In this document: piece by piece, positions 1 to 64,000 of the stretch
Position numbering within the stretch: the stretch's first letter is position 1
How the letters are laid out: each line of letters begins with the position of its first letter
Notes under the pieces: model-generated
The model's input: the letters and a program-made list of their open reading frames with translations, nothing else
Databases searched by the model: none
What the model was told of the DNA's origin: nothing
Program-made: the position numbers and the translations under genes
Assembly (NCBI GenBank): GCA_003707115.1
Contig: PPNB01000007.1
Coordinates: 186,001-250,000, forward strand
Source of the DNA: Tortispora ganteri
Lineage: Eukaryota
DNA length: 64,000 bases
Direction: 5' to 3'

Positions 1-1
1 T

Positions 2-3000
2 ATGATGGCCCATCGTGTTCGAGTTATGCCTTATTCCACATTCAGATTGAATCTGTCTGTCACTTCTCCATACAATGCTGATTTTGATGGTGATGAAATG
101 AATTTGCATGTGCCTCAATCTGAGGAAACACGCGCTGAACTTACTCAACTTGCTATGGTACCCTTACAAATCGTTTCACCCCAGTCCAACAAACCTGTTA
201 TGGGTATTGTCCAAGACTCGCTGTGTGGTATTAGAAAGTTAACACTTCGGGACACATTTTTGACCTATGAACAAGTGATGAATGTTCTTTTGTGGGTTCC
301 TGATTGGGATGGACAAGTTCCTATCCCTGCTATCATGAAGCCCAAGCCTCTTTGGACTGGTAAGCAGATTGTTAGTCTTTGCATTCCTAAAGGTATCAAC
401 CTTATTCGTATTGATGATAACAATCCTCTCAGCTCTCCAAAAGATAATGGTATGCTTATTGAAAATGGTGAAATAATTTTTGGAGTTGTGGATAAGAAAA
501 CTGTCGGTGCAACTGGCGGTGGACTTGTTCACACTATTATGCGTGAAAAGGGACCTCAGGTTTGCTGTAATTTTTTCACTGGTATTCAAATGGTTGTAAA
601 TTACTGGTTACTGCACAACGGATTTTCTATCGGTATCGGTGATACCATTGCTGACGCTGCGACTATGCGGGATATTACGAATACCATCACTGCAGCGAAG
701 GAAAAGGTTCAAGATATTATTCGTGATGCTCAAGAGAATCGTTTACCTGCAGAGCCTGGTATGACTCTGCGTGAGTCATTTGAGCACAAAGTATCGCAAA
801 CTCTCAATCAAGCTCGTGACACTACTGGTCGGTCGGCTGAAATGAGTCTCAAGGATACGAACAACGTTAAACAGATGGTCACAGCTGGATCTAAGGGTTC
901 ATTCATTAATATTTCTCAAATGTCTGCTTGTGTCGGTCAACAAATTGTGGAAGGTAAACGTATTCCTTTTGGTTTCAAGGATCGAAGTTTGCCTCATTTC
1001 ACGAAAGATGATTATAGTCCGGAATCTAAAGGATTCATTGAAAATTCTTATCTTCGTGGTCTTACTCCTCAGGAATTTTTCTTCCACGCCATGGCTGGCC
1101 GCGAAGGTTTAATCGATACAGCTGTTAAAACTGCTGAAACTGGTTACATTCAGCGTCGTTTAGTTAAGGCGTTAGAAGATATCATGGTTCAGTATGATGG
1201 CACTGTTAGAAATTCATTGGGAGCAGTTATCCAATTTGTTTATGGAGAAGATGGTTTAGACGGCGCACAAGTTGAGAAACAGACGGTCGATACTATTCCT
1301 GGCTCGGATGAAATGTTTGAATCGCGCTATAAGATTGATCTTATGGATCCTAAGCATACTCTAGACTTGAAATTACTGGAAACTGGAAGTCAAATCGCTG
1401 GAGATATAAAGGTGCAAGCTGTGTTGGATCAGGAATACCAGCAGCTCCTAGAAGACAGACGATTCTTGCGAACTGAAGTATTTAAGAACGGTGATAATAA
1501 CTGGCCTTTGCCTGTCAATATTCGCAGGGTTATTCAAAACGCTCGCCAGATTTTCCGTTTGGATGGCAATAAACCAAGCAACTTGACTCCTACTGAGATT
1601 GTTGAGCGTGTTCGTGAGACACTGAACAAGCTTGTTGTGGTTCGTGGTGAGGGTGATCTACTTTCTGAAGCGCAACAGAATGCCATAACGCTGTTCAGTT
1701 GTCTAGTTAGATCCCGTCTGGCTTGCAAGAGGGTCTTACAAGAATACAAACTAGATAGAGATGCTTTTGAATGGGTTTTGGGTACTATTTCGAGGCAATT
1801 CAATAAATCTCTGGTTGCTGCGGGAGAAATGGTTGGAGTACTTGCCGCGCAATCGATTGGTGAGCCAGCCACCCAGATGACCTTGAATACGTTCCATTAT
1901 GCTGGTGTCTCTTCGAAGAACGTCACGCTTGGTGTTCCACGTCTTAAAGAAATTCTGAATGTTGCTAAGAGTATTAAAACTCCCACTCTTACTGTTTACC
2001 TTGAAAAAGAATATGCGTCAGACATTGAGAAAGCTAAAACTATTCATTCAGCAATTGAGCATACGAATCTCGTCGATGTCACTGCCAAAACTCAAATTGT
2101 GTACGACCCTGATCCTAAAAGCACAGTTGTGCAGGAAGATTTGGATACTGTTGAATCTTTCTTCGATATTTACGATGAGGCTGTGGAATCAAAGCTCTAC
2201 ATGCACTCCCCCTGGCTACTGAGGTTGGAACTTGATCGTGCTAAAATGCTTGACAAGCAATTAACAATGAGTCAAGTTGCTGAAAAAATCCAGCAGGCAT
2301 TTGAGGATGAGTTGTTTGTTATCTGGTCAGAAGACAATTCAGAAAAATTGGTCATTCGATGCCGAGTTATGCGTGACCCTAAGATGCTGGATGAGGATTT
2401 AGACGCTGAAGAAGATCAAATTTTGAAAAGAATTGAGCAGCATATGTTGGAGAATATTACGTTGCGTGGCATTACTGGTGTCGATAGAGTATTCATGATG
2501 GAACATAAACTCAGCGAGCCTAATGTAACCGGAGATTATGAAAATAAGACTGAATGGGTCCTGGAAACGGATGGTATTAATTTACAAGAAGTTATGGCCG
2601 TCCCAGGAGTTGATGCTACTCGTGCTTATTCCAACTCGTTTGTTGAGATTCTGTCGGTGCTGGGAATTGAAGCTACACGCTCTGCCTTGTTCCAGGAGAT
2701 TCAGAACGTTATTGCCTTTGATGGTTCATATGTAAACTACCGACATATGGCTTTGTTAGTAGATGTGATGACATCTCGAGGTCATCTTATGGCCATCACA
2801 CGTCATGGTATTAACCGGGCTGATACTGGCGCTCTTATGAGATGTTCGTTTGAAGAAACAGTTGAAATCTTGCTCGAAGCAGCTGCTTCTGCTGAACTTG
2901 ATGATTGCAAAGGTGTTTCGGAGAACGTTATGTTAGGTCAACTTGCACCATTAGGCACGGGCTGTTTCGATGTTGCCTTAGATGAGCGTATGTTGAACAG

Positions 3001-3811
3001 TTTGCCTATGGATTCTGCACGTGTGCCTACATTTACAACCAGTAAAGAGTCTATGGACGGAGGCGCCACTCCTTATGATTCTCATTCTCCAGTCTATTCT
3101 GGGGGTGCTATTGGATCATTCGATTCCAGTGCTGCGTTTTCGCCCATTGTTGCGGCGGGTATGGATGACCGTGGTGGATTGTCTGAATATGGTGGATTTG
3201 GTATGAGTCCGTACGGTGCTGGTGCTGCTTCCCCGGGATATAGTCCTAGTGTATCTAGCTATGCTACAGGTGCTACTTCACCCATGGCATTTGGAGGTAC
3301 AAGTCCTGCATTTGGTGGGGGATATTCTCCTACTTCTCCGAAGTACTCTCCGACGTCGCCTTCGTATTCTCCGACATCACCTTCATACTCTCCGACGTCG
3401 CCTACATACTCTCCGACGTCACCTTCATACTCTCCAACCTCACCGTCGTACTCGCCTACGTCGCCCTCTTATTCTCCTACGTCGCCGTCGTATTCGCCTA
3501 CTTCTCCGCAGTATTCGCCTACGTCGCCGCAGTATTCGCCCACTTCGCCGCAGTATTCGCCTACGTCGCCTCAATACTCGCCTACGTCGCCACAGTATTC
3601 GCCTACGTCGCCTCAATACTCGCCTACATCGCCGCAGTATTCGCCCACTTCTCCGCAGTATTCGCCTACATCGCCTCAATACTCGCCTACGTCACCGCAA
3701 TACTCACCTACGTCACCGCAGTACTCACCCACGTCGCCGCAATATTCGCCTACATCTCCTCAATATTCTGCTACGTCGCCGAAGTACTCTCCTACTTCTC
3801 CAAAGCGCTGA
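2..3811 (+). CDS. RPB1: RNA polymerase II largest subunit (5'-truncated by the window edge)
   Basis: Catalytic NADFDGD motif, TQMTLNTFH, and C-terminal YSPTSPx heptad repeats. Confidence 0.99.
3323..3805 (+). repeat. Pol II CTD: 23 heptad repeats (21-bp coding tandem repeat)
   Basis: Counted in the DNA: 8 proximal heptads (K,S,S,T,S,S,S,S at position 7), 13 YSPTSPQ, then YSATSPK and YSPTSPK. Confidence 0.97.
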
Positions 3812-4048
3812 GAAGTTTAAAATACACGAAAAGGTAACAAGAATCCCCTTTGAACTATAACGACGTAATGTATAAGCGCGCTAGATCAGACAGTCGATTA
3901 CCGACCGTTGCTATGGATAATAGTGGCGTGGTGCGGCTGAGCCTCTATGCAGCAATAGTTTCCCGGAGAGGCGGGACACTTTTAACTACCTGTTTTTTCG
4001 CCGTATTTTTGTTGGAATTGTTATTGTATTTATTAGCAGAATTAGATA

Positions 4049-5044
4049 ATGCTAGGAGTAACTAGAAGACAAATTGGAAAGGCCAATGGCCGATTGGCGA
4101 CGCGAATGGTTAAACCTCAAGTTATGCGAACTACTGCCATTAGAGGAATTGCTTCTGGACCTGCCCATTCCGCTGTTACTGCTCGCAAACGAGGCTTCAA
4201 AATTGGTGCATTACTGCTCTCTGGAATTGCTGCATATGCAATTAGCACTAGCTCTGCGAAGGCTGAGAGCTCGAAAGCCGCATTACAAGGCGATTGGATC
4301 GATCTCAAGCTCGTTAAGACATGGGATGAATCTGAGAACACGAAGAGATTTCGGTTCGAATTGCCAGAGAAGGACCAAGTTAGCGGTCTTGTAATTGCAT
4401 CAGCAGTGCTTACCAAATTTGTCACCCCGAAGGGTAGCAATGTAATTCGTCCCTATACTCCTGTGACCGAAGTGGACACTAAAGGTCACTTGGACCTTGT
4501 GGTTAAGCACTATGAAGGCGGACGTATGAGTTCGCACATCTTCCAATTGAAGGAAGGCGATACTCTTTCGTTCAAAGGACCTATTCCTAAGATTCCGGTA
4601 GAATCGAACACCTTTAAGCACATCGTTATGATTGCAGGAGGAACGGGCATCACCCCTATGTTCCAAGTCGCTCAATCTCTTGTCAAGGATCCGAATTCCA
4701 AGACTAAGATCGACTTGCTCTACGGTAGTTTAACTCCGCAAGACATCATTTTGAAGAAGGAACTTGACGAACTGCAGGCTGCTTCTAAGGGCCGACTAAA
4801 CATCCACTACTTTGTTGACTCTGCTGGAACTGCCAAATTTGACGGCCATGTTGGTTTCATCTCTAAAGACTATGTTTCGAGTGTTCTTCCTGCCAACAAG
4901 GACGGCCTGAAGATTTTTGTTTGTGGTCCACCTGGACTCTACACTGCTATGTCCGGTAATAAGGTCTCACCTACTGATCAGGGCGACCTTACGGGTGCTC
5001 TCTATGACCTTGGATACACCAAAGACGACGTATTCAAGTTCTAA
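4049..5044 (+). CDS. MCR1: Mitochondrial NADH-cytochrome b5 reductase
   Basis: Arg-rich presequence plus hydrophobic anchor, RPYTP FAD motif, AGGTGITPM, CGPPG, C-terminal VFKF. Confidence 0.93.
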   Translation: MLGVTRRQIGKANGRLATRMVKPQVMRTTAIRGIASGPAHSAVTARKRGFKIGALLLSGIAAYAISTSSAKAESSKAALQGDWIDLKLVKTWDESENTKRFRFELPEKDQVSGLVIASAVLTKFVTPKGSNVIRPYTPVTEVDTKGHLDLVVKHYEGGRMSSHIFQLKEGDTLSFKGPIPKIPVESNTFKHIVMIAGGTGITPMFQVAQSLVKDPNSKTKIDLLYGSLTPQDIILKKELDELQAASKGRLNIHYFVDSAGTAKFDGHVGFISKDYVSSVLPANKDGLKIFVCGPPGLYTAMSGNKVSPTDQGDLTGALYDLGYTKDDVFKF

Positions 5045-5224
5045 GCGAGTGTAACTATGATGGTACAGGCGCTTTTATTGCGGCTGAATTGCACGAATCT
5101 ATTAATATAGTGACGTGTCGTGTAGTATCAAGCATACATTCTTTGTTTTACGTAACCGTTCACTAATGGGAATATACCATAACCATACCGTAAGGGAGAA
5201 ACTTAGAATTCGACTTTCTAGTTA

Positions 5225-5620
5225 ATGAACGATCAGACAAACGAGAGCGAATGGAATGCTAAACATTTCAGGTTGTTTGTAGGTAATTTAGGGCCTGATG
5301 TTTCTGATTCGGTCCTACAAGCAGCTTTTTCGAAGTATGGCAGTCTTGCGAAGGTCAAGGTGATCATGGATCACAGAACCAAGATGTCTAAGGGGTACGG
5401 GTTCATTGCATTTGAGCAGGCCGAAGACTACCTGAAAGCATTTAAAGAGATGAATGGAAAGTACGTTGGGGCGCGGCCAGTTACATTAAAGCGAGCTACA
5501 TCTGAATTGACGAACAAGTTAAAATCATCGACCTCACGCAGTAAGAAATCCATCGGCAGCGCTGAGAAAGTGCAAAAGTCCAACAAAGGCAAGACAAAGA
5601 AACTGAAGATATTAGGATAA
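5225..5620 (+). CDS. Single-RRM RNA-binding protein, RBM42-like
   Basis: FRLFVGNL (RNP2), KGYGFIAF (RNP1) and EMNGKYVG.RP, the last typical of RBM42; basic tail. Confidence 0.85.
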   Translation: MNDQTNESEWNAKHFRLFVGNLGPDVSDSVLQAAFSKYGSLAKVKVIMDHRTKMSKGYGFIAFEQAEDYLKAFKEMNGKYVGARPVTLKRATSELTNKLKSSTSRSKKSIGSAEKVQKSNKGKTKKLKILG

Positions 5621-5867
5621 TATGGGTGCTATGATATTTATCTATATAGAGATTTATATTTATAGCGATAACTATGTTGAATGATCGATTAATCATGCAA
5701 ATATGACATTCTATCAAGCAAACAATGCGCATTTGGGATATGGAGGTGGACCCAGACCAGGGCCTCTTCGGCCAGCTGAGAAAATCTTAAATTCCATCAA
5801 ACTCCACTAAAGTCAAAGAAGAGTAGAAGTATCTTATAAACGAGAAGGACTACTATTAAAAGCGAGA

Positions 5868-6329
5868 ATGGCACCCTCTCTTAAGGAACAGATTGAAGAG
5901 CAAAGTAGATTGCTGGATCAGTTACAAAATGAACGAGAAGTGATGAACATCGATCCTTCTAACATCAAAGCACCGTCGGTGAATATAGAACCGAGTTTTG
6001 GAGAGCGAATGGAACAGTACTTTGATAAGCACCCCGTAATCAGTTCAGGTGCCGGAATAGCGGGGCTTTTTCTGGTAGGATATGCCGTTGGAACAGTATG
6101 GAAGCCGGCTAAAGTGGCTAAATTTGGTAAAGGAGGATTTGACGCAAAGATGAACCGTAAAGAAGCTCTGCATATTCTAGGACTGAACGAACGAACTGCT
6201 ACAAAGAACAAAATCAAGGAATCACATAGAAAGATCATGTTATTGAATCATCCTGATCGTGGCGGTTCACCGTATCTAGCCACAAAGATAAATGAAGCGA
6301 AAGATTTCCTTGACAAGAATCGGTCATAA
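5868..6329 (+). CDS. PAM18: Mitochondrial import motor J-protein Pam18/Tim14
   Basis: TM segment, [30 protein letters not shown]-domain. Confidence 0.95.
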
Positions 6330-6816
6330 GAAAGGATTTCATGCTAAAAAAAGAGTTGTATATAGTCTGTTGATTAACTAGATAACTATACAATCAGATG
6401 TATTACAAACTAAAGATTACTATGTATAATTAAAACAGCAATAAGTCGTGATATTCATAAACATAATAGAAAAAAAAAATAAAAGATAAGAAAAGACACA
6501 AGTGAATAGTAGAGCTGAATGAAACATAAAGGAGAGCGGTCTATTTCATCAAATACAGCACTTAATGAGAGTCAACTGTTCTATTCAAATGCCATTCGTT
6601 TCACTGCCAAAGCTTGGTGGTCGCAGACTATGATTATTTTACACCAGCGCGTTTCTCAGCCGACTTTCAAACCTGGACAATAGATCTTAAGATGAATACC
6701 AATAGTCCATCGCAGCAGGTAAAAATGCGTTAACTTTGATCAATAGTCTAGTTCACCTTTTTTAGTTTTATTTAGAGCCTATTTCTTTTTCTTCGCTTTA
6801 TTTTTCTAGACATCCT

Positions 6817-7329
6817 CTAGTCCATCTGACCAAAGAATGCTGGCTCCCCTTCATTCTCATCAAGATCCATATCGACATCATCAAAATCAGCATCCGCAAC
6901 ATCAGATGAACCATCTCTAATTAAACTAGGTACAGAGCTTGAGACGGCTTCATCGCCAGAGTGTTCGTCAGTCATAGACACCAAAATAGACGCAGCTTCA
7001 AGTAGCTGCACTTGCTGGTGCTTAGAGAGCGGCAGACTAGAAGTCATGGCCCATTCGGGGGTGTGTTCCCATAAGTGTTTTGTCAAGCAGGATATGTGCT
7101 TGTAACCCTTTCCACAAGCGTCACATTTGAGCTCCTCTTTGAGTCTGCCAGAGTCGCCTTCGGAAATGCGACGTCTAATGAGCTGTTTGCTCAGGCTAGA
7201 CATTTTCTCAGAGGGGCTCGATAAAGGAAGTGAAGAGAAAGGCGACGGTGAGGAAAATGGGCTTGCTCCCCTAGGAAGTAGCTTGCGACGCGTCTTTTCG
7301 CTTGCTGCAATACTAATAGCAGCGGTCAT
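6817..7329 (-). CDS. C2H2 zinc-finger protein (fungal, uncharacterised)
   Basis: CDACGKGYKHISCLTKHLWEH finger followed by SKHQQVQLLEAASILV. The first ATG is at 7329; the ORF track starts at an upstream TTG. Confidence 0.8.
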   Translation of the reverse strand: MTAAISIAASEKTRRKLLPRGASPFSSPSPFSSLPLSSPSEKMSSLSKQLIRRRISEGDSGRLKEELKCDACGKGYKHISCLTKHLWEHTPEWAMTSSLPLSKHQQVQLLEAASILVSMTDEHSGDEAVSSSVPSLIRDGSSDVADADFDDVDMDLDENEGEPAFFGQMD

Positions 7330-8511
7330 GATTGAAACAAGTGGTGTGGTGCGGGGCAGCGAGGTTGGGCAATAACTAAAAGACACAAGCAATAATAGTG
7401 CAGGTCTATGGGCAAGTACTTAGAGGAGAAATAAAATAATTTGCCAGAAATATTGCAATGCTCAGTTTATAAACTGTTAGTCTCCTTTTTTTATCGCACA
7501 AAAGTTGCGGGGTTCTGTGATATCAAAAATAGCGATTATAGAAGTGTCAAGGAATATGAGCAATTAGAAAAGTCTAGATAGTAAATTATATAATCGCGAA
7601 ACTCAAAGAGTTTCTTTTGCTCATACCCTTTTAATTTCCAGTATAGTTAGTCGAATAAAAACTCTATTTAAGTATAAAGTAACCTCATATGCTAAACTCC
7701 TCGATCGTTTTCCCCCGCGCTCTTATTTGGTCTAATAAATTTATGACAGAGCTTGAGCTGTATATTAAAAATACTAATTCAGTCAGGCTTCTCCTACACT
7801 TTCAGCTCTACATAAATTGTGCTCACTTTATCAAAACTGTTCGCTAGCTGGTGCAAAGAAGCTCTCATTTGCACCAGCAGTTAATACAGAAATGACGTAA
7901 TTTTCGCAAGAGTACTTTTCTATCTCAGATCACGGAAGAAAGTCTATTTGAAGTTCCACTAGTGCAAAGCCTCGACCATACCAAAACAAACTTTAATATG
8001 ATTTCTGACCTCGTGATTACTTCTCGAACCCAGATAGTCTTACATTTAAGCAGCTGGTATGGCACTGTTACCTTCTAATGATTTCTTTTAATTTCCGCTA
8101 AATATTCTCATGAGTGCGTGACTTGTGCTGGACTGTCACTAACTGTCAAAAATCTCTACAGCTGGTCGATATTCTGCATCTTGAGTATGCGTCATATCAC
8201 GCATGCACGCTATAATTACTTTTACCTAAACACACATGCGTCTGCAACTGCGCGCGTACTCTTCAAGAATCTTTTTCATGAATAGTTGACTACTGTTAAA
8301 CGCAATCCCGTAGCTCCATGAAATATCTTGACTTCAGCGGTAGTTTAATGGCTAGTGGACTCTGTGTAGATCATTCGTATTAAAACCCTGTTAACCCTAC
8401 TTTCTTGTTTGGGATAACATGCTTACTGGGCAAACATGCACACTAACTACAACCAAACAAAGACAACATTTTCGTTCCTTGAACCCTCCGGCTGCCAAAA
8501 AATACTCGAAA

Positions 8512-9552
8512 ATGGCTGAATCGCGACAAGAATTGATTGCATGGGTATCTGAGTTATTGGATATTACTTTAAATAAAGTAGAGGAACTTGGTACTGGCGC
8601 CGCATACTGTCAGATCATAGATTCCATTTACGGTGACGTTCCAATGAGCAAAGTCAAGTTTAACGCATCATCTGAGTACCAATACATCAATAACTACAAA
8701 ATACTCCAAGCAGCCTTTTTAAAACATAATATAGACCATCCGGTTCCTGTAGAAAAACTCATAAAATGCAGGTTTCAGGATAACCTAATGTTTCTTCAAT
8801 GGATTCGAAAATACTGGCTAGATATGGCAAGTGGGAATGAATACGATGCTGTTGGTCGTCGTCAAGGTGCAACTTCTGGTAATAATACCGCTGCCAGGAT
8901 GCCACCTGCTAGAGCTATTTCTGCTGCTCGACCGACTGCACGAGTTCCGTCAGGGTCGATACGACACGCACCCTCAGGTGTTACCACCTCTCCGGCTAAA
9001 CCACCGATAAAACCAGGCCTAACTAGGCCCACATCGGCTACTAATGGGCACTCAACCTCTAAAATGTCTCGAGCTTCTGCACCGGCTGGCCCTGCTGTTG
9101 TAACTCTTAGAAAAGAGCTAGACGCTGCTTATGAAGATATCGCTAGGCTCAGCGAAGACGTAGAAAGCTTGCGAGAATCAGTAATCACGATGGAGACCGA
9201 ACGCAATTTCTACTTTACTAAATTAAGAGCAGTTGAATTGTTAATACAGCAGCTCGAAGAAGCTGAGCAATTACCTGCAGAGGCCAAAAATGAACCGGAT
9301 ATATTCTTGCGCACTGGGGTTCCATTGTCTGAAGATGCCAGACAGCTTAAAGACCGGGTCTTAACTATATTTTATTCTCCTGAACAGATATCCGACCCCA
9401 ACGAACTGATCGTCACAACGGCCGGCCACACCCCTGCTGAACTCACTACCGCTGCAGAAGACACTGCGCATCAGTTCAACGATCTGTCGCTCGACGGTGC
9501 TCAAGAAGTCACAGCCCATATAGAGACGAATTCTTCTGATGATGTGTTCTAA
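8512..9552 (+). CDS. BIM1: EB1-family microtubule plus-end-binding protein
   Basis: N-terminal CH domain (ESRQEL..W, GAAYCQI, KCRFQDNL.FLQW) and EB1 motif ERNFYFTKLR. Start placed at MAESRQ. Confidence 0.95.
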   Translation: MAESRQELIAWVSELLDITLNKVEELGTGAAYCQIIDSIYGDVPMSKVKFNASSEYQYINNYKILQAAFLKHNIDHPVPVEKLIKCRFQDNLMFLQWIRKYWLDMASGNEYDAVGRRQGATSGNNTAARMPPARAISAARPTARVPSGSIRHAPSGVTTSPAKPPIKPGLTRPTSATNGHSTSKMSRASAPAGPAVVTLRKELDAAYEDIARLSEDVESLRESVITMETERNFYFTKLRAVELLIQQLEEAEQLPAEAKNEPDIFLRTGVPLSEDARQLKDRVLTIFYSPEQISDPNELIVTTAGHTPAELTTAAEDTAHQFNDLSLDGAQEVTAHIETNSSDDVF

Positions 9553-10094
9553 TAGTTATTCTGATGTTTCAGTTATATATCTTTTTTATGTCTCTTTGCA
9601 ACCAAATGGTTTATGGAACATGCGACAAGGAACGTGTGACACAGAAGATACGATCAGGTGCATACGATAAGGTAAGATGCATCTATCGTTTGTGCCAGTT
9701 TCTTAACGACTTTGAGTATTACTATTTCACAGTGGAACAGATGGTATACGATTGTCTATTGCATTGGATAAATATTATTGGTTCCTTATCACGTGGAATA
9801 TGACTATGGACGGCTGATTAGACTTAAGCGCAACTTTTGCGCTAGACTAGTTGCAATTTTTTACAGCTATTTAGTTCAAGCAATACTCATTTCATTTCGC
9901 ATCTTCTTATATGAATCAGAAGAATACGTAAATCGTAGTGATGAATGCTACTTTTGCCAGCAGCTGGACAACAGTGTACTTGATGACAGAGGTACGGCAG
10001 GGTAACATCCCACCAACATCGAATCAATACAAACAACAAATAGTCACGGAGAACCGGGTTGAGAGATTATAACAGACCAATTCATAGCGATATA

Positions 10095-10889
10095 ATGAAT
10101 AGAAATGCAGCATCACTAAACGCTAGATCATTAATTGATTTGCAGCTAGATTCTTTTCTTAGTTCAAAAACGAGAATATTCGGATCAGGCGTAGTATCGG
10201 GAGTTATGCTAGCAATACTCTTTCCTGGATTTCTTGAAACGATGCGAACGCTAGTGAATGCCATAGAGGTTGTTCTTTTATGTTCTATATTCTTTTATAT
10301 TTTACGAAAATACTCTGCTCAACAGGTGGCCAATCAAAGCGGTTTGGTTCCTCGTTTAATGTCAAAACCAAAAGCCTACAGATCAACTGGAAGGATCATT
10401 GAAGAACTGGATCAACCCCCACAGCTAGTATTTGCATCATCGGCCCCAGCTTCAATCCCGACTCGGACCTCGCCAGCAGTTAGCAATTGGCAGACAGAAT
10501 CAGTTGCAGACTCAGACGAGACTGAAAGTGTCACTGCTCCGTCGATATCGGATGACCCTCACCGGATTACAGTCAAGCTACAAAAGATAAGTGCTTTCGC
10601 GGACGGGAAAGAGTCTACGGTGGCAGAACCTACATCAGCAGAATTCGATAATGCAGGAGTGGTATTGAAGAATTCTAAGAAGCATATCAGAATTGCATCT
10701 AATGTGATTAAAAGTGTATTAGCACGCTTGGGTTCCATTGTCATCAATACTGCAACGAGCAGACTAGAGTTGCATTTTGCTGAAAATGATAAATTCCTTA
10801 TAGCCCGCGCTGCAGTGGTTCTAGATAGTGCAATCGAACAGTCAAAGGAAAATCGTGCTATCTCTGGTAAAAGTAACACGTTAAATTGA
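10095..10889 (+). CDS. Hypothetical membrane-anchored protein
   Basis: 264-codon ORF from the first ATG; two N-terminal hydrophobic segments, S/P/T-rich linker, C-terminal globular-looking region. No family recognised. Confidence 0.6.
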   Translation: MNRNAASLNARSLIDLQLDSFLSSKTRIFGSGVVSGVMLAILFPGFLETMRTLVNAIEVVLLCSIFFYILRKYSAQQVANQSGLVPRLMSKPKAYRSTGRIIEELDQPPQLVFASSAPASIPTRTSPAVSNWQTESVADSDETESVTAPSISDDPHRITVKLQKISAFADGKESTVAEPTSAEFDNAGVVLKNSKKHIRIASNVIKSVLARLGSIVINTATSRLELHFAENDKFLIARAAVVLDSAIEQSKENRAISGKSNTLN

Positions 10890-10901
10890 ATGTCGATAAG
10901 T

Positions 10902-11387
10902 TTAAGAGAATTGACGTCTGTCACTAAGAACACGGGAAATATCACCTTCACCTGCAACTGCCATAAGTTTTTCGAAATACGAGAGGATGATTCCAGTAGT
11001 AGTGCCACCAGACCCCGAAGTTGGTGCGGCGCCGTATCGTCCAGCGGATGGTGTGGCTATGGGAGGATGAGCCATTGACCAGTAAAGGTACTTCAATAGA
11101 ACATCGCGCTGGTTTACATCCATTGATTTAATTACAGAAGGTATCTCTGAAGACTTTACCGACACTATAGCGGCGGAAACTGCAGAGAGGAAAGCCGATT
11201 TCGCCGGCTCGGAGATGCCGTATGGTGGGGTATCAACAGCTTGCATGATAGCGCCTACAGCGTCACCCCGCGATGCTTTTGATTTTATATCATTAGCCCA
11301 CGATTGAAAATCGCTGCTTGAATAGCTACTTATTTGTGCTGCAGGTTTTTCAAGAGGCTCGTCAACTACTAAAGTCCTGAAATCCAT
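10902..11387 (-). CDS. ARC15: Arp2/3 complex subunit 5 (ARPC5)
   Basis: MDFRT start, PPYG, LLKYLYWSM, EKL...G.G.ISRVLSDRR C-terminus. Confidence 0.9.
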   Translation of the reverse strand: MDFRTLVVDEPLEKPAAQISSYSSSDFQSWANDIKSKASRGDAVGAIMQAVDTPPYGISEPAKSAFLSAVSAAIVSVKSSEIPSVIKSMDVNQRDVLLKYLYWSMAHPPIATPSAGRYGAAPTSGSGGTTTGIILSYFEKLMAVAGEGDISRVLSDRRQFS

Positions 11388-11831
11388 AGCTGGTAATCGA
11401 AGTGGAAGTGTTTGGGAATGGTTCAGTGAGAAGTTCAAGAAACTAACTTAGTGGGGGCAAGAGTAGGAAATATTTCCAACATTATGATTACTATTACTAG
11501 TATGGAAGTGCGAAAGCAAATTATTTTACACACATACAGACAAAAAAAAAATATGGGTACTTTCCGTAGAAGCTGTGAATGATTAATAGAGGGGTCTATA
11601 GGCATATGGCAAACATGTGGAGCCATAAGAGATAAGTAACCAGAGTCGCGGAAGAGAGACACAGATAAGACAAAGATACGAGAAGGGAGAGCGGAGGAGA
11701 TTGCAATGTTTGAGATAACAAACCGAATGCCGGTGCTAGTGAGTAAATTAGCATTGTAGAAGGTATAATCCACAAACCATTGTAGATACATATATAAACA
11801 TGGCATCAACGATATAAAAAACAGAATAAAT

Positions 11832-12443
11832 CTAGCAGGCGCAATTAGCCTGTTTGTTCGGTGCAGCGCCTAGATCGATATGATCCGGAGTTTCTTGAGC
11901 AGCTGCAGAAGCGGCGGCAGGCTCTGGAAGTTTGCTAGCAAGAGCGGTGAATACCTCCTGTACGTTGCTTCCTGTTTTGGCGGAAGTCTCAAGGAAGAGC
12001 AAGCCCTCATCATCCGCAAGAGCCTGACCTTCAGCGGTAGCCACACGAGGTCCATTATCGTCGCTGGCAAGATCGACTTTGTTGCCGACTAAAGCAATGA
12101 CGATATCGGGGCTAGCCTGTGCATGAAGTTCTGACACCCAGTGACGGGCCTTTACGAATGAAGCCGGTTTGGTGACATCGTAGACCACAACAGCAGCCTG
12201 AGCATTTCTGTAGTACATCGGAGCAAGCGAAGCAAACCGCTCCTGGCCGGCGGTATCCCATATCTCGAATTTGATTGTTCTATTTGGCAGCTGACATTTT
12301 TGGGTCAGAAAAGCTGCGCCGATTGTTGGCTCCTTATGCTCCTGGAACTCATTCGAGACAAATCTTAATACAAGCGAAGACTTTCCTACTGCTGCTTCGC
12401 CCAATAGAACAAGTTTTACTGATGTCTGCGGTTTTGCGTCCAT
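11832..12443 (-). CDS. VPS21: Rab5-family GTPase
   Basis: [39 protein letters not shown] prenylation end. Start placed at MDAKPQ. Confidence 0.92.
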
Positions 12444-12833
12444 TCTCTTAACAGATTTTAGGTGCAGGAGCGAAATCTGAAAGGAGGCGGGTGGGTGTGG
12501 GAGGTTGGGCCTTTGATCTGGGAGATTAAGGTCTTTGGCCGAGTGTAGGAGTAGGCGACTAAACCCCAGACCTCCCCCCCTTTCCGTCCCTACATATGAG
12601 GCCGTCATGGAAACGAAAGAGCAGAAAATAGTAACTAGCAGAGACTCAAAAGCCAGAACAACAGCATTGCTACTAGTAATTATAGTGTTCTTTCAGCTAA
12701 CAGGGCGTAGCATAAAGAGCTTAGGGTTAGCTACAAATAATATAGGGAGTGTTGGTGCAAGCTGGTGGACAAGCACACACGCTACAGGTAGACTACATAT
12801 TGCATATATCATGTTAAGTATTCAACATTATCA

Positions 12834-13400
12834 TCACTTTTGAGGGGGAATCTCGAAGATGACCTGCTTGCCGGTAAGACGTTGGTAGACAGCTTGGAAA
12901 GACTCGAATTTGTGGTCAATGGTGTTAGCATCCTTGTTGTTGAGATAGACCTTAAGTAATTTTCCACCACCGACTAAATGTCTGACACGCTTGCCAGATA
13001 CTTCAATAGGATAAACTAGATCATCAAGGATCTTCTCATGAACAGCTGTGAGGGTGCGGGATCGTGGACGTTTCTGGGTCTGACGAGATCGGCGTCCAGG
13101 TTTAGGAAGGATTCTGCGTTGTCCAACGAACACAACGTGACGATCAGAGAACTTCTTTTCGAGTTCACGGGTCAAGCGGGCTTGAACTGCATGGAAATGG
13201 GGCAACAAAGGAACGGGAACGAAAACAACAATAGCTTTGCGTCCTTCACCCACTTCAACTTCACGGGCTCCAGAGATCTGGAGTCTTTTCAGTTCAGGAG
13301 CGCTCTCTCCTCCAGCGGATTCGATATCAACAAGAGCTTGACCAATTTGCAAGTCTAATTCAGAAGGAGATGCCGAAGCTACTTTATTATGTGCAGACAT
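12834..13400 (-). CDS. RPS7: 40S ribosomal protein S7 (eS7)
   Basis: RLTRELEKKFSDRHV, QKRPRSRTLTAVH; no intron in the coding region. Confidence 0.98.
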   Translation of the reverse strand: MSAHNKVASASPSELDLQIGQALVDIESAGGESAPELKRLQISGAREVEVGEGRKAIVVFVPVPLLPHFHAVQARLTRELEKKFSDRHVVFVGQRRILPKPGRRSRQTQKRPRSRTLTAVHEKILDDLVYPIEVSGKRVRHLVGGGKLLKVYLNNKDANTIDHKFESFQAVYQRLTGKQVIFEIPPQK

Positions 13401-13507
13401 GTTCTCCTAAATACGGGAATCTGGTGTGTACGTTGACGTATAGGTGTGAGTGCAAGTGTGTGTCTTTACCTGGAGTATATCGTGCTTGCTGTGTTCCCAA
13501 CATTTCT

Positions 13508-13526
13508 GCCCTAAATGTTGTGACTG
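13508..13526 (-). promoter_or_regulatory. RPS7 promoter: Homol-D box (CAGTCACA, 13519-13526) and Tbf1-type TTAGGGC (13508-13514)
   Basis: Exact Homol-D octamer in gene orientation about 120 bp upstream of the RPS7 ATG, next to a TTAGGG-type site. Both are known fungal ribosomal-protein promoter elements. Confidence 0.7.
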
Positions 13527-14058
13527 ATAATTTTGCATAGCAACCAAACCCTATGTGTTTTCAGGTACATCTGCTATCTTTTAAACTGTTCGGCCGACTT
13601 CCCATTTTCCCATGGCTCAAGAACCCAAAACCTTCTTATTTTGGAAAACGTTAATTACGGCATCAAATCCGATAAATCCGTCAGCATGACTTAACTACTC
13701 GTGAGAGGCGCTTTTAAAGCGTCTCTTAGTTATATGCAACTTCAAAAGAATAGTATTATACTGCGTATGTGCTTGACTGAATAATACACGATTTCTCCAG
13801 CCATATTTATACAATTTACATGTATCTATTATATCAGATTACTTCTAATCTGTAGTGAGTATTAGCCAATAGAATCGCCTTTAAAAATTTAAAGTTACCT
13901 TATCAGTTCAATGCTATAAGTCATTGCACTAATAGACTTTTATTTTGGTGCAAATCCTGGCGGCTCCGCCGCTCTTTGGCTTTTCGATATATATATTTAG
14001 AAATAATAGTTCTGTTTTTTCTTTAGTTGTTACTTTTCTACTAGAGTCAACAGTTGCA

Positions 14059-17000
14059 ATGACTCCCTCAATTGCCAGTTTAGTGCCGGAATCCTCAACC
14101 GTGTCGACAGTTTACCAGGACATAGCTAAAGGGGAGCTCCCTCCTCTGCCAAAGGAAATCGACGCATTCAGCTACACCTCTGTACTCACTTTCTATCTCA
14201 ATGGTGTGAAACAAGTTGTAAGAAATCCAAATCCTGAAGGAACCCTACTTGATTATTTGCGCCTGAATGCTCATCTCACAGGTACCAAACTGGGCTGTTC
14301 GGAAGGCGGATGCGGTGCCTGTACGATCGTCGTGGCCTCTATTGATCCCGACACAAACTCGGTATACTATGCGGCCATAAACTCATGTATTGCCCCCTTG
14401 ATTTTTGTGGAAGGAAAGCATTTAATAACAGTTGAAGGGATCGGAAGTGTCAAGAATCCTCATCCTGCACAGGAGCGCATTGCCTACTTTCACGGCTCGC
14501 AATGCGGCTTCTGTACTCCAGGCATAGTCATGTCCCTCTACGCCTTGCTTAGGAACACTGACGGCTCCCCCTCCAAAGACCAGATAGTGGAAGCTTGGGA
14601 TGGTAATCTCTGCCGCTGCACCGGATACAAGCCAATTATTGACGCCGCTAATACCTTTGTATCGGGATGTGCTCGTGGCAAGGACTGCTGCAAGAACAAG
14701 TCAAATGGACGGCGCTGTGGAGACGAATCAAATGGTACCTCTATTAATTCAGACAGAGAAGAGATGGAAGTTGACATGAATGAGCTTTTGTCGCCCAATG
14801 GAATGCCTTTAAAGCCTGCATACACTGCTGATCAAGAACTCATATTCCCTCCATCTCTTCGCAAGTACGAACTGCCTCCTATTTATTTTGGTAATTTTCG
14901 CAAGGTCTGGTTTCGCCCTACCTCCAAAGCTCAATTGCTTCAGATTAAGAGCGCTTACCCCTCCGCAAAGATTGTAGGAGGTTCTTCAGAAATTCAGATC
15001 GAAATAAAAATGAAGGCAGCTAATTACAACGTTTCTGTGTTTGCTAATGACATACCTGAACTTAGAAGATTTTCCTACGTTCCTGGTGAAGGACTGCACT
15101 TCGGCTCAAACATCAGCCTCTCTAAACTAGAAGAAGTCTTGAAAGCTTTAATTGAAGGATCAGACGAGATTCCCGTGCCTAAACTTGAGCCCTACCAGAC
15201 TGGGTTTTTCAAAGCAATGCTTCACCAGTTGAAGTATTTTGCAGGACGTCAAATCCGTAATGCTGCTACTCCTGCAGGTAACATTGCTACAGCTTCGCCT
15301 ATTTCTGATTTAAATCCTGTCCTTGTGTCAGCTCACGCTGTTCTAACTGTTGAACAGGAGGGCAAAGAGCCAGTAAAGCTTTCTATGGCTGACTTCTTTA
15401 TCAGCTACCGCAATACTAAACTACCCACAGAGGGAATAATTACAAGTATTTTTGTGCCAGAGACAACTAAATTTCAGCACGTCGCCGCTTATAAACAGGC
15501 TAAGCGCAAAGATGATGATATTGCTATAGTGACTTCGTCGTTTTTTATGGAATTGGATGAAAGTAACGTCATCACTCAAGCACGCTTGGTCTACGGCGGT
15601 ATGGCACCTATAACTATTGCCGCTAAAGAAGCTTCTTCTTTCTTGGTAGGTAAAAACTTGCTTGACATAGAAACTATTGAATCTACCTTTAGCTGTCTGG
15701 AAAGAGATTTCAATCTGCCCTACGGAGTTCCTGGTGGTATGGCTACTTATAGGCGTGGATTGGCTCTCAGCTTTTTCTACAGATTCTATAATCAGGTTAA
15801 ATCAGATCTCAATCTTGATTTTGATGCAGATGTGCTTACAGAAGTTACACGAGACCATGTGAAAGGAAAGCGCGATCTCGTGAATCCCTTTGAATCTCGT
15901 ATACTTGGTAAATCTAACCCTCATCTTTCTGCTTTGAAGCAGGTTACTGGAGAAGCAGTATATGTGGATGATATTCCTCCTCAGCATGGCGAGCTGTTTG
16001 GTGTACAAGTTCTTTCATCTAAAGCTCATGCTAGAATCATCTCGGTTGATTTCTCTGCTGCCCTTGAGGTTCCTGGTGTGGTAGACTACATTGACATAAA
16101 TGACCTTCCGAACCGTGAGGCCAATATGTGGGGCACTGTAAATGGCTATGAGCCTTTTTTTGCTGATAATGAAGTGTTTTATGCTGGTCAATGCATTGGT
16201 GTCGTTCTTGCAGAAACCGAATTAGCTGCAAACGAAGGTATGCGAGCCGTCAAAGTGGAATATGAAGATCTGCCTTTCATCACTACAATTGAGGAAGCTA
16301 TTGACGCCAACTCTTATTTTGATCATGTAAAGCCGCAAACTTATAAGGGAAATATTGAAGAGGGACTCAAGAAAGCTAAGTACGTTTTTGAAGGTACTCA
16401 TCGTATGGGTGCTCAAGAACACTTCTATCTTGAGACACAAGGAGCTTTAGCAGTTCCTGAACCTGAAGATGGTGAGCTTAAGATATATTCTTCTAGTCAG
16501 AACCCTACAGAGACCCAGCATTTTGTTGCCTCTGCTACTGGCGTTCCAGACTCGCGAATTGTATGTCGGGTTAAGAGACTTGGCGGAGGATTCGGTGGAA
16601 AAGAGTCTCGATGTGTGCAGTTAGCCGGTCTTGCATCAGTTGGAGCTGTAAAGACTAAGAGGGCTGTGAGAATGATGCTATCACGAGCCGAAGATATGCA
16701 GACCAGTGGGCAGCGTCATCCGTTCATGTTCAAGTGGAAGTGTGGGTTTGATGAGAACTACAAGATGACTGCATATGAGGTGGATCTTTATTGCAATGCT
16801 GGCTGGACGATGGATCTTACTAGAGGTGTCATTGAGCGGGCCGTTTTGCATGCTGATAATGTATACTTCTGTCCAAATGTGACTGTTCGTGGCTGGATTT
16901 GCAAGACAAATACTGCTTCGAATACCGCGTTTAGAGGATTTGGTGGACCTCAAGGTATGTTTGCATGTGAAAGCATGTTTTACGAAGTGGCTGATCGTAT

Positions 17001-18213
17001 GAACATTGACCTTGATGAACTTCGTCGCATAAACTATTATGATAAGTCTAAGAACCAAAGTACGTCGTTCAAACAAGCAATTACTGAGGATTTTAGTGTT
17101 CCCGATATTGTTGAACAGCTACATGTGGAGTGCGATTATGAAGCCCGCAAAGCACAAGTTTCTGCATTTAACAAAGAACATAAGTGGATTAAGCGTGGTA
17201 TTACTACTACACCTACGAAATTCGGTATTTCATTCGGTGCTCTATTTCTCAATCAAGCCGGTGCATTAGTGCATATTTATCATGATGGATCCATTTTACT
17301 AACACATGGTGGTACAGAAATGGGTCAAGGATTGCACACTAAGATGGCAATGATATGTGCTCATGAGCTTCAAGTCCCTCTTGATAATGTATTTATCTCT
17401 GAGACGGCAACTAACACTGTTCCTAACACATCACCTTCTGCTGCATCAGCATCTAGTGATCTTAACGGAGGTGCAGTAAAGAACGCATGCGATCAATTGA
17501 ATGAGCGTTTAAAACCGTACAGAGAAAAGTTTGGACCTAATGCCACAATGCGAGAGATGGCCCATGCTGCCTACATGGATCGTGTGAATTTATCAGCTAA
17601 TGGATTTTATAAGACTCCTGATATTGGATTTGTATTTGGCGAGGAGAATCCCAAGCCTGCTTTCTATTACTTTACTCAAGGAGCTTGTGTTTCCGAGGTG
17701 GAAGTGAACATGCTTACGGGAGATTTTTCAGTGATTCGAACAGACATTAAAATGGACATTGGTCGGCCAATTAACCAGGCTATTGACTATGGACAAATAG
17801 AAGGTGCTTACGTTCAAGGACAGGGCCTTTTTACTACTGAACAGTCCTTATGGTTTTCACACAATGGGCAAATATTCACTAGAGGCCCTGGTGCGTATAA
17901 GATACCTGGGTTCAGAGATATTCCGCAGGAATTCAACGTCACTATGCTAAAAGACCGGCCGTTTAACCATCTCAACACTATTCACCGCAGCAAAGGTATT
18001 GGAGAGCCTCCTCTTTTCCTTGGATCTACTGTTTTATTTGCAATTCGGGAAGCATTGAAGGCCGGCAGGAAACAATTCGGACAGGAAGATGTTCTTGTAC
18101 TGAACGCACCTTGTACCGCTGAACGTATACGTCTTGCTGTTGGCGATGACATCATCAAGCGAGCCGTTGTTACCCCGAAGGAGGGCGAAAAACCTTTCCT
18201 GATTGAAGCTTAA
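14059..18213 (+). CDS. XDH: Xanthine dehydrogenase/oxidoreductase (2Fe-2S, FAD, molybdopterin)
   Basis: GTKLGCSEGGCGACT, QCGFCTPG, NLCRCTGY, GGGFGGKE, AFRGFGGPQG, SKGIGEPPLFL. First ATG at 14059. Confidence 0.96.
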   Translation: MTPSIASLVPESSTVSTVYQDIAKGELPPLPKEIDAFSYTSVLTFYLNGVKQVVRNPNPEGTLLDYLRLNAHLTGTKLGCSEGGCGACTIVVASIDPDTNSVYYAAINSCIAPLIFVEGKHLITVEGIGSVKNPHPAQERIAYFHGSQCGFCTPGIVMSLYALLRNTDGSPSKDQIVEAWDGNLCRCTGYKPIIDAANTFVSGCARGKDCCKNKSNGRRCGDESNGTSINSDREEMEVDMNELLSPNGMPLKPAYTADQELIFPPSLRKYELPPIYFGNFRKVWFRPTSKAQLLQIKSAYPSAKIVGGSSEIQIEIKMKAANYNVSVFANDIPELRRFSYVPGEGLHFGSNISLSKLEEVLKALIEGSDEIPVPKLEPYQTGFFKAMLHQLKYFAGRQIRNAATPAGNIATASPISDLNPVLVSAHAVLTVEQEGKEPVKLSMADFFISYRNTKLPTEGIITSIFVPETTKFQHVAAYKQAKRKDDDIAIVTSSFFMELDESNVITQARLVYGGMAPITIAAKEASSFLVGKNLLDIETIESTFSCLERDFNLPYGVPGGMATYRRGLALSFFYRFYNQVKSDLNLDFDADVLTEVTRDHVKGKRDLVNPFESRILGKSNPHLSALKQVTGEAVYVDDIPPQHGELFGVQVLSSKAHARIISVDFSAALEVPGVVDYIDINDLPNREANMWGTVNGYEPFFADNEVFYAGQCIGVVLAETELAANEGMRAVKVEYEDLPFITTIEEAIDANSYFDHVKPQTYKGNIEEGLKKAKYVFEGTHRMGAQEHFYLETQGALAVPEPEDGELKIYSSSQNPTETQHFVASATGVPDSRIVCRVKRLGGGFGGKESRCVQLAGLASVGAVKTKRAVRMMLSRAEDMQTSGQRHPFMFKWKCGFDENYKMTAYEVDLYCNAGWTMDLTRGVIERAVLHADNVYFCPNVTVRGWICKTNTASNTAFRGFGGPQGMFACESMFYEVADRMNIDLDELRRINYYDKSKNQSTSFKQAITEDFSVPDIVEQLHVECDYEARKAQVSAFNKEHKWIKRGITTTPTKFGISFGALFLNQAGALVHIYHDGSILLTHGGTEMGQGLHTKMAMICAHELQVPLDNVFISETATNTVPNTSPSAASASSDLNGGAVKNACDQLNERLKPYREKFGPNATMREMAHAAYMDRVNLSANGFYKTPDIGFVFGEENPKPAFYYFTQGACVSEVEVNMLTGDFSVIRTDIKMDIGRPINQAIDYGQIEGAYVQGQGLFTTEQSLWFSHNGQIFTRGPGAYKIPGFRDIPQEFNVTMLKDRPFNHLNTIHRSKGIGEPPLFLGSTVLFAIREALKAGRKQFGQEDVLVLNAPCTAERIRLAVGDDIIKRAVVTPKEGEKPFLIEA

Positions 18214-18435
18214 AGGGAAACAATTTGTTATAGTATATTTAGTACTATGTAGGATATATTAATAAATTTTGGGTCATACATGCTAATCCTGCATAGATCA
18301 AGTATACGTAATATTAATACCCTTACCTTACCCTCTGCAGTGACAAAAGATAAGGCACTAAGTATTGGGACATGTATGGGAACTGCTACTCCTGTGTAAC
18401 TCCCGATTAATATTCAGCTAGGTGCTAGCAAAAAC

Positions 18436-19878
18436 ATGGGTATAGTGCCTTATTTTGATAAATATACAGGCCAATACCCAGTGTCATACACAGACATTCA
18501 TTACGATGTGCCTAAGACTAAATTTGAGCTTTCTGGAACTATAGCGAGATCTGTAGAGGCTCGAATCGTATATCCGACCGAAGACGTTTATGCCGAAAAG
18601 ACTTCACAATGGCTGCCTGAACCCGCACGGAAGTACACAGCGGGGCTGGCTGGACTGTTAGGGAACGGTATTTTGTCGCAAGTTTTGGCAAGTCGTGTTT
18701 CGCCACTTAATTTTATCGGCAAGCTAGTTAAAATGCCAATGGGCGCTGATTGTCCACTAAGGCGGCATGATAAGCCTTGGCCTGTTGTTGTCTTTTCGCA
18801 CGGCCTCTGTGGCAATAAAAGCTCATACTCCTATTACACGTGTAGTCTCGCATCTCACGGCTATATTGTGATTGTTCCCGAACACAAGGACGGCAGTGCA
18901 CCAATATCTAGAGAAGCGGTTGGCGAAGATGTGTGGGTAGCATTTCACTCTGTACGAGAGGTAGACGACGCTACACGTCGATTTCGTGTTGGCCAGCTTG
19001 AGCACCGCATATTTGAAATTTCTCAACTGGTAAGTTATCTCAAAAATGGAAATGTACCTTTTATAACCAGTTCGACAGCTGATTTAAGCCATATAGCCTA
19101 TGCAGGCCACTCATTCGGTGGTGCCACAGTTATCGCGATGCGCAAAGGTATAGGCAACTTGATTGCTATTGAGAACGAACTGTACAGCAAACGGGACAGA
19201 CGGAGAAGTAGCGCTTCTTTGGGCTACCGACACGAGATTGCCTCGCCCCTTGAGCCCAATTCTCCAGAGATCAACGCCACTGATCTGTCACCTAGATTAT
19301 CCTATAACGAGATGCCTCCGCTAACACCTCTGGTGGAACCATCTCCAGAATCAGCAGACGAGGACTCGGATAGCAGTCTGAACGACGAGCTAGAGAGCCT
19401 ACCGGGCCCTGCAATAGCGTCTCAAGTCAAATCTGATCGCGTGGTGTCATGGCGCGATCCAGTGAGGATGAGCGCAATAATTGCTTTAGATCCATGGATG
19501 TTCCCGATCTCTGAAGCTCTAACAGTGGAAATGGACGTATCTATTTTATGTATTATATCTGAACAATTTGAAGTCTGGGAGACTAACTTCACGGACGTCA
19601 AAGAGTGCATGGCTGCGAATTCCAATGACACCTTTCTCTACAAATACGCTCGATCAGCGCACCATTCACAGTCGGACTTTGGTGTCTTGTTTCCTAACAT
19701 TATGAGGGCAATGTATAAAATCGGCAACAAGCGACCGGAGGAGCAGAAAATTCTAGAAGCAAATATCCAGTCTTCTGTAGAATTTTTAAACAGTTACTTA
19801 CAAGATATCATAGCCGAGAAAGATGGTTTATTGTTGGGATCCCGAGAGCCACATTGGATACAGATCTATAGACACTGA
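18436..19878 (+). CDS. Platelet-activating-factor acetylhydrolase-like alpha/beta hydrolase
   Basis: PVVVFSHGL, LASHGYIV..PEH.DGSA, GHSFGGAT nucleophile, LDPW, H.SQSDF. Confidence 0.88.
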   Translation: MGIVPYFDKYTGQYPVSYTDIHYDVPKTKFELSGTIARSVEARIVYPTEDVYAEKTSQWLPEPARKYTAGLAGLLGNGILSQVLASRVSPLNFIGKLVKMPMGADCPLRRHDKPWPVVVFSHGLCGNKSSYSYYTCSLASHGYIVIVPEHKDGSAPISREAVGEDVWVAFHSVREVDDATRRFRVGQLEHRIFEISQLVSYLKNGNVPFITSSTADLSHIAYAGHSFGGATVIAMRKGIGNLIAIENELYSKRDRRRSSASLGYRHEIASPLEPNSPEINATDLSPRLSYNEMPPLTPLVEPSPESADEDSDSSLNDELESLPGPAIASQVKSDRVVSWRDPVRMSAIIALDPWMFPISEALTVEMDVSILCIISEQFEVWETNFTDVKECMAANSNDTFLYKYARSAHHSQSDFGVLFPNIMRAMYKIGNKRPEEQKILEANIQSSVEFLNSYLQDIIAEKDGLLLGSREPHWIQIYRH

Positions 19879-20496
19879 TAGCTGTCCTACTTATCACGAT
19901 CCTTAATACCACCCATACATAATTAATTATTTTTCCGACTTTATTATATTATAATTATTGTGCAAATTCTGCTACGATCTTAACGTAGATAAGCGGCCTT
20001 CAGCAAATATAATTACATTATTTCATTCTATTTTTTAATTTTTTTGACTCTTGTCGCTGTAGCCAATTGGCTTTGGTAAAACTTTCTTCTTAGCGATTTA
20101 CAGTCGCGCTTTTAAAAGTTGTGCACACTTCACAGCGTTTACTTTCGTCACTTAACTGACATACAAGGGTTCTGCAATTTCGTCGATACAATAAAAAAAG
20201 CTACTTAGATCTCGATAACGCAATTCCCTTATTGAGAAATTTGTTTTTTTCATTTAAAGTGAATTGACCTCATAGTATATACAGTTGGAGCACAATTGCC
20301 CCTTCATCAATAACCACCACCGCCTCCACATACAACGCCCCTTTGTTGGATACAAGCCAATTTCTTAAAAGACGACAAAAAGTCTCAGTTATTGCTGCAC
20401 TTTATTTCTAGTCATTTATAGATTTGTTTTTATTTAATCGTCTATTTCCACCAATTACCTTTACAATAAGACTTCTTTCAACTTCTCTGGCTAAGT

Positions 20497-23400
20497 ATGA
20501 CAGACGCCGAATCACTCTCTGACGCAAGCAGCTACACCGAGGTCCAATCGGACGATCTTCAACCCCAGATAAATACCCAACAATCTCCTTCATCCTCCAA
20601 CGTTGCCTTAGACGCTAGCAATTTTGAGTCTGTAGCTGAGTCTGTTTTCACATCTTTAAATGATGATCTCGAAGTCGAAACTCAGGGTTGGTTCACCTGG
20701 ACTATACAAAAGTGGTCCGTACTCGAAGATCGCGTAAGAAGCGAACCTTTTGAATGTGGAGGGTTTGATTGGAGAATATTATTGTTTCCTCGTGGTAATC
20801 ACAGCAACTCCGACTCCTGTTCGCTATTCTTAGAATGCACACCTCACAACCAATCTCCTCCTTCAGACGAAGACGCCGACTTGAGTCCTGCTGTGGAACC
20901 CTATCATGCATGTGCCCAATTTGGCCTTGTAATGTGGAACCCCGAACATCCGACCGCTCATTGCTCCCACTCTGCATATCATCGGTTCAATGAGGCTGAA
21001 ACTGACTGGGGTTTCGCGAAGTTCCGCAATATCCGCTCCTTGTTCAGCACTACAACAGATATTGCCTACCCTTTGGTAGAACACGATTCTACCAATATAA
21101 GTGCATATATACGCATTTTTAAAGATGAAACCGGTGTTCTTTGGCATAATTTCATTAACTATGACTCTCGTCAAGTTACTGGCTACGTTGGTTTGCGCAA
21201 CCAAGGAGCCACTTGCTACCTCAACTCGTTAGTGCAATCACTGTATTGTACGAATGCTTTTCGTAAAGCTGTTTACCAGATTCCAACAGAGGATGACGAA
21301 CCGGTGAAAAGTGTCCCTCTTGCATTGCAGCGCCTTTTTTACCAATTGCAGACTTCGCCCTATCCTGTGAGCACTACCGAACTCACTAAATCCTTTGGTT
21401 GGGATACTGCAGACGCTTTTACACAGCATGATGTACAGGAACTGAACCGCGTACTGATGGATAATTTAGAAGGTAAGATGAAAGGAACACCGGCAGAAAA
21501 GGCGCTTGCAGGATTGTTTGCCGGTAAAATGAAGAGTTATATTCGCTGCATTAATGTTGATTTTGAATCTTCTCGTACGGAAGAGTTTTGGGATATCCAG
21601 TTAAATGTGAAGGGAATGAAAGATTTAAAGCAATCTTTCCAGGACTATGTGCAAGTTGAAACACTTGATGGCGAAAACCAGTATCAAGCTTCTGAATTTG
21701 GACTTCAGGATGCTCATAAAGGCGTGGTATTTGAGTCATTTCCCCCTGTTTTACACCTTCAGCTGAAGCGCTTTGAATATGACTTTATGTGCGATACGAT
21801 GGTCAAAATAAACGACCGACACGAATTTCCTCTCGAAATAGATTTAGAGGAATATCTTAGTGATGAAGCTGATAAGTCAGAACCGGCAGTGTACTGTTTG
21901 CATGGAGTCCTGGTACATTCTGGTGACCTGAATGTCGGTCATTATTATACGCTAATCAAGCCGACCGTTGACGGAAATTGGCTAAAATTCGATGATGATA
22001 GAGTCACAAAGGCAACGATCAAAGAAGTACTCAATGACAACTATGGTGGAGACGTGGAAGATAATAGTGTCATAACTATGACGGGACAGCGTCAAACTAA
22101 TATATCTCGTTACATTAAGCGTCATTCTAATGCTTATATGCTTGTTTACCTGCGAAAGTCGCGCCTTCAGGATATCCTTGAACCCATAACAGAAGCTGAT
22201 GTCCCCGCTTATATTCCTGAGCTACTAGAACAGCAGAAGAGAATGGAAGAACTACGTCGCAAGGAGCGTGAAGAGCAACATTTATACATGACGGTCAAGG
22301 TGGCCAATATTGATACATTTCGGAAATATCAAGGGTTTGATATCACTTCTTGGACTGTTGATGCAGAACAGACTGATATGATAGACCCTGAAGCTTTACC
22401 TAAAACTTTTAGAATGCTGAAAACATCCACTGTTGCAGAATTAAAGAATAAAGTATCTGAAGTGATGGGATACAATTCACCTAACGAATTCATGATGTGG
22501 TTGTTTTCCAACCGAATGAATAAAACAGCTAGACCAGATCAACCTGTCCCGGAGAACACTTCTCTTGATATTGAACAGATTAGAGAAAGAAAATCTAGCA
22601 AATGCCCCGATTTCAGACTTTGGATCGATGCCAACCCTGTGGTCTTAGAAAAATTCAAAAACACTGTGATTAATCCGGTGACGCAGCCTTTGTCCTCCGA
22701 TAATTCCACGGCGCAAGGTAAGGCTCAGAAGCCTGGTCGTCCCATATTTTTGTTGCTAAAGTACTTTGATGTGGAGAATCAAACATTGCTTGGGCTTACC
22801 ACGGCTTCAGTGGATTTGAGCGAAAATATTTCATCGCTTGTTCCAATTGCTCAAAATGTATTAAATTTTAGTTCAGACGTTGAACTGAAATTGTACGAAG
22901 AAATAAAGCCGGATCTGATTGAAGAGTTGAACTTTAAGAACACGTTCGAAGCCGCCGAATTGCGAAATGGTGATATTATTACAGTGGCAAAGTCTGTCCC
23001 TAGTGTCAGCGTGGATAAGATTACAGGTTACAAAGACGCCATAAGCTTTTACAGATTTTTGCTGAGTCGAACTCGCATTCATTTCTTACCAAGGTTCGAT
23101 GATGAAATGGAAGAAGATATGAACGAAGATGAATTCAGTTTAGTATTAAGTAAGCGCGACGATTATTCACGCTTATCTGAAGCCGTGGGACACTACTTAA
23201 AGGTTGATCCTGAGTATTTACGCTTTACTACTTGTCATCCGTCAGGCGCTCCTAGAAGCATCGTTAAATATGCTCCATCTGCATCCATTGCTTCTATTTT
23301 CTCTCAGTCATACTCAGCGACTCCCAATATGCTCTATTATGAAGTTCTTCCAATGCCGTTAAAGGAAATGGAGCAGATGATATCAGTCCCTGTCATTTAT

Positions 23401-23982
23401 ATTCCTGATTCTCTTGCAAACGAAACTGGAGTAGAAGTGTTAGTTCCTAAGAATGCTAATGTTGCTTTCTTCTTGGAGGAACTTGCGCGTCTTGTCAATC
23501 TTGAACTCAAGCAGGAAGAAGTGCTTCGAACTTATCTAGTGCACAAAGGCCACATTTTAGGACAGTTAGATGCAAATGCACATGTTGCAGATATTCATAA
23601 TGGTGAGATAATTTGCGTCGAGAAAATATCACAAGATGATATCGAAGCTAATGCTGACCATGCGGTAGTTGAAGTTATTCATTTCCAGAAGGATATTTCA
23701 CACCTGCACAGCGTCCCATTCTACTTTTCCGTGAAATGGAACGAAACGTTTTCTGATTTTAAATCTCGCTTAAAGAAAAAGCTTGGATATAAGGATGAGA
23801 CGTTCGAAAAAGTCAAGATTGCTTGTGTTGGTCTCAATCAGCAAGATAGTGTTGAGTACATTACCGACAGCGAAGCATTCCTCGGTGATATTTTGCGCCG
23901 TGGTGATATTATTGGATTGGATCACATTGATACTAGCAGTCGACGAAACCACGGTGAACGTGCCATTACTATTCGGAACTAA
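20497..23982 (+). CDS. UBP15: USP7-like ubiquitin-specific protease
   Basis: MATH domain (WRILLFPRGN, DWGF), Cys box NQGATCYLNS, His box GHYY, C-terminal GLDH. Confidence 0.96.
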   Translation: MTDAESLSDASSYTEVQSDDLQPQINTQQSPSSSNVALDASNFESVAESVFTSLNDDLEVETQGWFTWTIQKWSVLEDRVRSEPFECGGFDWRILLFPRGNHSNSDSCSLFLECTPHNQSPPSDEDADLSPAVEPYHACAQFGLVMWNPEHPTAHCSHSAYHRFNEAETDWGFAKFRNIRSLFSTTTDIAYPLVEHDSTNISAYIRIFKDETGVLWHNFINYDSRQVTGYVGLRNQGATCYLNSLVQSLYCTNAFRKAVYQIPTEDDEPVKSVPLALQRLFYQLQTSPYPVSTTELTKSFGWDTADAFTQHDVQELNRVLMDNLEGKMKGTPAEKALAGLFAGKMKSYIRCINVDFESSRTEEFWDIQLNVKGMKDLKQSFQDYVQVETLDGENQYQASEFGLQDAHKGVVFESFPPVLHLQLKRFEYDFMCDTMVKINDRHEFPLEIDLEEYLSDEADKSEPAVYCLHGVLVHSGDLNVGHYYTLIKPTVDGNWLKFDDDRVTKATIKEVLNDNYGGDVEDNSVITMTGQRQTNISRYIKRHSNAYMLVYLRKSRLQDILEPITEADVPAYIPELLEQQKRMEELRRKEREEQHLYMTVKVANIDTFRKYQGFDITSWTVDAEQTDMIDPEALPKTFRMLKTSTVAELKNKVSEVMGYNSPNEFMMWLFSNRMNKTARPDQPVPENTSLDIEQIRERKSSKCPDFRLWIDANPVVLEKFKNTVINPVTQPLSSDNSTAQGKAQKPGRPIFLLLKYFDVENQTLLGLTTASVDLSENISSLVPIAQNVLNFSSDVELKLYEEIKPDLIEELNFKNTFEAAELRNGDIITVAKSVPSVSVDKITGYKDAISFYRFLLSRTRIHFLPRFDDEMEEDMNEDEFSLVLSKRDDYSRLSEAVGHYLKVDPEYLRFTTCHPSGAPRSIVKYAPSASIASIFSQSYSATPNMLYYEVLPMPLKEMEQMISVPVIYIPDSLANETGVEVLVPKNANVAFFLEELARLVNLELKQEEVLRTYLVHKGHILGQLDANAHVADIHNGEIICVEKISQDDIEANADHAVVEVIHFQKDISHLHSVPFYFSVKWNETFSDFKSRLKKKLGYKDETFEKVKIACVGLNQQDSVEYITDSEAFLGDILRRGDIIGLDHIDTSSRRNHGERAITIRN

Positions 23983-24091
23983 AATTTACAACATACACGA
24001 ATTATTATATTGCTTAGGCTACAAGATCTTGTGGGTCATTATTGATGTAGAACTTACTAGATATGGAGCCAGTGTATTAGGAGTTTAAGAT

Positions 24092-25451
24092 CTATTCCAC
24101 TTCGTCGGAGGAGATATCAACAGTATCAATGCCAACAATAGAATCCGAGATTTTCCAAATCTGAATTAAATTGTCTTCAGCTACAGAGGCGATTGTCCAG
24201 GGTATAAAAGGATTCCATGAGAAATCAGCAATCTGATTTGTATGCCCTCCATGCATAAAAAGAAGTTCTGGTGGTCCATCCTCAGCATCCTCAGGAGTTT
24301 GTTCTTCGCCTATTCGTGAAATATCCCAAATAATAATCCTTCTGTCACTGGAGCCAGAAGCTAGTACACTCTCGTAGTGTGGAGACCATGCAATCGATGT
24401 GATATCTCCAGAGTGCCCCTGAAGTACATGTAACGGTGCGGTTAACTTGCGCATATCCCATAAGGCAACCGTATTGTCAGCAGATCCTGTAGCCAGTATT
24501 CTTTCGTGTTTCGGGTTGAAAGCTAAAGTATTGACTGCTTGATCATGAGCAAAAACACTAAAGACAGGTTTGTAAGCCGTATTCGATGAGCGTATATCAT
24601 GAATTTGAAGGTGTAAATCATCCGAAACTGATCCAAATACGGATTCGTGGAACGGATGCCACCTGGCGTCATTCACTATCGCAGAATGGGACTCAAAGAC
24701 ACGAACAGGAGACATTGCCTCTTTTTTCTTTTCATAAGATGTGATATCCCAGTAAGCTACAGTAGAGTCGTTAGAACCCGTTAACAAACTTCCTTCTTTC
24801 AGCGGAGACCAAGATAAACCAAATCCTTCGGCTTTATGGTGTTTAAGTCTTATTTCCGGTTCGCAGGTTCCAGATGGAGTTATGGAATGCTTCTTGCGAT
24901 CATAAATTAGGACATCGCCAGTAGTAGCCCAGGCAGCAATTATATCAGGATTTTGGGGCATGTATCGAGCCTTGTTGGCTTCAGTTTCATGGTCGATTCG
25001 CTGAATAATTTTGAGCTTGACATCTTCGTTTGAGAAATCGCCGTATTCTTTTTTGTCTTCGTTGTATTTTAGAGCATTGGCTGATTTATCTAGCTCGGGA
25101 AGGTTCACAGAGGCAATATTCACGTACTCAGAACTATTACCAGATGTATAAGTGCCTAATAGCAATCTCTGCTGAGACAGCTTTGAGCCAGGTACAAGTT
25201 CGCGATCAGGAAACCACTCGACAGTTAAGGTAGGCCATTTCAAAGCAGAAGATATCACTATATCGTACATAAAAGGTGAGTTTTTTTTCCATATCTTGTA
25301 TTCTTCATTGATAGCCTTTTCGCGCTCCTGAATATCGACGGATTCCGGGTTAAGACCCACTTCCGCTCCATTTTCTCACAGTTAGTGCTATTATACTAAA
25401 AATTCATATTGTTATATATCACATACCTTCAGATTGTACAATTTCAGCCAT
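24092..25451 (-). CDS. HAT2: RbAp48/Hat2/Msi1 WD40 histone chaperone, two exons (25451-25427; about 25374-24092)
   Basis: INEEYKIWKKNSPFMYD, WPTLTVEW, WD40 repeats, DAEDGPPELLFMHGGH. Intron has a GTATGT donor at 25426 and a CACTAAC branch point at 25387-25381. Confidence 0.9.
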
Positions 25452-25545
25452 AGTGATCACAGATGTCGCTTATAATTATGAAGTGCTAGAAGTAAAGCGC
25501 GTCGTCGAGAAACCGAGCTAAAGCGTAGGCATTCGAATACATATG

Positions 25546-25553
25546 CCGGGTAA
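25546..25553. promoter_or_regulatory. Reb1-type site (CCGGGTAA) in the HAT2/GCD14 divergent promoter
   Basis: Exact match to the Reb1 consensus TTACCCGG. The same octamer occurs in promoters at 28830 and 51538. Confidence 0.6.
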
Positions 25554-25697
25554 CCTTTACTTTTTTATCTGGGTTAGGGATGTTTGTTATTAAATAAAAC
25601 ACCGAAGGGAGTATGAAAAAGTGACAGAAAATCTCATCAAAAGGTTCAACTGAATTATTTTATATTTAAAGATTGCAGCTTGTTAGCAAGATAAAAC

Positions 25698-26756
25698 ATG
25701 GGATTCCTAGATCTACCTAATGTGATTTCTGAGGGTGATCTTGTGATGGTGAGATTGGGCAAATCTCAGTTTAAACCGGTGACTATGCAATCCGGCGAGA
25801 CACTTCACACTAGATACGGATCCTATCCTCACAATGACATAATCGGGAAGGCGTACGGATCACAGATTCCGGCTATGGGTGATAAAGGGTTTGTACACGT
25901 TCTTGCGCCTACTCCTGAACTATGGACGCTTTCTTTACCTCACAGGACCCAAATCGTTTACACTCCAGACGCGAGTTATATTGTGCAACGATTAGAAATT
26001 CGACCCGGATCCAAAGTTATTGAAGCTGGTACAGGGTCTGGTTCGTTTACCCATGCATTGGGTAGAACTGTTGGTAAGTCTGGTGATGTTTGGACTTTTG
26101 AATTCCATGAGGTGCGATGGGAAGCAGCTAAAGTAGAATTAGAACAACACGGTTACAAGGACATTATCCACTCGTTTTATCGAGACGTTTGTTCTGATGG
26201 ATTTCAGCCTGCAAGCGGAGTGCATGCTGTATTTCTCGATCTGCCTAAACCGTGGCTAGCTATCCCATGTCTACCGCAATACCTCGAATTAGGAGGAATT
26301 AGCAGGATATGCTGTTTCTCGCCGTGTGTGGAACAAGTCATTGAAACGATCAAAACATTGAAGGCGTGTTCCTGGACGCAAATAGAAACAGTCGAAGTCA
26401 ACTGTCGCGAATGGATTGTGCGAAAAGAGATGCGACGTACATTAGACGATGTACTTAAGCGGCAGATATCTTTTCGTGAACGGCGATCTGCAATTCAACA
26501 ACGGAAAAGAAAACTGGAAGAACTGGAGAAGCAAGACGATGATGATGATTCTTCTGCGGTAGACTCTCCGCCAATCAAGAATAACGTACCTTACGTGGAC
26601 TTATACAACCCCTGGGGCAAAGGTGAGCGTATTGGCAAAGGCGATGACCGCTTTGAGTGGGATATATTCAGTGCGGGTGAGAGAGACATCAAGTCACATA
26701 CATCGTTTTTAACATTCGCAGTGCTGGCACCTGCCCCACCCAAAATGAAAACATAG
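25698..26756 (+). CDS. GCD14: tRNA m1A58 methyltransferase catalytic subunit (Trm61)
   Basis: PTPELWTLSLPHRTQIVY, EAGTGSGS, FLDLPKPW, FSPCVEQV, HTSFLTFA. Confidence 0.96.
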   Translation: MGFLDLPNVISEGDLVMVRLGKSQFKPVTMQSGETLHTRYGSYPHNDIIGKAYGSQIPAMGDKGFVHVLAPTPELWTLSLPHRTQIVYTPDASYIVQRLEIRPGSKVIEAGTGSGSFTHALGRTVGKSGDVWTFEFHEVRWEAAKVELEQHGYKDIIHSFYRDVCSDGFQPASGVHAVFLDLPKPWLAIPCLPQYLELGGISRICCFSPCVEQVIETIKTLKACSWTQIETVEVNCREWIVRKEMRRTLDDVLKRQISFRERRSAIQQRKRKLEELEKQDDDDDSSAVDSPPIKNNVPYVDLYNPWGKGERIGKGDDRFEWDIFSAGERDIKSHTSFLTFAVLAPAPPKMKT

Positions 26757-26839
26757 ATGACCATTGGTTCCGCTAAACTTGTGATGACCGTTACGTTAAA
26801 CCGAATAAGAATAGTTACTATTCATGAGTAGTCCTTAAA

Positions 26840-27223
26840 CTATTTCAGTTCTAGATTTGTGAGGTTCTCTGTCAGCGATTGTGTAGAATGTGTAGTTTCA
26901 GCTTTGGCGACCACCGTCTCATAAAGCCGCACATTGCTATCTAAGTATCCTGGAGCTATAGCACGTTTACGTAGAAGATCTTTAGCAGCAACTTCAGATT
27001 TCCACCGTGTAAATGCGTCTTTGTACGCTGCTTTAAGCCTAGTGATTTCCTTTAATTGTCCTTCTGCAGCCAATGTCGCTTCATGAGCTTCCTGGCCCAG
27101 AGGTGCAGGAACAGAAGACAACGGTAAATAATTGAAGGGCAGAGTTGCAGCCGCAGGACCAGTTGCAGCTGGGGTAAGGATCAATGGAACCTGGGATAAC
27201 GTGATATCGGTGAGTTTCGGCAT
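26840..27223 (-). CDS. Small hypothetical protein
   Basis: 127-aa ATG-initiated ORF that fills the gap between genes; Pro-rich N-terminus, helical segment, RAIAPGYLDS motif. Confidence 0.65.
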   Translation of the reverse strand: MPKLTDITLSQVPLILTPAATGPAAATLPFNYLPLSSVPAPLGQEAHEATLAAEGQLKEITRLKAAYKDAFTRWKSEVAAKDLLRKRAIAPGYLDSNVRLYETVVAKAETTHSTQSLTENLTNLELK

Positions 27224-27424
27224 GGACGCTGACAGATCTAAAGTGTAATGTCGAAAGGCTAGTAAGGGAGAGGGGGTTATTGGTTACCAATGTTGCCTAG
27301 ATTGGTATTGGTATGTACAATTAGTGGGAATCATTGATGTATAAAAACGCATATATAATAATAATTAAGTCTAAAAACTATGAAAGAAAAGAAAAACAGA
27401 AACTTAAAAACTGTAGTCTAAATT

Positions 27425-28018
27425 TTAGGCAGGAAAGACGTTGTAGCTATATTGGCCAGCAATATTACCCTTAGCTTCGTAGTAGCAAAACGTGACTCCA
27501 GAGTCTCGGTTCCTGCAAGTATTTGTAGCACATCCAATGTGGGTACTACCAGCCCACAGCATTTGAGTGAAGTTTTGGTGATTAACTGCGACAACACGCT
27601 CATGGGCGTATACATAAGTGAGTCCTTCTCTTTCCCATTCAGCGACTGCCTCGTAAAGACCGCCATGGACAAAAGCGTAGGAAAAGCCATAGATATCATT
27701 GTAGCCAGAAGAAGCTTCACAGCAAGCTACAGCAACTTTAGCATAGTCAGCAAGAGTCTCATTCCATACCAGATCATGGACATGGTGCTGTCTACGGATG
27801 GTATTCAGATACTCCAAAGCAGTAGTGTTGTAAGCGCTCACTGCAGTTCCAGCACCATGTATTTCACAGGCGTTAGGAGCAGCAGCTGAAGAATTATAGT
27901 AATTATTGGGGTAATAATTAGGATCGGGATCTGTATAATGATTGGTACCATTTTGGCGTTTTTCGATATAATAAGCCGAAACAGTAGAAGCGGCAAGAAT
28001 GATGGAGGAGAACTTCAT
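27425..28018 (-). CDS. Secreted CAP/SCP/PR-1 (Pry-like) protein
   Basis: Signal peptide MKFSSIILAA, Kex2-type KR site, LN..R..H....LVWN..LA, FTQMLW, IGCA, C.Y...GN. Confidence 0.85.
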   Translation of the reverse strand: MKFSSIILAASTVSAYYIEKRQNGTNHYTDPDPNYYPNNYYNSSAAAPNACEIHGAGTAVSAYNTTALEYLNTIRRQHHVHDLVWNETLADYAKVAVACCEASSGYNDIYGFSYAFVHGGLYEAVAEWEREGLTYVYAHERVVAVNHQNFTQMLWAGSTHIGCATNTCRNRDSGVTFCYYEAKGNIAGQYSYNVFPA

Positions 28019-28829
28019 GTTTTTGGGTTTTTAATTTGAACCGGATATAGTGCTCACAAGGTAAATCAATGAGATTAAATAATCAGAGATGACCATTAAA
28101 AATCAGAAAATGCACTTCTATTTATATTCGTCGTCCTTTACCATGAAACAAACGAACTAAGACGGCTCTATAATTTCCATGCGGCATGATTCCTTTCTCA
28201 AATAGCAGATGTCTAGACAAATATTCCTCTGAGTTAAGGGGTCTATTCAAATTCGTGGCATTCCAAACAGAAACTCCGGAGGCCCTGTAAGTTTAGGAGA
28301 TGCTAATATCCTATGGAAGGGCACCAAAGAGCGCTGACGCGGACCAAAATTAATAAAATGGACCCTTATTTCCTTTCCGACACGCTTCCAGACCCAAATT
28401 TTCTGACGTGTCTGAAATTCTCACAATGAAAAAATCGTCCTGCAGAACATATTCCACGTCCTTTGTCAAGGCCTGGAATATCGCTATAAATGCGTTTGCG
28501 GGTCCCTTAACAGTTGTCAAGTTTCATGATAACTTTGAACCCGTAATGTAAATCTTCTCTAATGAATTTCGATCAATTTCACAATTAAGGCTGAGTAATC
28601 AATACTTCAGCAACATAGGCACCTCGTATAAGCTGAATTCATTAGAGTGTTGAATCAGCGATAATGCACTAAATGTCCGTATTTTCCCATGGCTCCCAGT
28701 GTTTTTATTCATCTGTCGCGATTTTCGAGCAGGTCTAAGTTAAACCCATTTCTACCAAAGGTGTTTCGCTGCGAGAATTGCAAAAGTTGCACATGCACGG
28801 TGTGCCATTTTCTATGAGGAACTGAAATG

Positions 28830-28837
28830 CCGGGTAA
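28830..28837. promoter_or_regulatory. Reb1-type site (CCGGGTAA) upstream of the PKP2-like gene
   Basis: Exact consensus about 70 bp upstream of the ATG at 28909. Confidence 0.55.
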
Positions 28838-28908
28838 GTTGACTCATTTGCATTGGAACCGCTAGTCTATCAATCTCCTCCCCCAGCTCGTTCAACTGGG
28901 AAACGACA

Positions 28909-30363
28909 ATGTTGAGATTGTCGACACAGCTAATTGTGAAGGCTCCGATTAATAGAAGTTATATAAGATGCTTTTCTTCAGTTAAAGAAGGCCAAAAGCT
29001 TGATTTAGGAAGCTGGGCCAAAGCTGAAAGGATCATAGAAAGCTCTACTAATTCGCCAATTACAAGAACTCGCTCTACCTTCATAAATTCTAGGCACTTT
29101 TATCAGAATACCGTCATTGTCAGCTACGCAAATAGAGAACAACATCCAGTTTCTTTAAGGCAGTTGTCTTTCTTTGGTAGAAGATTGACTAAGGATCGCA
29201 TAATCACCTCCGCAAACTTCGTGCAAACAGAACTTCCTACACGATTGGCCCATCGTATTTACAACATTCAACAGCTACCGTTCTATATAATGTGTAATCC
29301 CCGCTTGTCTTTTGTTTACGAGCTCTACTATAAAGCATTTGACAAATTCAGGAGGTTCAAAAAGATACAGACACTGGAAGATAACGAAGAGTTCTGTCAC
29401 CTAGTTGCAAGCCTTCTCGACGACCATCAGCGAATTATCCCAAACTTAATAATTGGCTCAATTGAAGCATGTAACGAAAACGCAGCCTCTGATGCAAGCC
29501 GTATTGACGATTTTATTAACATTATGCTGCGCAGTCGCATATCCAGAAGGGTAATAGCGGAACAACACCTTACTTTAACGGCTAACTATGCATCAAGAAC
29601 TGATGGACACCATGACCTACCAGACTACCTTAATAAAGTCATTGGAAATGTCAACGCTAGCGAGGTTATTCGACGGTGCGCGGATCTGACCTCTGATCTT
29701 ATTAAGCAGTTTTATCCTGACCAGGAAGTCCCAGAAATTATCATCGAGGGTCATCTTGACACTGTTTTCCCCTATACTGTTTCCCACTTCAAGTACATAA
29801 TATGCGAACTTTTGCGAAATGCAATACAATCAACATTGACTCAACCTACTGTTAATCCAATCAAAGTATCGGTCTATAATACTTCTGAAACTGTTATAAT
29901 CCGTGTCAGTGATCAAGGAGGTGGTATACCTCAATCTACTATGAATTCTATTTGGTCCTTTGTCAAAGATGGCAACAGAGAGGACCTTGTTGCTCGCCTT
30001 CAAAGCCTAAGGAAAATACCGCGGCTTTCAGCACGGGCTGAAGAAGTTATACTTTCTTCTAACGACTCTCCGGCATATCCTTCCACAATTTCCTCGGAAT
30101 GGTCTCATTTTGACACTTCTTCTGGTATTTCAATGGATGAAATGCCAGCCACTTCTAAGAGGTCTCAATCAAGCTTATCTCAATTCACCACGCGAAGTCC
30201 TGAAATACGTTTAGGTATTGGACTTCCTATGTCTCGAGTATATGCCGAATACTGGGGTGGTTCTCTAGATCTCACATCAATTGAAGGTTATGGAACAGAC
30301 GTAGTTCTCCAAATTTCTAATATTGGAAACAAGAGCGAGCGTCTACAGCTAGATGCTGTTTGA
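28909..30363 (+). CDS. PKP2: Mitochondrial PDK/BCKDK-family protein kinase
   Basis: Presequence, VSLRQL..FG, ELPTRLAHRI, ELLRNA, SDQGGGI, G.GLPMSRVYAEYWGG, GYGTD. Confidence 0.88.
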   Translation: MLRLSTQLIVKAPINRSYIRCFSSVKEGQKLDLGSWAKAERIIESSTNSPITRTRSTFINSRHFYQNTVIVSYANREQHPVSLRQLSFFGRRLTKDRIITSANFVQTELPTRLAHRIYNIQQLPFYIMCNPRLSFVYELYYKAFDKFRRFKKIQTLEDNEEFCHLVASLLDDHQRIIPNLIIGSIEACNENAASDASRIDDFINIMLRSRISRRVIAEQHLTLTANYASRTDGHHDLPDYLNKVIGNVNASEVIRRCADLTSDLIKQFYPDQEVPEIIIEGHLDTVFPYTVSHFKYIICELLRNAIQSTLTQPTVNPIKVSVYNTSETVIIRVSDQGGGIPQSTMNSIWSFVKDGNREDLVARLQSLRKIPRLSARAEEVILSSNDSPAYPSTISSEWSHFDTSSGISMDEMPATSKRSQSSLSQFTTRSPEIRLGIGLPMSRVYAEYWGGSLDLTSIEGYGTDVVLQISNIGNKSERLQLDAV

Positions 30364-30703
30364 TGCTTGGACTTGAAAGGTATACACACAACTAATTTTT
30401 ATAAGTTTTATCGACAAGGAAAAGAATACAGTGGAGAGTATGCTCAAATGCCCATTTCTTACTACTCCAGGCTGATTCTATCTCTTTTATCAATCTTCTA
30501 TGTCTAATGACAATCAAAATCAAAATTTTTATTTGAGAATTACCAATCGATGTAATAATACTGAACAAATAGTATAATGTCTCATTAATACTTATTTTCT
30601 TCTGACCTAAAATTGATTTGCAGCCGTCCTTTCCTGGAGCGCATTGGTCCCAAGATAATCCCACTAAACCTAATACCTTCTCGATTCTGCACCAAAACGA
30701 GAA

Positions 30704-32146
30704 ATGTCATCAATAGCATCGTTTTTGCCTCCGCCAAAGCATGAAGCCAAATCTGAATCAACAGCTACAGCCTATTCAAGTCTAAGCATTTTGAATAGTA
30801 GCATCACAGCTCCCAAAACTGTACCTGGAAGCAATGCACTTGTTCCTAGCTCGGATGAAAGAGGACAAATTAATTACGGGGAACTCGCAAAACATGGGTC
30901 TGGGTCCAATATGGCGCAAAGTCGGTTGGTACAAACATCAGCTGAAGATATGATACCCTTAAGACAACGGGCTAATATAGGCAAGATTAATCTAGATCGT
31001 CCTGATCAGCAGACTATTGATTCTACAGTTACGAAAACTCAAGAAGCTCTACAGAATATCATGACAGCTAAAAAGGATGCAACTAAAGCTGTAAGTGACT
31101 ATTCTAAATCTGTCAAACCGGTGTATATTCGATATACTCCTAGTTCTAGATTTAATCAACCTCCTGCTAAAGAAAGGCTGGTACAAATCATTGAGAAGGC
31201 GATGGATCCAATGGAACCGTCGAGGTTAAAGGTTTCCAAAATACCTAGACGACCTCCGTCGCCGCCTGCACCTGTACTGCGCGAACCTCCAAAACCAGTA
31301 ACTGCAGAAGAAAGAGCCAACTGGTATGTGCCTCCAAGCGTATCCAACTGGAAAAATCCTAAAGGGTACACTATTACGTTAGATAAGCGAGTGGCTGCTA
31401 ACGGTTACGGAGACAAGGAGGATATAGAAATTAACGAAAAGTTTGTTGACCTATCTGCCGCACTTGAATTAGCGGACCAAAAAGCGCGCGAAGAAGTTTC
31501 TGAAAGATCTAAAGCTCGACGTGAGGCAGCTGAGCAAGAGCGAAAAGAAAAAGATGCGCGGTTGCGGGAACTTGCATCGCAGGCACGCAAAGCACAATAC
31601 TCTAAATATACTAAGCACGCAGAATATAGCGATGAAGATACTGATGATCGCAAGAGAATACGTCAACGAAGATACTCGGATGACTCGGATGATGAACATG
31701 CTGCACAACACAGGCGCAAAGAGCGTCAAAATCAAATACTAATGGCAGAGAGGGCAATGAGACTCTCTAAGATGAATGACCAAAACAAAGCGAAACTACT
31801 CATGGCTGATGAAGATAGGGATATCTCAGAAAAGGTTGCGCTTGGCGTTTCCTTAACCACTAAATTATCTGGGGAAGATATCTTTGATTCACGTCTGTTC
31901 AATAAAGATGCTAACATCTCAAATTTCAACGAAGATCAGGTGTATGATCAACCATTGTTTGCACGTCAGGAAGCATTACGGAATTTATATCGCGCTCCTG
32001 TAATGCAAACATCTGCTGCGGCAACTGCAGAGGAAGAAGTGTCTCTAATAAAGAATGAACGAATATTTGATGAATTATCCAGTTCTAAAGCTTTTGAAGG
32101 TGGAGAAACTCATGAAGGACCAGTTTCTTTTAAGAAAGATGAATAA
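30704..32146 (+). CDS. PRP45: SKIP/SNW splicing factor
   Basis: DPMEP, PPSPPAPVL, W.VPPSVSNWKNPKGYTI.LDKR, RDISEKVALG, DSRLFN. Confidence 0.95.
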   Translation: MSSIASFLPPPKHEAKSESTATAYSSLSILNSSITAPKTVPGSNALVPSSDERGQINYGELAKHGSGSNMAQSRLVQTSAEDMIPLRQRANIGKINLDRPDQQTIDSTVTKTQEALQNIMTAKKDATKAVSDYSKSVKPVYIRYTPSSRFNQPPAKERLVQIIEKAMDPMEPSRLKVSKIPRRPPSPPAPVLREPPKPVTAEERANWYVPPSVSNWKNPKGYTITLDKRVAANGYGDKEDIEINEKFVDLSAALELADQKAREEVSERSKARREAAEQERKEKDARLRELASQARKAQYSKYTKHAEYSDEDTDDRKRIRQRRYSDDSDDEHAAQHRRKERQNQILMAERAMRLSKMNDQNKAKLLMADEDRDISEKVALGVSLTTKLSGEDIFDSRLFNKDANISNFNEDQVYDQPLFARQEALRNLYRAPVMQTSAAATAEEEVSLIKNERIFDELSSSKAFEGGETHEGPVSFKKDE

Positions 32147-32238
32147 TGACTTTAACTGGATGCATCTACAAACCTTTTAGATCTAACTTATGTGTATTCT
32201 ATCAGCGTTTATATGATATTTTATCATGTCGAGAATCG

Positions 32239-32742
32239 TTAACCGTAGTACTGTTCCTTTTTTTGCAGCGCTTCAGCCTTTCTGAGATTATTTATTTCTT
32301 GCTTAACTTCCGGTCCGGGATTATCGTGAAAAGGGTGGCTTAATGGTTCAGATCGAGCTTTCCAAACATCCTCACTAGAACCTTGAGCCATTTTTTTGGC
32401 TGTTTCCTTCATATAGCGTTCCTGTATACGCAATGCACGCTCATCTGGTGAGTACCATTTCGTACTCAGACAAAATTGCAGTTGCTTAAGCTTCGGTCCG
32501 CAATCTGCAGTTTCACCATATCTATATATATTCTTCGCCATGAACCCCGGGCTATAACAGGCAAAAAGCCTGTTAAATGCATCGCTGCAACTCATCTCTG
32601 TAGGGAATGAAGAGTGCTTTATCAACTCTTTCCGGCGCTTGATTTGCTCTTCTGTAGCTAAATCATGTTGCAAAACTTCTTCAATCTCTCGTAACCACGC
32701 ATCATCCTGCTTGCCTTCGGTAAGCTCGACAGGTTTGCCCAT
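32239..32742 (-). CDS. EMI1: Emi1-like protein
   Basis: MSC..AF..L..CYS, YRYGE...C, FCL, SSEDVW.AR. First ATG at 32742. Confidence 0.8.
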   Translation of the reverse strand: MGKPVELTEGKQDDAWLREIEEVLQHDLATEEQIKRRKELIKHSSFPTEMSCSDAFNRLFACYSPGFMAKNIYRYGETADCGPKLKQLQFCLSTKWYSPDERALRIQERYMKETAKKMAQGSSEDVWKARSEPLSHPFHDNPGPEVKQEINNLRKAEALQKKEQYYG

Positions 32743-32851
32743 AGCACCTCTTTTCGAATTTATTAGAGCAAACAAGTTCAGGCCAGATGTTAGATCCCGC
32801 TAGTAGTGGGAGGGGAGGGTCTCGAGAGCCACATCCCAGAATTCGTTCACT

Positions 32852-33616
32852 ATGACCACAGAAACGTCAATAGAAGATAACATTGAGGCACAACTGCCAT
32901 TCCCGGAACCGATTGATAAAGTCGCTTTTGCAGCAAAAGAGGAGTTTGACGTTGAAAAGTTTTTATTGAGTCAGAGCGGGCACCAAACATTACAAGACAT
33001 CAAAGATCAGCTAAAAGCTCTTCAATTAGAAGTTAGTGAGCATCTGGCAAATGTAGTAAATGCATCCGCCCCGGAATTTGTTCAATTAGGTTACGAAATA
33101 GAACGGGAAAATCTAGAAAGACTTTTAGGTGACTCACGACTTGATTTGCTATCGTTGCAGCAAGAGCTTAAGGACATATCACGGTCTCTAAAAGCTGAAC
33201 GCTCATTGCTGGATAAATCTATAAATATTGAAAATGCGAGCCAAAAGGAACAGATAGAACGTGCTAGTATATCTGAAATAGTGGAAATATCTACTGCACT
33301 CGCTATCATGTGCAAATCTTTACAAACTGATGCGGAAATAATTGAGTTGGTGCCAGAATTCGATAACATTCGCAGATTGATTGCCCTCAAATTTGAGGTA
33401 CTCCATAAGGGTATTGAAAAAATACCAAATACTGTTCAAGGAATACTACCACATCTTGAATTTGTTCAGAACACTATTCTAGCCTCAATTGCCAATATAC
33501 TGATGTCTGCTCGTCAGGTCGCCGACGTAGACATGATAACTTTCTGTTTAAAGCAATACAGAATCTTGGGAATGGAAAAGGTGGGGCGTAAAGAATTACA
33601 AAAGAAACTATTATGA
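32852..33616 (+). CDS. COG2: Conserved oligomeric Golgi complex subunit 2 (short, yeast-type)
   Basis: FDVEKFL...HQTL.DI...L......L...VN....EFV.LG resembles the COG2 N-terminal domain; coiled-coil follows. Confidence 0.7.
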   Translation: MTTETSIEDNIEAQLPFPEPIDKVAFAAKEEFDVEKFLLSQSGHQTLQDIKDQLKALQLEVSEHLANVVNASAPEFVQLGYEIERENLERLLGDSRLDLLSLQQELKDISRSLKAERSLLDKSINIENASQKEQIERASISEIVEISTALAIMCKSLQTDAEIIELVPEFDNIRRLIALKFEVLHKGIEKIPNTVQGILPHLEFVQNTILASIANILMSARQVADVDMITFCLKQYRILGMEKVGRKELQKKLL

Positions 33617-33678
33617 TAAGCTAGACTTAAATATTCAAATAAATCTAATATTTGATATCATAGATTCTAAAAAGAAAT

Positions 33679-35088
33679 CTACCATCGGAGGGCGCTCATG
33701 TCATTGCGGATACGATTGTAGTCAAACAAATCTTCAATAGGACCGAGAGCAGCAATAGCAATATCCTTATCCCACAAGTATTTCTGAGCAAATTCCGTTA
33801 CGGCCTTAACATCAACCTCATCGACACGACGCTCAACTTCAATAGGAGACATACGACGGCCAGTAGTAACGATTTGACGTCCAATGTCTTCGGCAACTGC
33901 AGTAGTGCCGTCAAGAGAAAGGAGTAAAGAGGCCTTAAGCTGTGCTTTAGCACGTTCAACTTCTCCTTCCGTAATAGAATAAGACAGTCTATTCCATTCC
34001 TTTAGGGTATTGTGCACTAGGTCATCGATGTGAGTTTTGTTCTCGGTTACAAGGTAGATGCCCCATAATCCAGTGTCGGAGTACGAAGTAGAGAATGACA
34101 TAAAAGAGTTGGCCAGCTTGTAATGAGAAACAAGGTAAGACAAACGCGAGCCTTGAGACATGCTGGATCCCTGGGCACGGTCCCAATTACCAATTATAGC
34201 TTGTGCAACCAAAGCAGTGAAATAGTCGGGGCTCTTCCAAGAAACACCCTCGACAGCAATAGCAATGTGAGCAGCGGGGAGTAAGTCATCGCGCATGCGT
34301 ACATCAGAGCCAATGAAAGTGGGTGCGGGCCCACGGGGAGATCCAATAGGTAATGAATTGGGGGAACACTTAAGACTGCTGAAGTGTTTTTCGGCAAGAG
34401 CAACAAGAGCCTCGTGATCTACAGCACCAGCAGCAGCAAGAACCATACGGTCACCAGTATAGTTCTGTGCAATATAGTCAGACAAGTCCTTCTTGGAGAT
34501 AGACAATATGTTCTCCTTGGGGCCGAGAATAGTTCGGCCGAGGGGCTGACCTTGGAAGGCGACAGCGTGGAGATGGTCAAATACAACTTCTTCATACTGC
34601 TTGTCAACCTCCTCAGCTTCTCTGATAATAACATCACGCTCACGCTCAATTGCAGATTCGTCAAGTTTGGAGCTCTGAAGTATGTCGGAAAGAATTTCAA
34701 CGGACTTAGGAACATCATTCTTGAACGCTTTCGCGTAAAAAACAGTGTTCTCCCGAGAAGTGTAAGCATTCAAATGAGCTCCAATGTTCTCTATTTCAAG
34801 CTCCAGTTGCTGCTGAGTGCGAGAAGAAGTGCCTTTGAATGAAAGATGCTCGAGAAAGTGAGCAGTGCCATTGTTAGCGGCAGTCTCGGCTCTAGAACCA
34901 GCATCGATCCAAACACCCACAGTCGCTGTTTGCGCATTAGGCATTGTTTCAGTAGCGACTGTTAATCCATTCGCCAAAGTAGTGGTTCTGGTCTTAGGAT
35001 ACTCAATCGTTGTTGACAGAGCTCTGCGAGAGAGAACGCAGTAGCGAGCAGCACGAGCTGTAGTTCGTAGTTGAGAGCTAATAGTCAT
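33679..35088 (-). CDS. MAS1: Mitochondrial processing peptidase beta subunit
   Basis: GVWIDAGSR, zinc motif HFLEH, LNAYTSRE, SYSDTGLWG, EDIGRQ. Confidence 0.96.
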   Translation of the reverse strand: MTISSQLRTTARAARYCVLSRRALSTTIEYPKTRTTTLANGLTVATETMPNAQTATVGVWIDAGSRAETAANNGTAHFLEHLSFKGTSSRTQQQLELEIENIGAHLNAYTSRENTVFYAKAFKNDVPKSVEILSDILQSSKLDESAIERERDVIIREAEEVDKQYEEVVFDHLHAVAFQGQPLGRTILGPKENILSISKKDLSDYIAQNYTGDRMVLAAAGAVDHEALVALAEKHFSSLKCSPNSLPIGSPRGPAPTFIGSDVRMRDDLLPAAHIAIAVEGVSWKSPDYFTALVAQAIIGNWDRAQGSSMSQGSRLSYLVSHYKLANSFMSFSTSYSDTGLWGIYLVTENKTHIDDLVHNTLKEWNRLSYSITEGEVERAKAQLKASLLLSLDGTTAVAEDIGRQIVTTGRRMSPIEVERRVDEVDVKAVTEFAQKYLWDKDIAIAALGPIEDLFDYNRIRNDMSALRW

Positions 35089-35650
35089 CGTTTACTTTTA
35101 GTGAATTAAACAAGTCGTCGATTGCAATATAGCAACTATATACGGTATTATCTTCAAATATGTATAAAACTCGCGATCCTGGTGAATGCCGAAAAGTGTG
35201 AGAACTTAAGGTAAGAAATTACAATATTCTTTAGAGACCTGTATTTCTTTTCTTAAGGAAGATTTTCCGGATTGTGAATGTAAAAACAAGGGAAAGCACT
35301 ACTTGTGAAATTCTTGGTCTGACTGGTTTGCTTTAGTCACAAATGCAAATAATCAGGTAAGTACAAGAAAGCAGAAAAACCTCTCGGAAACTGTGCGGTT
35401 GGTTAGTAAATGGTAGTGGTTCGACGAAGGAGAACAGTGCGAGAGTAAACCTTTTACCAATGCAGCAACTGTGATTTGCTGAAAATTGTTGTTATAGCAA
35501 CCTATCTAACCAATCCGTTCTTTCCTGATACCTTTCACTCCTTCTTACTCTACGCTTCTCCACTAAATTGTGCAATATTTGACACGATTTTCCCCAGATT
35601 TTAATCTAGATTTCGTTGACTACTATTGTTGTATCTTTATATCTATCAGA

Positions 35651-36151
35651 ATGTTGAGTCTTCGCTCGTCGATACTCCGCAATGCTGTTGCTGCGCGACC
35701 AATGATCCGTAGCTCCATGCTTGGTGCTTCCTTCCCCATACAATCTCGCACTTTGAAATTCATGGCAGGCCATCAGAAACAAGTAGTACAAGGAAGTGTA
35801 AATGATGCGGTGAAAATTCCTCCTCCGGATAAGTCGCATGGTTCTTACCACTGGTCCTTTGAACGTGTGCTTGCCGCTTCCCTCGTTCCTTTAGCTGCTG
35901 TTCCATTTGCATCCGGCGCTGTTTCTCCATTACTCGACGCTACTCTTTGTTCTTTATTATTGGTTCACACTCACATGGGATTCGCCGCTTGTATCACTGA
36001 TTATTTTCCCACCCGTGAGTTCCCGAAAACAAATCGCGCCATGTTTTTTGCTCTTTATGGTGGAACTGCTCTAGCCTTGTATGGAATTTATCTTGTGGAG
36101 ACTAAAGATGTTGGTATTGCGGAAACTATCAAGAAAGTTTGGACCGCCTAA
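35651..36151 (+). CDS. SDH4: Succinate dehydrogenase cytochrome b small subunit (CybS; Sdh4/Tim18 family)
   Basis: Presequence, HGSYHWSFER, H.H.GF..CITDY, DVGI....KKVW. First ATG at 35651. Confidence 0.9.
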   Translation: MLSLRSSILRNAVAARPMIRSSMLGASFPIQSRTLKFMAGHQKQVVQGSVNDAVKIPPPDKSHGSYHWSFERVLAASLVPLAAVPFASGAVSPLLDATLCSLLLVHTHMGFAACITDYFPTREFPKTNRAMFFALYGGTALALYGIYLVETKDVGIAETIKKVWTA

Positions 36152-37458
36152 TGATGTCTTTGATTATCTCTTTCTGAAGTTTTATATACGAATGAACATA
36201 AATTACGATGTGTGTTGTGTAGTATCCAAGTGATTCACTGAGGAGTGATCGAAAAACTCGGCCTCGCCAAGTTGAGTTGGTAAAATCTAATAGCCAAAAA
36301 ACGCCTTCGGTTTAGGAATCTAGATTCCCTTTGCAGTCGGTACTGGATAGTTCCCTTTCATTTAGTTCTTCCTTCCATGGTACTATTATAGTCTTTCTTC
36401 TTGTGTAGTAAAATGGAGGAGCATCGATTTCCATGATCGGTATCGGGTTATGCTAACGAACAAGCTAACATACTGCGCATTGAACTCAAGGCAAATCATA
36501 TGCCAATCCTCGCACAGCTGTCCCATGCCTATTCAATTACTTGAATGGCTCAGTTTCTAGTGGCTGTCGCCTGCAATATACTGCAGTCTCTCGAGAGAAC
36601 ATTTATGAGGATTTCACCGAATTTCCCACCCTATCATATAAACATCTCTCTTACTGAGATGATCCGTTCGTACTCGGGTAAGCGCAGTCGGAAACCAACA
36701 CCTCCTTCCACTAGGCTATTGATGCCAAAAGTCGAAACAAAACGGTGCTATATAAGCCTGATGGAATTCTTGTCCGTGGTTCGATTCAATATGACGCTTT
36801 TTTAAGGTGACTACTTTTCACGAATAATTCTTCTGCATTACATGGTTCTAAGCTTCTGAAAAGTCATTCATGTTTTTATCTATTTTTATTTCCCTGATTT
36901 CTTGTTAGCGGACTGGCAATTCGTTTCTGATCAACTTGACTCCCGGCACCATTATGTTTCCGCGCTGAAGGCTGTGGTAAACAACGGCCAAGAAGTCGCC
37001 GCTAAATCTAATTTGAGGAACTATGAGCCAAAATATGCACTGTTCCGCATTGCTCCGAGCACACTACTGTGTCAATTTGTTGACATATAAATCCAGTAGC
37101 CGACCAAAAATTCAAGTCAGTCATATAAAAATTTCTGTTCTGTTGCTGATAGTGTTTGGGTCCGTCCCGAGACTGCAACAGGATGTAGCAAGGCTGAGGA
37201 TACATTGCCTAAATCGACCAATAATAACACCAGACACCCATTATCAGATTTTTTAAGGTTTCATGATGGAATCTTTTCGATCTTGTAGCGAACCGGAACC
37301 TCAAACATAGCTTTAGAAAACACTCCTTGTGAATAGGGAAACATTACGAAGACTGTCAGATTTTCGAGATCTTTTTTTAAAAAAATTCACTATATTTGAT
37401 GCTAATCTTACTGAACATCAATAAACGACGTTTCGGATAATATTCTCCTATAATAGCC

Positions 37459-40446
37459 ATGCCTGAGTCGATCAGATCCACTCTAGTCTCTTCCGATGTA
37501 TCCTCTAATACTACCGATCCTGAATATGATGTTGATACCGCGGAAATATACATTTCCATATCTGGTATGACTTGTTCTGCGTGCACATCATCGGTTACAG
37601 CTGCTCTGAAAGCTATCTCCGGGGTGTATAATGTTCAGGTGGCCCTTGTTACAGAGCAAGCTAGAGTAGTTTACTCCCCGCTACAAGTTTCGCCAGAAAA
37701 GTTGATTCAAGCAGTTGAAGACTGTGGATTTGATGCGTCTATAGATTCTTTGCAGTCTGACCGTTCAGAAGCGGAATCTCTTAGAAACGAAAATGCAGAA
37801 ATCGCGGTATACGGAATGACCTGCTCTGCTTGCACCAACTCTGTCACCGCAGCTTTATTAAGTTTGGATGGCGTAAACTCAGCGCAAGTGTCTCTAGCCA
37901 CCGAAACTGCCAATGTGTCTTATGATACATCGAAAGTTGGCATACGTGATGTTATTGAAGCTATACAAAACTGTGGCTTTGACGCCGTGCCTGCACATTC
38001 TCTTACAAGACGAAATCAAGCACTTGCCTTGCTTCGAGTCAAGGACGTTATTTTTTGGCGCAAGCAAGTAATTATTTGCTTGCTATTTGCTATTCCTGTA
38101 TTTGCAATTTGCGTTGTTATTGGTAAATACTTTCAATCATTGCAGGTATACATTCAATTTCAGATTATGCGAGGTTTGTTTTTTGATCAATTGCTAGCTC
38201 TTGTTTTGACCATTCCCTTACAATTTGGCATTGGACTAAGATTTTTAAAATCAGCTTATACCTCCATCAAGCATGGCTATGCCTCTATGGATGTTCTTGT
38301 TACCCTCTCTACTTCTATGTCGTTTTGGTTTTCGGTATTCAGCATGCTGTATTCTATTATCTCCAAGTCCTCGAAACGGCCTACTGTTATGTTTGAAATG
38401 CCCACAATGATCTTATTATTTGTCGTTATCGGCAAGTATTTGGAAAATAGAGCAAAGGGACAAATGTCGCAGGCACTTTCAGAACTCATGCAACTTACCC
38501 CGCCTGTAGCGACGATTTACTCCTCTAAATCTGATATAGCTGCTGCACAAGCTCGTGCTGCCGAACTTATAACTGAAGGGAAAAAATTTGCTCCAGTTTC
38601 CATTATAACTGAAAGAGAAGTGAACTCTGATATAGTACAAAGAGGCGATATAGTAATATTACGGCCAGGCATGCGTGCACCTGCTGACGGAATTGTTATA
38701 GCAGGATCCTCTTCAACGGACGAATCACATCTAACTGGAGAGAGTATTCCTGTGTCCAAAGAATTGGGTAGCCCTATCATATCTGGTTCCATTAATCTGG
38801 ATGGCCGTATTGACTTTGTTGTTACAAGAGGCGGCACAAAGACAAGACTATCTCAAATTGTCGACCTAATTCGTACTGCGCAATCAAAATCTACACCTAT
38901 TCAAAGATTCGGTGATAAGGTGTCAGCAGTTTTTGTTTATACAATATTGTCTCTCGCCCTTTTCACGTTTCTTTTTTGGCTTACAGTGTGTTATTTAGAC
39001 ATTGGACTCCCCAAAGTATTCGCTGATACGAGAGCCACTTCTGGGCGGGAAGGTGAATTGTTTTTATGCTTCCAGTTGGCGGTTACTGTGATTACCGTTG
39101 CTTGCCCTTGTGCTATAGGTTTAGCTACGCCGACTGCTGTGATGGTGGGCACAGGTGTAGGTGCGCAACATGGGATACTTTTTAAGGGCGGAGACTCCCT
39201 CGAAATATCATCGCAGGCAACTCATGTGATATTTGATAAAACAGGCACTCTGACCTATGGACAATTAACTGTATCTAGATGTGAGCTTGATAAGAACTGG
39301 TCAAACTTGTCTAATTTGTGGTATGCCCTTGTTATTGCCACGGAGGAGGGTTCAAAGCATCCTATGGCAATTTCTATTGTCAAAGAGCTTGAAAAGAAAC
39401 TCCACAAATACTCTCTATCTGGTCATGTTTCTATTGAAAGCTTCACATCTTACACTGGGAACGGAGTGAGTGCCGTTGCTAAATATGACGAACAAATTTT
39501 TGATATGAAGATTGGAAGCTCTACTTTTCTGTTATCTCTTGGGATAAAAATAGACTCCGATCTACTTTCTCGTGAATCTTCAACTTCAGATTCAATAGTT
39601 TTTGTCAGTATAAACGGCAACTTGTCTGGAACAATATACTTGATTGATCGGGTTAGACATGAGGCTGCGGATGCAGTTCGTCTGCTAATGAATGCGGGCA
39701 TAACTGTTGCAATTGTAAGCGGTGATTCAGAGAAATCTGTAGAGACTGTTGCTAAAACTGTTGGAATTCCTGAGAACTGCACATTCTCCAGAATCTCTCC
39801 AGAAGGTAAACTTTCTATTATTCGTGATATACAATCTGGCAGTATACTTCGAACATCCCATTATGAACAGAAATATCTGAGAAAACTCATCTGGAAAACA
39901 TTTTTTAAGTCCAGAAGACCAGTGGTGATATTTGTGGGGGATGGGATAAATGACTCACCGGCATTAGCTGCTGCTGACCTCGGAATGGCAATAGCATCAG
40001 GGACTGAAATTGCAATTGAGGCAGCAGATTGTGTGCTCACCAAAGGAAGTGGAACTGACCAGCAATCCGACACTCAAAATGATGTTTTATTAGACGTCTA
40101 CTCGGCGATAGATTTAAGCGCCGCCATTCTCAGGAGGATTAAATACAATTATATTTGGGCCACCATATATAATTTAATTATGATCCCATTTGCAATGGGC
40201 GCATTTTTACCGCTTGGAATTGTGCTCACTCCTATTTTTGGCTCCGCTGCGATGGCTTTGTCTTCTGTCTCAGTTATAATGGGTTCATTGCTACTCAAGA
40301 ACTGGCATCCTTCTAATAGGAAAATCGAAAGACATATTTTCCCAAGGTTCCATTTATCCTGGCCATTGGCCTTCAAGTTTAGGAAACCTTCCAATGACAA
40401 TATTCCACTCATTGAATATACTCCAGTATCGCGCGATGATGAATGA
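37459..40446 (+). CDS. CCC2: P1B-type copper-transporting ATPase
   Basis: Two HMA domains (GMTCSAC), TGES, CPC, DKTGT, GDGINDSP, YN and MALSS transmembrane motifs. Confidence 0.95.
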   Translation: MPESIRSTLVSSDVSSNTTDPEYDVDTAEIYISISGMTCSACTSSVTAALKAISGVYNVQVALVTEQARVVYSPLQVSPEKLIQAVEDCGFDASIDSLQSDRSEAESLRNENAEIAVYGMTCSACTNSVTAALLSLDGVNSAQVSLATETANVSYDTSKVGIRDVIEAIQNCGFDAVPAHSLTRRNQALALLRVKDVIFWRKQVIICLLFAIPVFAICVVIGKYFQSLQVYIQFQIMRGLFFDQLLALVLTIPLQFGIGLRFLKSAYTSIKHGYASMDVLVTLSTSMSFWFSVFSMLYSIISKSSKRPTVMFEMPTMILLFVVIGKYLENRAKGQMSQALSELMQLTPPVATIYSSKSDIAAAQARAAELITEGKKFAPVSIITEREVNSDIVQRGDIVILRPGMRAPADGIVIAGSSSTDESHLTGESIPVSKELGSPIISGSINLDGRIDFVVTRGGTKTRLSQIVDLIRTAQSKSTPIQRFGDKVSAVFVYTILSLALFTFLFWLTVCYLDIGLPKVFADTRATSGREGELFLCFQLAVTVITVACPCAIGLATPTAVMVGTGVGAQHGILFKGGDSLEISSQATHVIFDKTGTLTYGQLTVSRCELDKNWSNLSNLWYALVIATEEGSKHPMAISIVKELEKKLHKYSLSGHVSIESFTSYTGNGVSAVAKYDEQIFDMKIGSSTFLLSLGIKIDSDLLSRESSTSDSIVFVSINGNLSGTIYLIDRVRHEAADAVRLLMNAGITVAIVSGDSEKSVETVAKTVGIPENCTFSRISPEGKLSIIRDIQSGSILRTSHYEQKYLRKLIWKTFFKSRRPVVIFVGDGINDSPALAAADLGMAIASGTEIAIEAADCVLTKGSGTDQQSDTQNDVLLDVYSAIDLSAAILRRIKYNYIWATIYNLIMIPFAMGAFLPLGIVLTPIFGSAAMALSSVSVIMGSLLLKNWHPSNRKIERHIFPRFHLSWPLAFKFRKPSNDNIPLIEYTPVSRDDE

Positions 40447-42923
40447 CACGACGCACCTTATCGCCTTTTTACAACTATTTCTCTTCTCTTGAACATGACT
40501 CTTCTTACATGATTTAAACTCCTATATTACGTGTAATCTCTAGAAATTAAATTTGCAGCTCCTTGGGTACCATACTTTTGTATCTTTATAACGTTCTGAA
40601 AAATTTATAATGGGACTATAGGCATTTCATTTGGATAATTAGTACATAATTGTGAGATCTCTTTGTCGTGCCCATTAGATATCAAGAAGCTGGTGTCCCC
40701 GCATATAAATAATAATGCCGACATTTTAGACGCGATTCGAAACCAATCAGGGCACTATATTAGTGATATCAAGAGTATTTGTTTTGCTGAAGCTTGCGAA
40801 AACAATGATCCTGCTCATCTACCCAAACTGAGTAATAGTATAATTTTTCGATTAATTACCAATTGTCTTGCTAGAATACGTGCCCAGGCTCTGAAATGAA
40901 TAGTTTCAACATAGGATTAACTTAACACATTAGCCAGCAAGTCGTCTTTCTCCACCTTGTAGTATCCTCGCATACGCATCATTATAGCAATAACGATGTT
41001 GAAAGATTCAAGGGAGTATATACTGATATACTAGTCCGATAGAGAGATTGATCAAGCCAATTCGTGTGATAGAGTGGCTGATTCTAGGTGCAACATACCG
41101 TCACCGTTAGAGGGTCCGGTATCATTTAAATTTTAGAGCAAGTAAACATCTTGTCAACTCGGATTGGTTTTATCCGGAAAAGTAACCTAAGTGGTGATTA
41201 AGGAACAACATATCAGTCATAGATGAATATGTTGGGAAAGCATCCGACCAGCCGATAACGACTCAGCAAAATTACCACTTAAAGGTTCTTCTCAAAGCCT
41301 CGTTTGCTAGTACTAATCTACTCAGCCACCGGCAGACGACACTTCCAGTCGACCACACTCTGATATACCTATTGTATCATCCTTTGTCTCACCCAAATCA
41401 GTGAAAAGGTTCTGGGATACGTAAGTGACTGTCACAATGAACAGGCCCGGGCATAAAGAACTTGGAACGTTTCTATAATGCAAGGTAGCGGGCAGGGTAG
41501 CGCATTTTCAACCCAATTCAAAGCATTTATAGGCAAAAAGGTCTCTCTGCACTCCCATTGAAACAGATTACAAAGAGACATGTCACTAAAATCACGCTTC
41601 ATTTTGTTAGCAAATCATCGCATTGAACCCAGGAAGAAACGCAGATTTTCTTTCTTCTTCGTTTATTGATTATGTTCCTTGAGTACTATTATGATCTATC
41701 GATTTATGGTCAATGTACTAGTAAACAAGCAGTATTTTCAAAAGCACTAATAAGACATGATTCTACGCGATCCAATTCTATATTATATGTCAAAGTTGCA
41801 GCAGAGTAAGTGTATGTCGCGTCTAACTTTCGTTTAAGATTCAAACTATTAGGATGCTTAAAACTAATAGTTCTTTCGCCACGCACCTTAAGTGGCGTAC
41901 ACACAAATACTCAATAACATTTAATAAATCTGAAGGTTGTGTTTGCGCAATATTCTATTTAGTTCACCGCAATCTTTGCCACCTAGTTACCATTACGAAA
42001 AATACTAAGTTTGCCGATATAGGCAGTGTTTGGGACTTTCGCCTTGCTAGTTCAGAATATTTGCAAATCGTTGATTATAAGTACCTAAGTAGCGCACAAA
42101 AATATATATTTAATCGTGGATATACGGCCTCGCGGTCGCATTCGCGCAAGATTCTTACATCTTTACAGCAAACTTTGCCATTTCGTTATCTTTACGAAAG
42201 TTATTGAATTTACTAGCTTGTCTAACACTGCGACGTCGTAGTAGACTTTCTTAGTAAGATGCTAATTTCGATTCAATTTATGTGAATTTTCGACCAAAAG
42301 CATTGCCCATTATTCCAATATACTGTGCAGGCATGGCTTCCATCTCATCGTGGTAGAAAATCTTGCCCCTCAGCATTATTCAGTTCACATTAAGATGGGT
42401 TATTCAGTAATTTCTCTGAATACGAAGGCATCCTAGTATAGTAGCTAAATTCATTTGGATTTTATAAACTAATCTAAAGTATAAATAAGTCTAATGAAAC
42501 ATTGAAACATGCATAACACTAATTTCAGCATCAAATTCATATAAAAAAGTCATTCTAGTATGTTATATTGTAAACCTGAGGATTGACTACATTTCAATAA
42601 ACATTTCTACTAGCATTAAAGTTACTCTTATCCTAAAAATAACTCTAAGGTAATGAATGCGTAGTTTATACATAACTCATGGAAATATCTACACATAGCA
42701 ACTTCAACCGGTTTTCTTTTGAAGCTAGAGGTTAACCACACTTGATTCATAAAAGAAATAGCAAACTAAAATTACGCAAGCGTTTTGAACATGCTACAAG
42801 GGCCCTTCCACCTTATATGTTTGATGCTTTCCAGCTCAGCAGTTCAACCAAACTGCGGAATGCATATATAGTACACACATCAAATTGCTATTTTTCTGCG
42901 ACTATTCCAGCTGAAATGAATTA

Positions 42924-42988
42924 CCACATTAGTCTAATTTGAATATATTTTCCACATTGGTCTAATTTGAACATATCTTCCACATCGG
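42924..42988 (+). repeat. 28-bp tandem repeat, about 2.3 copies
   Basis: CCACATTAGTCTAATTTGAATATATTTT / CCACATTGGTCTAATTTGAACATATCTT / CCACATCGG; the two full units are 25/28 identical. Confidence 0.85.
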
Positions 42989-45797
42989 AACTATTGTCCG
43001 TAAAACGTATAACAACAAATTTCCAAAAGCACGATTATTTTAACAATTCTTCGCAGCTAATAGTTTTCTATCGCTGAAATCAATAAACAGGAAAAGTTCT
43101 TTGTTAGAGAAATAAATATCAATGTCTTCAAAAGCGAACATGCTTTTGTCTTTTTCATTTTGTAACTTCTAATCGATACTTAGCATTAATTTATATCACT
43201 ACGCGCCACACAATTACCCAAATTCTAATCCAACGAAAATATCAATACATATAATATATGACAAATACTACATACACACTTTTAGTAGATATTCTTCCCT
43301 TGCTACTCTCTATAAGTTATAAGCTACTGAACAAGTAAATACGGTTATTTCTGGAATTTTACGCAATAATTGGCATTATTGATATTCCTGCTGTTTATAA
43401 CATTCAACCATAACATAATATTTTCTCCACTTATCATCTTGTCAACCGAGCCTACCATTACCTTTATGACTATAGATCACAATATTTAAGTATCGATCCA
43501 ATCGAGGTTTTATTAACCATACCTGTCTCGTCCTAAAATACATAGCACCCGAGCAAAAAAATATATCAATGGCGCTAATGATTATATAGAGGGATAATTA
43601 AATTCAAAATATATATGCGTCTTCATTAATAAAGAAACTTAAGACCAGTTGCCCACATTGGGTCTGAAAGAAACTTTTATTTCAAAAAGAGCAGATTTTT
43701 TGTTCAAAACGTGGAGGCTAATAATAGCTAGTAAACGTTAAATGCAGTAACAATGTGGCACTGTTGTTGTTGGAATTAACCTAGTGTGGCGCTTTACTTT
43801 CAAGCGGATATAGATGCTTAATCCTGTTTGATTCCCAGATTGGAAGTAGAGATTGAGATACCATTGTTTAGTTGGCTTTCATCACAAAATGATAAAATAG
43901 GATTTGCTCAGATGGTCACTTATGTTATTTTACTCGGTGTTACGCGATACCATTCTCTGTCAAGCGTATTACCTGGCATTTCGTTGCCCGTATAGCGCTT
44001 CATGCGTGGAATAGATGACACTAGCCGCTATAAACTCCTGCTATGAATACCACATAGTTGTCTTTTGGAGTATCTTACGCGCCACCGTGGCGTTCACAAG
44101 TCAATACAGAAACTCTATTCCAAATGGTTACGTTATTTAGTTCTTAATGATGCTCCACTGTGACTCAGTATGGATAGTCATATATAGTCCTATCACTCCT
44201 CCGGCAATTAAGAATTACAAAAAATTGAGAGCTTCATCAGATATCTTCTGTGCGCTCAGCGACTTAGTCTACTTTATTGAGCTGGATAGTAGCAATAGAA
44301 GCCCATTCTACAGCTATACACCTTCTTGCTGTTAGTTTCTGAGAAGCAAAATAAACCAATTGTCCTTTCAGACTTTTCCCTAGCGCAAGAGTGCGGAGAA
44401 CCAGATGGAGCTGTTAGAGAGGCGTCTTGATACTTTGTTTCTGGATCTGACCCGGAACAACCAAATGAACGCTTGGAAAAAAATCAAACTAAGCACTATA
44501 TAGAGAATCCGTCGAACTAAAATGCAATAAAGTCTCTGAAAGGTTACGGTGGCTGTGTATAGACCTTAGGCATTGTTAGAAGATATACATATCAAGCAGA
44601 AATCGAAAACGAACCAAGAGCAAGTTAAGTTTGAAACGGATAGTGCTGGTTATAGATCATAATGCTCAGAAGCAGATACATCTCCGTTGGTACTGATGAA
44701 TCATAGTCGTAATCAGTGGTTCGAGAAGTAATGAAAGAAAGTGCTCTTTCATTTCGTTGCAAAAACAAATAGGACTCCTACGCTGCTTCTACCCCCTCAG
44801 GTCAAACGATACTGCCTATTAAGAATTGTTGTAGTTCGCTGCTTGGAATAAAACACCGAGGAGTATATGGCTTTCGTTGCCACTTAAGGCCTCCCAAATA
44901 GAAAACTTTCTTTCGTCTAATTTGTTTCTTTATGTGCAGTAGCCTTACAGGGATAAGCTTACTGAGCAACTAAAATGTTGATACACCTCGCCATATTGAC
45001 AACATGCCAGAGAAAACGGCATCCAATATGATTCAAAGCTGTGTACCGAACTTTTTTCTTAGTAATAACACCATCAGTCGGCTTACTATATGTTTATTTT
45101 AAAGTATGGCTCATTGCCGTCTTAAAAGTATCATGCTGACGAAAACAGATTGTCATTATAAATAATACGCCACATACGCCATATTCTGCTTTGTTGTTAT
45201 GCTTTATTGAAATTGGTATAGGATCTCCTGAAGTGCTCAGTCTTTTTTTAAACACATTATTACTTAAGCTGTCCTTAATCATACAGGCTATTCATATAAG
45301 CTAGATGTGATCTCATAGCGAATGCAATGTTATAGTATATATGTCTCACTTTTCGTCCAAGCTCTAACCCCTCAGTTGGTGCGGTTTCATATACTTATTT
45401 CTTCTTGGCAAAAGCCGCAAACACAAACAAACAATGTTGGAAGACTATTTTCGTGCACTTTTATAATAGTCTCGAAATCGTTCTGCGTGTTTCTTTAGCA
45501 GTTTTGTTCGTAGTTCAACAATATATCTGATCGTTTACATGACTCCGCTTAGTATAGTAGTTGATCTGAAATAATAATCACTTTCTACTACGTCTTAACG
45601 TTGCTACAATGAAAACCCCCATGTGACTAGCACTGTAGTATTATAACTTAAGACTGTCATCGAGAATAAAATAGAATCCTCAGCCTGGAAATAATTAGAG
45701 GTGAGTATTCAGGAGCCGGATGATAACAGAATGTCCACATATGCACTAGAAGGGCCTTAATCTGATTCACGATTTAAAGGGTCACCTCTTCGACTTG

Positions 45798-45812
45798 TTT
45801 TTTTTTTTTTTT
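45798..45812 (+). repeat. Poly(dT) tract, T15
   Basis: Directly visible homopolymer inside the gene-free interval. Confidence 0.9.
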
Positions 45813-47657
45813 GTTTTTGAGGAGATTATCCAATAATTCCATTGGTATTGGGTCCTGAAATAATAATAGCCTAGTACATTCCAAATCAGAAACTTTGCAG
45901 GTTCGTATGTATATGGTTGAAGCTGCAATCACGCTAAATATGAATACGTTATCGGTTTCTTCTACAATATATTAATATGCATATTGCAAAACTTTAATGC
46001 AGCTCATTACCGACAACAATAAGAGGAAACCTATAAAGAAATGACAAAGGAATAATTCCGCCGCTGTGCAGTGTATATCCTATGTGATAAAGAAGAACTT
46101 CTTTCACTATACGGTTAATTTTACCGCTAGATCATAGCTCTTCGCTTGAGGTAATTTTTTCGTCGTCCACTGAATTAATAGATAGATGCAGACGGCTCAT
46201 ACTAACTAAATCTTCAATTCACTCATAAATCACTATGCACTCGTCTGTTTTCATATATCTTAAAAGCTTGAACGGGCTTGCCAGACGACAACTCTCAACA
46301 TTGGCTAATGGCTAAACGCAATAATTAAATTACTGCCTTAGCTTCAAATACTAAAATCATTTTCGGTAAACTTGAGTATATAAAACAAAAGGGCAAGAGA
46401 CATCTGCCTGTAAAAATTTCAACCACTCAGTATGTAGGGACAGTTGATTGTTACATGTAATTAGGGATAACTAACCCATGCGATAAGGTTTCAGTTGGGC
46501 AAAGTTCTCATTTCACTATGATGTTCAAAACATCGCCACACTTTGCCTTGAATTAAAAGCCAAATACGAGCATGCTATATAAGTCTTCTCTCAATGATCT
46601 AGAAAGTTGTACGATAAATTAATTATTCCTGATGTTTTCTCACATTGTTTAAGATTGAACATAAAAAACGCTATGGTAAAGTTTGCTAATGCTTTAAGCT
46701 AGTAATATATGGTATTTATGTGTGTGTATTTTTATCAAATGTGGCGTGTGGCGTCCACATAGTTTCCGGATACTATAATTAACGCCTATTCTTCTTCTTT
46801 ACATTTGTGGCGTCTTGCTTATTAAGTTTGTTCAATTAGCAAATGTAAGTCGAGTTTCGTAGCTTTATAAAAATATATGAGCATATACTCAATGTTTCGT
46901 TCAGCGTGCTATTATTAAACATACCATACAATCGAATGATCAAGCTCGCTTTTTCTGATGAACAATGTTTATAGTGCTGTTCTCCGCTTAAGTTTTTGTG
47001 GTATTTAAAGGTTCGAGATTGCATGAATGTTATTCATAGGCTGTTAATAATAATTTTTGGAGAAAATATGGCGTACATTTCTCCCTCTACCTTTTAAACA
47101 TGTTATATTTTTGAAATAGGAGTTGAGACTGCGCCACTTTTTCTATCATTATTACCCGATACAATCCCTTTGAATGGCATCAACGAAAGCATCGCTAAAA
47201 TTGCTGCAAATAGATGAGCTACAACTAATTCTCATTGTTACTGACTTTAGTGCAGTAATCTCTCATGCAGTTATGTAAACAGTCTATATATTCGCCTATC
47301 TTTAGCTACTGCAAAGATAATGCTGATGTGTATATGTAGACTACCTTTTGCGTGAATTGCTTGGGTGTAGCACTTGAATATCATCAGTCGTCACAATAGG
47401 ACTAGTAATCACTACTCAGACCTACCTTCCATGTAGCAAAGTTGGTTATAGATTTTCTCAACAAGCCACGATTGAGTATTAGGCCATTTTCCAATAGAAT
47501 CTAAGATACAAAGGCTAGATAATGAATGAATATCAAGGCACACCGAATATATTGGATATATACACATATACACTGTAGGCTTTAGATATTTGACAAGCTT
47601 AATAAAATTACTATACGCTTATAGCGTAATGTTCTTAATCATAAAACATAAACGACA

Positions 47658-48881
47658 TTAATCATATCTCCTTTGCAACAAAGGTAAATCAGCTGTCGGC
47701 ACTTGATGCAACTGTGATTTAAAGTAACCAAGATAAATAGTGATGACTGCTAAAGTAGTGGTGATAAGTATGACACAAACAATGAATATGCATGAGAGTA
47801 TTTTCCAAGCGGAGCTATCAAGTTGAGTGCTCAAATGAGTAGAAGCTAAAGCCATGGTTCCTAAGGGGAAAGTAAGAGCCCACCAGCTCAAAGAGAATGT
47901 TTTTGGATGCCCAGATGCTACAGCCATGGTAGACCAAAAGAGAAAGGAAAGGCCCAGTGCAAAGAATGTCATTCCCAAAGCATAGCCGAGATACTCAATA
48001 ACAATCTTCGATGCAATAGAGGCAGAATAATTTATGTTTAATCCCGGATAAACAGTATCTTGTAAGTATTGTGCTAGATTCAAAGCGTTAATCTGAATGG
48101 AAAAAGAACCTTGGCCGCATGGTCCACAAGCAATGAACATGGATAAACGGCTAGCCTTAGGTAACTTACCATGAAGATACCATCTAATTAAGAATGCGCC
48201 TATGATCATTAAAGCAGTTATCTGACCAGCGCCCCATGCTATAAAGCTCATTATGAGAACAGTGCCTCTCAAATGTTGAGGTATATGGGGAACGATTGCA
48301 CCACCCAGAGATGACACGACCACTAGGGCTACAGTAGGTAGCAAAAGGGCGGGTGTCAGCGTGTTCATCTTTCTTTCTGACCCAAAATGTATGTATATAT
48401 ACATTACCAGTAAAGCGGATACGTATGACAGAATGGTATCAATCCAATATATCGCGTAGGCAGCAACCCAAGCCCGTTCACCCCAGTTGATAACTATGAA
48501 GGTTGTGATAGTTGCCAATCCCATAGGTAAACAGCCCCAAAAAACAGCTCGTTCATTGTGGCATAATTTCAGTAGCCTTCTAGGGTATAGATACATCAAT
48601 AAAATTAAGGAGGCGGTTGATATAATAAATTCGAATGTGGCAACTCCCCAAAAGGCATATGATAAGCCATTTAACCACCTTGCTTGATATGGAAATACCC
48701 TCAATAAATTACCACATATGCCTACACCCATAACAGTTGAGAACCACGCAGGATCAAATCCTGCTATTCTCTGTGTGAAGTAGTTGAATTTCGGAACATT
48801 GATTGATGAGTCACAACTTGCTTTCTCTTTTTCTGCTGTGTTTTCTTCCACATCCACTCGAGGTCCGTTGACTGCGGTCAT
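47658..48881 (-). CDS. TDT/SLAC1-family transporter (Ssu1 sulfite efflux / Mae1-like)
   Basis: F.PAWFS.VMG.G, FWGCLPMGLATI, LLP.V, GPCGQG, WWALTFPLG, about 10 TM segments. First ATG at 48881. Confidence 0.88.
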   Translation of the reverse strand: MTAVNGPRVDVEENTAEKEKASCDSSINVPKFNYFTQRIAGFDPAWFSTVMGVGICGNLLRVFPYQARWLNGLSYAFWGVATFEFIISTASLILLMYLYPRRLLKLCHNERAVFWGCLPMGLATITTFIVINWGERAWVAAYAIYWIDTILSYVSALLVMYIYIHFGSERKMNTLTPALLLPTVALVVVSSLGGAIVPHIPQHLRGTVLIMSFIAWGAGQITALMIIGAFLIRWYLHGKLPKASRLSMFIACGPCGQGSFSIQINALNLAQYLQDTVYPGLNINYSASIASKIVIEYLGYALGMTFFALGLSFLFWSTMAVASGHPKTFSLSWWALTFPLGTMALASTHLSTQLDSSAWKILSCIFIVCVILITTTLAVITIYLGYFKSQLHQVPTADLPLLQRRYD

Positions 48882-49317
48882 TCTTTTATTTATATAAACT
48901 CTATTTCGTTTGCCGTCAGGACGAGCGTGAATTAACAAATAGCTATACCTTTTGCTCCGCACCAAATCAAGTATTGCGTGATCCTACCGACCCGGGTTAG
49001 CGTTAAGCGTGTTTATTTTTTTAGCTTCGTTGTGTTTTAGCGAAATATGTTGCTCCCCAACTTTCAGTTATATACTGTCACCTGAAACAAACTGCGGCTT
49101 ATAACTTTTTTTTGCTATGTTTCTTGATTGGGCATTTGGGTAGTATCATTTTAGCGCCGAACACGAAACAGTGTTTTCCTCAACACGGAAACGGATCGAG
49201 GTACGGGTCACCACTAGCACCCAGCGCACAAGCAGTTCGAACCCTTCAGTGAAGAAATTGACATTGCAATCCTTCCCCCTCACACTATTCAGGCAGGGGC
49301 GCTCTACATATTGCAAT

Positions 49318-50460
49318 ATGGGAGACGTGATCACGGAGAAGAAGATTGCGCAGCTAAAGAAGAATTATCCTGATGCAGACGACGATACATTGTTTGAAAT
49401 TCTATTGGCATGTAATGGGGATACTGACGCTTTCCTAGGCAAGCGTAGCGAGCGCAAAGAATGCGATGATGTGCAGCCGAATCACAACAAAGGCCAGTCA
49501 CTGTTTAAGAAATTGAAAGCTTCGGTTCCAAACAATAAGTCAGAGCAATCAATTAAGTTATCTAGAATGAAGCATAAGACTATATGTGTCCTAGATTGCC
49601 CTGATTTAAGTCGAACTATCCCTTACTGCTCTTTGCATGAAAACATATTAGAGTCTTCTATCGCTGATAAGTTACTAGCGTACCTTCTTGAACAGAGTCC
49701 TAACTGGTCTAAGCACGCCTATAAAATTGCGGGCAGGGAGGTGTATTCTCATCACACTGGTTGCCTGTATTTGGACGGAACGGAGGGCGATGATCATGGT
49801 GCTTTGCACGAAATGTCAGAGGATGGAGGCCGAATAAAGTGTGTAGAGCGCAACATGCCTACGATTCTTCAAACTGCATTAATCTGCATTAATGAAAAGG
49901 TTAGAAAACTGCTAGATTGTCCGTCTGCAAAATCATTTAACGCTAATGCAGCTTTAGTGAACTACTATAAAGACGAAACTCATAGTGTTGGTTTTCATGC
50001 AGATCAACTTACACATATAGGCCCTCGAGCGATTATTGCATCATTATCCTTGGGCGCATCTCGAGAGTTTCACATAAAACCTCTAGAGAAGCCAGACCAT
50101 TCTATGCATCATGCACTAAGCAAAACTTGCACCTACATAACTATGCTGCCTCACAACTCTTTATTTATAATGCATCCTAATTTCCAGGAAACTTACAAGC
50201 ATTCAGTTCCAAAATGTGTCACTGTTCATAAAATTCATGAACAAGCTGGGAAACAGAGAATTAATATCACCTTCAGAATGTACAGAGAAGATTTCCGTCC
50301 TAGTAAGCTCCCTAAATGCACAACGTGTGGCAAACATCTTATTTTACGAACTGCATTCAAGAAAAGCGGAGACTACTTTTGGTCATGTGGAAGGCATGAC
50401 AATGGTACATTTTTGTGGGACACTGATATACATACCAAAAACAATTATACCGGGTGTTAA
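49318..50460 (+). CDS. AlkB-like 2OG-Fe(II) dioxygenase with N-terminal CUE-like and C-terminal GRF-type Zn-finger-like regions
   Basis: NYY, HAD (HxD), IASLSLGA.REF, LPHNSL..M, HSVP, RINITFR; C-terminal CxxC...FW.C. First ATG at 49318. Confidence 0.85.
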   Translation: MGDVITEKKIAQLKKNYPDADDDTLFEILLACNGDTDAFLGKRSERKECDDVQPNHNKGQSLFKKLKASVPNNKSEQSIKLSRMKHKTICVLDCPDLSRTIPYCSLHENILESSIADKLLAYLLEQSPNWSKHAYKIAGREVYSHHTGCLYLDGTEGDDHGALHEMSEDGGRIKCVERNMPTILQTALICINEKVRKLLDCPSAKSFNANAALVNYYKDETHSVGFHADQLTHIGPRAIIASLSLGASREFHIKPLEKPDHSMHHALSKTCTYITMLPHNSLFIMHPNFQETYKHSVPKCVTVHKIHEQAGKQRINITFRMYREDFRPSKLPKCTTCGKHLILRTAFKKSGDYFWSCGRHDNGTFLWDTDIHTKNNYTGC

Positions 50461-50488
50461 TTACTGATCATCAATTAGGAGATATAAT

Positions 50489-51448
50489 TTAGCATTTTGA
50501 TAGCAAGCTTTCTGCTACAGAAGATTCTTCAGAAGAAGCATCTGATAGCAAAGAGCGCAGTTTCTCGGCTGCAGTAGCAATGCGCGCATTGGCATCAGCG
50601 ACCATTCGTTGCGCCTCGTTCACGAGGTTTTGCGCTGATTTGGCGGTATGTTTCTCCGTGTCTGACGTTAAACTATTAAGGGCCTCAAGAGCAGCAGAAT
50701 GTTCTTTGACATAATGGTCTCGGTCGCTTATCAGACGGCGTAGGCTGTTAATATTTATCTGCACAGGAGTAGGACGTCCCTTTGCTTTTAAACCGCTAGC
50801 GCTTGGAGCAGCAAAAGATCCACCTCCACTTCCTCCAGAGGGTGCAGGGTCAATTGAAGGAAGGTCCACTTTCCTGACACCATTTGTACCAACCACATAA
50901 ACATAAAGGCCCTTCAAATTTATGGGAAGCCTTTTGTCGAGTTCAGCAGCGCAGCGGGCTATTATATCGAGACCCTCCTCCAACGTCAAATCATCACGAG
51001 CATGTCTGTCCATTGTCGAAAGACAGTAATAAGAAGCGTATCCATGTGCCGCATATGGCACAGAGACGCTAGATGCAAGATAATCTATCCAGTATAAGCT
51101 CGGTTTCTTATCAACATAATCATAGCCTCCAAGGAGCATGTTCACCTGGTACGGCTTCCTAGAACGCAATGCATCGGCTAGAGTCTTCCGGGTAAATGAC
51201 GCTAAATTTTTAACACGCGGTTGTCCAATATCAGTGTTTCTAAGTTCAAACAATGCAGTATTAGCTTGTATGTATTCAGCAAACTGTACAGTATCCCCAG
51301 CCTCGCCCGAAAAGGCCAAGAGGCAATTTTCTGACAACTGTCTGGTTTTATCATCAGAATCCTTCAGTACGGTTACTCCTCTCACAGCAGCACGCGATGC
51401 AGCAATGATTACTTCGTCTTTGGTGCAGAGCCCTAGTAATGTCTCCAT
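50489..51448 (-). CDS. PRE1: 20S proteasome beta4 subunit fused to a C-terminal TBCA/Rbl2-like domain
   Basis: aa 1-196 are beta4 (GEAGDTVQFAEYIQAN, LRSRKPYQVN, AHGY...YCLS..DRH). aa 197-225 are a linker. aa 226-319 form a helical domain resembling tubulin cofactor A. Confidence 0.93.
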   Translation of the reverse strand: METLLGLCTKDEVIIAASRAAVRGVTVLKDSDDKTRQLSENCLLAFSGEAGDTVQFAEYIQANTALFELRNTDIGQPRVKNLASFTRKTLADALRSRKPYQVNMLLGGYDYVDKKPSLYWIDYLASSVSVPYAAHGYASYYCLSTMDRHARDDLTLEEGLDIIARCAAELDKRLPINLKGLYVYVVGTNGVRKVDLPSIDPAPSGGSGGGSFAAPSASGLKAKGRPTPVQININSLRRLISDRDHYVKEHSAALEALNSLTSDTEKHTAKSAQNLVNEAQRMVADANARIATAAEKLRSLLSDASSEESSVAESLLSKC

Positions 51449-51537
51449 GGTGTGGGCAATATATCGTCAAGCAACCTCTTATGTTGGCGAAAGGCAACTT
51501 AGCTGGCGAAGGTAGCGTGCAGTGTACTAAGCGATGT

Positions 51538-51545
51538 CCGGGTAA
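51538..51545. promoter_or_regulatory. Reb1-type site (CCGGGTAA) in the PRE1/COQ5 divergent promoter
   Basis: Exact consensus near the middle of the 196-bp divergent gap. Confidence 0.6.
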
Positions 51546-51629
51546 CCTACAGACTACTAATGGGCGCCCATTTGCAGAACAGGTTTCTTTTACGCTGTTG
51601 TTGCAAAGAGTCTTACGGCTCACTTATAA

Positions 51630-52487
<858 letters not shown>

Positions 52488-52685
52488 TTGCTTATTATGG
52501 TCCTCCAAGGAGCATATTATATTGTCAAACTTTTACGATAAATCAACTGATTGTCTCACTGATGACCTCTAACCTACGATGCCTATCAGGGCAAAAATGT
52601 ACATCTCCCAGTGCGCTCTCCCATTTCGCTTCCACCATCCACCACCAATCACGCACATTTCTGTTTCGTTTAATCGATTTCTACT

Positions 52686-53438
52686 ATGGGAAGTAGACGT
52701 TACGATTCAAGAACTACTGTATTCTCTCCTGAAGGAAGACTTTATCAAGTAGAGTATGCATTAGAGGCCATTTCCCATGCCGGAATGTCTCTAGGCATCT
52801 TGGCCAACGATGGAGTAGTTCTCGCCGCTGAACGCAAGGTCACCTCAAAATTGCTAGAACAACAGGCAGAGAAGATATACCGTATAAACGATGGCACTGT
52901 TTGCTCAGTGGCGGGATACCAGTCAGATGCTTCCATTCTAATTGACTATCTTCGAGAACAAGGCCAGAACTACCTCAGGACATACGGTACGGAAATGCCC
53001 GTCGAGAACTTGGTTCGACGTGTGTGCGACCTCAAGCAAGGATACACTCAGCACGGCGGTCTTAGACCATTTGGTGTGTCTTTAGTGTATGCAGGATATG
53101 ACGGGTCGCGCGGATTTCAGCTTTATCAGAGTAACCCCAGCGGAAACTACGGCGGGTGGAAGGCCACCTCTGTCGGGTCAAACAATGCTACGGCACAGAC
53201 TTTACTCAAGCAGGAATACAAGGATGACTTATCGCTTAATGATGCATGCAATATTGCAATAAAGGTGCTGTCGAAAACATTGGATGCAACGTCATTAAGA
53301 TCCGACCGCCTCGAATTTGCCACTGTCAGACTTAGAGATGATGGCTCCCCAGTCATCAACATATTCTCTGCAGATGAAGTTGAAGCACTGCTCAAGGCTA
53401 ATGACCTGGCGGTTAAACCAGAGGAAGATGATGATTAA
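52686..53438 (+). CDS. PRE9: 20S proteasome alpha3 subunit
   Basis: MGSRRYDSRTT.FSPEGRLYQVEYA, KQGYTQHGGLRPFGVS, SNPSGNY.GWKA. Confidence 0.97.
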   Translation: MGSRRYDSRTTVFSPEGRLYQVEYALEAISHAGMSLGILANDGVVLAAERKVTSKLLEQQAEKIYRINDGTVCSVAGYQSDASILIDYLREQGQNYLRTYGTEMPVENLVRRVCDLKQGYTQHGGLRPFGVSLVYAGYDGSRGFQLYQSNPSGNYGGWKATSVGSNNATAQTLLKQEYKDDLSLNDACNIAIKVLSKTLDATSLRSDRLEFATVRLRDDGSPVINIFSADEVEALLKANDLAVKPEEDDD

Positions 53439-53648
53439 GTTTACTGCCACGACACGAGCAACTTTGGCCGGACGACGAGATAAAGCATTCCATGCCCAGT
53501 GCTACTGTTAAATATACTGTATACTTCGCAATCCAGAAATATAAAATCCAATGAATCTCTTTCTTCTGTTTAGACCACTTTACTTTGTACAAACGATATA
53601 AAAGGAGTAAGAATTGCTCATACCAGGATATATTGAGTTTTTATTTAC

Positions 53649-55316
53649 TTACAAAGTAGGACCAGCAGCAATGACCTCAGGAGTGGCTTCGTCTTCATAG
53701 GTCTTGAAGTTCTCAGCAAACAAAGCTCCGAGCTTCTTCAGTTCGTCCAAGAAGTCGTCCTTTCCTCCGGTCCATGCATTGGCAGGGTTCAACAATTCGC
53801 TAGGAACACCAGGAGCAGACTTCGGAACCAATAGGCCAAATACAGGGAACTCTTCGTATTCAGCCTTCGCAAGCTCACCAGAGTGGATAGCGTCCAAAAT
53901 AGCACGAGTGTATTTGAGCGGGCAGCGTTTACCACCTTTCGCAGCGCTAGCACCGGTCCAACCAGTGTTCAATAACCAGGCGTTGGCCTTGTGCTGCGAG
54001 ATCTTCTCAGAGAGCATCTTGGCGTACTTCATCGGGTGAAGCACTAAGAACGGCTGACCGAAGCATGCTGAGAAGGTAGCCGTGGGTTCAGTAACACCTT
54101 GCTCAGTTCCAGCCATTTTAGAGGTGTAACCAGAGATGAAGTGGTACATGACTTGCTCATTAGTAAGCTTGGAGATAGGCGGGATAACACCGCGAGCATC
54201 GCAAGTCAGCAAGACAATGTTCGAAGGATGGTTCTCAGTCATACATGGAATTTTAGCGTTCGGAATGTACTCGATAGGATAGGAGACACGAGTGTTTTCA
54301 GTGAGAGTAGTGTCATCGTAGTCAACAACGCGGGATTCAGGGTCAAAAACAACGTTCTCGAGGACCGAACCAAACTTAATGGCGTTGAAAATATCAGGTT
54401 CCTTCTCAGCGGACAAACCAACACACTTGGCATAGCATCCACCCTCAATGTTGAATACACCGTGGTCGGACCAGCAGTGCTCGTCATCACCGATCAAGGC
54501 ACGGTTAGGATCTGCAGATAAGGTAGTCTTACCAGTTCCAGACAAGCCGAAGAATAAAGTCACATCCCCGTCCTTGCCTTGGTTGCAAGAAGAGTGGAGA
54601 GTAAGTACCTTATGCACAACAGGCATCACGTAAAACATGACAGTGAAGATACCCTTCTTCATTTCACCGGCATACTCGGTACCGAGGATGACCATCTCCA
54701 TATCTTTAAAGTTGATAGCAACTGAAGTAGACGAAGTCATACCAGACGTGAAGCGGTTAGCAGGGAAGACACCAGCGTTATAGATAGTGAAATCGGGTTT
54801 TCCGTAATTGGCTAATTCCTCTTCAGTAGGACGAATCAACATGTTTCGCATGAACAAAGCATGGTAAGCGCGGGAAGAGACGACACGGACCTTTAGACGG
54901 TAACGTGGATCCCAGCCAGCATAAGCATCAATCACATAAATCTGCTTCTGGGTGTTTAGAAAATCGATAGCACGTTCACGGTTAATTAACCAGGTCTCCG
55001 GGGTGAGCTTTTTGTTAACAGGTCCCCACCACACATGTTCGGAGGAGCCAGGCTCGTCGACGATACGTTTGTCTTTAGGGGAGCGGCCAGTTTTAGATCC
55101 ACTGGAAGCAACAAGGGCGCCCTCAGAAGAGATAGCAGAACCAGTCTCGTGAACAAGAGCTTCCTCGTAGAGGTAAGCAACAGAGGGATTATGAGCAATA
55201 TGTACTTTGTCATATTGAATATGAGCGGTCTCGTAGAGCTCTTCCTCGAGCTCAGAGTGATCAGGTTGCACACCCTTTGGGTGTATGCGGGTTTTGTTCA
55301 CAGCTTCGGGAGACAT
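53649..55316 (-). CDS. PCK1: Phosphoenolpyruvate carboxykinase (ATP)
   Basis: [39 protein letters not shown]. First ATG at 55316. Confidence 0.98.
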
Positions 55317-55425
55317 AGTGTAAGATTTCTTCAAATTGAGAAAGAAAAAGGACTAATAAGAGTTAAGGTAAGTAAAAACGCCTGTTTCAGGATCGTCAAA
55401 GAGCACGTAAGGGCAGAATATTGCT

Positions 55426-55500
55426 TTTTTATATACCCGTATATTGGCCTAGAACAAGATTGCGGGGAACCCTAACCACTATAACTAACGGTTTGTTCCG
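55426..55500 (-). promoter_or_regulatory. PCK1 promoter: TATA (55426-55435), Mig1-like GCGGGG (55462-55467), CGG-N6-CCG Zn-cluster-type site (55489-55500)
   Basis: The motifs are visible; their function is inferred from known glucose repression and derepression of PCK1. Confidence 0.4.
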
Positions 55501-56345
55501 AGGCTTATGTCGGTGAAAGTCGGATTAAGGAGTAATACGGGAAGCTAAATTTGAGATAGCGCTATAAATATTATCAGATAATTGTATAAAATAAGAGAGT
55601 TCGAAGCAACACGTTATTCAACGGCCGTTGTACTAAGGGGTGGCTGCGAATGGCGACCCCGGGGTGGCTCAAATGCACAATTGCTCCGAGCAAAGGCCTG
55701 TGACCAATAAGAGAGTGTGCGATACGCTCTGGGAGGATGTCGATCTGGGACGAGTTCGGATCTAAAGAATACACACAGAAAAGCGCCCCTTTCTTTGTTT
55801 AAATATATTGAATATTGTAATGCTAGTTAAGTGTGTAAAATATGAATATTCTGTCGCTTTACCAGGCAATGATAGGCTCTACCGCGTCGACAATTAATGA
55901 ATAGTAGCCTGATAGTTCGAAACCTTAGTAATAGATTAGCCTTTCTGCCCTGTTTTCTAAGTTTGAGGTAACCGTATTACGTCCGGAAGCTCTATCGGAG
56001 AATCTCGGAATACTTATCATGCTTTTACAGACGATAGCAAGGTGCCATTCGGGGGCCAATGTTGGCCGATCTCTGGTAATCGGAGCAGATCGAAGATAAA
56101 ATAAGTAAAACTATAAACCCAAGTATAGAAAAACAGGAAGGAACAATGGAGCAAAAGAGAACTCACTAAATGAAGCGATGTTCACTAACATGACGGCGTT
56201 AGAATAGACTGAAATAAAATGGTGTGCGTTAGAATGTGTATCTGTGAGTAGAGGTGTGAAATGCGCGTTGACGCATTGGTTGTAGCATAGCGTGAGCAAG
56301 CTAACTGATAAAAGGCACAAACTGGCGGGAATATGAAACATGCGA

Positions 56346-56999
56346 TTATACTTCCATTGTACCAGCCGGTTCGTCGTCTGAGTCGAAGGAACCAACAGAA
56401 CTCATCTCGACCTCCTCGTCGTCGTCATCTTGCATGTCCAACGCGGCCTTTGATGCATATTTAGCGACATACTCTTTCACCTTAGCGTCGTATGCCTTTT
56501 GATCCCGTGAGAAAAGGCCAGCCGCATGGCAGTTTAGCGGATCAGTTGGGTTCGGATATCTTAACAGCTGAGGAAGAAACACCTCAATAATGTTCACCAT
56601 ATCAAACATTGGGCTCCAGGTCTGGTTTATGACGTCTAGACAAACTGAACCGGACAGTTCATCAATGTTTGGATGAAAAATGCGATTGACAAAGCCAATG
56701 GATGGACTTTTGTAGGGATACTGATCCGGCAGTTCTACGTGAATTTTCCATAAACCACCTTGGAAAGGTGTATCTGATGGTCCGTCAAATCTCACGTAAA
56801 ACTCCTGCATATTGTCATTCACCAAGGTCACCTCATAATCGCTCATCAGCAATTTCATTACGTCGGTCTCAATCCTTCGCTTAGGAGAACTGAATGGCAT
56901 TTGGTTAATATTTTCTCTCTTTTCTGATCACATTCACTGTAGTAGTGTAGCAAGGTACTGAAACGGCAAATGTGGACAGTGTGTTATCACTTACCTCAT
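56346..56999 (-). CDS. UBC8: Ubiquitin-conjugating enzyme Ubc8 (GID complex E2), two exons (56999-56995; 56889-56346)
   Basis: Splicing ATGAG|GTAAGT...TATTAAC...CAG|T gives [35 protein letters not shown]; acidic tail. Confidence 0.95.
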
Positions 57000-57850
57000 A
57001 CTGGTCACTCTTTGAGCTCTTAGTAGTTATCACGATCTCTTAAATTACTTTAGCGTTGAAAGATAAAAAGGCAGTTCGGGTCAAAAAGCAGTATCAGATT
57101 CTTCGAGTGAAAAGTTGCCTCTCTGTCTGTGATAAAAGGGCTCGCTCCCCTCTCCCTTTATATCATTTTCCCCATACGCCCGCAGCGGCTTATTTCTCCC
57201 ATGTTTCCATTTCTGGCTCTACCTGTCTGATCCATGGCAACCCCTTCAAGAACACATTGGGGTTAACCTCGTGTCTTTCCTATTAACATGACCATATAAC
57301 TGCTCACAATTTTTTTAAAAAGATACGTCTGAGCGACGTGATAAGCTGAAAAACTCGCATCGCTTTATCGCCTTATATACTGCATTTTTATATCACACGT
57401 CAGCGGCATTCAACTTCTAATCCCGTTCGTATGCTGTGAAACTCCCAACAAAATCTGGGGAAACTCCGCTTGCTTGATTCATGCATTTACGTCTAAAACA
57501 CACGTGCTCTCCTTTGATAACAATGATCTGATGTATATTTTGCTGCAAATACGTAGGCCTATGAGCATTTGCAATAATGTGATACTTTTAGAAGCGATTT
57601 ATTATTAAACTCTTCTAAATCCAGCCATTTTAGCTTTCATTCCAAGAAGGTACCGAAGATGACCCAACTCTAATCTATTGAACCTTATACCGCGGTGAAC
57701 TTGTCACACATATCACTACCACCATTGCACTCCTCACACGAAAATTTTACACTTTCAGGCCAGTAACATATATATATATATATTTATATTTATATCACAG
57801 ATTTTTGGCCCTTGATACTCTTTTTATAACTGGTTTTTGTGTTGGCCTAC

Positions 57851-58810
57851 ATGTTACGTTGGACTAGCGCTGCAATTGCTATAACGTGCCGACACGGCCC
57901 CATTCGGACCTATAGTCATCATGTGGTTACCAAGAGCGTCACATTGCCTGATTTGGTCGATAAATACAGGCGCAATGAGAAAATTGTTGCAATTACCGCG
58001 TATGATTATATAACAGGAACTATTGCGAACAAAGCTGCCGTGGACTTTGTCCTTGTCGGCGACTCACTCGCAATGGTCGCTTTAGGTCTGCCTTCTACTT
58101 CCACTCTCACTATGAATGAGATGCTCCACCACTGTCGTGCAGTATCTAGGGCTGTAGATGGACCTCTTATAGTTGGAGACTTGCCGTATGGATCATATGA
58201 GCCGTCTAACGAGAAGGCTGTCGAGTCCAGCCTTCGAATGATCCGCGAAGGAGGCAGGGTGCAGGCCATAAAGCTTGAAGGAGGGGCCAGAATGTATTCT
58301 CGGGTACAAGCCATTGTTAATGACGCTGAAATACCTGTCCTAGGCCATATTGGCTTGACTCCTCAAAAGACGGGTCATGTAGGGGGGTTTAAGACCCAAG
58401 GTAAATCCGTTGAAGCTGTGGAAAAACTACTAGATGATGCTTTGGCTTTACAGGACGCCGGGTGTTTTGGAATTGTCATAGAGGCTGTTCCTGGTGCTGT
58501 CGCTAAATTTATTACAGATAAATTAAACATACCTACCATTGGAATTGGCGCTGGAAAGCACACATCTGGACAGATATTGGTTATGCCTGATATGCTGGGT
58601 TACTACGATAAGTTTACTCCAAAATTTGTTAAAAAGTACTCTAATTGTTTGGATATTTGCACCGATGCAGTAAAGACTTATGCGGAAGAGGTCGTCAGTG
58701 AACAATTTCCTTCTGCTGAACATTCTTTCAGTTTGTCAGAGAAACAAATGAAAGCTTTTGAGCTGTACGTTGATGAGGTCAATTCTCGAGCAATTGACCA
58801 AGAGAACTAA
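57851..58810 (+). CDS. ECM31: 3-methyl-2-oxobutanoate hydroxymethyltransferase (PanB)
   Basis: TAYDY, LVGDSL.MV.LG, D.PYGSY, KLEGG, GHIGLTPQ, PTIGIGAG. First ATG at 57851. Confidence 0.95.
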   Translation: MLRWTSAAIAITCRHGPIRTYSHHVVTKSVTLPDLVDKYRRNEKIVAITAYDYITGTIANKAAVDFVLVGDSLAMVALGLPSTSTLTMNEMLHHCRAVSRAVDGPLIVGDLPYGSYEPSNEKAVESSLRMIREGGRVQAIKLEGGARMYSRVQAIVNDAEIPVLGHIGLTPQKTGHVGGFKTQGKSVEAVEKLLDDALALQDAGCFGIVIEAVPGAVAKFITDKLNIPTIGIGAGKHTSGQILVMPDMLGYYDKFTPKFVKKYSNCLDICTDAVKTYAEEVVSEQFPSAEHSFSLSEKQMKAFELYVDEVNSRAIDQEN

Positions 58811-58857
58811 TATTGGTTACAGCATCAGTTCCGATAGCGGTAATTATAGCATGTGTA

Positions 58858-59751
58858 TTACGGGTATTCTTGGTCCGTTCCATTGACCTCGCTGTACTGT
58901 CCGTTACTGCTGGGATATCCCACTAGCGCTCGCAATACGGAAGGCGTTTCAGCGTATGGAAGATATGGATCCGGCCCGGTAATTGCTGGGAAAAATTTCC
59001 TGTAAGAGAACAATGCCATCGCTATTCCAATAAGGCTCCCGACAGTGACGTCAACCAAACCGTGGCGGTAGTCCATTGTTCTAGAAATTGCAACAAGACC
59101 AGCTCCAAGTACTGGAAGCATCGATAACAAAGCTTTAAACATTGCAACACCTGGTGTAGAGACCATTAGCTGTCCAAAAAGCCATAGAGTCAGGTAGAAC
59201 AACCCAGAGAATGCACTCGATGAATGGCCTGAGGGCATTGATCGCATACCATCCGCCAGTCGTTCAAGGTGGGTCGTAGTGCAAACTGCTACAGTTACCA
59301 GTCCGTGGTGAGGAGTATTTGGAGCCGGTTCGCAGCGAGCAATGAAATCTGGACGCGGTTGGCCAAGAAAGTTCTTGAATATAGATGTGATGAAACCCGC
59401 AAGCGTAAGCGATGTGACGAGGCCTAGTACAGAAATTAGGAGCAAGTGAACCCTGCTGTATTGAGGGTGCTTCTCTCTCCGACGGGTTACGGGGATTAGT
59501 AGACAGGAGATTGTCATTACGATAATTGGCACACCCGTAGATAGAAAAGCACACATTCTGCCACTTACTCTTTGATCCTTAACGTAGGGATATTGTATGT
59601 GTCTATCGTCTAAGGAAAACATGCGGTAGAAGGGGTCATTCGATTCAAGGAAATACGAGACGCCGAATAGTACCAGAGCAAAAATCCAGTCCACTCCGTA
59701 GAACGCATTGACTATATCCCATGATCTCTGTATTAGCTCTAGCGCTGTCAT
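58858..59751 (-). CDS. DPP1: PAP2-family diacylglycerol pyrophosphate/lipid phosphate phosphatase
   Basis: K......RP (KNFLGQPRP), PSGH, SR..DYRH motifs with about 6 TM segments. Confidence 0.88.
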   Translation of the reverse strand: MTALELIQRSWDIVNAFYGVDWIFALVLFGVSYFLESNDPFYRMFSLDDRHIQYPYVKDQRVSGRMCAFLSTGVPIIVMTISCLLIPVTRRREKHPQYSRVHLLLISVLGLVTSLTLAGFITSIFKNFLGQPRPDFIARCEPAPNTPHHGLVTVAVCTTTHLERLADGMRSMPSGHSSSAFSGLFYLTLWLFGQLMVSTPGVAMFKALLSMLPVLGAGLVAISRTMDYRHGLVDVTVGSLIGIAMALFSYRKFFPAITGPDPYLPYAETPSVLRALVGYPSSNGQYSEVNGTDQEYP

Positions 59752-60927
59752 TGTCAGAGTCTTAAAGAGTGCTCAATGACGTTAGAATGCTTTGTTAACG
59801 GTCAGGAGGGCAAGAAGCTGATACTGCCCGTGTACGATGATGTCCCAGTAGACAAGGCTACGTAGTACCTTGGGCCCCTGGAAACAGCTGATTGGAGGAA
59901 AATGTCAAATTAAGTTTCACGAAGACGAAATATATGTGATTGGTTGATGTAAAACTTATAATCTGCAAGTCTATGGAAAGATCGTCATTCGTATGTCTTT
60001 ACTCCTACTCTTAACAGAGTATAAGTAAGCTAAAGTGAAGTAAGTATTGAGAGTTCAACTAAGATATGACAGGTAGCAGCAATTGCGTTAGTGCTATCGG
60101 TACAATTGGTGCGGCTAGCCTTATGTATCTATGCATATCATATCAGGTTAGCCTACTGCAATTCATTCTTCAAATTGGTATCCCGCTGCCCTCACTATTT
60201 ACATCTAGGTGATATACCTCAATATTCCTCTAGTAGATACTATAAATAGCAGACATTTGTTCATATCTCTGTTTTATGCCGGCCATATCTCGTATAGGGT
60301 TACAAACCTGTCTGTGGAGTGTCGGCTTTGAGTATTATTTCGACAATAAGCAAAAGAAATTGCTGACCCGTGATGTTTCCTTATGCCACTTTTATGTGAA
60401 AGCATAGCCAGTCTATTGATGTCCAAGCAAGAACTCGTCCGAGGAGTTATAGACAGCTTCGTATAAAGAGCTATGATCTTTGAGTTCCTATACATATAAA
60501 ATGCATGTGTAGGTATGCAAACATTGTATTGGTTATAAACTGTATATTGAATATCATATATATAATTCGAACGTATATGTATATAGAGCGTATATGTATA
60601 TCAATTTAATGGACCATTATGCTTGCTGAACAATATAGAAGAAGTGATAATGGTAAGTCCCAAATTCCAGGAACCAGGTAGTATTAAGTTGCAAGAAGAA
60701 TTACTCCAAGACTCTAAGACTTTTTAAACAAAGAACAAAGCGAATGAATGTCTGTAACTACAAATTAGTTATGCTGTATTTATAATATTGTAACAACAGC
60801 ACAATATGCAACTCTGATAGATGCAAATATTGGTTTGTTATGTGTACTGCATGCACGCGACAGGATTAACTTGATCTGACAAATCTCCCAGGCCTTTAAA
60901 GGCGACCTTTCGACAACCCCCGCCCAC

Positions 60928-62334
60928 ATGATGGACAGCAGCGTTAATAGTACACCAGTGCCTGAATCGCCGACCGAGGATCATCCACAACCGGTTAACG
61001 GCGAGCCAATACCTGAATCTAAGTTGGTAATAGGATGTAAAGTCATGGCTGATAAGGATGGCGCCTACAGACAAGCCGAGATCTTGGCTATGCACACCAA
61101 GAAAGGCCGGCCAGTGGTGTATGTACATTATCAAGACTATAACAAGCGTCTGGACGAATGGATATCGATGGAAAAGATTGACTTGACTAAACCTGTAGAA
61201 TGGCCTAAAGTTGAGAAAAAGAAGAAATTGTCAGGAGCCGCAAGCAAGGCGTCCGAAAAGGCTAAAGCACGACGAGAAGCAGAGCGAAAGAAAAAGGGAC
61301 CACTTTTGCAGACGGCATCTGAAGCTTCCACAGCAGCTGCATCGCCTGCAAGCTCAACAGATATGGTAGATCTTGATTCAGTCAACACACACACACACAT
61401 GTCATCTATTACGCATGAGGAAGAGGTAGAGAAACTAAGAACGACAGGCTCCATGTCGCAAAACAAGCCAGAGTCTGCCCGCGTAAGGAACATTGACAAG
61501 ATTCAGATGGGCAAATTTGAAGTGGACCCCTGGTACTTTAGTCCATATCCTGTAGAACTCACGGAAGAAGATCTTATCTATATCTGCGAGTTCTGTCTTT
61601 GCTATTTTGGAAACAAGCACCAGTTTCACAGACACACGGAAAAATGCAATCTGCTCCACCCACCAGGTAATGAAATATACCGCGACGACTATGTCTCCTT
61701 CTTTGAAATCGATGGCCGCAGGCAGAGAACATGGTGCAGAAATCTTTGTCTGCTTTCCAAACTGTTCCTCGATCATAAAACTCTTTACTACGATGTTGAT
61801 CCGTTCTTATTCTACTGCATGACACAAAGAGATGAGAAGGGACATCATCTAGTGGGATACTTCTCGAAAGAGAAAGAGTCGGCAGAAGGTTACAATGTCG
61901 CTTGTATTTTAACGCTACCGCAATACCAGCGAGGCGGATTTGGTAGACTCCTGATAAATTTTTCTTACGAGCTTTCAAAAGTTGAGAAAAAGCTAGGATC
62001 TCCAGAGAAACCTCTCTCTGATCTTGGTTTGCTATCATATCGTGCTTATTGGGCAGATTCGATTATTTCGCTACTCGTAGAGCAGCAGAACAAAGAGGCT
62101 ACGATTGAGGATATATCGAATACCCTAGCAATGACCACAACAGACGTATTGCATACTCTTCAGGCATTAGGATTGCTGCGGTATTACAAGGGCCAGCACA
62201 TCATATGTCTAACTAACACAGCGCTTCAGCATTATGAAAGAAGCCAGAAGAAGAAGAGAAGAACCATAGATCCTTCTAAGCTACATTGGAAGCCACCAGT
62301 TTTTACAGCTGCTCAGCTGCGGTTTGCATGGTAG
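60928..62334 (+). CDS. ESA1: NuA4 MYST histone acetyltransferase
   Basis: Chromo/Tudor YVHY..YNKRLDEW, WYFSPYP, LFLDHKTLYYDVDPF, GSPEKPLSDLG. Confidence 0.97.
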   Translation: MMDSSVNSTPVPESPTEDHPQPVNGEPIPESKLVIGCKVMADKDGAYRQAEILAMHTKKGRPVVYVHYQDYNKRLDEWISMEKIDLTKPVEWPKVEKKKKLSGAASKASEKAKARREAERKKKGPLLQTASEASTAAASPASSTDMVDLDSVNTHTHMSSITHEEEVEKLRTTGSMSQNKPESARVRNIDKIQMGKFEVDPWYFSPYPVELTEEDLIYICEFCLCYFGNKHQFHRHTEKCNLLHPPGNEIYRDDYVSFFEIDGRRQRTWCRNLCLLSKLFLDHKTLYYDVDPFLFYCMTQRDEKGHHLVGYFSKEKESAEGYNVACILTLPQYQRGGFGRLLINFSYELSKVEKKLGSPEKPLSDLGLLSYRAYWADSIISLLVEQQNKEATIEDISNTLAMTTTDVLHTLQALGLLRYYKGQHIICLTNTALQHYERSQKKKRRTIDPSKLHWKPPVFTAAQLRFAW

Positions 62335-62393
62335 CGAGCTAATGAATGTAAAATACTGCAACATTAAATAAACGAAATGGATTAGATTTGATG

Positions 62394-64000
62394 TCATGAC
62401 GTTGCCGTTGGTTTGACTGCAGTCTTTTTCTTTGCCTTTGGTTTGGCAGATTTGCTACGTTTAGTCTCAAGCAGGCGCTCCATTTCAGCCTGACACAAAC
62501 CAGCCAAATGACGAGCCTCTTCTCGGCAAGTGAATATTTCAGGTAGTCTATAGGAAATCCATAGGTAGGAATTTAAGCCCATATGGAGAACCTCGAGGTC
62601 CTTGAGCAGTTCTGAAGAGTCTGTAGTCTGGTCCACGATTTTAGAAATTACAAGATCTTTCATGCTGATAGGCGTAACTGGTTCGCCCTTCTGCACTGCT
62701 CTGACGAAATTGTCCATGAGCTTGACAAGCCTTCTGTCTCGGCCAACAGGAACAGGAGCCTGGCAGCATGTGACAAGCTCTTCTATCGTCAACACATCAG
62801 AAGGGCCAGTAATGCAAGAAGCTGTGTCTACCATTCCAGAGATTCCACATAAGTAGAACATGTCCGATGCGGACGAATTAGGAGACTTAGCTATTGTATC
62901 AAAGACGACAGAAGGGGGAACCGTAGCGTCAAAAGCAGATATGAGGTCAGAGAAAAGTTGACCTCCAGGCATAATGCCTGCTTGTGTAATAGGTTCAGGT
63001 TCTGTCTGCATACATTGTTTTATATAATCATAATGTCTGGCATGAAACGTGGTAACCAAACCAGGAGTAGCTTTTGGAGCGCCGAACTTGAATCTACCAG
63101 CTCGGCCACCAATCTGACGAGCATGTGGTGGGTCTATTAAATTGAGGTTTTCTCCGTCAAATTTCTCTGCTGCAGTGAATATCACCCGGTCTATACTCAG
63201 ATTGAGACCCATACCGATAGCATCTGATGCAATCAAGATATCATAGCCAGATTTGGGGTCGTTAAAGTGTGCCGCCTGCGACGCTCGTACTTCAGGTGGT
63301 AATGCGCCATATATAATTGCGCATCTGAATTTGGTCTCCCTTTCGACTCTGGCCTTCCATTCGAATATGGACCTGCGCGAGAAGGCGACCAAACAGTCAC
63401 CGGGACGCAAGTTGTCTAGCGATATTACCGGAGATTTATCCATTTCTAGAGGGCTTAAACGCTCGTAGTAATTCACTTCTATTTCGTCGCCCACGAGCGC
63501 CGCAAGCGACTTCAAGAACGGGACCGTGCGGGTCTCTCCACACAGATGGATCTCTTTAGCTTGCAAGCCAAGCAACGCCTGTGTCCAGGCAAACCCACGA
63601 CCAGGGTCAGCAATCATTTGTATTTCATCCAAAACTGCAGCATCTACCACCGTACTGAGACTGACCATCTCCATTGTAGACGAAGATAACGGGGCGACTG
63701 ATCCGTGTTCGTCGATATCGTAGGATATCTCTTCCCCTGTAATCAGGTTACATCTCGTTCCCTGGGCTCTAAATCTGTCAGATACTTCACGAGCTAGTAG
63801 ACGCAGAGGTCCTCCGAATAAGCCGCTTTTGACGGTTTTCAAGCGCTGCAGCGCGTTGTATGTCTTACCTGAGTTCGTAGGCCCGGCATGGACAATCCAC
63901 TTGCGGCGCATAGCACGTGCTTTGGGGTAAGCCTCCCAGGGAGCATCTAAGTACTCTCGGAGAGATGATTGCAGCTTTTGAGAGACATGGACATGCCCTT
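62394..64000 (-). CDS. SUV3: Mitochondrial RNA helicase Suv3 (5'-truncated; the frame stays open to the window edge)
   Basis: GPTNSGKT, GPLRLLARE, DEIQM, YGALPPE.R, SDAIGMGLNL, QIGGRAGR. Confidence 0.95.
   Translation of the reverse strand, partial: GHVHVSQKLQSSLREYLDAPWEAYPKARAMRRKWIVHAGPTNSGKTYNALQRLKTVKSGLFGGPLRLLAREVSDRFRAQGTRCNLITGEEISYDIDEHGSVAPLSSSTMEMVSLSTVVDAAVLDEIQMIADPGRGFAWTQALLGLQAKEIHLCGETRTVPFLKSLAALVGDEIEVNYYERLSPLEMDKSPVISLDNLRPGDCLVAFSRRSIFEWKARVERETKFRCAIIYGALPPEVRASQAAHFNDPKSGYDILIASDAIGMGLNLSIDRVIFTAAEKFDGENLNLIDPPHARQIGGRAGRFKFGAPKATPGLVTTFHARHYDYIKQCMQTEPEPITQAGIMPGGQLFSDLISAFDATVPPSVVFDTIAKSPNSSASDMFYLCGISGMVDTASCITGPSDVLTIEELVTCCQAPVPVGRDRRLVKLMDNFVRAVQKGEPVTPISMKDLVISKIVDQTTDSSELLKDLEVLHMGLNSYLWISYRLPEIFTCREEARHLAGLCQAEMERLLETKRSKSAKPKAKKKTAVKPTATS

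What the first reader, a model, noticed from the sequence alone, without database searches (positions are those of the whole stretch)
40447..47657. 7.2-kb gene desert between convergent genes: candidate regional centromere
Seen: CCC2 (+) ends at 40446 and the TDT transporter (-) ends at 47658, so no promoter is needed here, yet the gap is 7211 bp. The other convergent gaps in the window are 12, 28, 47, 59, 62, 83, 92, 109, 210 and 487 bp. The core is AT-rich (sampled lines about 25-32% GC) and has no recognisable ORF, tRNA or LTR, and I saw no long flanking inverted repeats. Established: non-point centromeres in several budding yeasts are unique gene-free, GC-poor islands of a few kb. Inference: this is a centromere; a lncRNA locus or a fully decayed element are alternatives.
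Basis: partly seen in the sequence, partly recalled or inferred. Interest (0 to 1): 0.75.

Follow-up and report, generated by a model that had tools for sequence, protein, structure and literature searches.

The report
Candidate regional centromere in Tortispora-like yeast
A 7.2-kb stretch of unique DNA with no genes, repeats or recognisable RNA sits between two inward-pointing genes in a very compact yeast genome; it is most likely that chromosome's centromere, in a yeast order where no centromere has been described, but nothing available here could prove it.

Summary
The gap is real. A CCC2-like copper ATPase (+) ends at 40446 and a TDT/SLAC1 transporter (-) ends at 47658, leaving 7211 bp. 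That is 5.5 times the next largest intergenic region in the window (1307 bp) and 15 times the largest other convergent gap (487 bp). Two DNA runs cover it at flat single-copy depth, so it is not an assembly artefact or a repeat.

It has no coding signal, Pfam domain, tRNA, Rfam match, LTR, inverted repeat or internal repeat beyond chance. The "AT-rich" claim is overstated: the gap is 35.9% GC against 38.0% in other intergenic DNA. There is no deep GC or GC3 trough and no GC-skew switch.

The flanking proteins are 84-89% identical to Tortispora caseinolytica (Trigonopsidaceae). My literature searches found no centromere described for this family or order.

The anatomy fits the featureless, unique small regional centromeres of Candida albicans (4-18 kb gene-free). 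It fits none of the other known types. The decisive tests could not be run: one such gap per chromosome, Cse4 occupancy, Hi-C and RNA-seq.

Centromere about 0.45; decayed, functionless DNA about 0.25; non-coding RNA locus about 0.15.

The parts
37459..40446 (+). Left flanking gene: CCC2-like P-type Cu(+) ATPase, 3' end facing the gap
   Evidence: Pfam E1-E2_ATPase, HMA and Hydrolase domains. 87% identity to a T. caseinolytica protein.
40447..47657 (.). 7211-bp gene-free, repeat-free, single-copy region: the candidate regional centromere
   Evidence: size outlier. (no coding signal). (no tRNA or Rfam family). (no repeats). (flat single-copy depth).
42201..43750 (.). Most AT-rich segment (32.0% GC), with the most negative GC skew of any 1.55-kb window in the 64 kb (-0.17 to -0.20). 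If this is a centromere, a possible core; that is inference.
40544..43060 (.). 2517-bp run with no difference from the two DNA runs, while the rest of the gap carries 18 of its 20 SNPs. Possible constrained element.
   Evidence: places. (P = 0.004 for SNPs, 0.017 for events, under uniform placement).
41484..41502 (-). 19-nt piece with a 7-nt terminal repeat at a 12-nt period. It is G-rich on the + strand and shares a TAGCG-plus-G-run core with the putative Trigonopsis vinaria telomere repeat. Weak lead for a telomerase RNA template.
   Evidence: The 7-mer is not enriched in the window: 5 matches against 3.5 expected.
42924..42985 (.). Only tandem repeat of note: a 28-nt unit, 2.2 copies
45795..45819 (+). 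Longest homopolymer-like tract, a T-run of about 21 nt. Much shorter than the tracts of about 50 nt or more reported in Blastobotrys putative centromeres.
47658..48881 (-). Right flanking gene: TDT/SLAC1-family transporter, 3' end facing the gap
   Evidence: Pfam SLAC1. 89% identity over 100% of the query to a T. caseinolytica protein.

Best explanation
The gap is the small regional centromere of this chromosome. It would be a unique, gene-free stretch on which Cse4/CENP-A nucleosomes are maintained epigenetically and the kinetochore assembles, with no defining DNA motif, repeat or retroelement, as in Candida albicans. Shown: its size, uniqueness, absence of genes and repeats, and the convergent flanks. 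Inferred: everything about Cse4 binding and function.
For: (1) Size outlier in a compact, almost intron-free gene array: 7211 bp against a median of 224 bp and a maximum of 1307 bp for the 34 other intergenic regions.
(2) Both flanking genes point inward, so no promoter or upstream regulatory region of a flanking gene explains the length.
(3) No coding content. 0 of 6 read-through frames hit Pfam at E <= 1. Among 32 ORF pieces there were 5 weak hits, all below the curated cut-offs. The codon log-odds never exceeds 2.1 in the gap, against 6.5-21.7 across CCC2.
(4) No tRNA and no Rfam family, even at E <= 1.
(5) Unique and repeat-free. The best internal match scores 35.6 bits, against a mean of 31.4 and a maximum of 41.0 in 20 simulated gaps. 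Depth is single-copy and the contigs are unbroken by repeats.
(6) It differs between strains like unconstrained DNA: 2.8 SNPs per kb, against 0.6 in coding DNA (p = 0.0017) and 4.1 in other intergenic DNA (p = 0.36).
(7) The dimensions match characterised or proposed yeast regional centromeres: C. albicans 4-18 kb gene-free and featureless, and Blastobotrys about 6 kb gene-free without inverted repeats or transposons.
(8) A review passage states that classical H3K9 heterochromatin was lost after the Lipomyces split. Small centromeres without pericentric repeats are therefore plausible in this lineage.
Against: There is no positive centromere-specific signal.
- The GC content is only 2 points below other intergenic DNA.
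- The GC3 of neighbouring genes dips only mildly, 0.31-0.42 within 10 kb against 0.33-0.51 further out.
- There is no GC-skew sign switch.
- The Yarrowia CEN consensus has 0 of its 6 window matches in the gap. The Blastobotrys motif has 1 of 10, which is the chance share.
- There are no long poly(A) tracts.
- The 2.5-kb SNP-free run suggests a constrained element that a sequence-independent centromere does not predict.
- The centromere type of this order is unknown, so it could be a different kind located elsewhere on the chromosome.
- 'One per chromosome' could not be tested.
Confidence: 0.45

Rival explanations
1. Functionless remnant: a gene cluster, mobile element or foreign insertion that has decayed beyond recognition and has not yet been deleted.
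For: The composition (35.9% GC) is close to the GC3 of neighbouring genes (0.35-0.39) and to other intergenic DNA (38.0%), as expected for DNA drifting at mutational equilibrium. ORF lengths are random-like. The SNP density is intergenic-like. The segment 42201-43750 has a strong strand asymmetry (GC skew -0.17) that could be a relic of a former transcription unit.
Against: No trace of any protein family in the read-through frames. No LTR, terminal inverted repeat or target-site-like repeat. No second copy in the genome. In a genome whose other 34 intergenic regions in this window are all 1.3 kb or shorter, 7 kb of useless DNA would be expected to be deleted (inference). The SNP-free 2.5 kb argues against wholly neutral DNA.
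Confidence: 0.25
2. One or more unannotated non-coding RNA genes, for example a telomerase RNA on the - strand around 41.5 kb, together with their regulatory DNA.
For: The 2517-bp run without SNPs at 40544-43060. Inside it lies a 19-nt piece at 41484-41502 with telomerase-template layout. Its core resembles the putative telomere repeat of Trigonopsis vinaria, TTAGCGAGGTG, from one supplement row. Yeast telomerase RNAs are long and escape Rfam outside Saccharomyces (recalled, not tested).
Against: No Rfam match at E <= 1. No excess of stable structure: 1 of 190 window-strand tests had z < -3 and the mean z was -0.09. That scan has low power, because the RNase P RNA control reached only z = -2.1. 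The 7-mer GGTAGCG is not enriched (5 found, 3.5 expected) and the T. vinaria repeat has 12 near-matches against 13 expected. A 7-nt repeat at short spacing is expected by chance in 7 kb (inference). An RNA of 1-2 kb would explain at most a third of the gap.
Confidence: 0.15
3. A hidden protein-coding gene: an orphan, or one built of many small exons. The lineage is reported to be intron-rich.
For: A review passage calls T. caseinolytica intron-rich for a budding yeast. The 126-codon frame at 41827-42207 is the longest in the gap.
Against: The 117-aa ORF found only bacterial Listeria-Bacteroides repeat proteins, through one short motif, and no fungal relative among 1.84 billion representatives. 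Its length is within chance. No 300-bp window has a coding-like codon score. The genes in this window read as single long ORFs: 25 of 26 and 7 of 10 scanned ORFs carry Pfam families.
Confidence: 0.07
4. Assembly artefact or contaminant insertion.
For: None found.
Against: Two runs cover the whole of 36000-52000 at uniform depth of about 84, with overlapping contigs. The two runs may be one data set filed twice.
Confidence: 0.01

Closest known systems
Small regional centromeres of Candida albicans and C. dubliniensis (Serinales)
   Same: A gene-free region of 4-18 kb with unique sequence, no consensus motif and no required repeats, 'essentially featureless' (Introduction of PMC12711049; passage of PMC5010909). 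The gap is 7.2 kb, unique and featureless.
   Different: Cse4 occupancy is shown there and untested here. The organism belongs to a very distant order. C. albicans centromeres are reported to carry GC skews (passage of PMC8262905); no skew switch is seen here.
GC-poor, repeat-free centromeres of Clavispora lusitaniae and Candida auris
   Same: ORF-free, unique, and without pericentric repeats.
   Different: Those are 2.1-2.6 kb ORF-free regions lying in deep GC and GC3 troughs. Here the region is three times longer and has no deep trough.
Putative centromeres of Blastobotrys adeninivorans and functional CENs of Yarrowia lipolytica (Dipodascales)
   Same: Blastobotrys: about 6 kb, gene-free, without inverted repeats or transposons, one per chromosome (supplement file 10 of PMC4022394). 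These are the phylogenetically nearest lineages with any centromere data that my searches found.
   Different: Blastobotrys centromeres are troughs of 31-33% GC in a 48% genome, with poly(A) tracts of about 50 nt or more and a degenerate dyad motif. Yarrowia CENs lie in 2-4 kb intergenic regions. Here there is no such trough, tract or motif.
Ty5-cluster centromeres (Ogataea, Scheffersomyces) and inverted-repeat centromeres (Komagataella phaffii, C. tropicalis)
   Same: Gene-free regions of several kb.
   Different: No retroelement protein trace, LTR or kb-scale inverted repeat is present.

Membership tests
Small regional (epigenetic) centromere, C. albicans type | Cse4/CENP-A enrichment over 3-5 kb | not testable with these tools
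   No ChIP data. Only DNA runs are listed.
Small regional (epigenetic) centromere, C. albicans type | Gene-free region of about 4-18 kb | tested here: met
   7211 bp without coding signal.
Small regional (epigenetic) centromere, C. albicans type | Unique sequence with no shared motif or repeat | tested here: met
   Single-copy depth and contigs unbroken by repeats. No internal repeats beyond chance. Comparison with the other chromosomes was not possible.
Small regional (epigenetic) centromere, C. albicans type | Exactly one such locus per chromosome | not testable with these tools
   No genome is held for this window.
GC-poor trough centromere (Clavispora, C. auris, Blastobotrys, Yarrowia) | Deep GC and GC3 trough relative to the chromosome | tested here: not met
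   Gap 35.9% GC, against 38.0% in other intergenic DNA and 42.0% for the window. Only a mild GC3 dip. Tested against 64 kb only, not the whole chromosome.
GC-poor trough centromere (Clavispora, C. auris, Blastobotrys, Yarrowia) | GC-skew switch at the centromere | tested here: not met
   Skew is negative inside the gap and mildly positive on both sides, so there is no sign flip.
Yarrowia/Blastobotrys CEN | Dyad consensus (TTTCCNAATTNGGAAA, or NTTCCNATTNNGGNA) and long poly(A) tracts | tested here: not met
   0 of 6 and 1 of 10 window matches fall in the gap, which is the chance level. The longest T-run is about 21 nt.
Inverted-repeat centromere (K. phaffii, C. tropicalis, C. parapsilosis) | Pair of kb-scale inverted repeats around a mid region | tested here: not met
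   The longest inverted arms are 29 nt at 76% complementarity. The gapped self-alignment found nothing above chance.
Ty5-cluster centromere | Ty5-like retroelement genes or LTR clusters | tested here: not met
   No RT, integrase or gag family in six read-through frames at E <= 1. No direct repeats. Very old solo LTRs cannot be excluded.
Point centromere (CDEI-CDEII-CDEIII) | Conserved tripartite element of about 125 bp | not tested
   Not searched. It is described only for Saccharomycetales and relatives.
Telomerase RNA | Template complementary to the species' telomere repeat | not testable with these tools
   No Tortispora telomere repeat is in the papers or supplements searched, and no genome ends are available.
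Telomerase RNA | Match to a curated telomerase RNA model | tested here: not met
   No Rfam match at E <= 1 in 40300-47800. Rfam's yeast models may not reach this lineage.

The most novel reading that the evidence does not exclude
This is the first centromere located in the order Trigonopsidales, an early branch of the budding yeasts. It would be a 7-kb unique, repeat-free, retroelement-free and not notably AT-rich epigenetic centromere. That would extend the featureless C. albicans type far outside Serinales. It would also bear on whether the ancestral budding-yeast centromere was a Ty5 cluster, as PMC13017519 argues for two classes, or a unique regional one.
Probability: 0.4. Interest if true: 0.65.

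Novelty: new member of a known kind. Interest (0 to 1): 0.45.

Why it matters
The Introduction of PMC12711049 says that centromere structure in most budding-yeast orders 'remains underinvestigated', and that the ancestral centromere type of the subphylum is still hard to infer. My three searches found no description for this family or order: Tortispora, Trigonopsidaceae or Trigonopsidales, each paired with 'centromere'.

A concrete single-locus candidate in a Tortispora-like genome makes the question testable with one Cse4 ChIP-qPCR or a Hi-C map. If confirmed, it adds an early-branching data point of the featureless, repeat-free kind. If refuted, the locus is still an unexplained 7-kb gene-free island in a very compact genome.

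Tried and rejected
- Whole-genome test for one such gap per chromosome: no genome is held.
- RNA evidence: no RNA holder is listed.
Only this could be said: the three orthologues P0024, P0001 and P0144 each sit on a contig of 2,610,682 bp.
- Metagenome contigs encoding a relative of the TDT protein: 165 pattern matches, none confirmed.
- Earlier notes of this scan: nothing found.
- Decayed gene or transposon: rejected as far as Pfam reaches.
- The 117-aa ORF as a gene: rejected. Its 21 hits are to long bacterial repeat proteins through one short motif.
- Structured RNA: no signal, but the scan has low power.
- Diverged LTRs or terminal inverted repeats: none.
- Yarrowia and Blastobotrys CEN motifs: chance level.
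- T. vinaria telomere repeat and the 7-mer GGTAGCG: chance level.
- An apparent split gene at 10902-12608, used to learn intron signals: it turned out to be separate genes, so no splice-signal scan of the gap was made.
- Centromere-linked gene sets (CEN-ALGs) of PMC13017519: seen only in passages. The gene lists were not read and no test was made.
- The T. caseinolytica genome paper could not be read under a DOI and a PMC id that I recalled. It may bear on centromeres or introns in the genus.
- The first six-frame Pfam scan failed on stop codons. It was repeated with stops read as X.
Full report
**Observation.** The ORF map under the standard code shows a 995-aa ORF at 37459-40446 (+) and a 407-aa ORF at 47658-48881 (-), with nothing longer than 117 aa (ATG to stop) between them. 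Pfam identifies them as a heavy-metal P-type ATPase (E1-E2_ATPase, HMA, Hydrolase) and a SLAC1/TDT-family transporter. The gap is 7211 bp. The largest other intergenic region of any orientation is 1307 bp, and it holds a nuclear RNase P RNA. On a lognormal fit the gap lies at z = 4.5 among the convergent gaps and z = 2.9 among all 34 others.

Contigs of two DNA runs cover 36000-52000 at flat depth of about 84. They break only at 39092-39121 and 43819-43848, where low-depth side branches carry sequencing-adapter letters. The stretch is therefore real, contiguous and single-copy. The two runs have equal sizes and near-equal depths and may be one data set filed twice.

**What was overstated.** The gap is 35.9% GC, against 38.0% for the other 13.1 kb of intergenic DNA and 44.3% for coding DNA. 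31% of its 120 sixty-base lines are at or below 32% GC, against 25% of 204 lines elsewhere. Only 42201-43750 is distinctly AT-rich (32.0% GC), and it also has the most negative GC skew of any 1.55-kb window in the 64 kb. The GC3 of genes within about 10 kb is 0.31-0.42, against 0.33-0.51 further out, which is a mild dip and not a trough. GC skew is negative inside the gap and weakly positive on both sides, so there is no switch.

**What is not there.**
- tRNA: none in the window.
- Rfam: no family in the gap at gathering score or at E <= 1.
- Pfam on 32 stop-to-stop pieces of 45 aa or more: 5 weak hits (E 0.008-0.09), all below the curated cut-offs.
- Pfam on the six complete frames read through with X at stops: 0 families at E <= 1.
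- ORF lengths: random-like. The maximum of 126 codons is reached in 12.8% and 17.6% of 500 order-1 and order-2 simulations. 16 frames of 60 codons or more are observed, against 13.3 and 15.5 expected.
- Codon log-odds trained on the window's genes: never above 2.1 in the gap, against 6.5-21.7 across CCC2.
- The 117-aa ORF at 41854-42204: searched against 1.84 billion representatives, it found 21 proteins. The top three are bacterial Listeria-Bacteroides repeat proteins, and the alignment to the top hit shows one short motif matched many times over. There is no fungal relative.
- Repeats: the longest inverted arms are 29 nt at 76%. The only tandem repeat of note is a 28-nt unit in 2.2 copies. 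The best gapped self-match scores 35.6 bits, against a mean of 31.4 and a maximum of 41.0 in 20 simulated gaps.
- Stable RNA structure: 1 of 190 window-strand tests had z < -3. The RNase P RNA control reached only z = -2.1, so this scan has little power.

**Organism.** The three flanking proteins searched are 89%, 87% and 84% identical to Tortispora caseinolytica proteins. The next hits fall to 33-43%. The window is therefore from a Tortispora-like yeast (Trigonopsidaceae). Passages of a review give T. caseinolytica 9.2 Mb in 6 scaffolds. They also place the loss of H3K9 heterochromatin after the Lipomyces split. Genes in the window read as single long ORFs: 25 of 26 and 7 of 10 scanned ORFs carry Pfam families.

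**Variation.** Against the two runs, the 16-kb stretch differs at 32 places. That is 4 in 6.8 kb of coding DNA, 8 in 2.0 kb of other intergenic DNA and 20 in the gap. The gap behaves like non-coding DNA: p = 0.0017 against coding and p = 0.36 against intergenic. The differences are uneven. None falls in 40544-43060 (2517 bp; P = 0.004, or 0.017 when clustered SNPs are merged), and 11 fall in 45052-45897. This is unexplained. It is the main observation pointing to a constrained element in the left third of the gap.

**Interpretation.** Both flanking genes end at the gap, so no upstream regulatory region of a flanking gene accounts for it. Genes, pseudogenes of known families, transposons, known RNAs, repeats and assembly error have been set aside as far as the tools reach. 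The remaining readings are:
- a sequence-independent centromere;
- decayed DNA without function;
- an unknown non-coding RNA locus;
- a hidden orphan gene.

The anatomy matches the C. albicans kind of centromere: gene-free for 4-18 kb, with no conservation and 'essentially featureless' (Introduction of PMC12711049; passage of PMC5010909). In size and in the absence of repeats it also matches the proposed Blastobotrys centromeres, which are about 6 kb and gene-free, with no inverted repeats or transposons (supplement file 10 of PMC4022394). It does not meet the compositional or motif features of the trough types:
- deep GC and GC3 troughs;
- 31-33% GC in a 48% genome, poly(A) tracts of about 50 nt or more, and a dyad motif.

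The tests for these were. It also lacks the features of the inverted-repeat and Ty5-cluster types. I put the centromere reading at about 0.45. The base-rate reasoning is an inference. In a genome this compact, few unique gene-free islands of this size should exist, and about one per chromosome should be the centromere if this lineage has regional centromeres.

**Rival lead.** Inside the SNP-free run, 41484-41502 reads as a 7-nt word repeated at a 12-nt period, the layout of a telomerase template. Its core resembles the putative telomere repeat of Trigonopsis vinaria, taken from one row of a supplement to PMC7857110. The word is not enriched in the window: 5 found against 3.5 expected. The T. 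vinaria repeat has 12 near-matches against 13 expected. No Tortispora telomere repeat was found in the papers and supplements searched. This stays a weak, testable lead, and it would explain at most a third of the gap.

**Literature status.** Searches for Tortispora, Trigonopsidaceae and Trigonopsidales, each together with 'centromere', returned 3, 2 and 0 papers. For the Tortispora and Trigonopsidaceae hits I read passages of three of the four distinct papers, and none describes a centromere in the group. The fourth, a preprint on methionine sulfoxide reductases, I saw only in the listing. The T. caseinolytica genome paper could not be read.

**Verdict.** The gap is a genuine, strongly outlying, unique gene desert. 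The centromere reading is the best single explanation but is unproven. The GC-poor argument for it is weak. The rivals are a decayed remnant and an RNA locus.

Noticed in passing
window 36430-36692 (-): Nuclear RNase P RNA (RF00009, 55.2 bits, E 3.6e-13, full-length model match). It lies in the 1307-bp intergenic region between the SDH4-like gene and CCC2, 3.8 kb from the gap.
   Followed up: partly
window 50489-51448 (-): One 319-aa frame carries a proteasome subunit domain (residues 3-186) and a tubulin-binding cofactor A domain (residues 225-309). It is either a gene fusion or two genes joined by a read-through or intron artefact.
   Followed up: no
window 14059-18213 (+): A full-length xanthine dehydrogenase/aldehyde oxidase with all molybdopterin, FAD and 2Fe-2S domains. 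By recollection, this is uncommon in budding yeasts.
   Followed up: no
window 40544-43060 versus 45052-45897: Differences from the DNA runs are uneven inside the gap: none in 2517 bp on the left and 11 in 846 bp further right. Unexplained.
   Followed up: partly
window 46740-46754 and about 47052-47060 (+): A 7-nt unit TGTGGCG in 2.1 copies, with a third copy about 60 nt downstream, and an Sm-site-like AATTTTTGG about 300 nt further on (read). The window just upstream has the only structure z-score below -3, on the - strand. Probably chance.
   Followed up: no
window 11435-11806 (-), 6817-7329 (-), 26840-27223 (-), 10095-10889 (+): Four ORFs of 123-264 aa without any Pfam family. They are either lineage-specific genes or chance frames.
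   Followed up: no
runs X1 and X2 over window 36000-52000: The two runs, dated 2018 and 2023, give contigs with identical break points and nearly identical depths, so they may be one data set filed twice. Both differ from the window at about 0.2% of positions at full depth, so they may come from another isolate than the window's assembly.
   Followed up: no

Follow-up and report, generated by a model that had tools for sequence, protein, structure and literature searches.

The window, a 64,000-nucleotide stretch of the Tortispora ganteri genome, contains a gene-free gap toward which a heavy-metal ATPase gene and an Ssu1-like transporter gene converge. Judged from its sequence, this gap is a probable centromere of an early-branching budding yeast and one of three such candidates; the other two lie on contigs C2 and C823. 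The features of the locus, in window coordinates, are as follows.

37459..40446, + strand: left flank, heavy-metal (Ccc2-like) P-type ATPase of 995 aa (HMA, E1-E2_ATPase), 3' end toward the gap
40447..47657, no strand: candidate regional centromere, a gene-free gap of 7,211 bp, GC 0.359, single copy, between convergent genes, without a credible gene
40581..41698, + strand: decayed Crypton/Ndc10-like relic (NDC10_II + GCR1_C family), nearest intact gene G000:C1:493322-495757
41870..42070, + strand: partial second copy (about 200 bp) of the start of the element common to the window and C2 gaps, containing the spurious ORF start at 41854
42076..43226, + strand: decayed element collinear with C2:106061-107250 (57% identity; nhmmer E down to 2.5e-30)
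42920..42985, + strand: 28-bp tandem repeat, 2.2 copies, source of three CCACAT copies
43938..44480, - strand: second segment shared with C2 (C2:110465-110979), inverted, 54% identity
47658..48881, - strand: right flank, Ssu1-like TDT/SLAC1 transporter of 407 aa, 3' end toward the gap

The right-flank transporter is 89% identical to T. caseinolytica CANCADRAFT_70231. The possibility that the gap conceals a gene or an RNA was rejected: there was no tRNA and no Rfam match at E<0.1. Pfam matched neither the 117-aa ORF starting at 41854 nor the read-through frames of the gap (all but the minus frames of 40447-42000). A collapsed repeat or mis-assembly was likewise rejected, as read depth was flat (81-92 over 39000-49000) in two runs; these reads are not independent, and the assembly was probably built from them. 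When the gap and the shared segment were searched against the genome as DNA, only self-matches came back; these searches were insensitive, because known matches of 67-69% were missed. No relatives of the gap DNA were found in metagenome contigs, and exact look-ups were empty. In an origin-type test, the GC skew was one-sided with no clean switch. The GC content of the three gaps (0.36-0.37, vs about 0.42 for the window and 0.383 for other non-coding DNA) is only slightly under that of ordinary non-coding DNA.

A dispersed GTGGCG word in the window gap

A sequence-only reading had reported a motif, written ATGTGGCG, as strongly enriched and dispersed over this gap. The copies of its core, GTGGCG, are listed here.

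41877..41882, - strand: site 1, exact match
41892..41897, + strand: site 2, kept at homologous C2 position 106075, inside a shared 14-mer
43204..43209, - strand: site 3, kept at homologous C2 position 107229
43786..43791, + strand: site 4, exact match
44080..44092, no strand: sites 5 and 6, a palindrome, missing from the aligned C2 segment
45168..45173, - strand: site 7, exact match
46534..46539, - strand: site 8, exact match
46741..46753, + strand: sites 9 and 10, a direct pair with a 7-bp period
46807..46812, + strand: site 11, exact match
47132..47137, - strand: site 12, exact match

All 12 GTGGCG/CGCCAC coordinates proved exact, as did all 10 for CCACAT/ATGTGG, the 10-bp repeat TACGCGCCAC (43200, 44076), the 9-bp inverted pair GCGCCACAC (43203/43784) and the palindromic CGCCACCGTGGCG (44080). 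The claimed enrichment of GTGGCG was confirmed. Among all 2,080 hexamers it came first whichever Markov order (0-3) set the background, with 12 sites observed vs 0.86-2.28 expected, and it survives multiple testing over the 2,080 hexamers (Bonferroni p between about 3e-7 and 0.01). The word was also denser than in the same genome's unselected non-coding DNA (12 vs 1.3 expected, p 2e-8), a background of 65,257 bp with 12 GTGGCG sites. The excess claimed for CCACAT/ATGTGG was not significant, at 10 vs 2.6-2.8 expected and a Bonferroni value of 0.8-1.5. Two of these copies overlap GTGGCG sites, and collapsing the repeat and overlapping copies left 6 vs 2.8 (p 0.065).

From the motif as first written, the core stood but the leading A did not, since position -2 was A in 14/37 and G in 12/37 sites. 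T was favoured at -1, giving the TGTGGCG core of the Met31/Met32 element at 20 of the 33 non-coding GTGGCG sites. Genome-wide, TGTGGCG showed no enrichment over its reversed control (688 vs 736), which makes the enrichment local. Because the window sites lie between convergent genes, they are outside the promoters of either gene.

Three clusters and their shared DNA

A complete genome map was made for RTGTGGCG only (274 of the 688 TGTGGCG sites); for WAGTGGCGY, 100 of 184 sites were mapped. Over all 274 RTGTGGCG sites, clusters of at least 4 within 6 kb occurred only in the window gap, C2 and C823. By simulation, the probability of one cluster of 6 or more was 2e-4 and that of three clusters of 4 or more was 1e-3. 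All three clusters are large ORF-free gaps, of 7,211 (window), 6,372 and 4,260 bp. The window gap ranked 1 in size and the two found by the motif ranked 2 and 4 within the 679 kb examined; this sample is 7% of the genome and mostly motif-selected, so large motif-free gaps may exist.

GTGGCG was the top hexamer, at rank 1 of 2,080, in the two further gaps on other contigs as well as in the window gap, so that the motif does recur in other centromere candidates, although C2 and C823 were located via the motif and their enrichment is therefore partly circular. Four of the 10 sites in the C823 gap fall inside a 595-aa repeat ORF. In the non-coding part of C823, GTGGCG again ranked 1 (6 vs 0.76 expected), and these six sites lie between convergent genes. 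The genes on either side of the C2 gap are divergent, and this gap may be promoter DNA. None of 35 other, weaker motif-pair stretches combined a low-GC gap with motif enrichment, and an ORF-free 5.7-kb stretch on C613 had no GTGGCG enrichment (rank 223).

Each gap contains 6-15 GTGGCG copies, in both orientations and irregularly spaced. In the non-coding DNA of the three gaps, the exact word was tenfold enriched (33 vs 3.3 expected); the 18 one-mismatch variants together showed no excess (61 vs 63.8), with GTGGCA mildly enriched (14 vs 5.6). A telomere or satellite origin of the word was rejected, as tandem arrays were absent (19 close pairs vs 41 in the control).

Decayed DNA totalling ~1.7 kb, in stretches of about 1.2 and 0.5 kb, is common to the window (C113) and C2 gaps and was found in no other fetched locus. 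The element at 42076..43226 matched no protein family in Pfam, and the C823 gap had no detectable sequence in common with the window and C2 gaps. Of the 9 positions aligned, 4 carry GTGGCG in both copies, vs 0.36 expected (P 2e-4, conservatively 2.5e-3). In this alignment, two of the four retained sites stand at the ends and may have helped to anchor it. Around most GTGGCG sites the flanks were unrelated, with a mean of 22/80 identities over 528 pairs. The tenfold enrichment of the hexamer, the lack of enrichment of its one-mismatch variants and the 4/9 positions kept point to selection rather than repeat decay, and selection likely acts on the GTGGCG hexamer itself.

Candidate binding proteins and Crypton-like genes

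The motif had been linked to Met31/Met32-type factors and their partner Cbf1. The Met32 matrix given in PMC3737730 has the core CTGTGGCGCT with an A-rich 5' side. This link was not upheld, because the flanking C, the 5' A-tract and the E-box pairing are not features of the three gaps: CTGTGGC occurred 3 times, AACTGTGG once and CACGTG twice in 16.6 kb. Per gap, with the window first, CACGTG numbered 0, 1 and 1 and RTCACRTG 1, 0 and 0, its single copy being at window 45620. No Met31/Met32 orthologue was identified among the C2H2 loci listed with helices read, and atlas and profile searches for orthology of the binder gave generic zinc-finger proteins only. By the recognition code, the C2H2 helices of C746 (RPYDLQR, RKDSMNR) fit GTG-GCG, as do those of the C2H2 proteins of C868 and C557:620k, which makes three candidates. 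The best-fitting C2H2 candidate carries N-terminal fingers. That the GTGGCG binder is a C2H2 protein is a tentative assignment, at somewhat less than even odds. The proposal that a protein coats the region may hold, given the sequence statistics.

The Crypton/Ndc10-like relic contains zero GTGGCG and matched intact genes by blastn (69% over 328 bp, E 1e-24) and tblastn (46%, E 1e-9). Four intact Ndc10/Crypton-like genes are present in the genome, all four with NDC10_II and GCR1_C (Pfam), and one of them directly adjoins the C823 gap. CryptonF is defined, in the text of PMC3212892, by a tyrosine-recombinase-like domain plus GCR1_C, and by predicted domains this combination is present in all four intact relatives of the relic. 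The intact genes are just 22-29% identical to one another, unlike CryptonF transposons, whose copies are near-identical and have short terminal direct repeats, and may be domesticated. A match to Cep3 was partial (175/511 positions) and lay in an 882-aa generic Zn-cluster factor.

Centromere reading, alternatives and known systems

The idea of a centromere candidate was supported by the recurrent top hexamer, the sole genome-wide clusters and flanks on separate chromosome-sized sequences. Orthologues of one flank per gap lie on different T. caseinolytica sequences (2,610,682, 3,117,240 and 3,113,199 bp; 8.84 of 9.2 Mb in total). The orthologues that mark the three gaps are CANCADRAFT_70231, CANCADRAFT_962 and CANCADRAFT_15629. 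One flank was mapped per gap, and chance alone would place three loci on three separate sequences with P about 0.2; the assembly of T. ganteri itself has 1,044 contigs. A review gives T. caseinolytica a genome of 9.2 Mb and, without brackets, 6 chromosomes (PMC5499181); if there are six, the remaining three total at most about 0.36 Mb. A large gene-free interval of several kb, by which regional centromeres are recognised, was found at all three gaps. Centromere function of the three gaps is likely on these sequence features.

Our preferred reading, to which we give a rough probability of 0.55, is that the three gaps are regional centromeres with selected, dispersed GTGGCG sites bound by a sequence-specific protein. 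The window, C2 and C823 gaps would each be the regional centromere of one Tortispora chromosome, made up of 4-7 kb of non-coding DNA that is partly decayed transposon-like and duplicated sequence. GTGGCG sites would be kept, and newly gained, by selection because of the proposed protein. The likeliest binder would be a C2H2 zinc-finger protein with two fingers reading GTG-GCG, and by binding it would mark the CENP-A domain or the surrounding chromatin, or make either more stable, much as CENP-B boxes do, in a lineage without H3K9 heterochromatin. We infer this role of the sites in CENP-A placement. A bolder version, which we consider rather doubtful, is a new layout in which a C2H2 protein coats fast-turning-over GTGGCG over 4-7 kb, thereby fixes the place of CENP-A and replaces heterochromatin that budding yeasts lost early; the Crypton-type Ndc10 relatives, one a relic within a gap and another intact next to a second gap, may then show the arrival of Ndc10's ancestor at centromeres long before point centromeres.

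The gaps might instead be epigenetic regional centromeres in which GTGGCG is passive, as the relic of a transposon's terminal repeat or internal word or as a product of local mutation bias. The Crypton-like remnant in the window gap fits this explanation, as do the shared 1.2-kb element with inward-facing GTGGCG at both ends, like short terminal inverted repeats, the 470-bp duplication in C2 and the 276-bp repeats in the C823 ORF. However, the Crypton remnant is without sites, neutral decay at 54-64% identity predicts a surplus of one-mismatch variants that was not observed, the consensus stops at about -3 to +7, only about 4/528 site pairs are in a homologous context and the word forms no tandem arrays. 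We regard a passive word as unlikely. Chance is hardly credible even though the word was chosen post hoc, after looking, and then served to find C2 and C823, given the Bonferroni significance in the window gap, the scan statistic and the coincidence with large gaps; chance is refuted for GTGGCG and still adequate for ATGTGG.

Slightly less likely than a passive word are long regulatory, insulator or replication-origin domains bound by an ordinary factor (Met32-, Rpn4-, Crz1- or Stp-like). TGTGGCG is a known C2H2 core in the data of PMC3737730, divergent genes border the C2 gap, two of the gaps have metal and sulfite transporters beside them, and the mild enrichment of GTGGCA also fits. Yet the window sites and the six non-coding C823 sites are between convergent genes, full known sites are rare (GGTGGCRAA 2, besides the AACTGTGG and CTGTGGC counts above), and GTGGC was in 0/3 promoters (two proteasome, one MET2-like; a small test). 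Centromeres account better for there being one cluster per chromosome-sized sequence and for the decayed DNA that two gaps have in common. A point-like centromere, with Met31/32, Cbf1 and a CBF3-like complex as its proteins, would agree with the TGTGGCG core, the four Ndc10/Crypton-like genes with one beside the C823 gap, the partial Cep3 match and the one RTCACRTG, but it is very improbable. CDEI is missing from two of the three gaps, the AT maximum per 80 bp is 0.775, 0.85 and 0.775 with 0 TTCCGAA, the Cep3 match is to a generic factor, and CBF3 is placed by Haase et al., in the account of PMC13017519, as originating in Saccharomycodales plus Saccharomycetales.

How centromere identity is set in budding yeasts after the loss of H3K9 heterochromatin is posed as an open question in PMC13017519. 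In the literature searched, no centromere was described for Tortispora or its order, and no regional centromeres studded with a dispersed hexamer were described. The analysis narrows the matter to three precisely placed candidate loci, a single six-base word and a short list of candidate binding proteins, and it makes testable the question of whether a regional centromere can be specified by a protein of the transcription-factor type. If the preferred reading is true, sequence-guided centromeres would have been reached here by a route of their own, separate from the path that leads from Ty5 to point centromeres, and GTGGCG could serve to predict centromeres in related genomes.

With the CENP-B box of mammals and the CENP-B-like proteins of fission yeast, many dispersed sites and one DNA-binding protein are found at a regional centromere. 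The analogy holds if the preferred reading holds, and no membership is claimed: the Tortispora gaps lack a satellite monomer, their dispersed site is a hexamer, and the proposed binder is a C2H2 protein vs a pogo-transposase derivative. Kilobase-scale inverted repeats of the Komagataella or C. tropicalis type were not seen, with no inverted self-match at E<0.01 in 3/3 gaps. The S. cerevisiae Met31/Met32 site described in PMC3737730 has the same TGTGGCG core, with its T at -1, whereas the Tortispora sites are without C at -2, the 5' A-tract and the Cbf1 E-box, and are non-promoter in two of three gaps.

Blastobotrys adeninivorans and Yarrowia lipolytica, also early-branching yeasts, likewise have one gene-free, lower-GC region of ~6 kb per chromosome with a short motif, in the description of PMC4022394. 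That motif is a 14-16-bp quasi-palindrome present in one or two copies and accompanied by poly(A) of about 50 (PMC4022394), whereas the Tortispora gaps hold a hexamer 6-15 times and a shallow GC dip; the TTCCNATTNNGGNA-type motif occurred in them at shuffle level, and the longest A/T run was 15. In Phaffomycetales and Saccharomycodales, as presented in PMC12711049, the largest intergenic gap of each chromosome is likewise motif-enriched, some with GCG/CGC trimers. The motifs given there (17 bp in S. quercuum, 21-bp arrays in W. anomalus, (GTGGTTTT)n in B. discipulorum, CAM in H. uvarum) are longer, single or tandem, and within about 500 bp, one being telomere-related (PMC12711049), whereas the Tortispora word is 6 bp, dispersed on both strands over 4-5 kb, and comes from a far more distant order. 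Pfam found no retrotransposon domain in the window-gap frames read, an insensitive search that also gave nothing for the known Crypton relic. As in the Ty5-cluster centromeres treated in PMC13017519, transposon-derived DNA has accumulated in the gap, and unlike in those clusters the recognisable relic in the window is a Crypton/Ndc10-like tyrosine-recombinase gene.

The GTGGCG word in the window gap

The window gap is flanked by genes for a heavy-metal P-type ATPase (forward strand) and an Ssu1-like transporter (reverse strand), both aimed into it. Every motif coordinate in the sequence-only reading was exact on recheck. With each of four background models derived from the gap's own sequence, GTGGCG was the highest-ranking of the 2,080 hexamers (expected, 0.86 to 2.28; Bonferroni P ≤ 0.01), confirming the claimed enrichment, and 65,257 bp of other non-coding DNA, taken irrespective of motif, held 12 copies, a density about nine times lower. 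The excess claimed for ATGTGG failed multiple-testing correction, and part of its copies form a 28-bp tandem repeat. tRNA, Rfam, and Pfam searches of the gap gave no match, and read depth across it was flat. When the assembly was compared with the contigs of two runs, 20 of 21 differences fell inside the gap (40526-47047; Fisher P = 0.014 versus flanks that are mostly coding), suggesting that the strain is heterozygous and that its gap varies more than the flanks do. None of the 21 fell in a GTGGCG site, a number too small to judge the sites. Elsewhere in the window, a xanthine dehydrogenase gene (molybdo-flavoprotein) lies at 14059-18213; to our knowledge, this enzyme is absent from most budding yeasts.

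Gaps and shared elements (unprefixed coordinates, window; C-numbers, contigs)
40447-47657, window gap: 7,211 bp, GC 0.359, 12 GTGGCG sites
40581-41698, decayed Crypton/Ndc10-like relic: 1.1 kb at the left end of the window gap, 0 GTGGCG sites
42076-43226, shared element: collinear with C2:106061-107250, 57% identity
43938-44480, second shared segment: inverted relative to C2:110465-110979, 54% identity
C2:103176-109547, C2 gap: 6.4 kb, ORF-free, 15 GTGGCG
C823:112349-116608, C823 gap: 4.3 kb, ORF-free, 6 GTGGCG

Recurrence and anatomy of GTGGCG-rich gaps

Over the whole assembly (9.63 Mb, 1,044 contigs), TGTGGCG was not enriched (688 versus 736 for the control). Complete mapping of RTGTGGCG sites (n = 274) revealed only three clusters of at least 4 sites per 6 kb: on C2 (8), in the window on contig C113 (6), and on C823 (4). 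GTGGCG is the top hexamer in the C2 and C823 gaps too, an enrichment that is partly circular because the motif served to find both. Gap size, chromosomal spread, and shared sequence are free of this circularity. In the 679 kb examined, the window gap is the largest, the C2 gap the second largest, and the C823 gap the fourth largest; the third-largest (C613, GC 0.456) is not enriched in GTGGCG, and none of 35 other candidate stretches inspected is a motif-enriched low-GC gap. The C613 locus (C613:1-14564) is a contig end, possibly subtelomeric. It carries two adhesin-like ORFs rich in repeats and 5.7 kb lacking long ORFs, where the leading hexamers are AGTGGG and CTCCGA. An inverted pair, GTGGCGT-3 nt-ACGCCAC, also lies immediately upstream of a gene at the start of another contig (C657:64-80; fetched locus L023:62-82), and related sequence is present in two small contigs, C674 and C754.

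Neither the shared element nor the second segment, in its window copy, matched a protein family. C2 contains a 470-bp duplication, and the C823 gap has no detectable sequence in common with the other two. Large inverted repeats and the Yarrowia-type motif are absent from the gaps. A 595-aa ORF divides the C823 gap (C823:110561-112348; L010:2061-3848). Its product is rich in Ser, Thr, and Asn, contains 92-aa repeats, and matches nothing in Pfam; the ORF contains 4 GTGGCG, 3 of them repeat derived. GC skew is one-sided in all three gaps. The second hexamer of the window gap, TTTCGT/ACGAAA (16 versus 4.9 expected; Bonferroni 0.02 to 4.6, depending on the model), does not hold that rank in the C2 and C823 gaps.

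Tortispora is an early-branching budding yeast. Three proteins, one from a gene flanking each gap, are 88 to 91% identical to their T. caseinolytica matches (the next-best matches of the first and second reach 33% and 47%), and these orthologues lie on sequences of 2,610,682, 3,117,240, and 3,113,199 bp, which account for 8.84 Mb of the 9.2-Mb total. NHP10-like (INO80F plus HMG), RMD1-like (DUF155), and HAT1 genes (C2:91299-102378; L002/L003), all at most 12 kb from the C2 gap, have S. cerevisiae orthologues that, we take it, adjoin CEN4 and CEN16. A SAD1-like gene lies near the C823 gap and an SWD1-like gene lies 44 kb from the window gap; both are presumably CEN proximal as well, but the excess is small once every gene inspected is counted. 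The chromosome column of PMC5499181, in the portion available, gives 6 for T. caseinolytica, without brackets; if there are six, the other three could total only about 0.36 Mb.

Candidate binders and Crypton-like genes

Among the C2H2 loci whose helices were examined, one on contig C746 encodes a 477-aa protein with two N-terminal fingers (helices RPYDLQR and RKDSMNR). By the recognition code as we understand it, these read GCG and G(T/C)G, i.e., GTGGCG. C2H2 proteins on C868 and C557 also fit as predicted binders; orthology searches with the C2H2 candidates returned generic zinc-finger proteins. The binder may instead lie outside the C2H2 class, with the GCR1_C domains of the Crypton-like proteins among the possibilities.

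Intact Crypton/Ndc10-like genes (NDC10_II plus GCR1_C, about 800 aa)
C1:493322-495757
C712:467248-469650
C823:91738-94134
C823:106544-109000

These four are 22 to 29% identical to one another. One directly adjoins the C823 gap region, another is about 15 kb away, and the remaining two are not near any gap. The C823:106544 gene retains what we take to be an H-x-x-R-like stretch of tyrosine recombinases; the C823:91738 gene lacks it. Small contigs C675 and C699 (L059 and L060) carry an open frame that presumably resembles a Mutator-type transposase. The relic and its four intact relatives are notable because PMC3212892, in its accessible text, found no Crypton insertions in Saccharomycotina.

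Interpretation and comparison with known centromeres

The GTGGCG gaps are a real feature. In their 16.6 kb of non-coding DNA, exact GTGGCG occurs 33 times versus 3.3 expected, while its 18 one-mismatch variants together occur 61 times versus 63.8; only GTGGCA (14 versus 5.6) and, weakly, ATGGCG (10 versus 5.9) are raised. Decay of an amplified repeat would predict the opposite. Where repeat copies align, both retain an intact GTGGCG at 4 of 9 positions, compared with 3 to 13% for other hexamers (P = 2e-4 to 2.5e-3), a figure that may be inflated, as 2 of the 4 retained sites are at alignment ends. The flanks of most sites are unrelated to one another, the strands are used 15 and 18 times, and spacing is irregular. 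We infer that the sites carry the signature of candidate binding sites, retained and regained.

Most likely, at a probability of about 0.55, the gaps are regional centromeres in which dispersed GTGGCG sites would recruit a protein that marks or stabilizes the domain. Centromeres in which GTGGCG is a passive relic word, as the shared segments might allow, are a less probable reading given the exact and variant counts. One gap per chromosome-sized sequence would be the pattern expected of centromeres, with P of about 0.2 by chance alone; beside it, regulatory domains of a non-centromeric kind seem rather unlikely. The proposed link to Met31/Met32 and Cbf1 was not supported: the GTGGCG core equals the Met31/32 core, but the Rpn4 site, in the form we assume for it, is rare in the gaps, as are the Cbf1 box and the fuller Met32 site (the latter from the available part of PMC3737730), and a point-like centromere of the Met32/Cbf1 type is improbable. 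Chance is hardly credible: simulation gave 0.18 expected clusters of at least 4 sites per 6 kb and P of 2e-4 for even one of at least 6.

No description of a Tortispora centromere or of centromeric GTGGCG in yeast was found in the literature searched, which lacked most subscription papers and bioRxiv supplements, and the accessible parts of PMC3141009, PMC6692504, and the PMC13017519 supplements contain nothing bearing on these loci. The available text of PMC13017519 has Clr4/Swi6 missing from all orders but Lipomycetales. Motif-bearing centromeres outside Saccharomycetales are already known: the portions available describe tandem arrays as well as 17- to 200-bp motifs for Phaffomycetales (PMC12711049) and a 14- to 16-bp motif for Yarrowia and Blastobotrys (PMC4022394). 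As far as those portions go, these systems use longer motifs or arrays, whereas the Tortispora gaps carry a hexamer dispersed on two strands over several kilobases; if confirmed, such gaps would be a new form of regional centromere.
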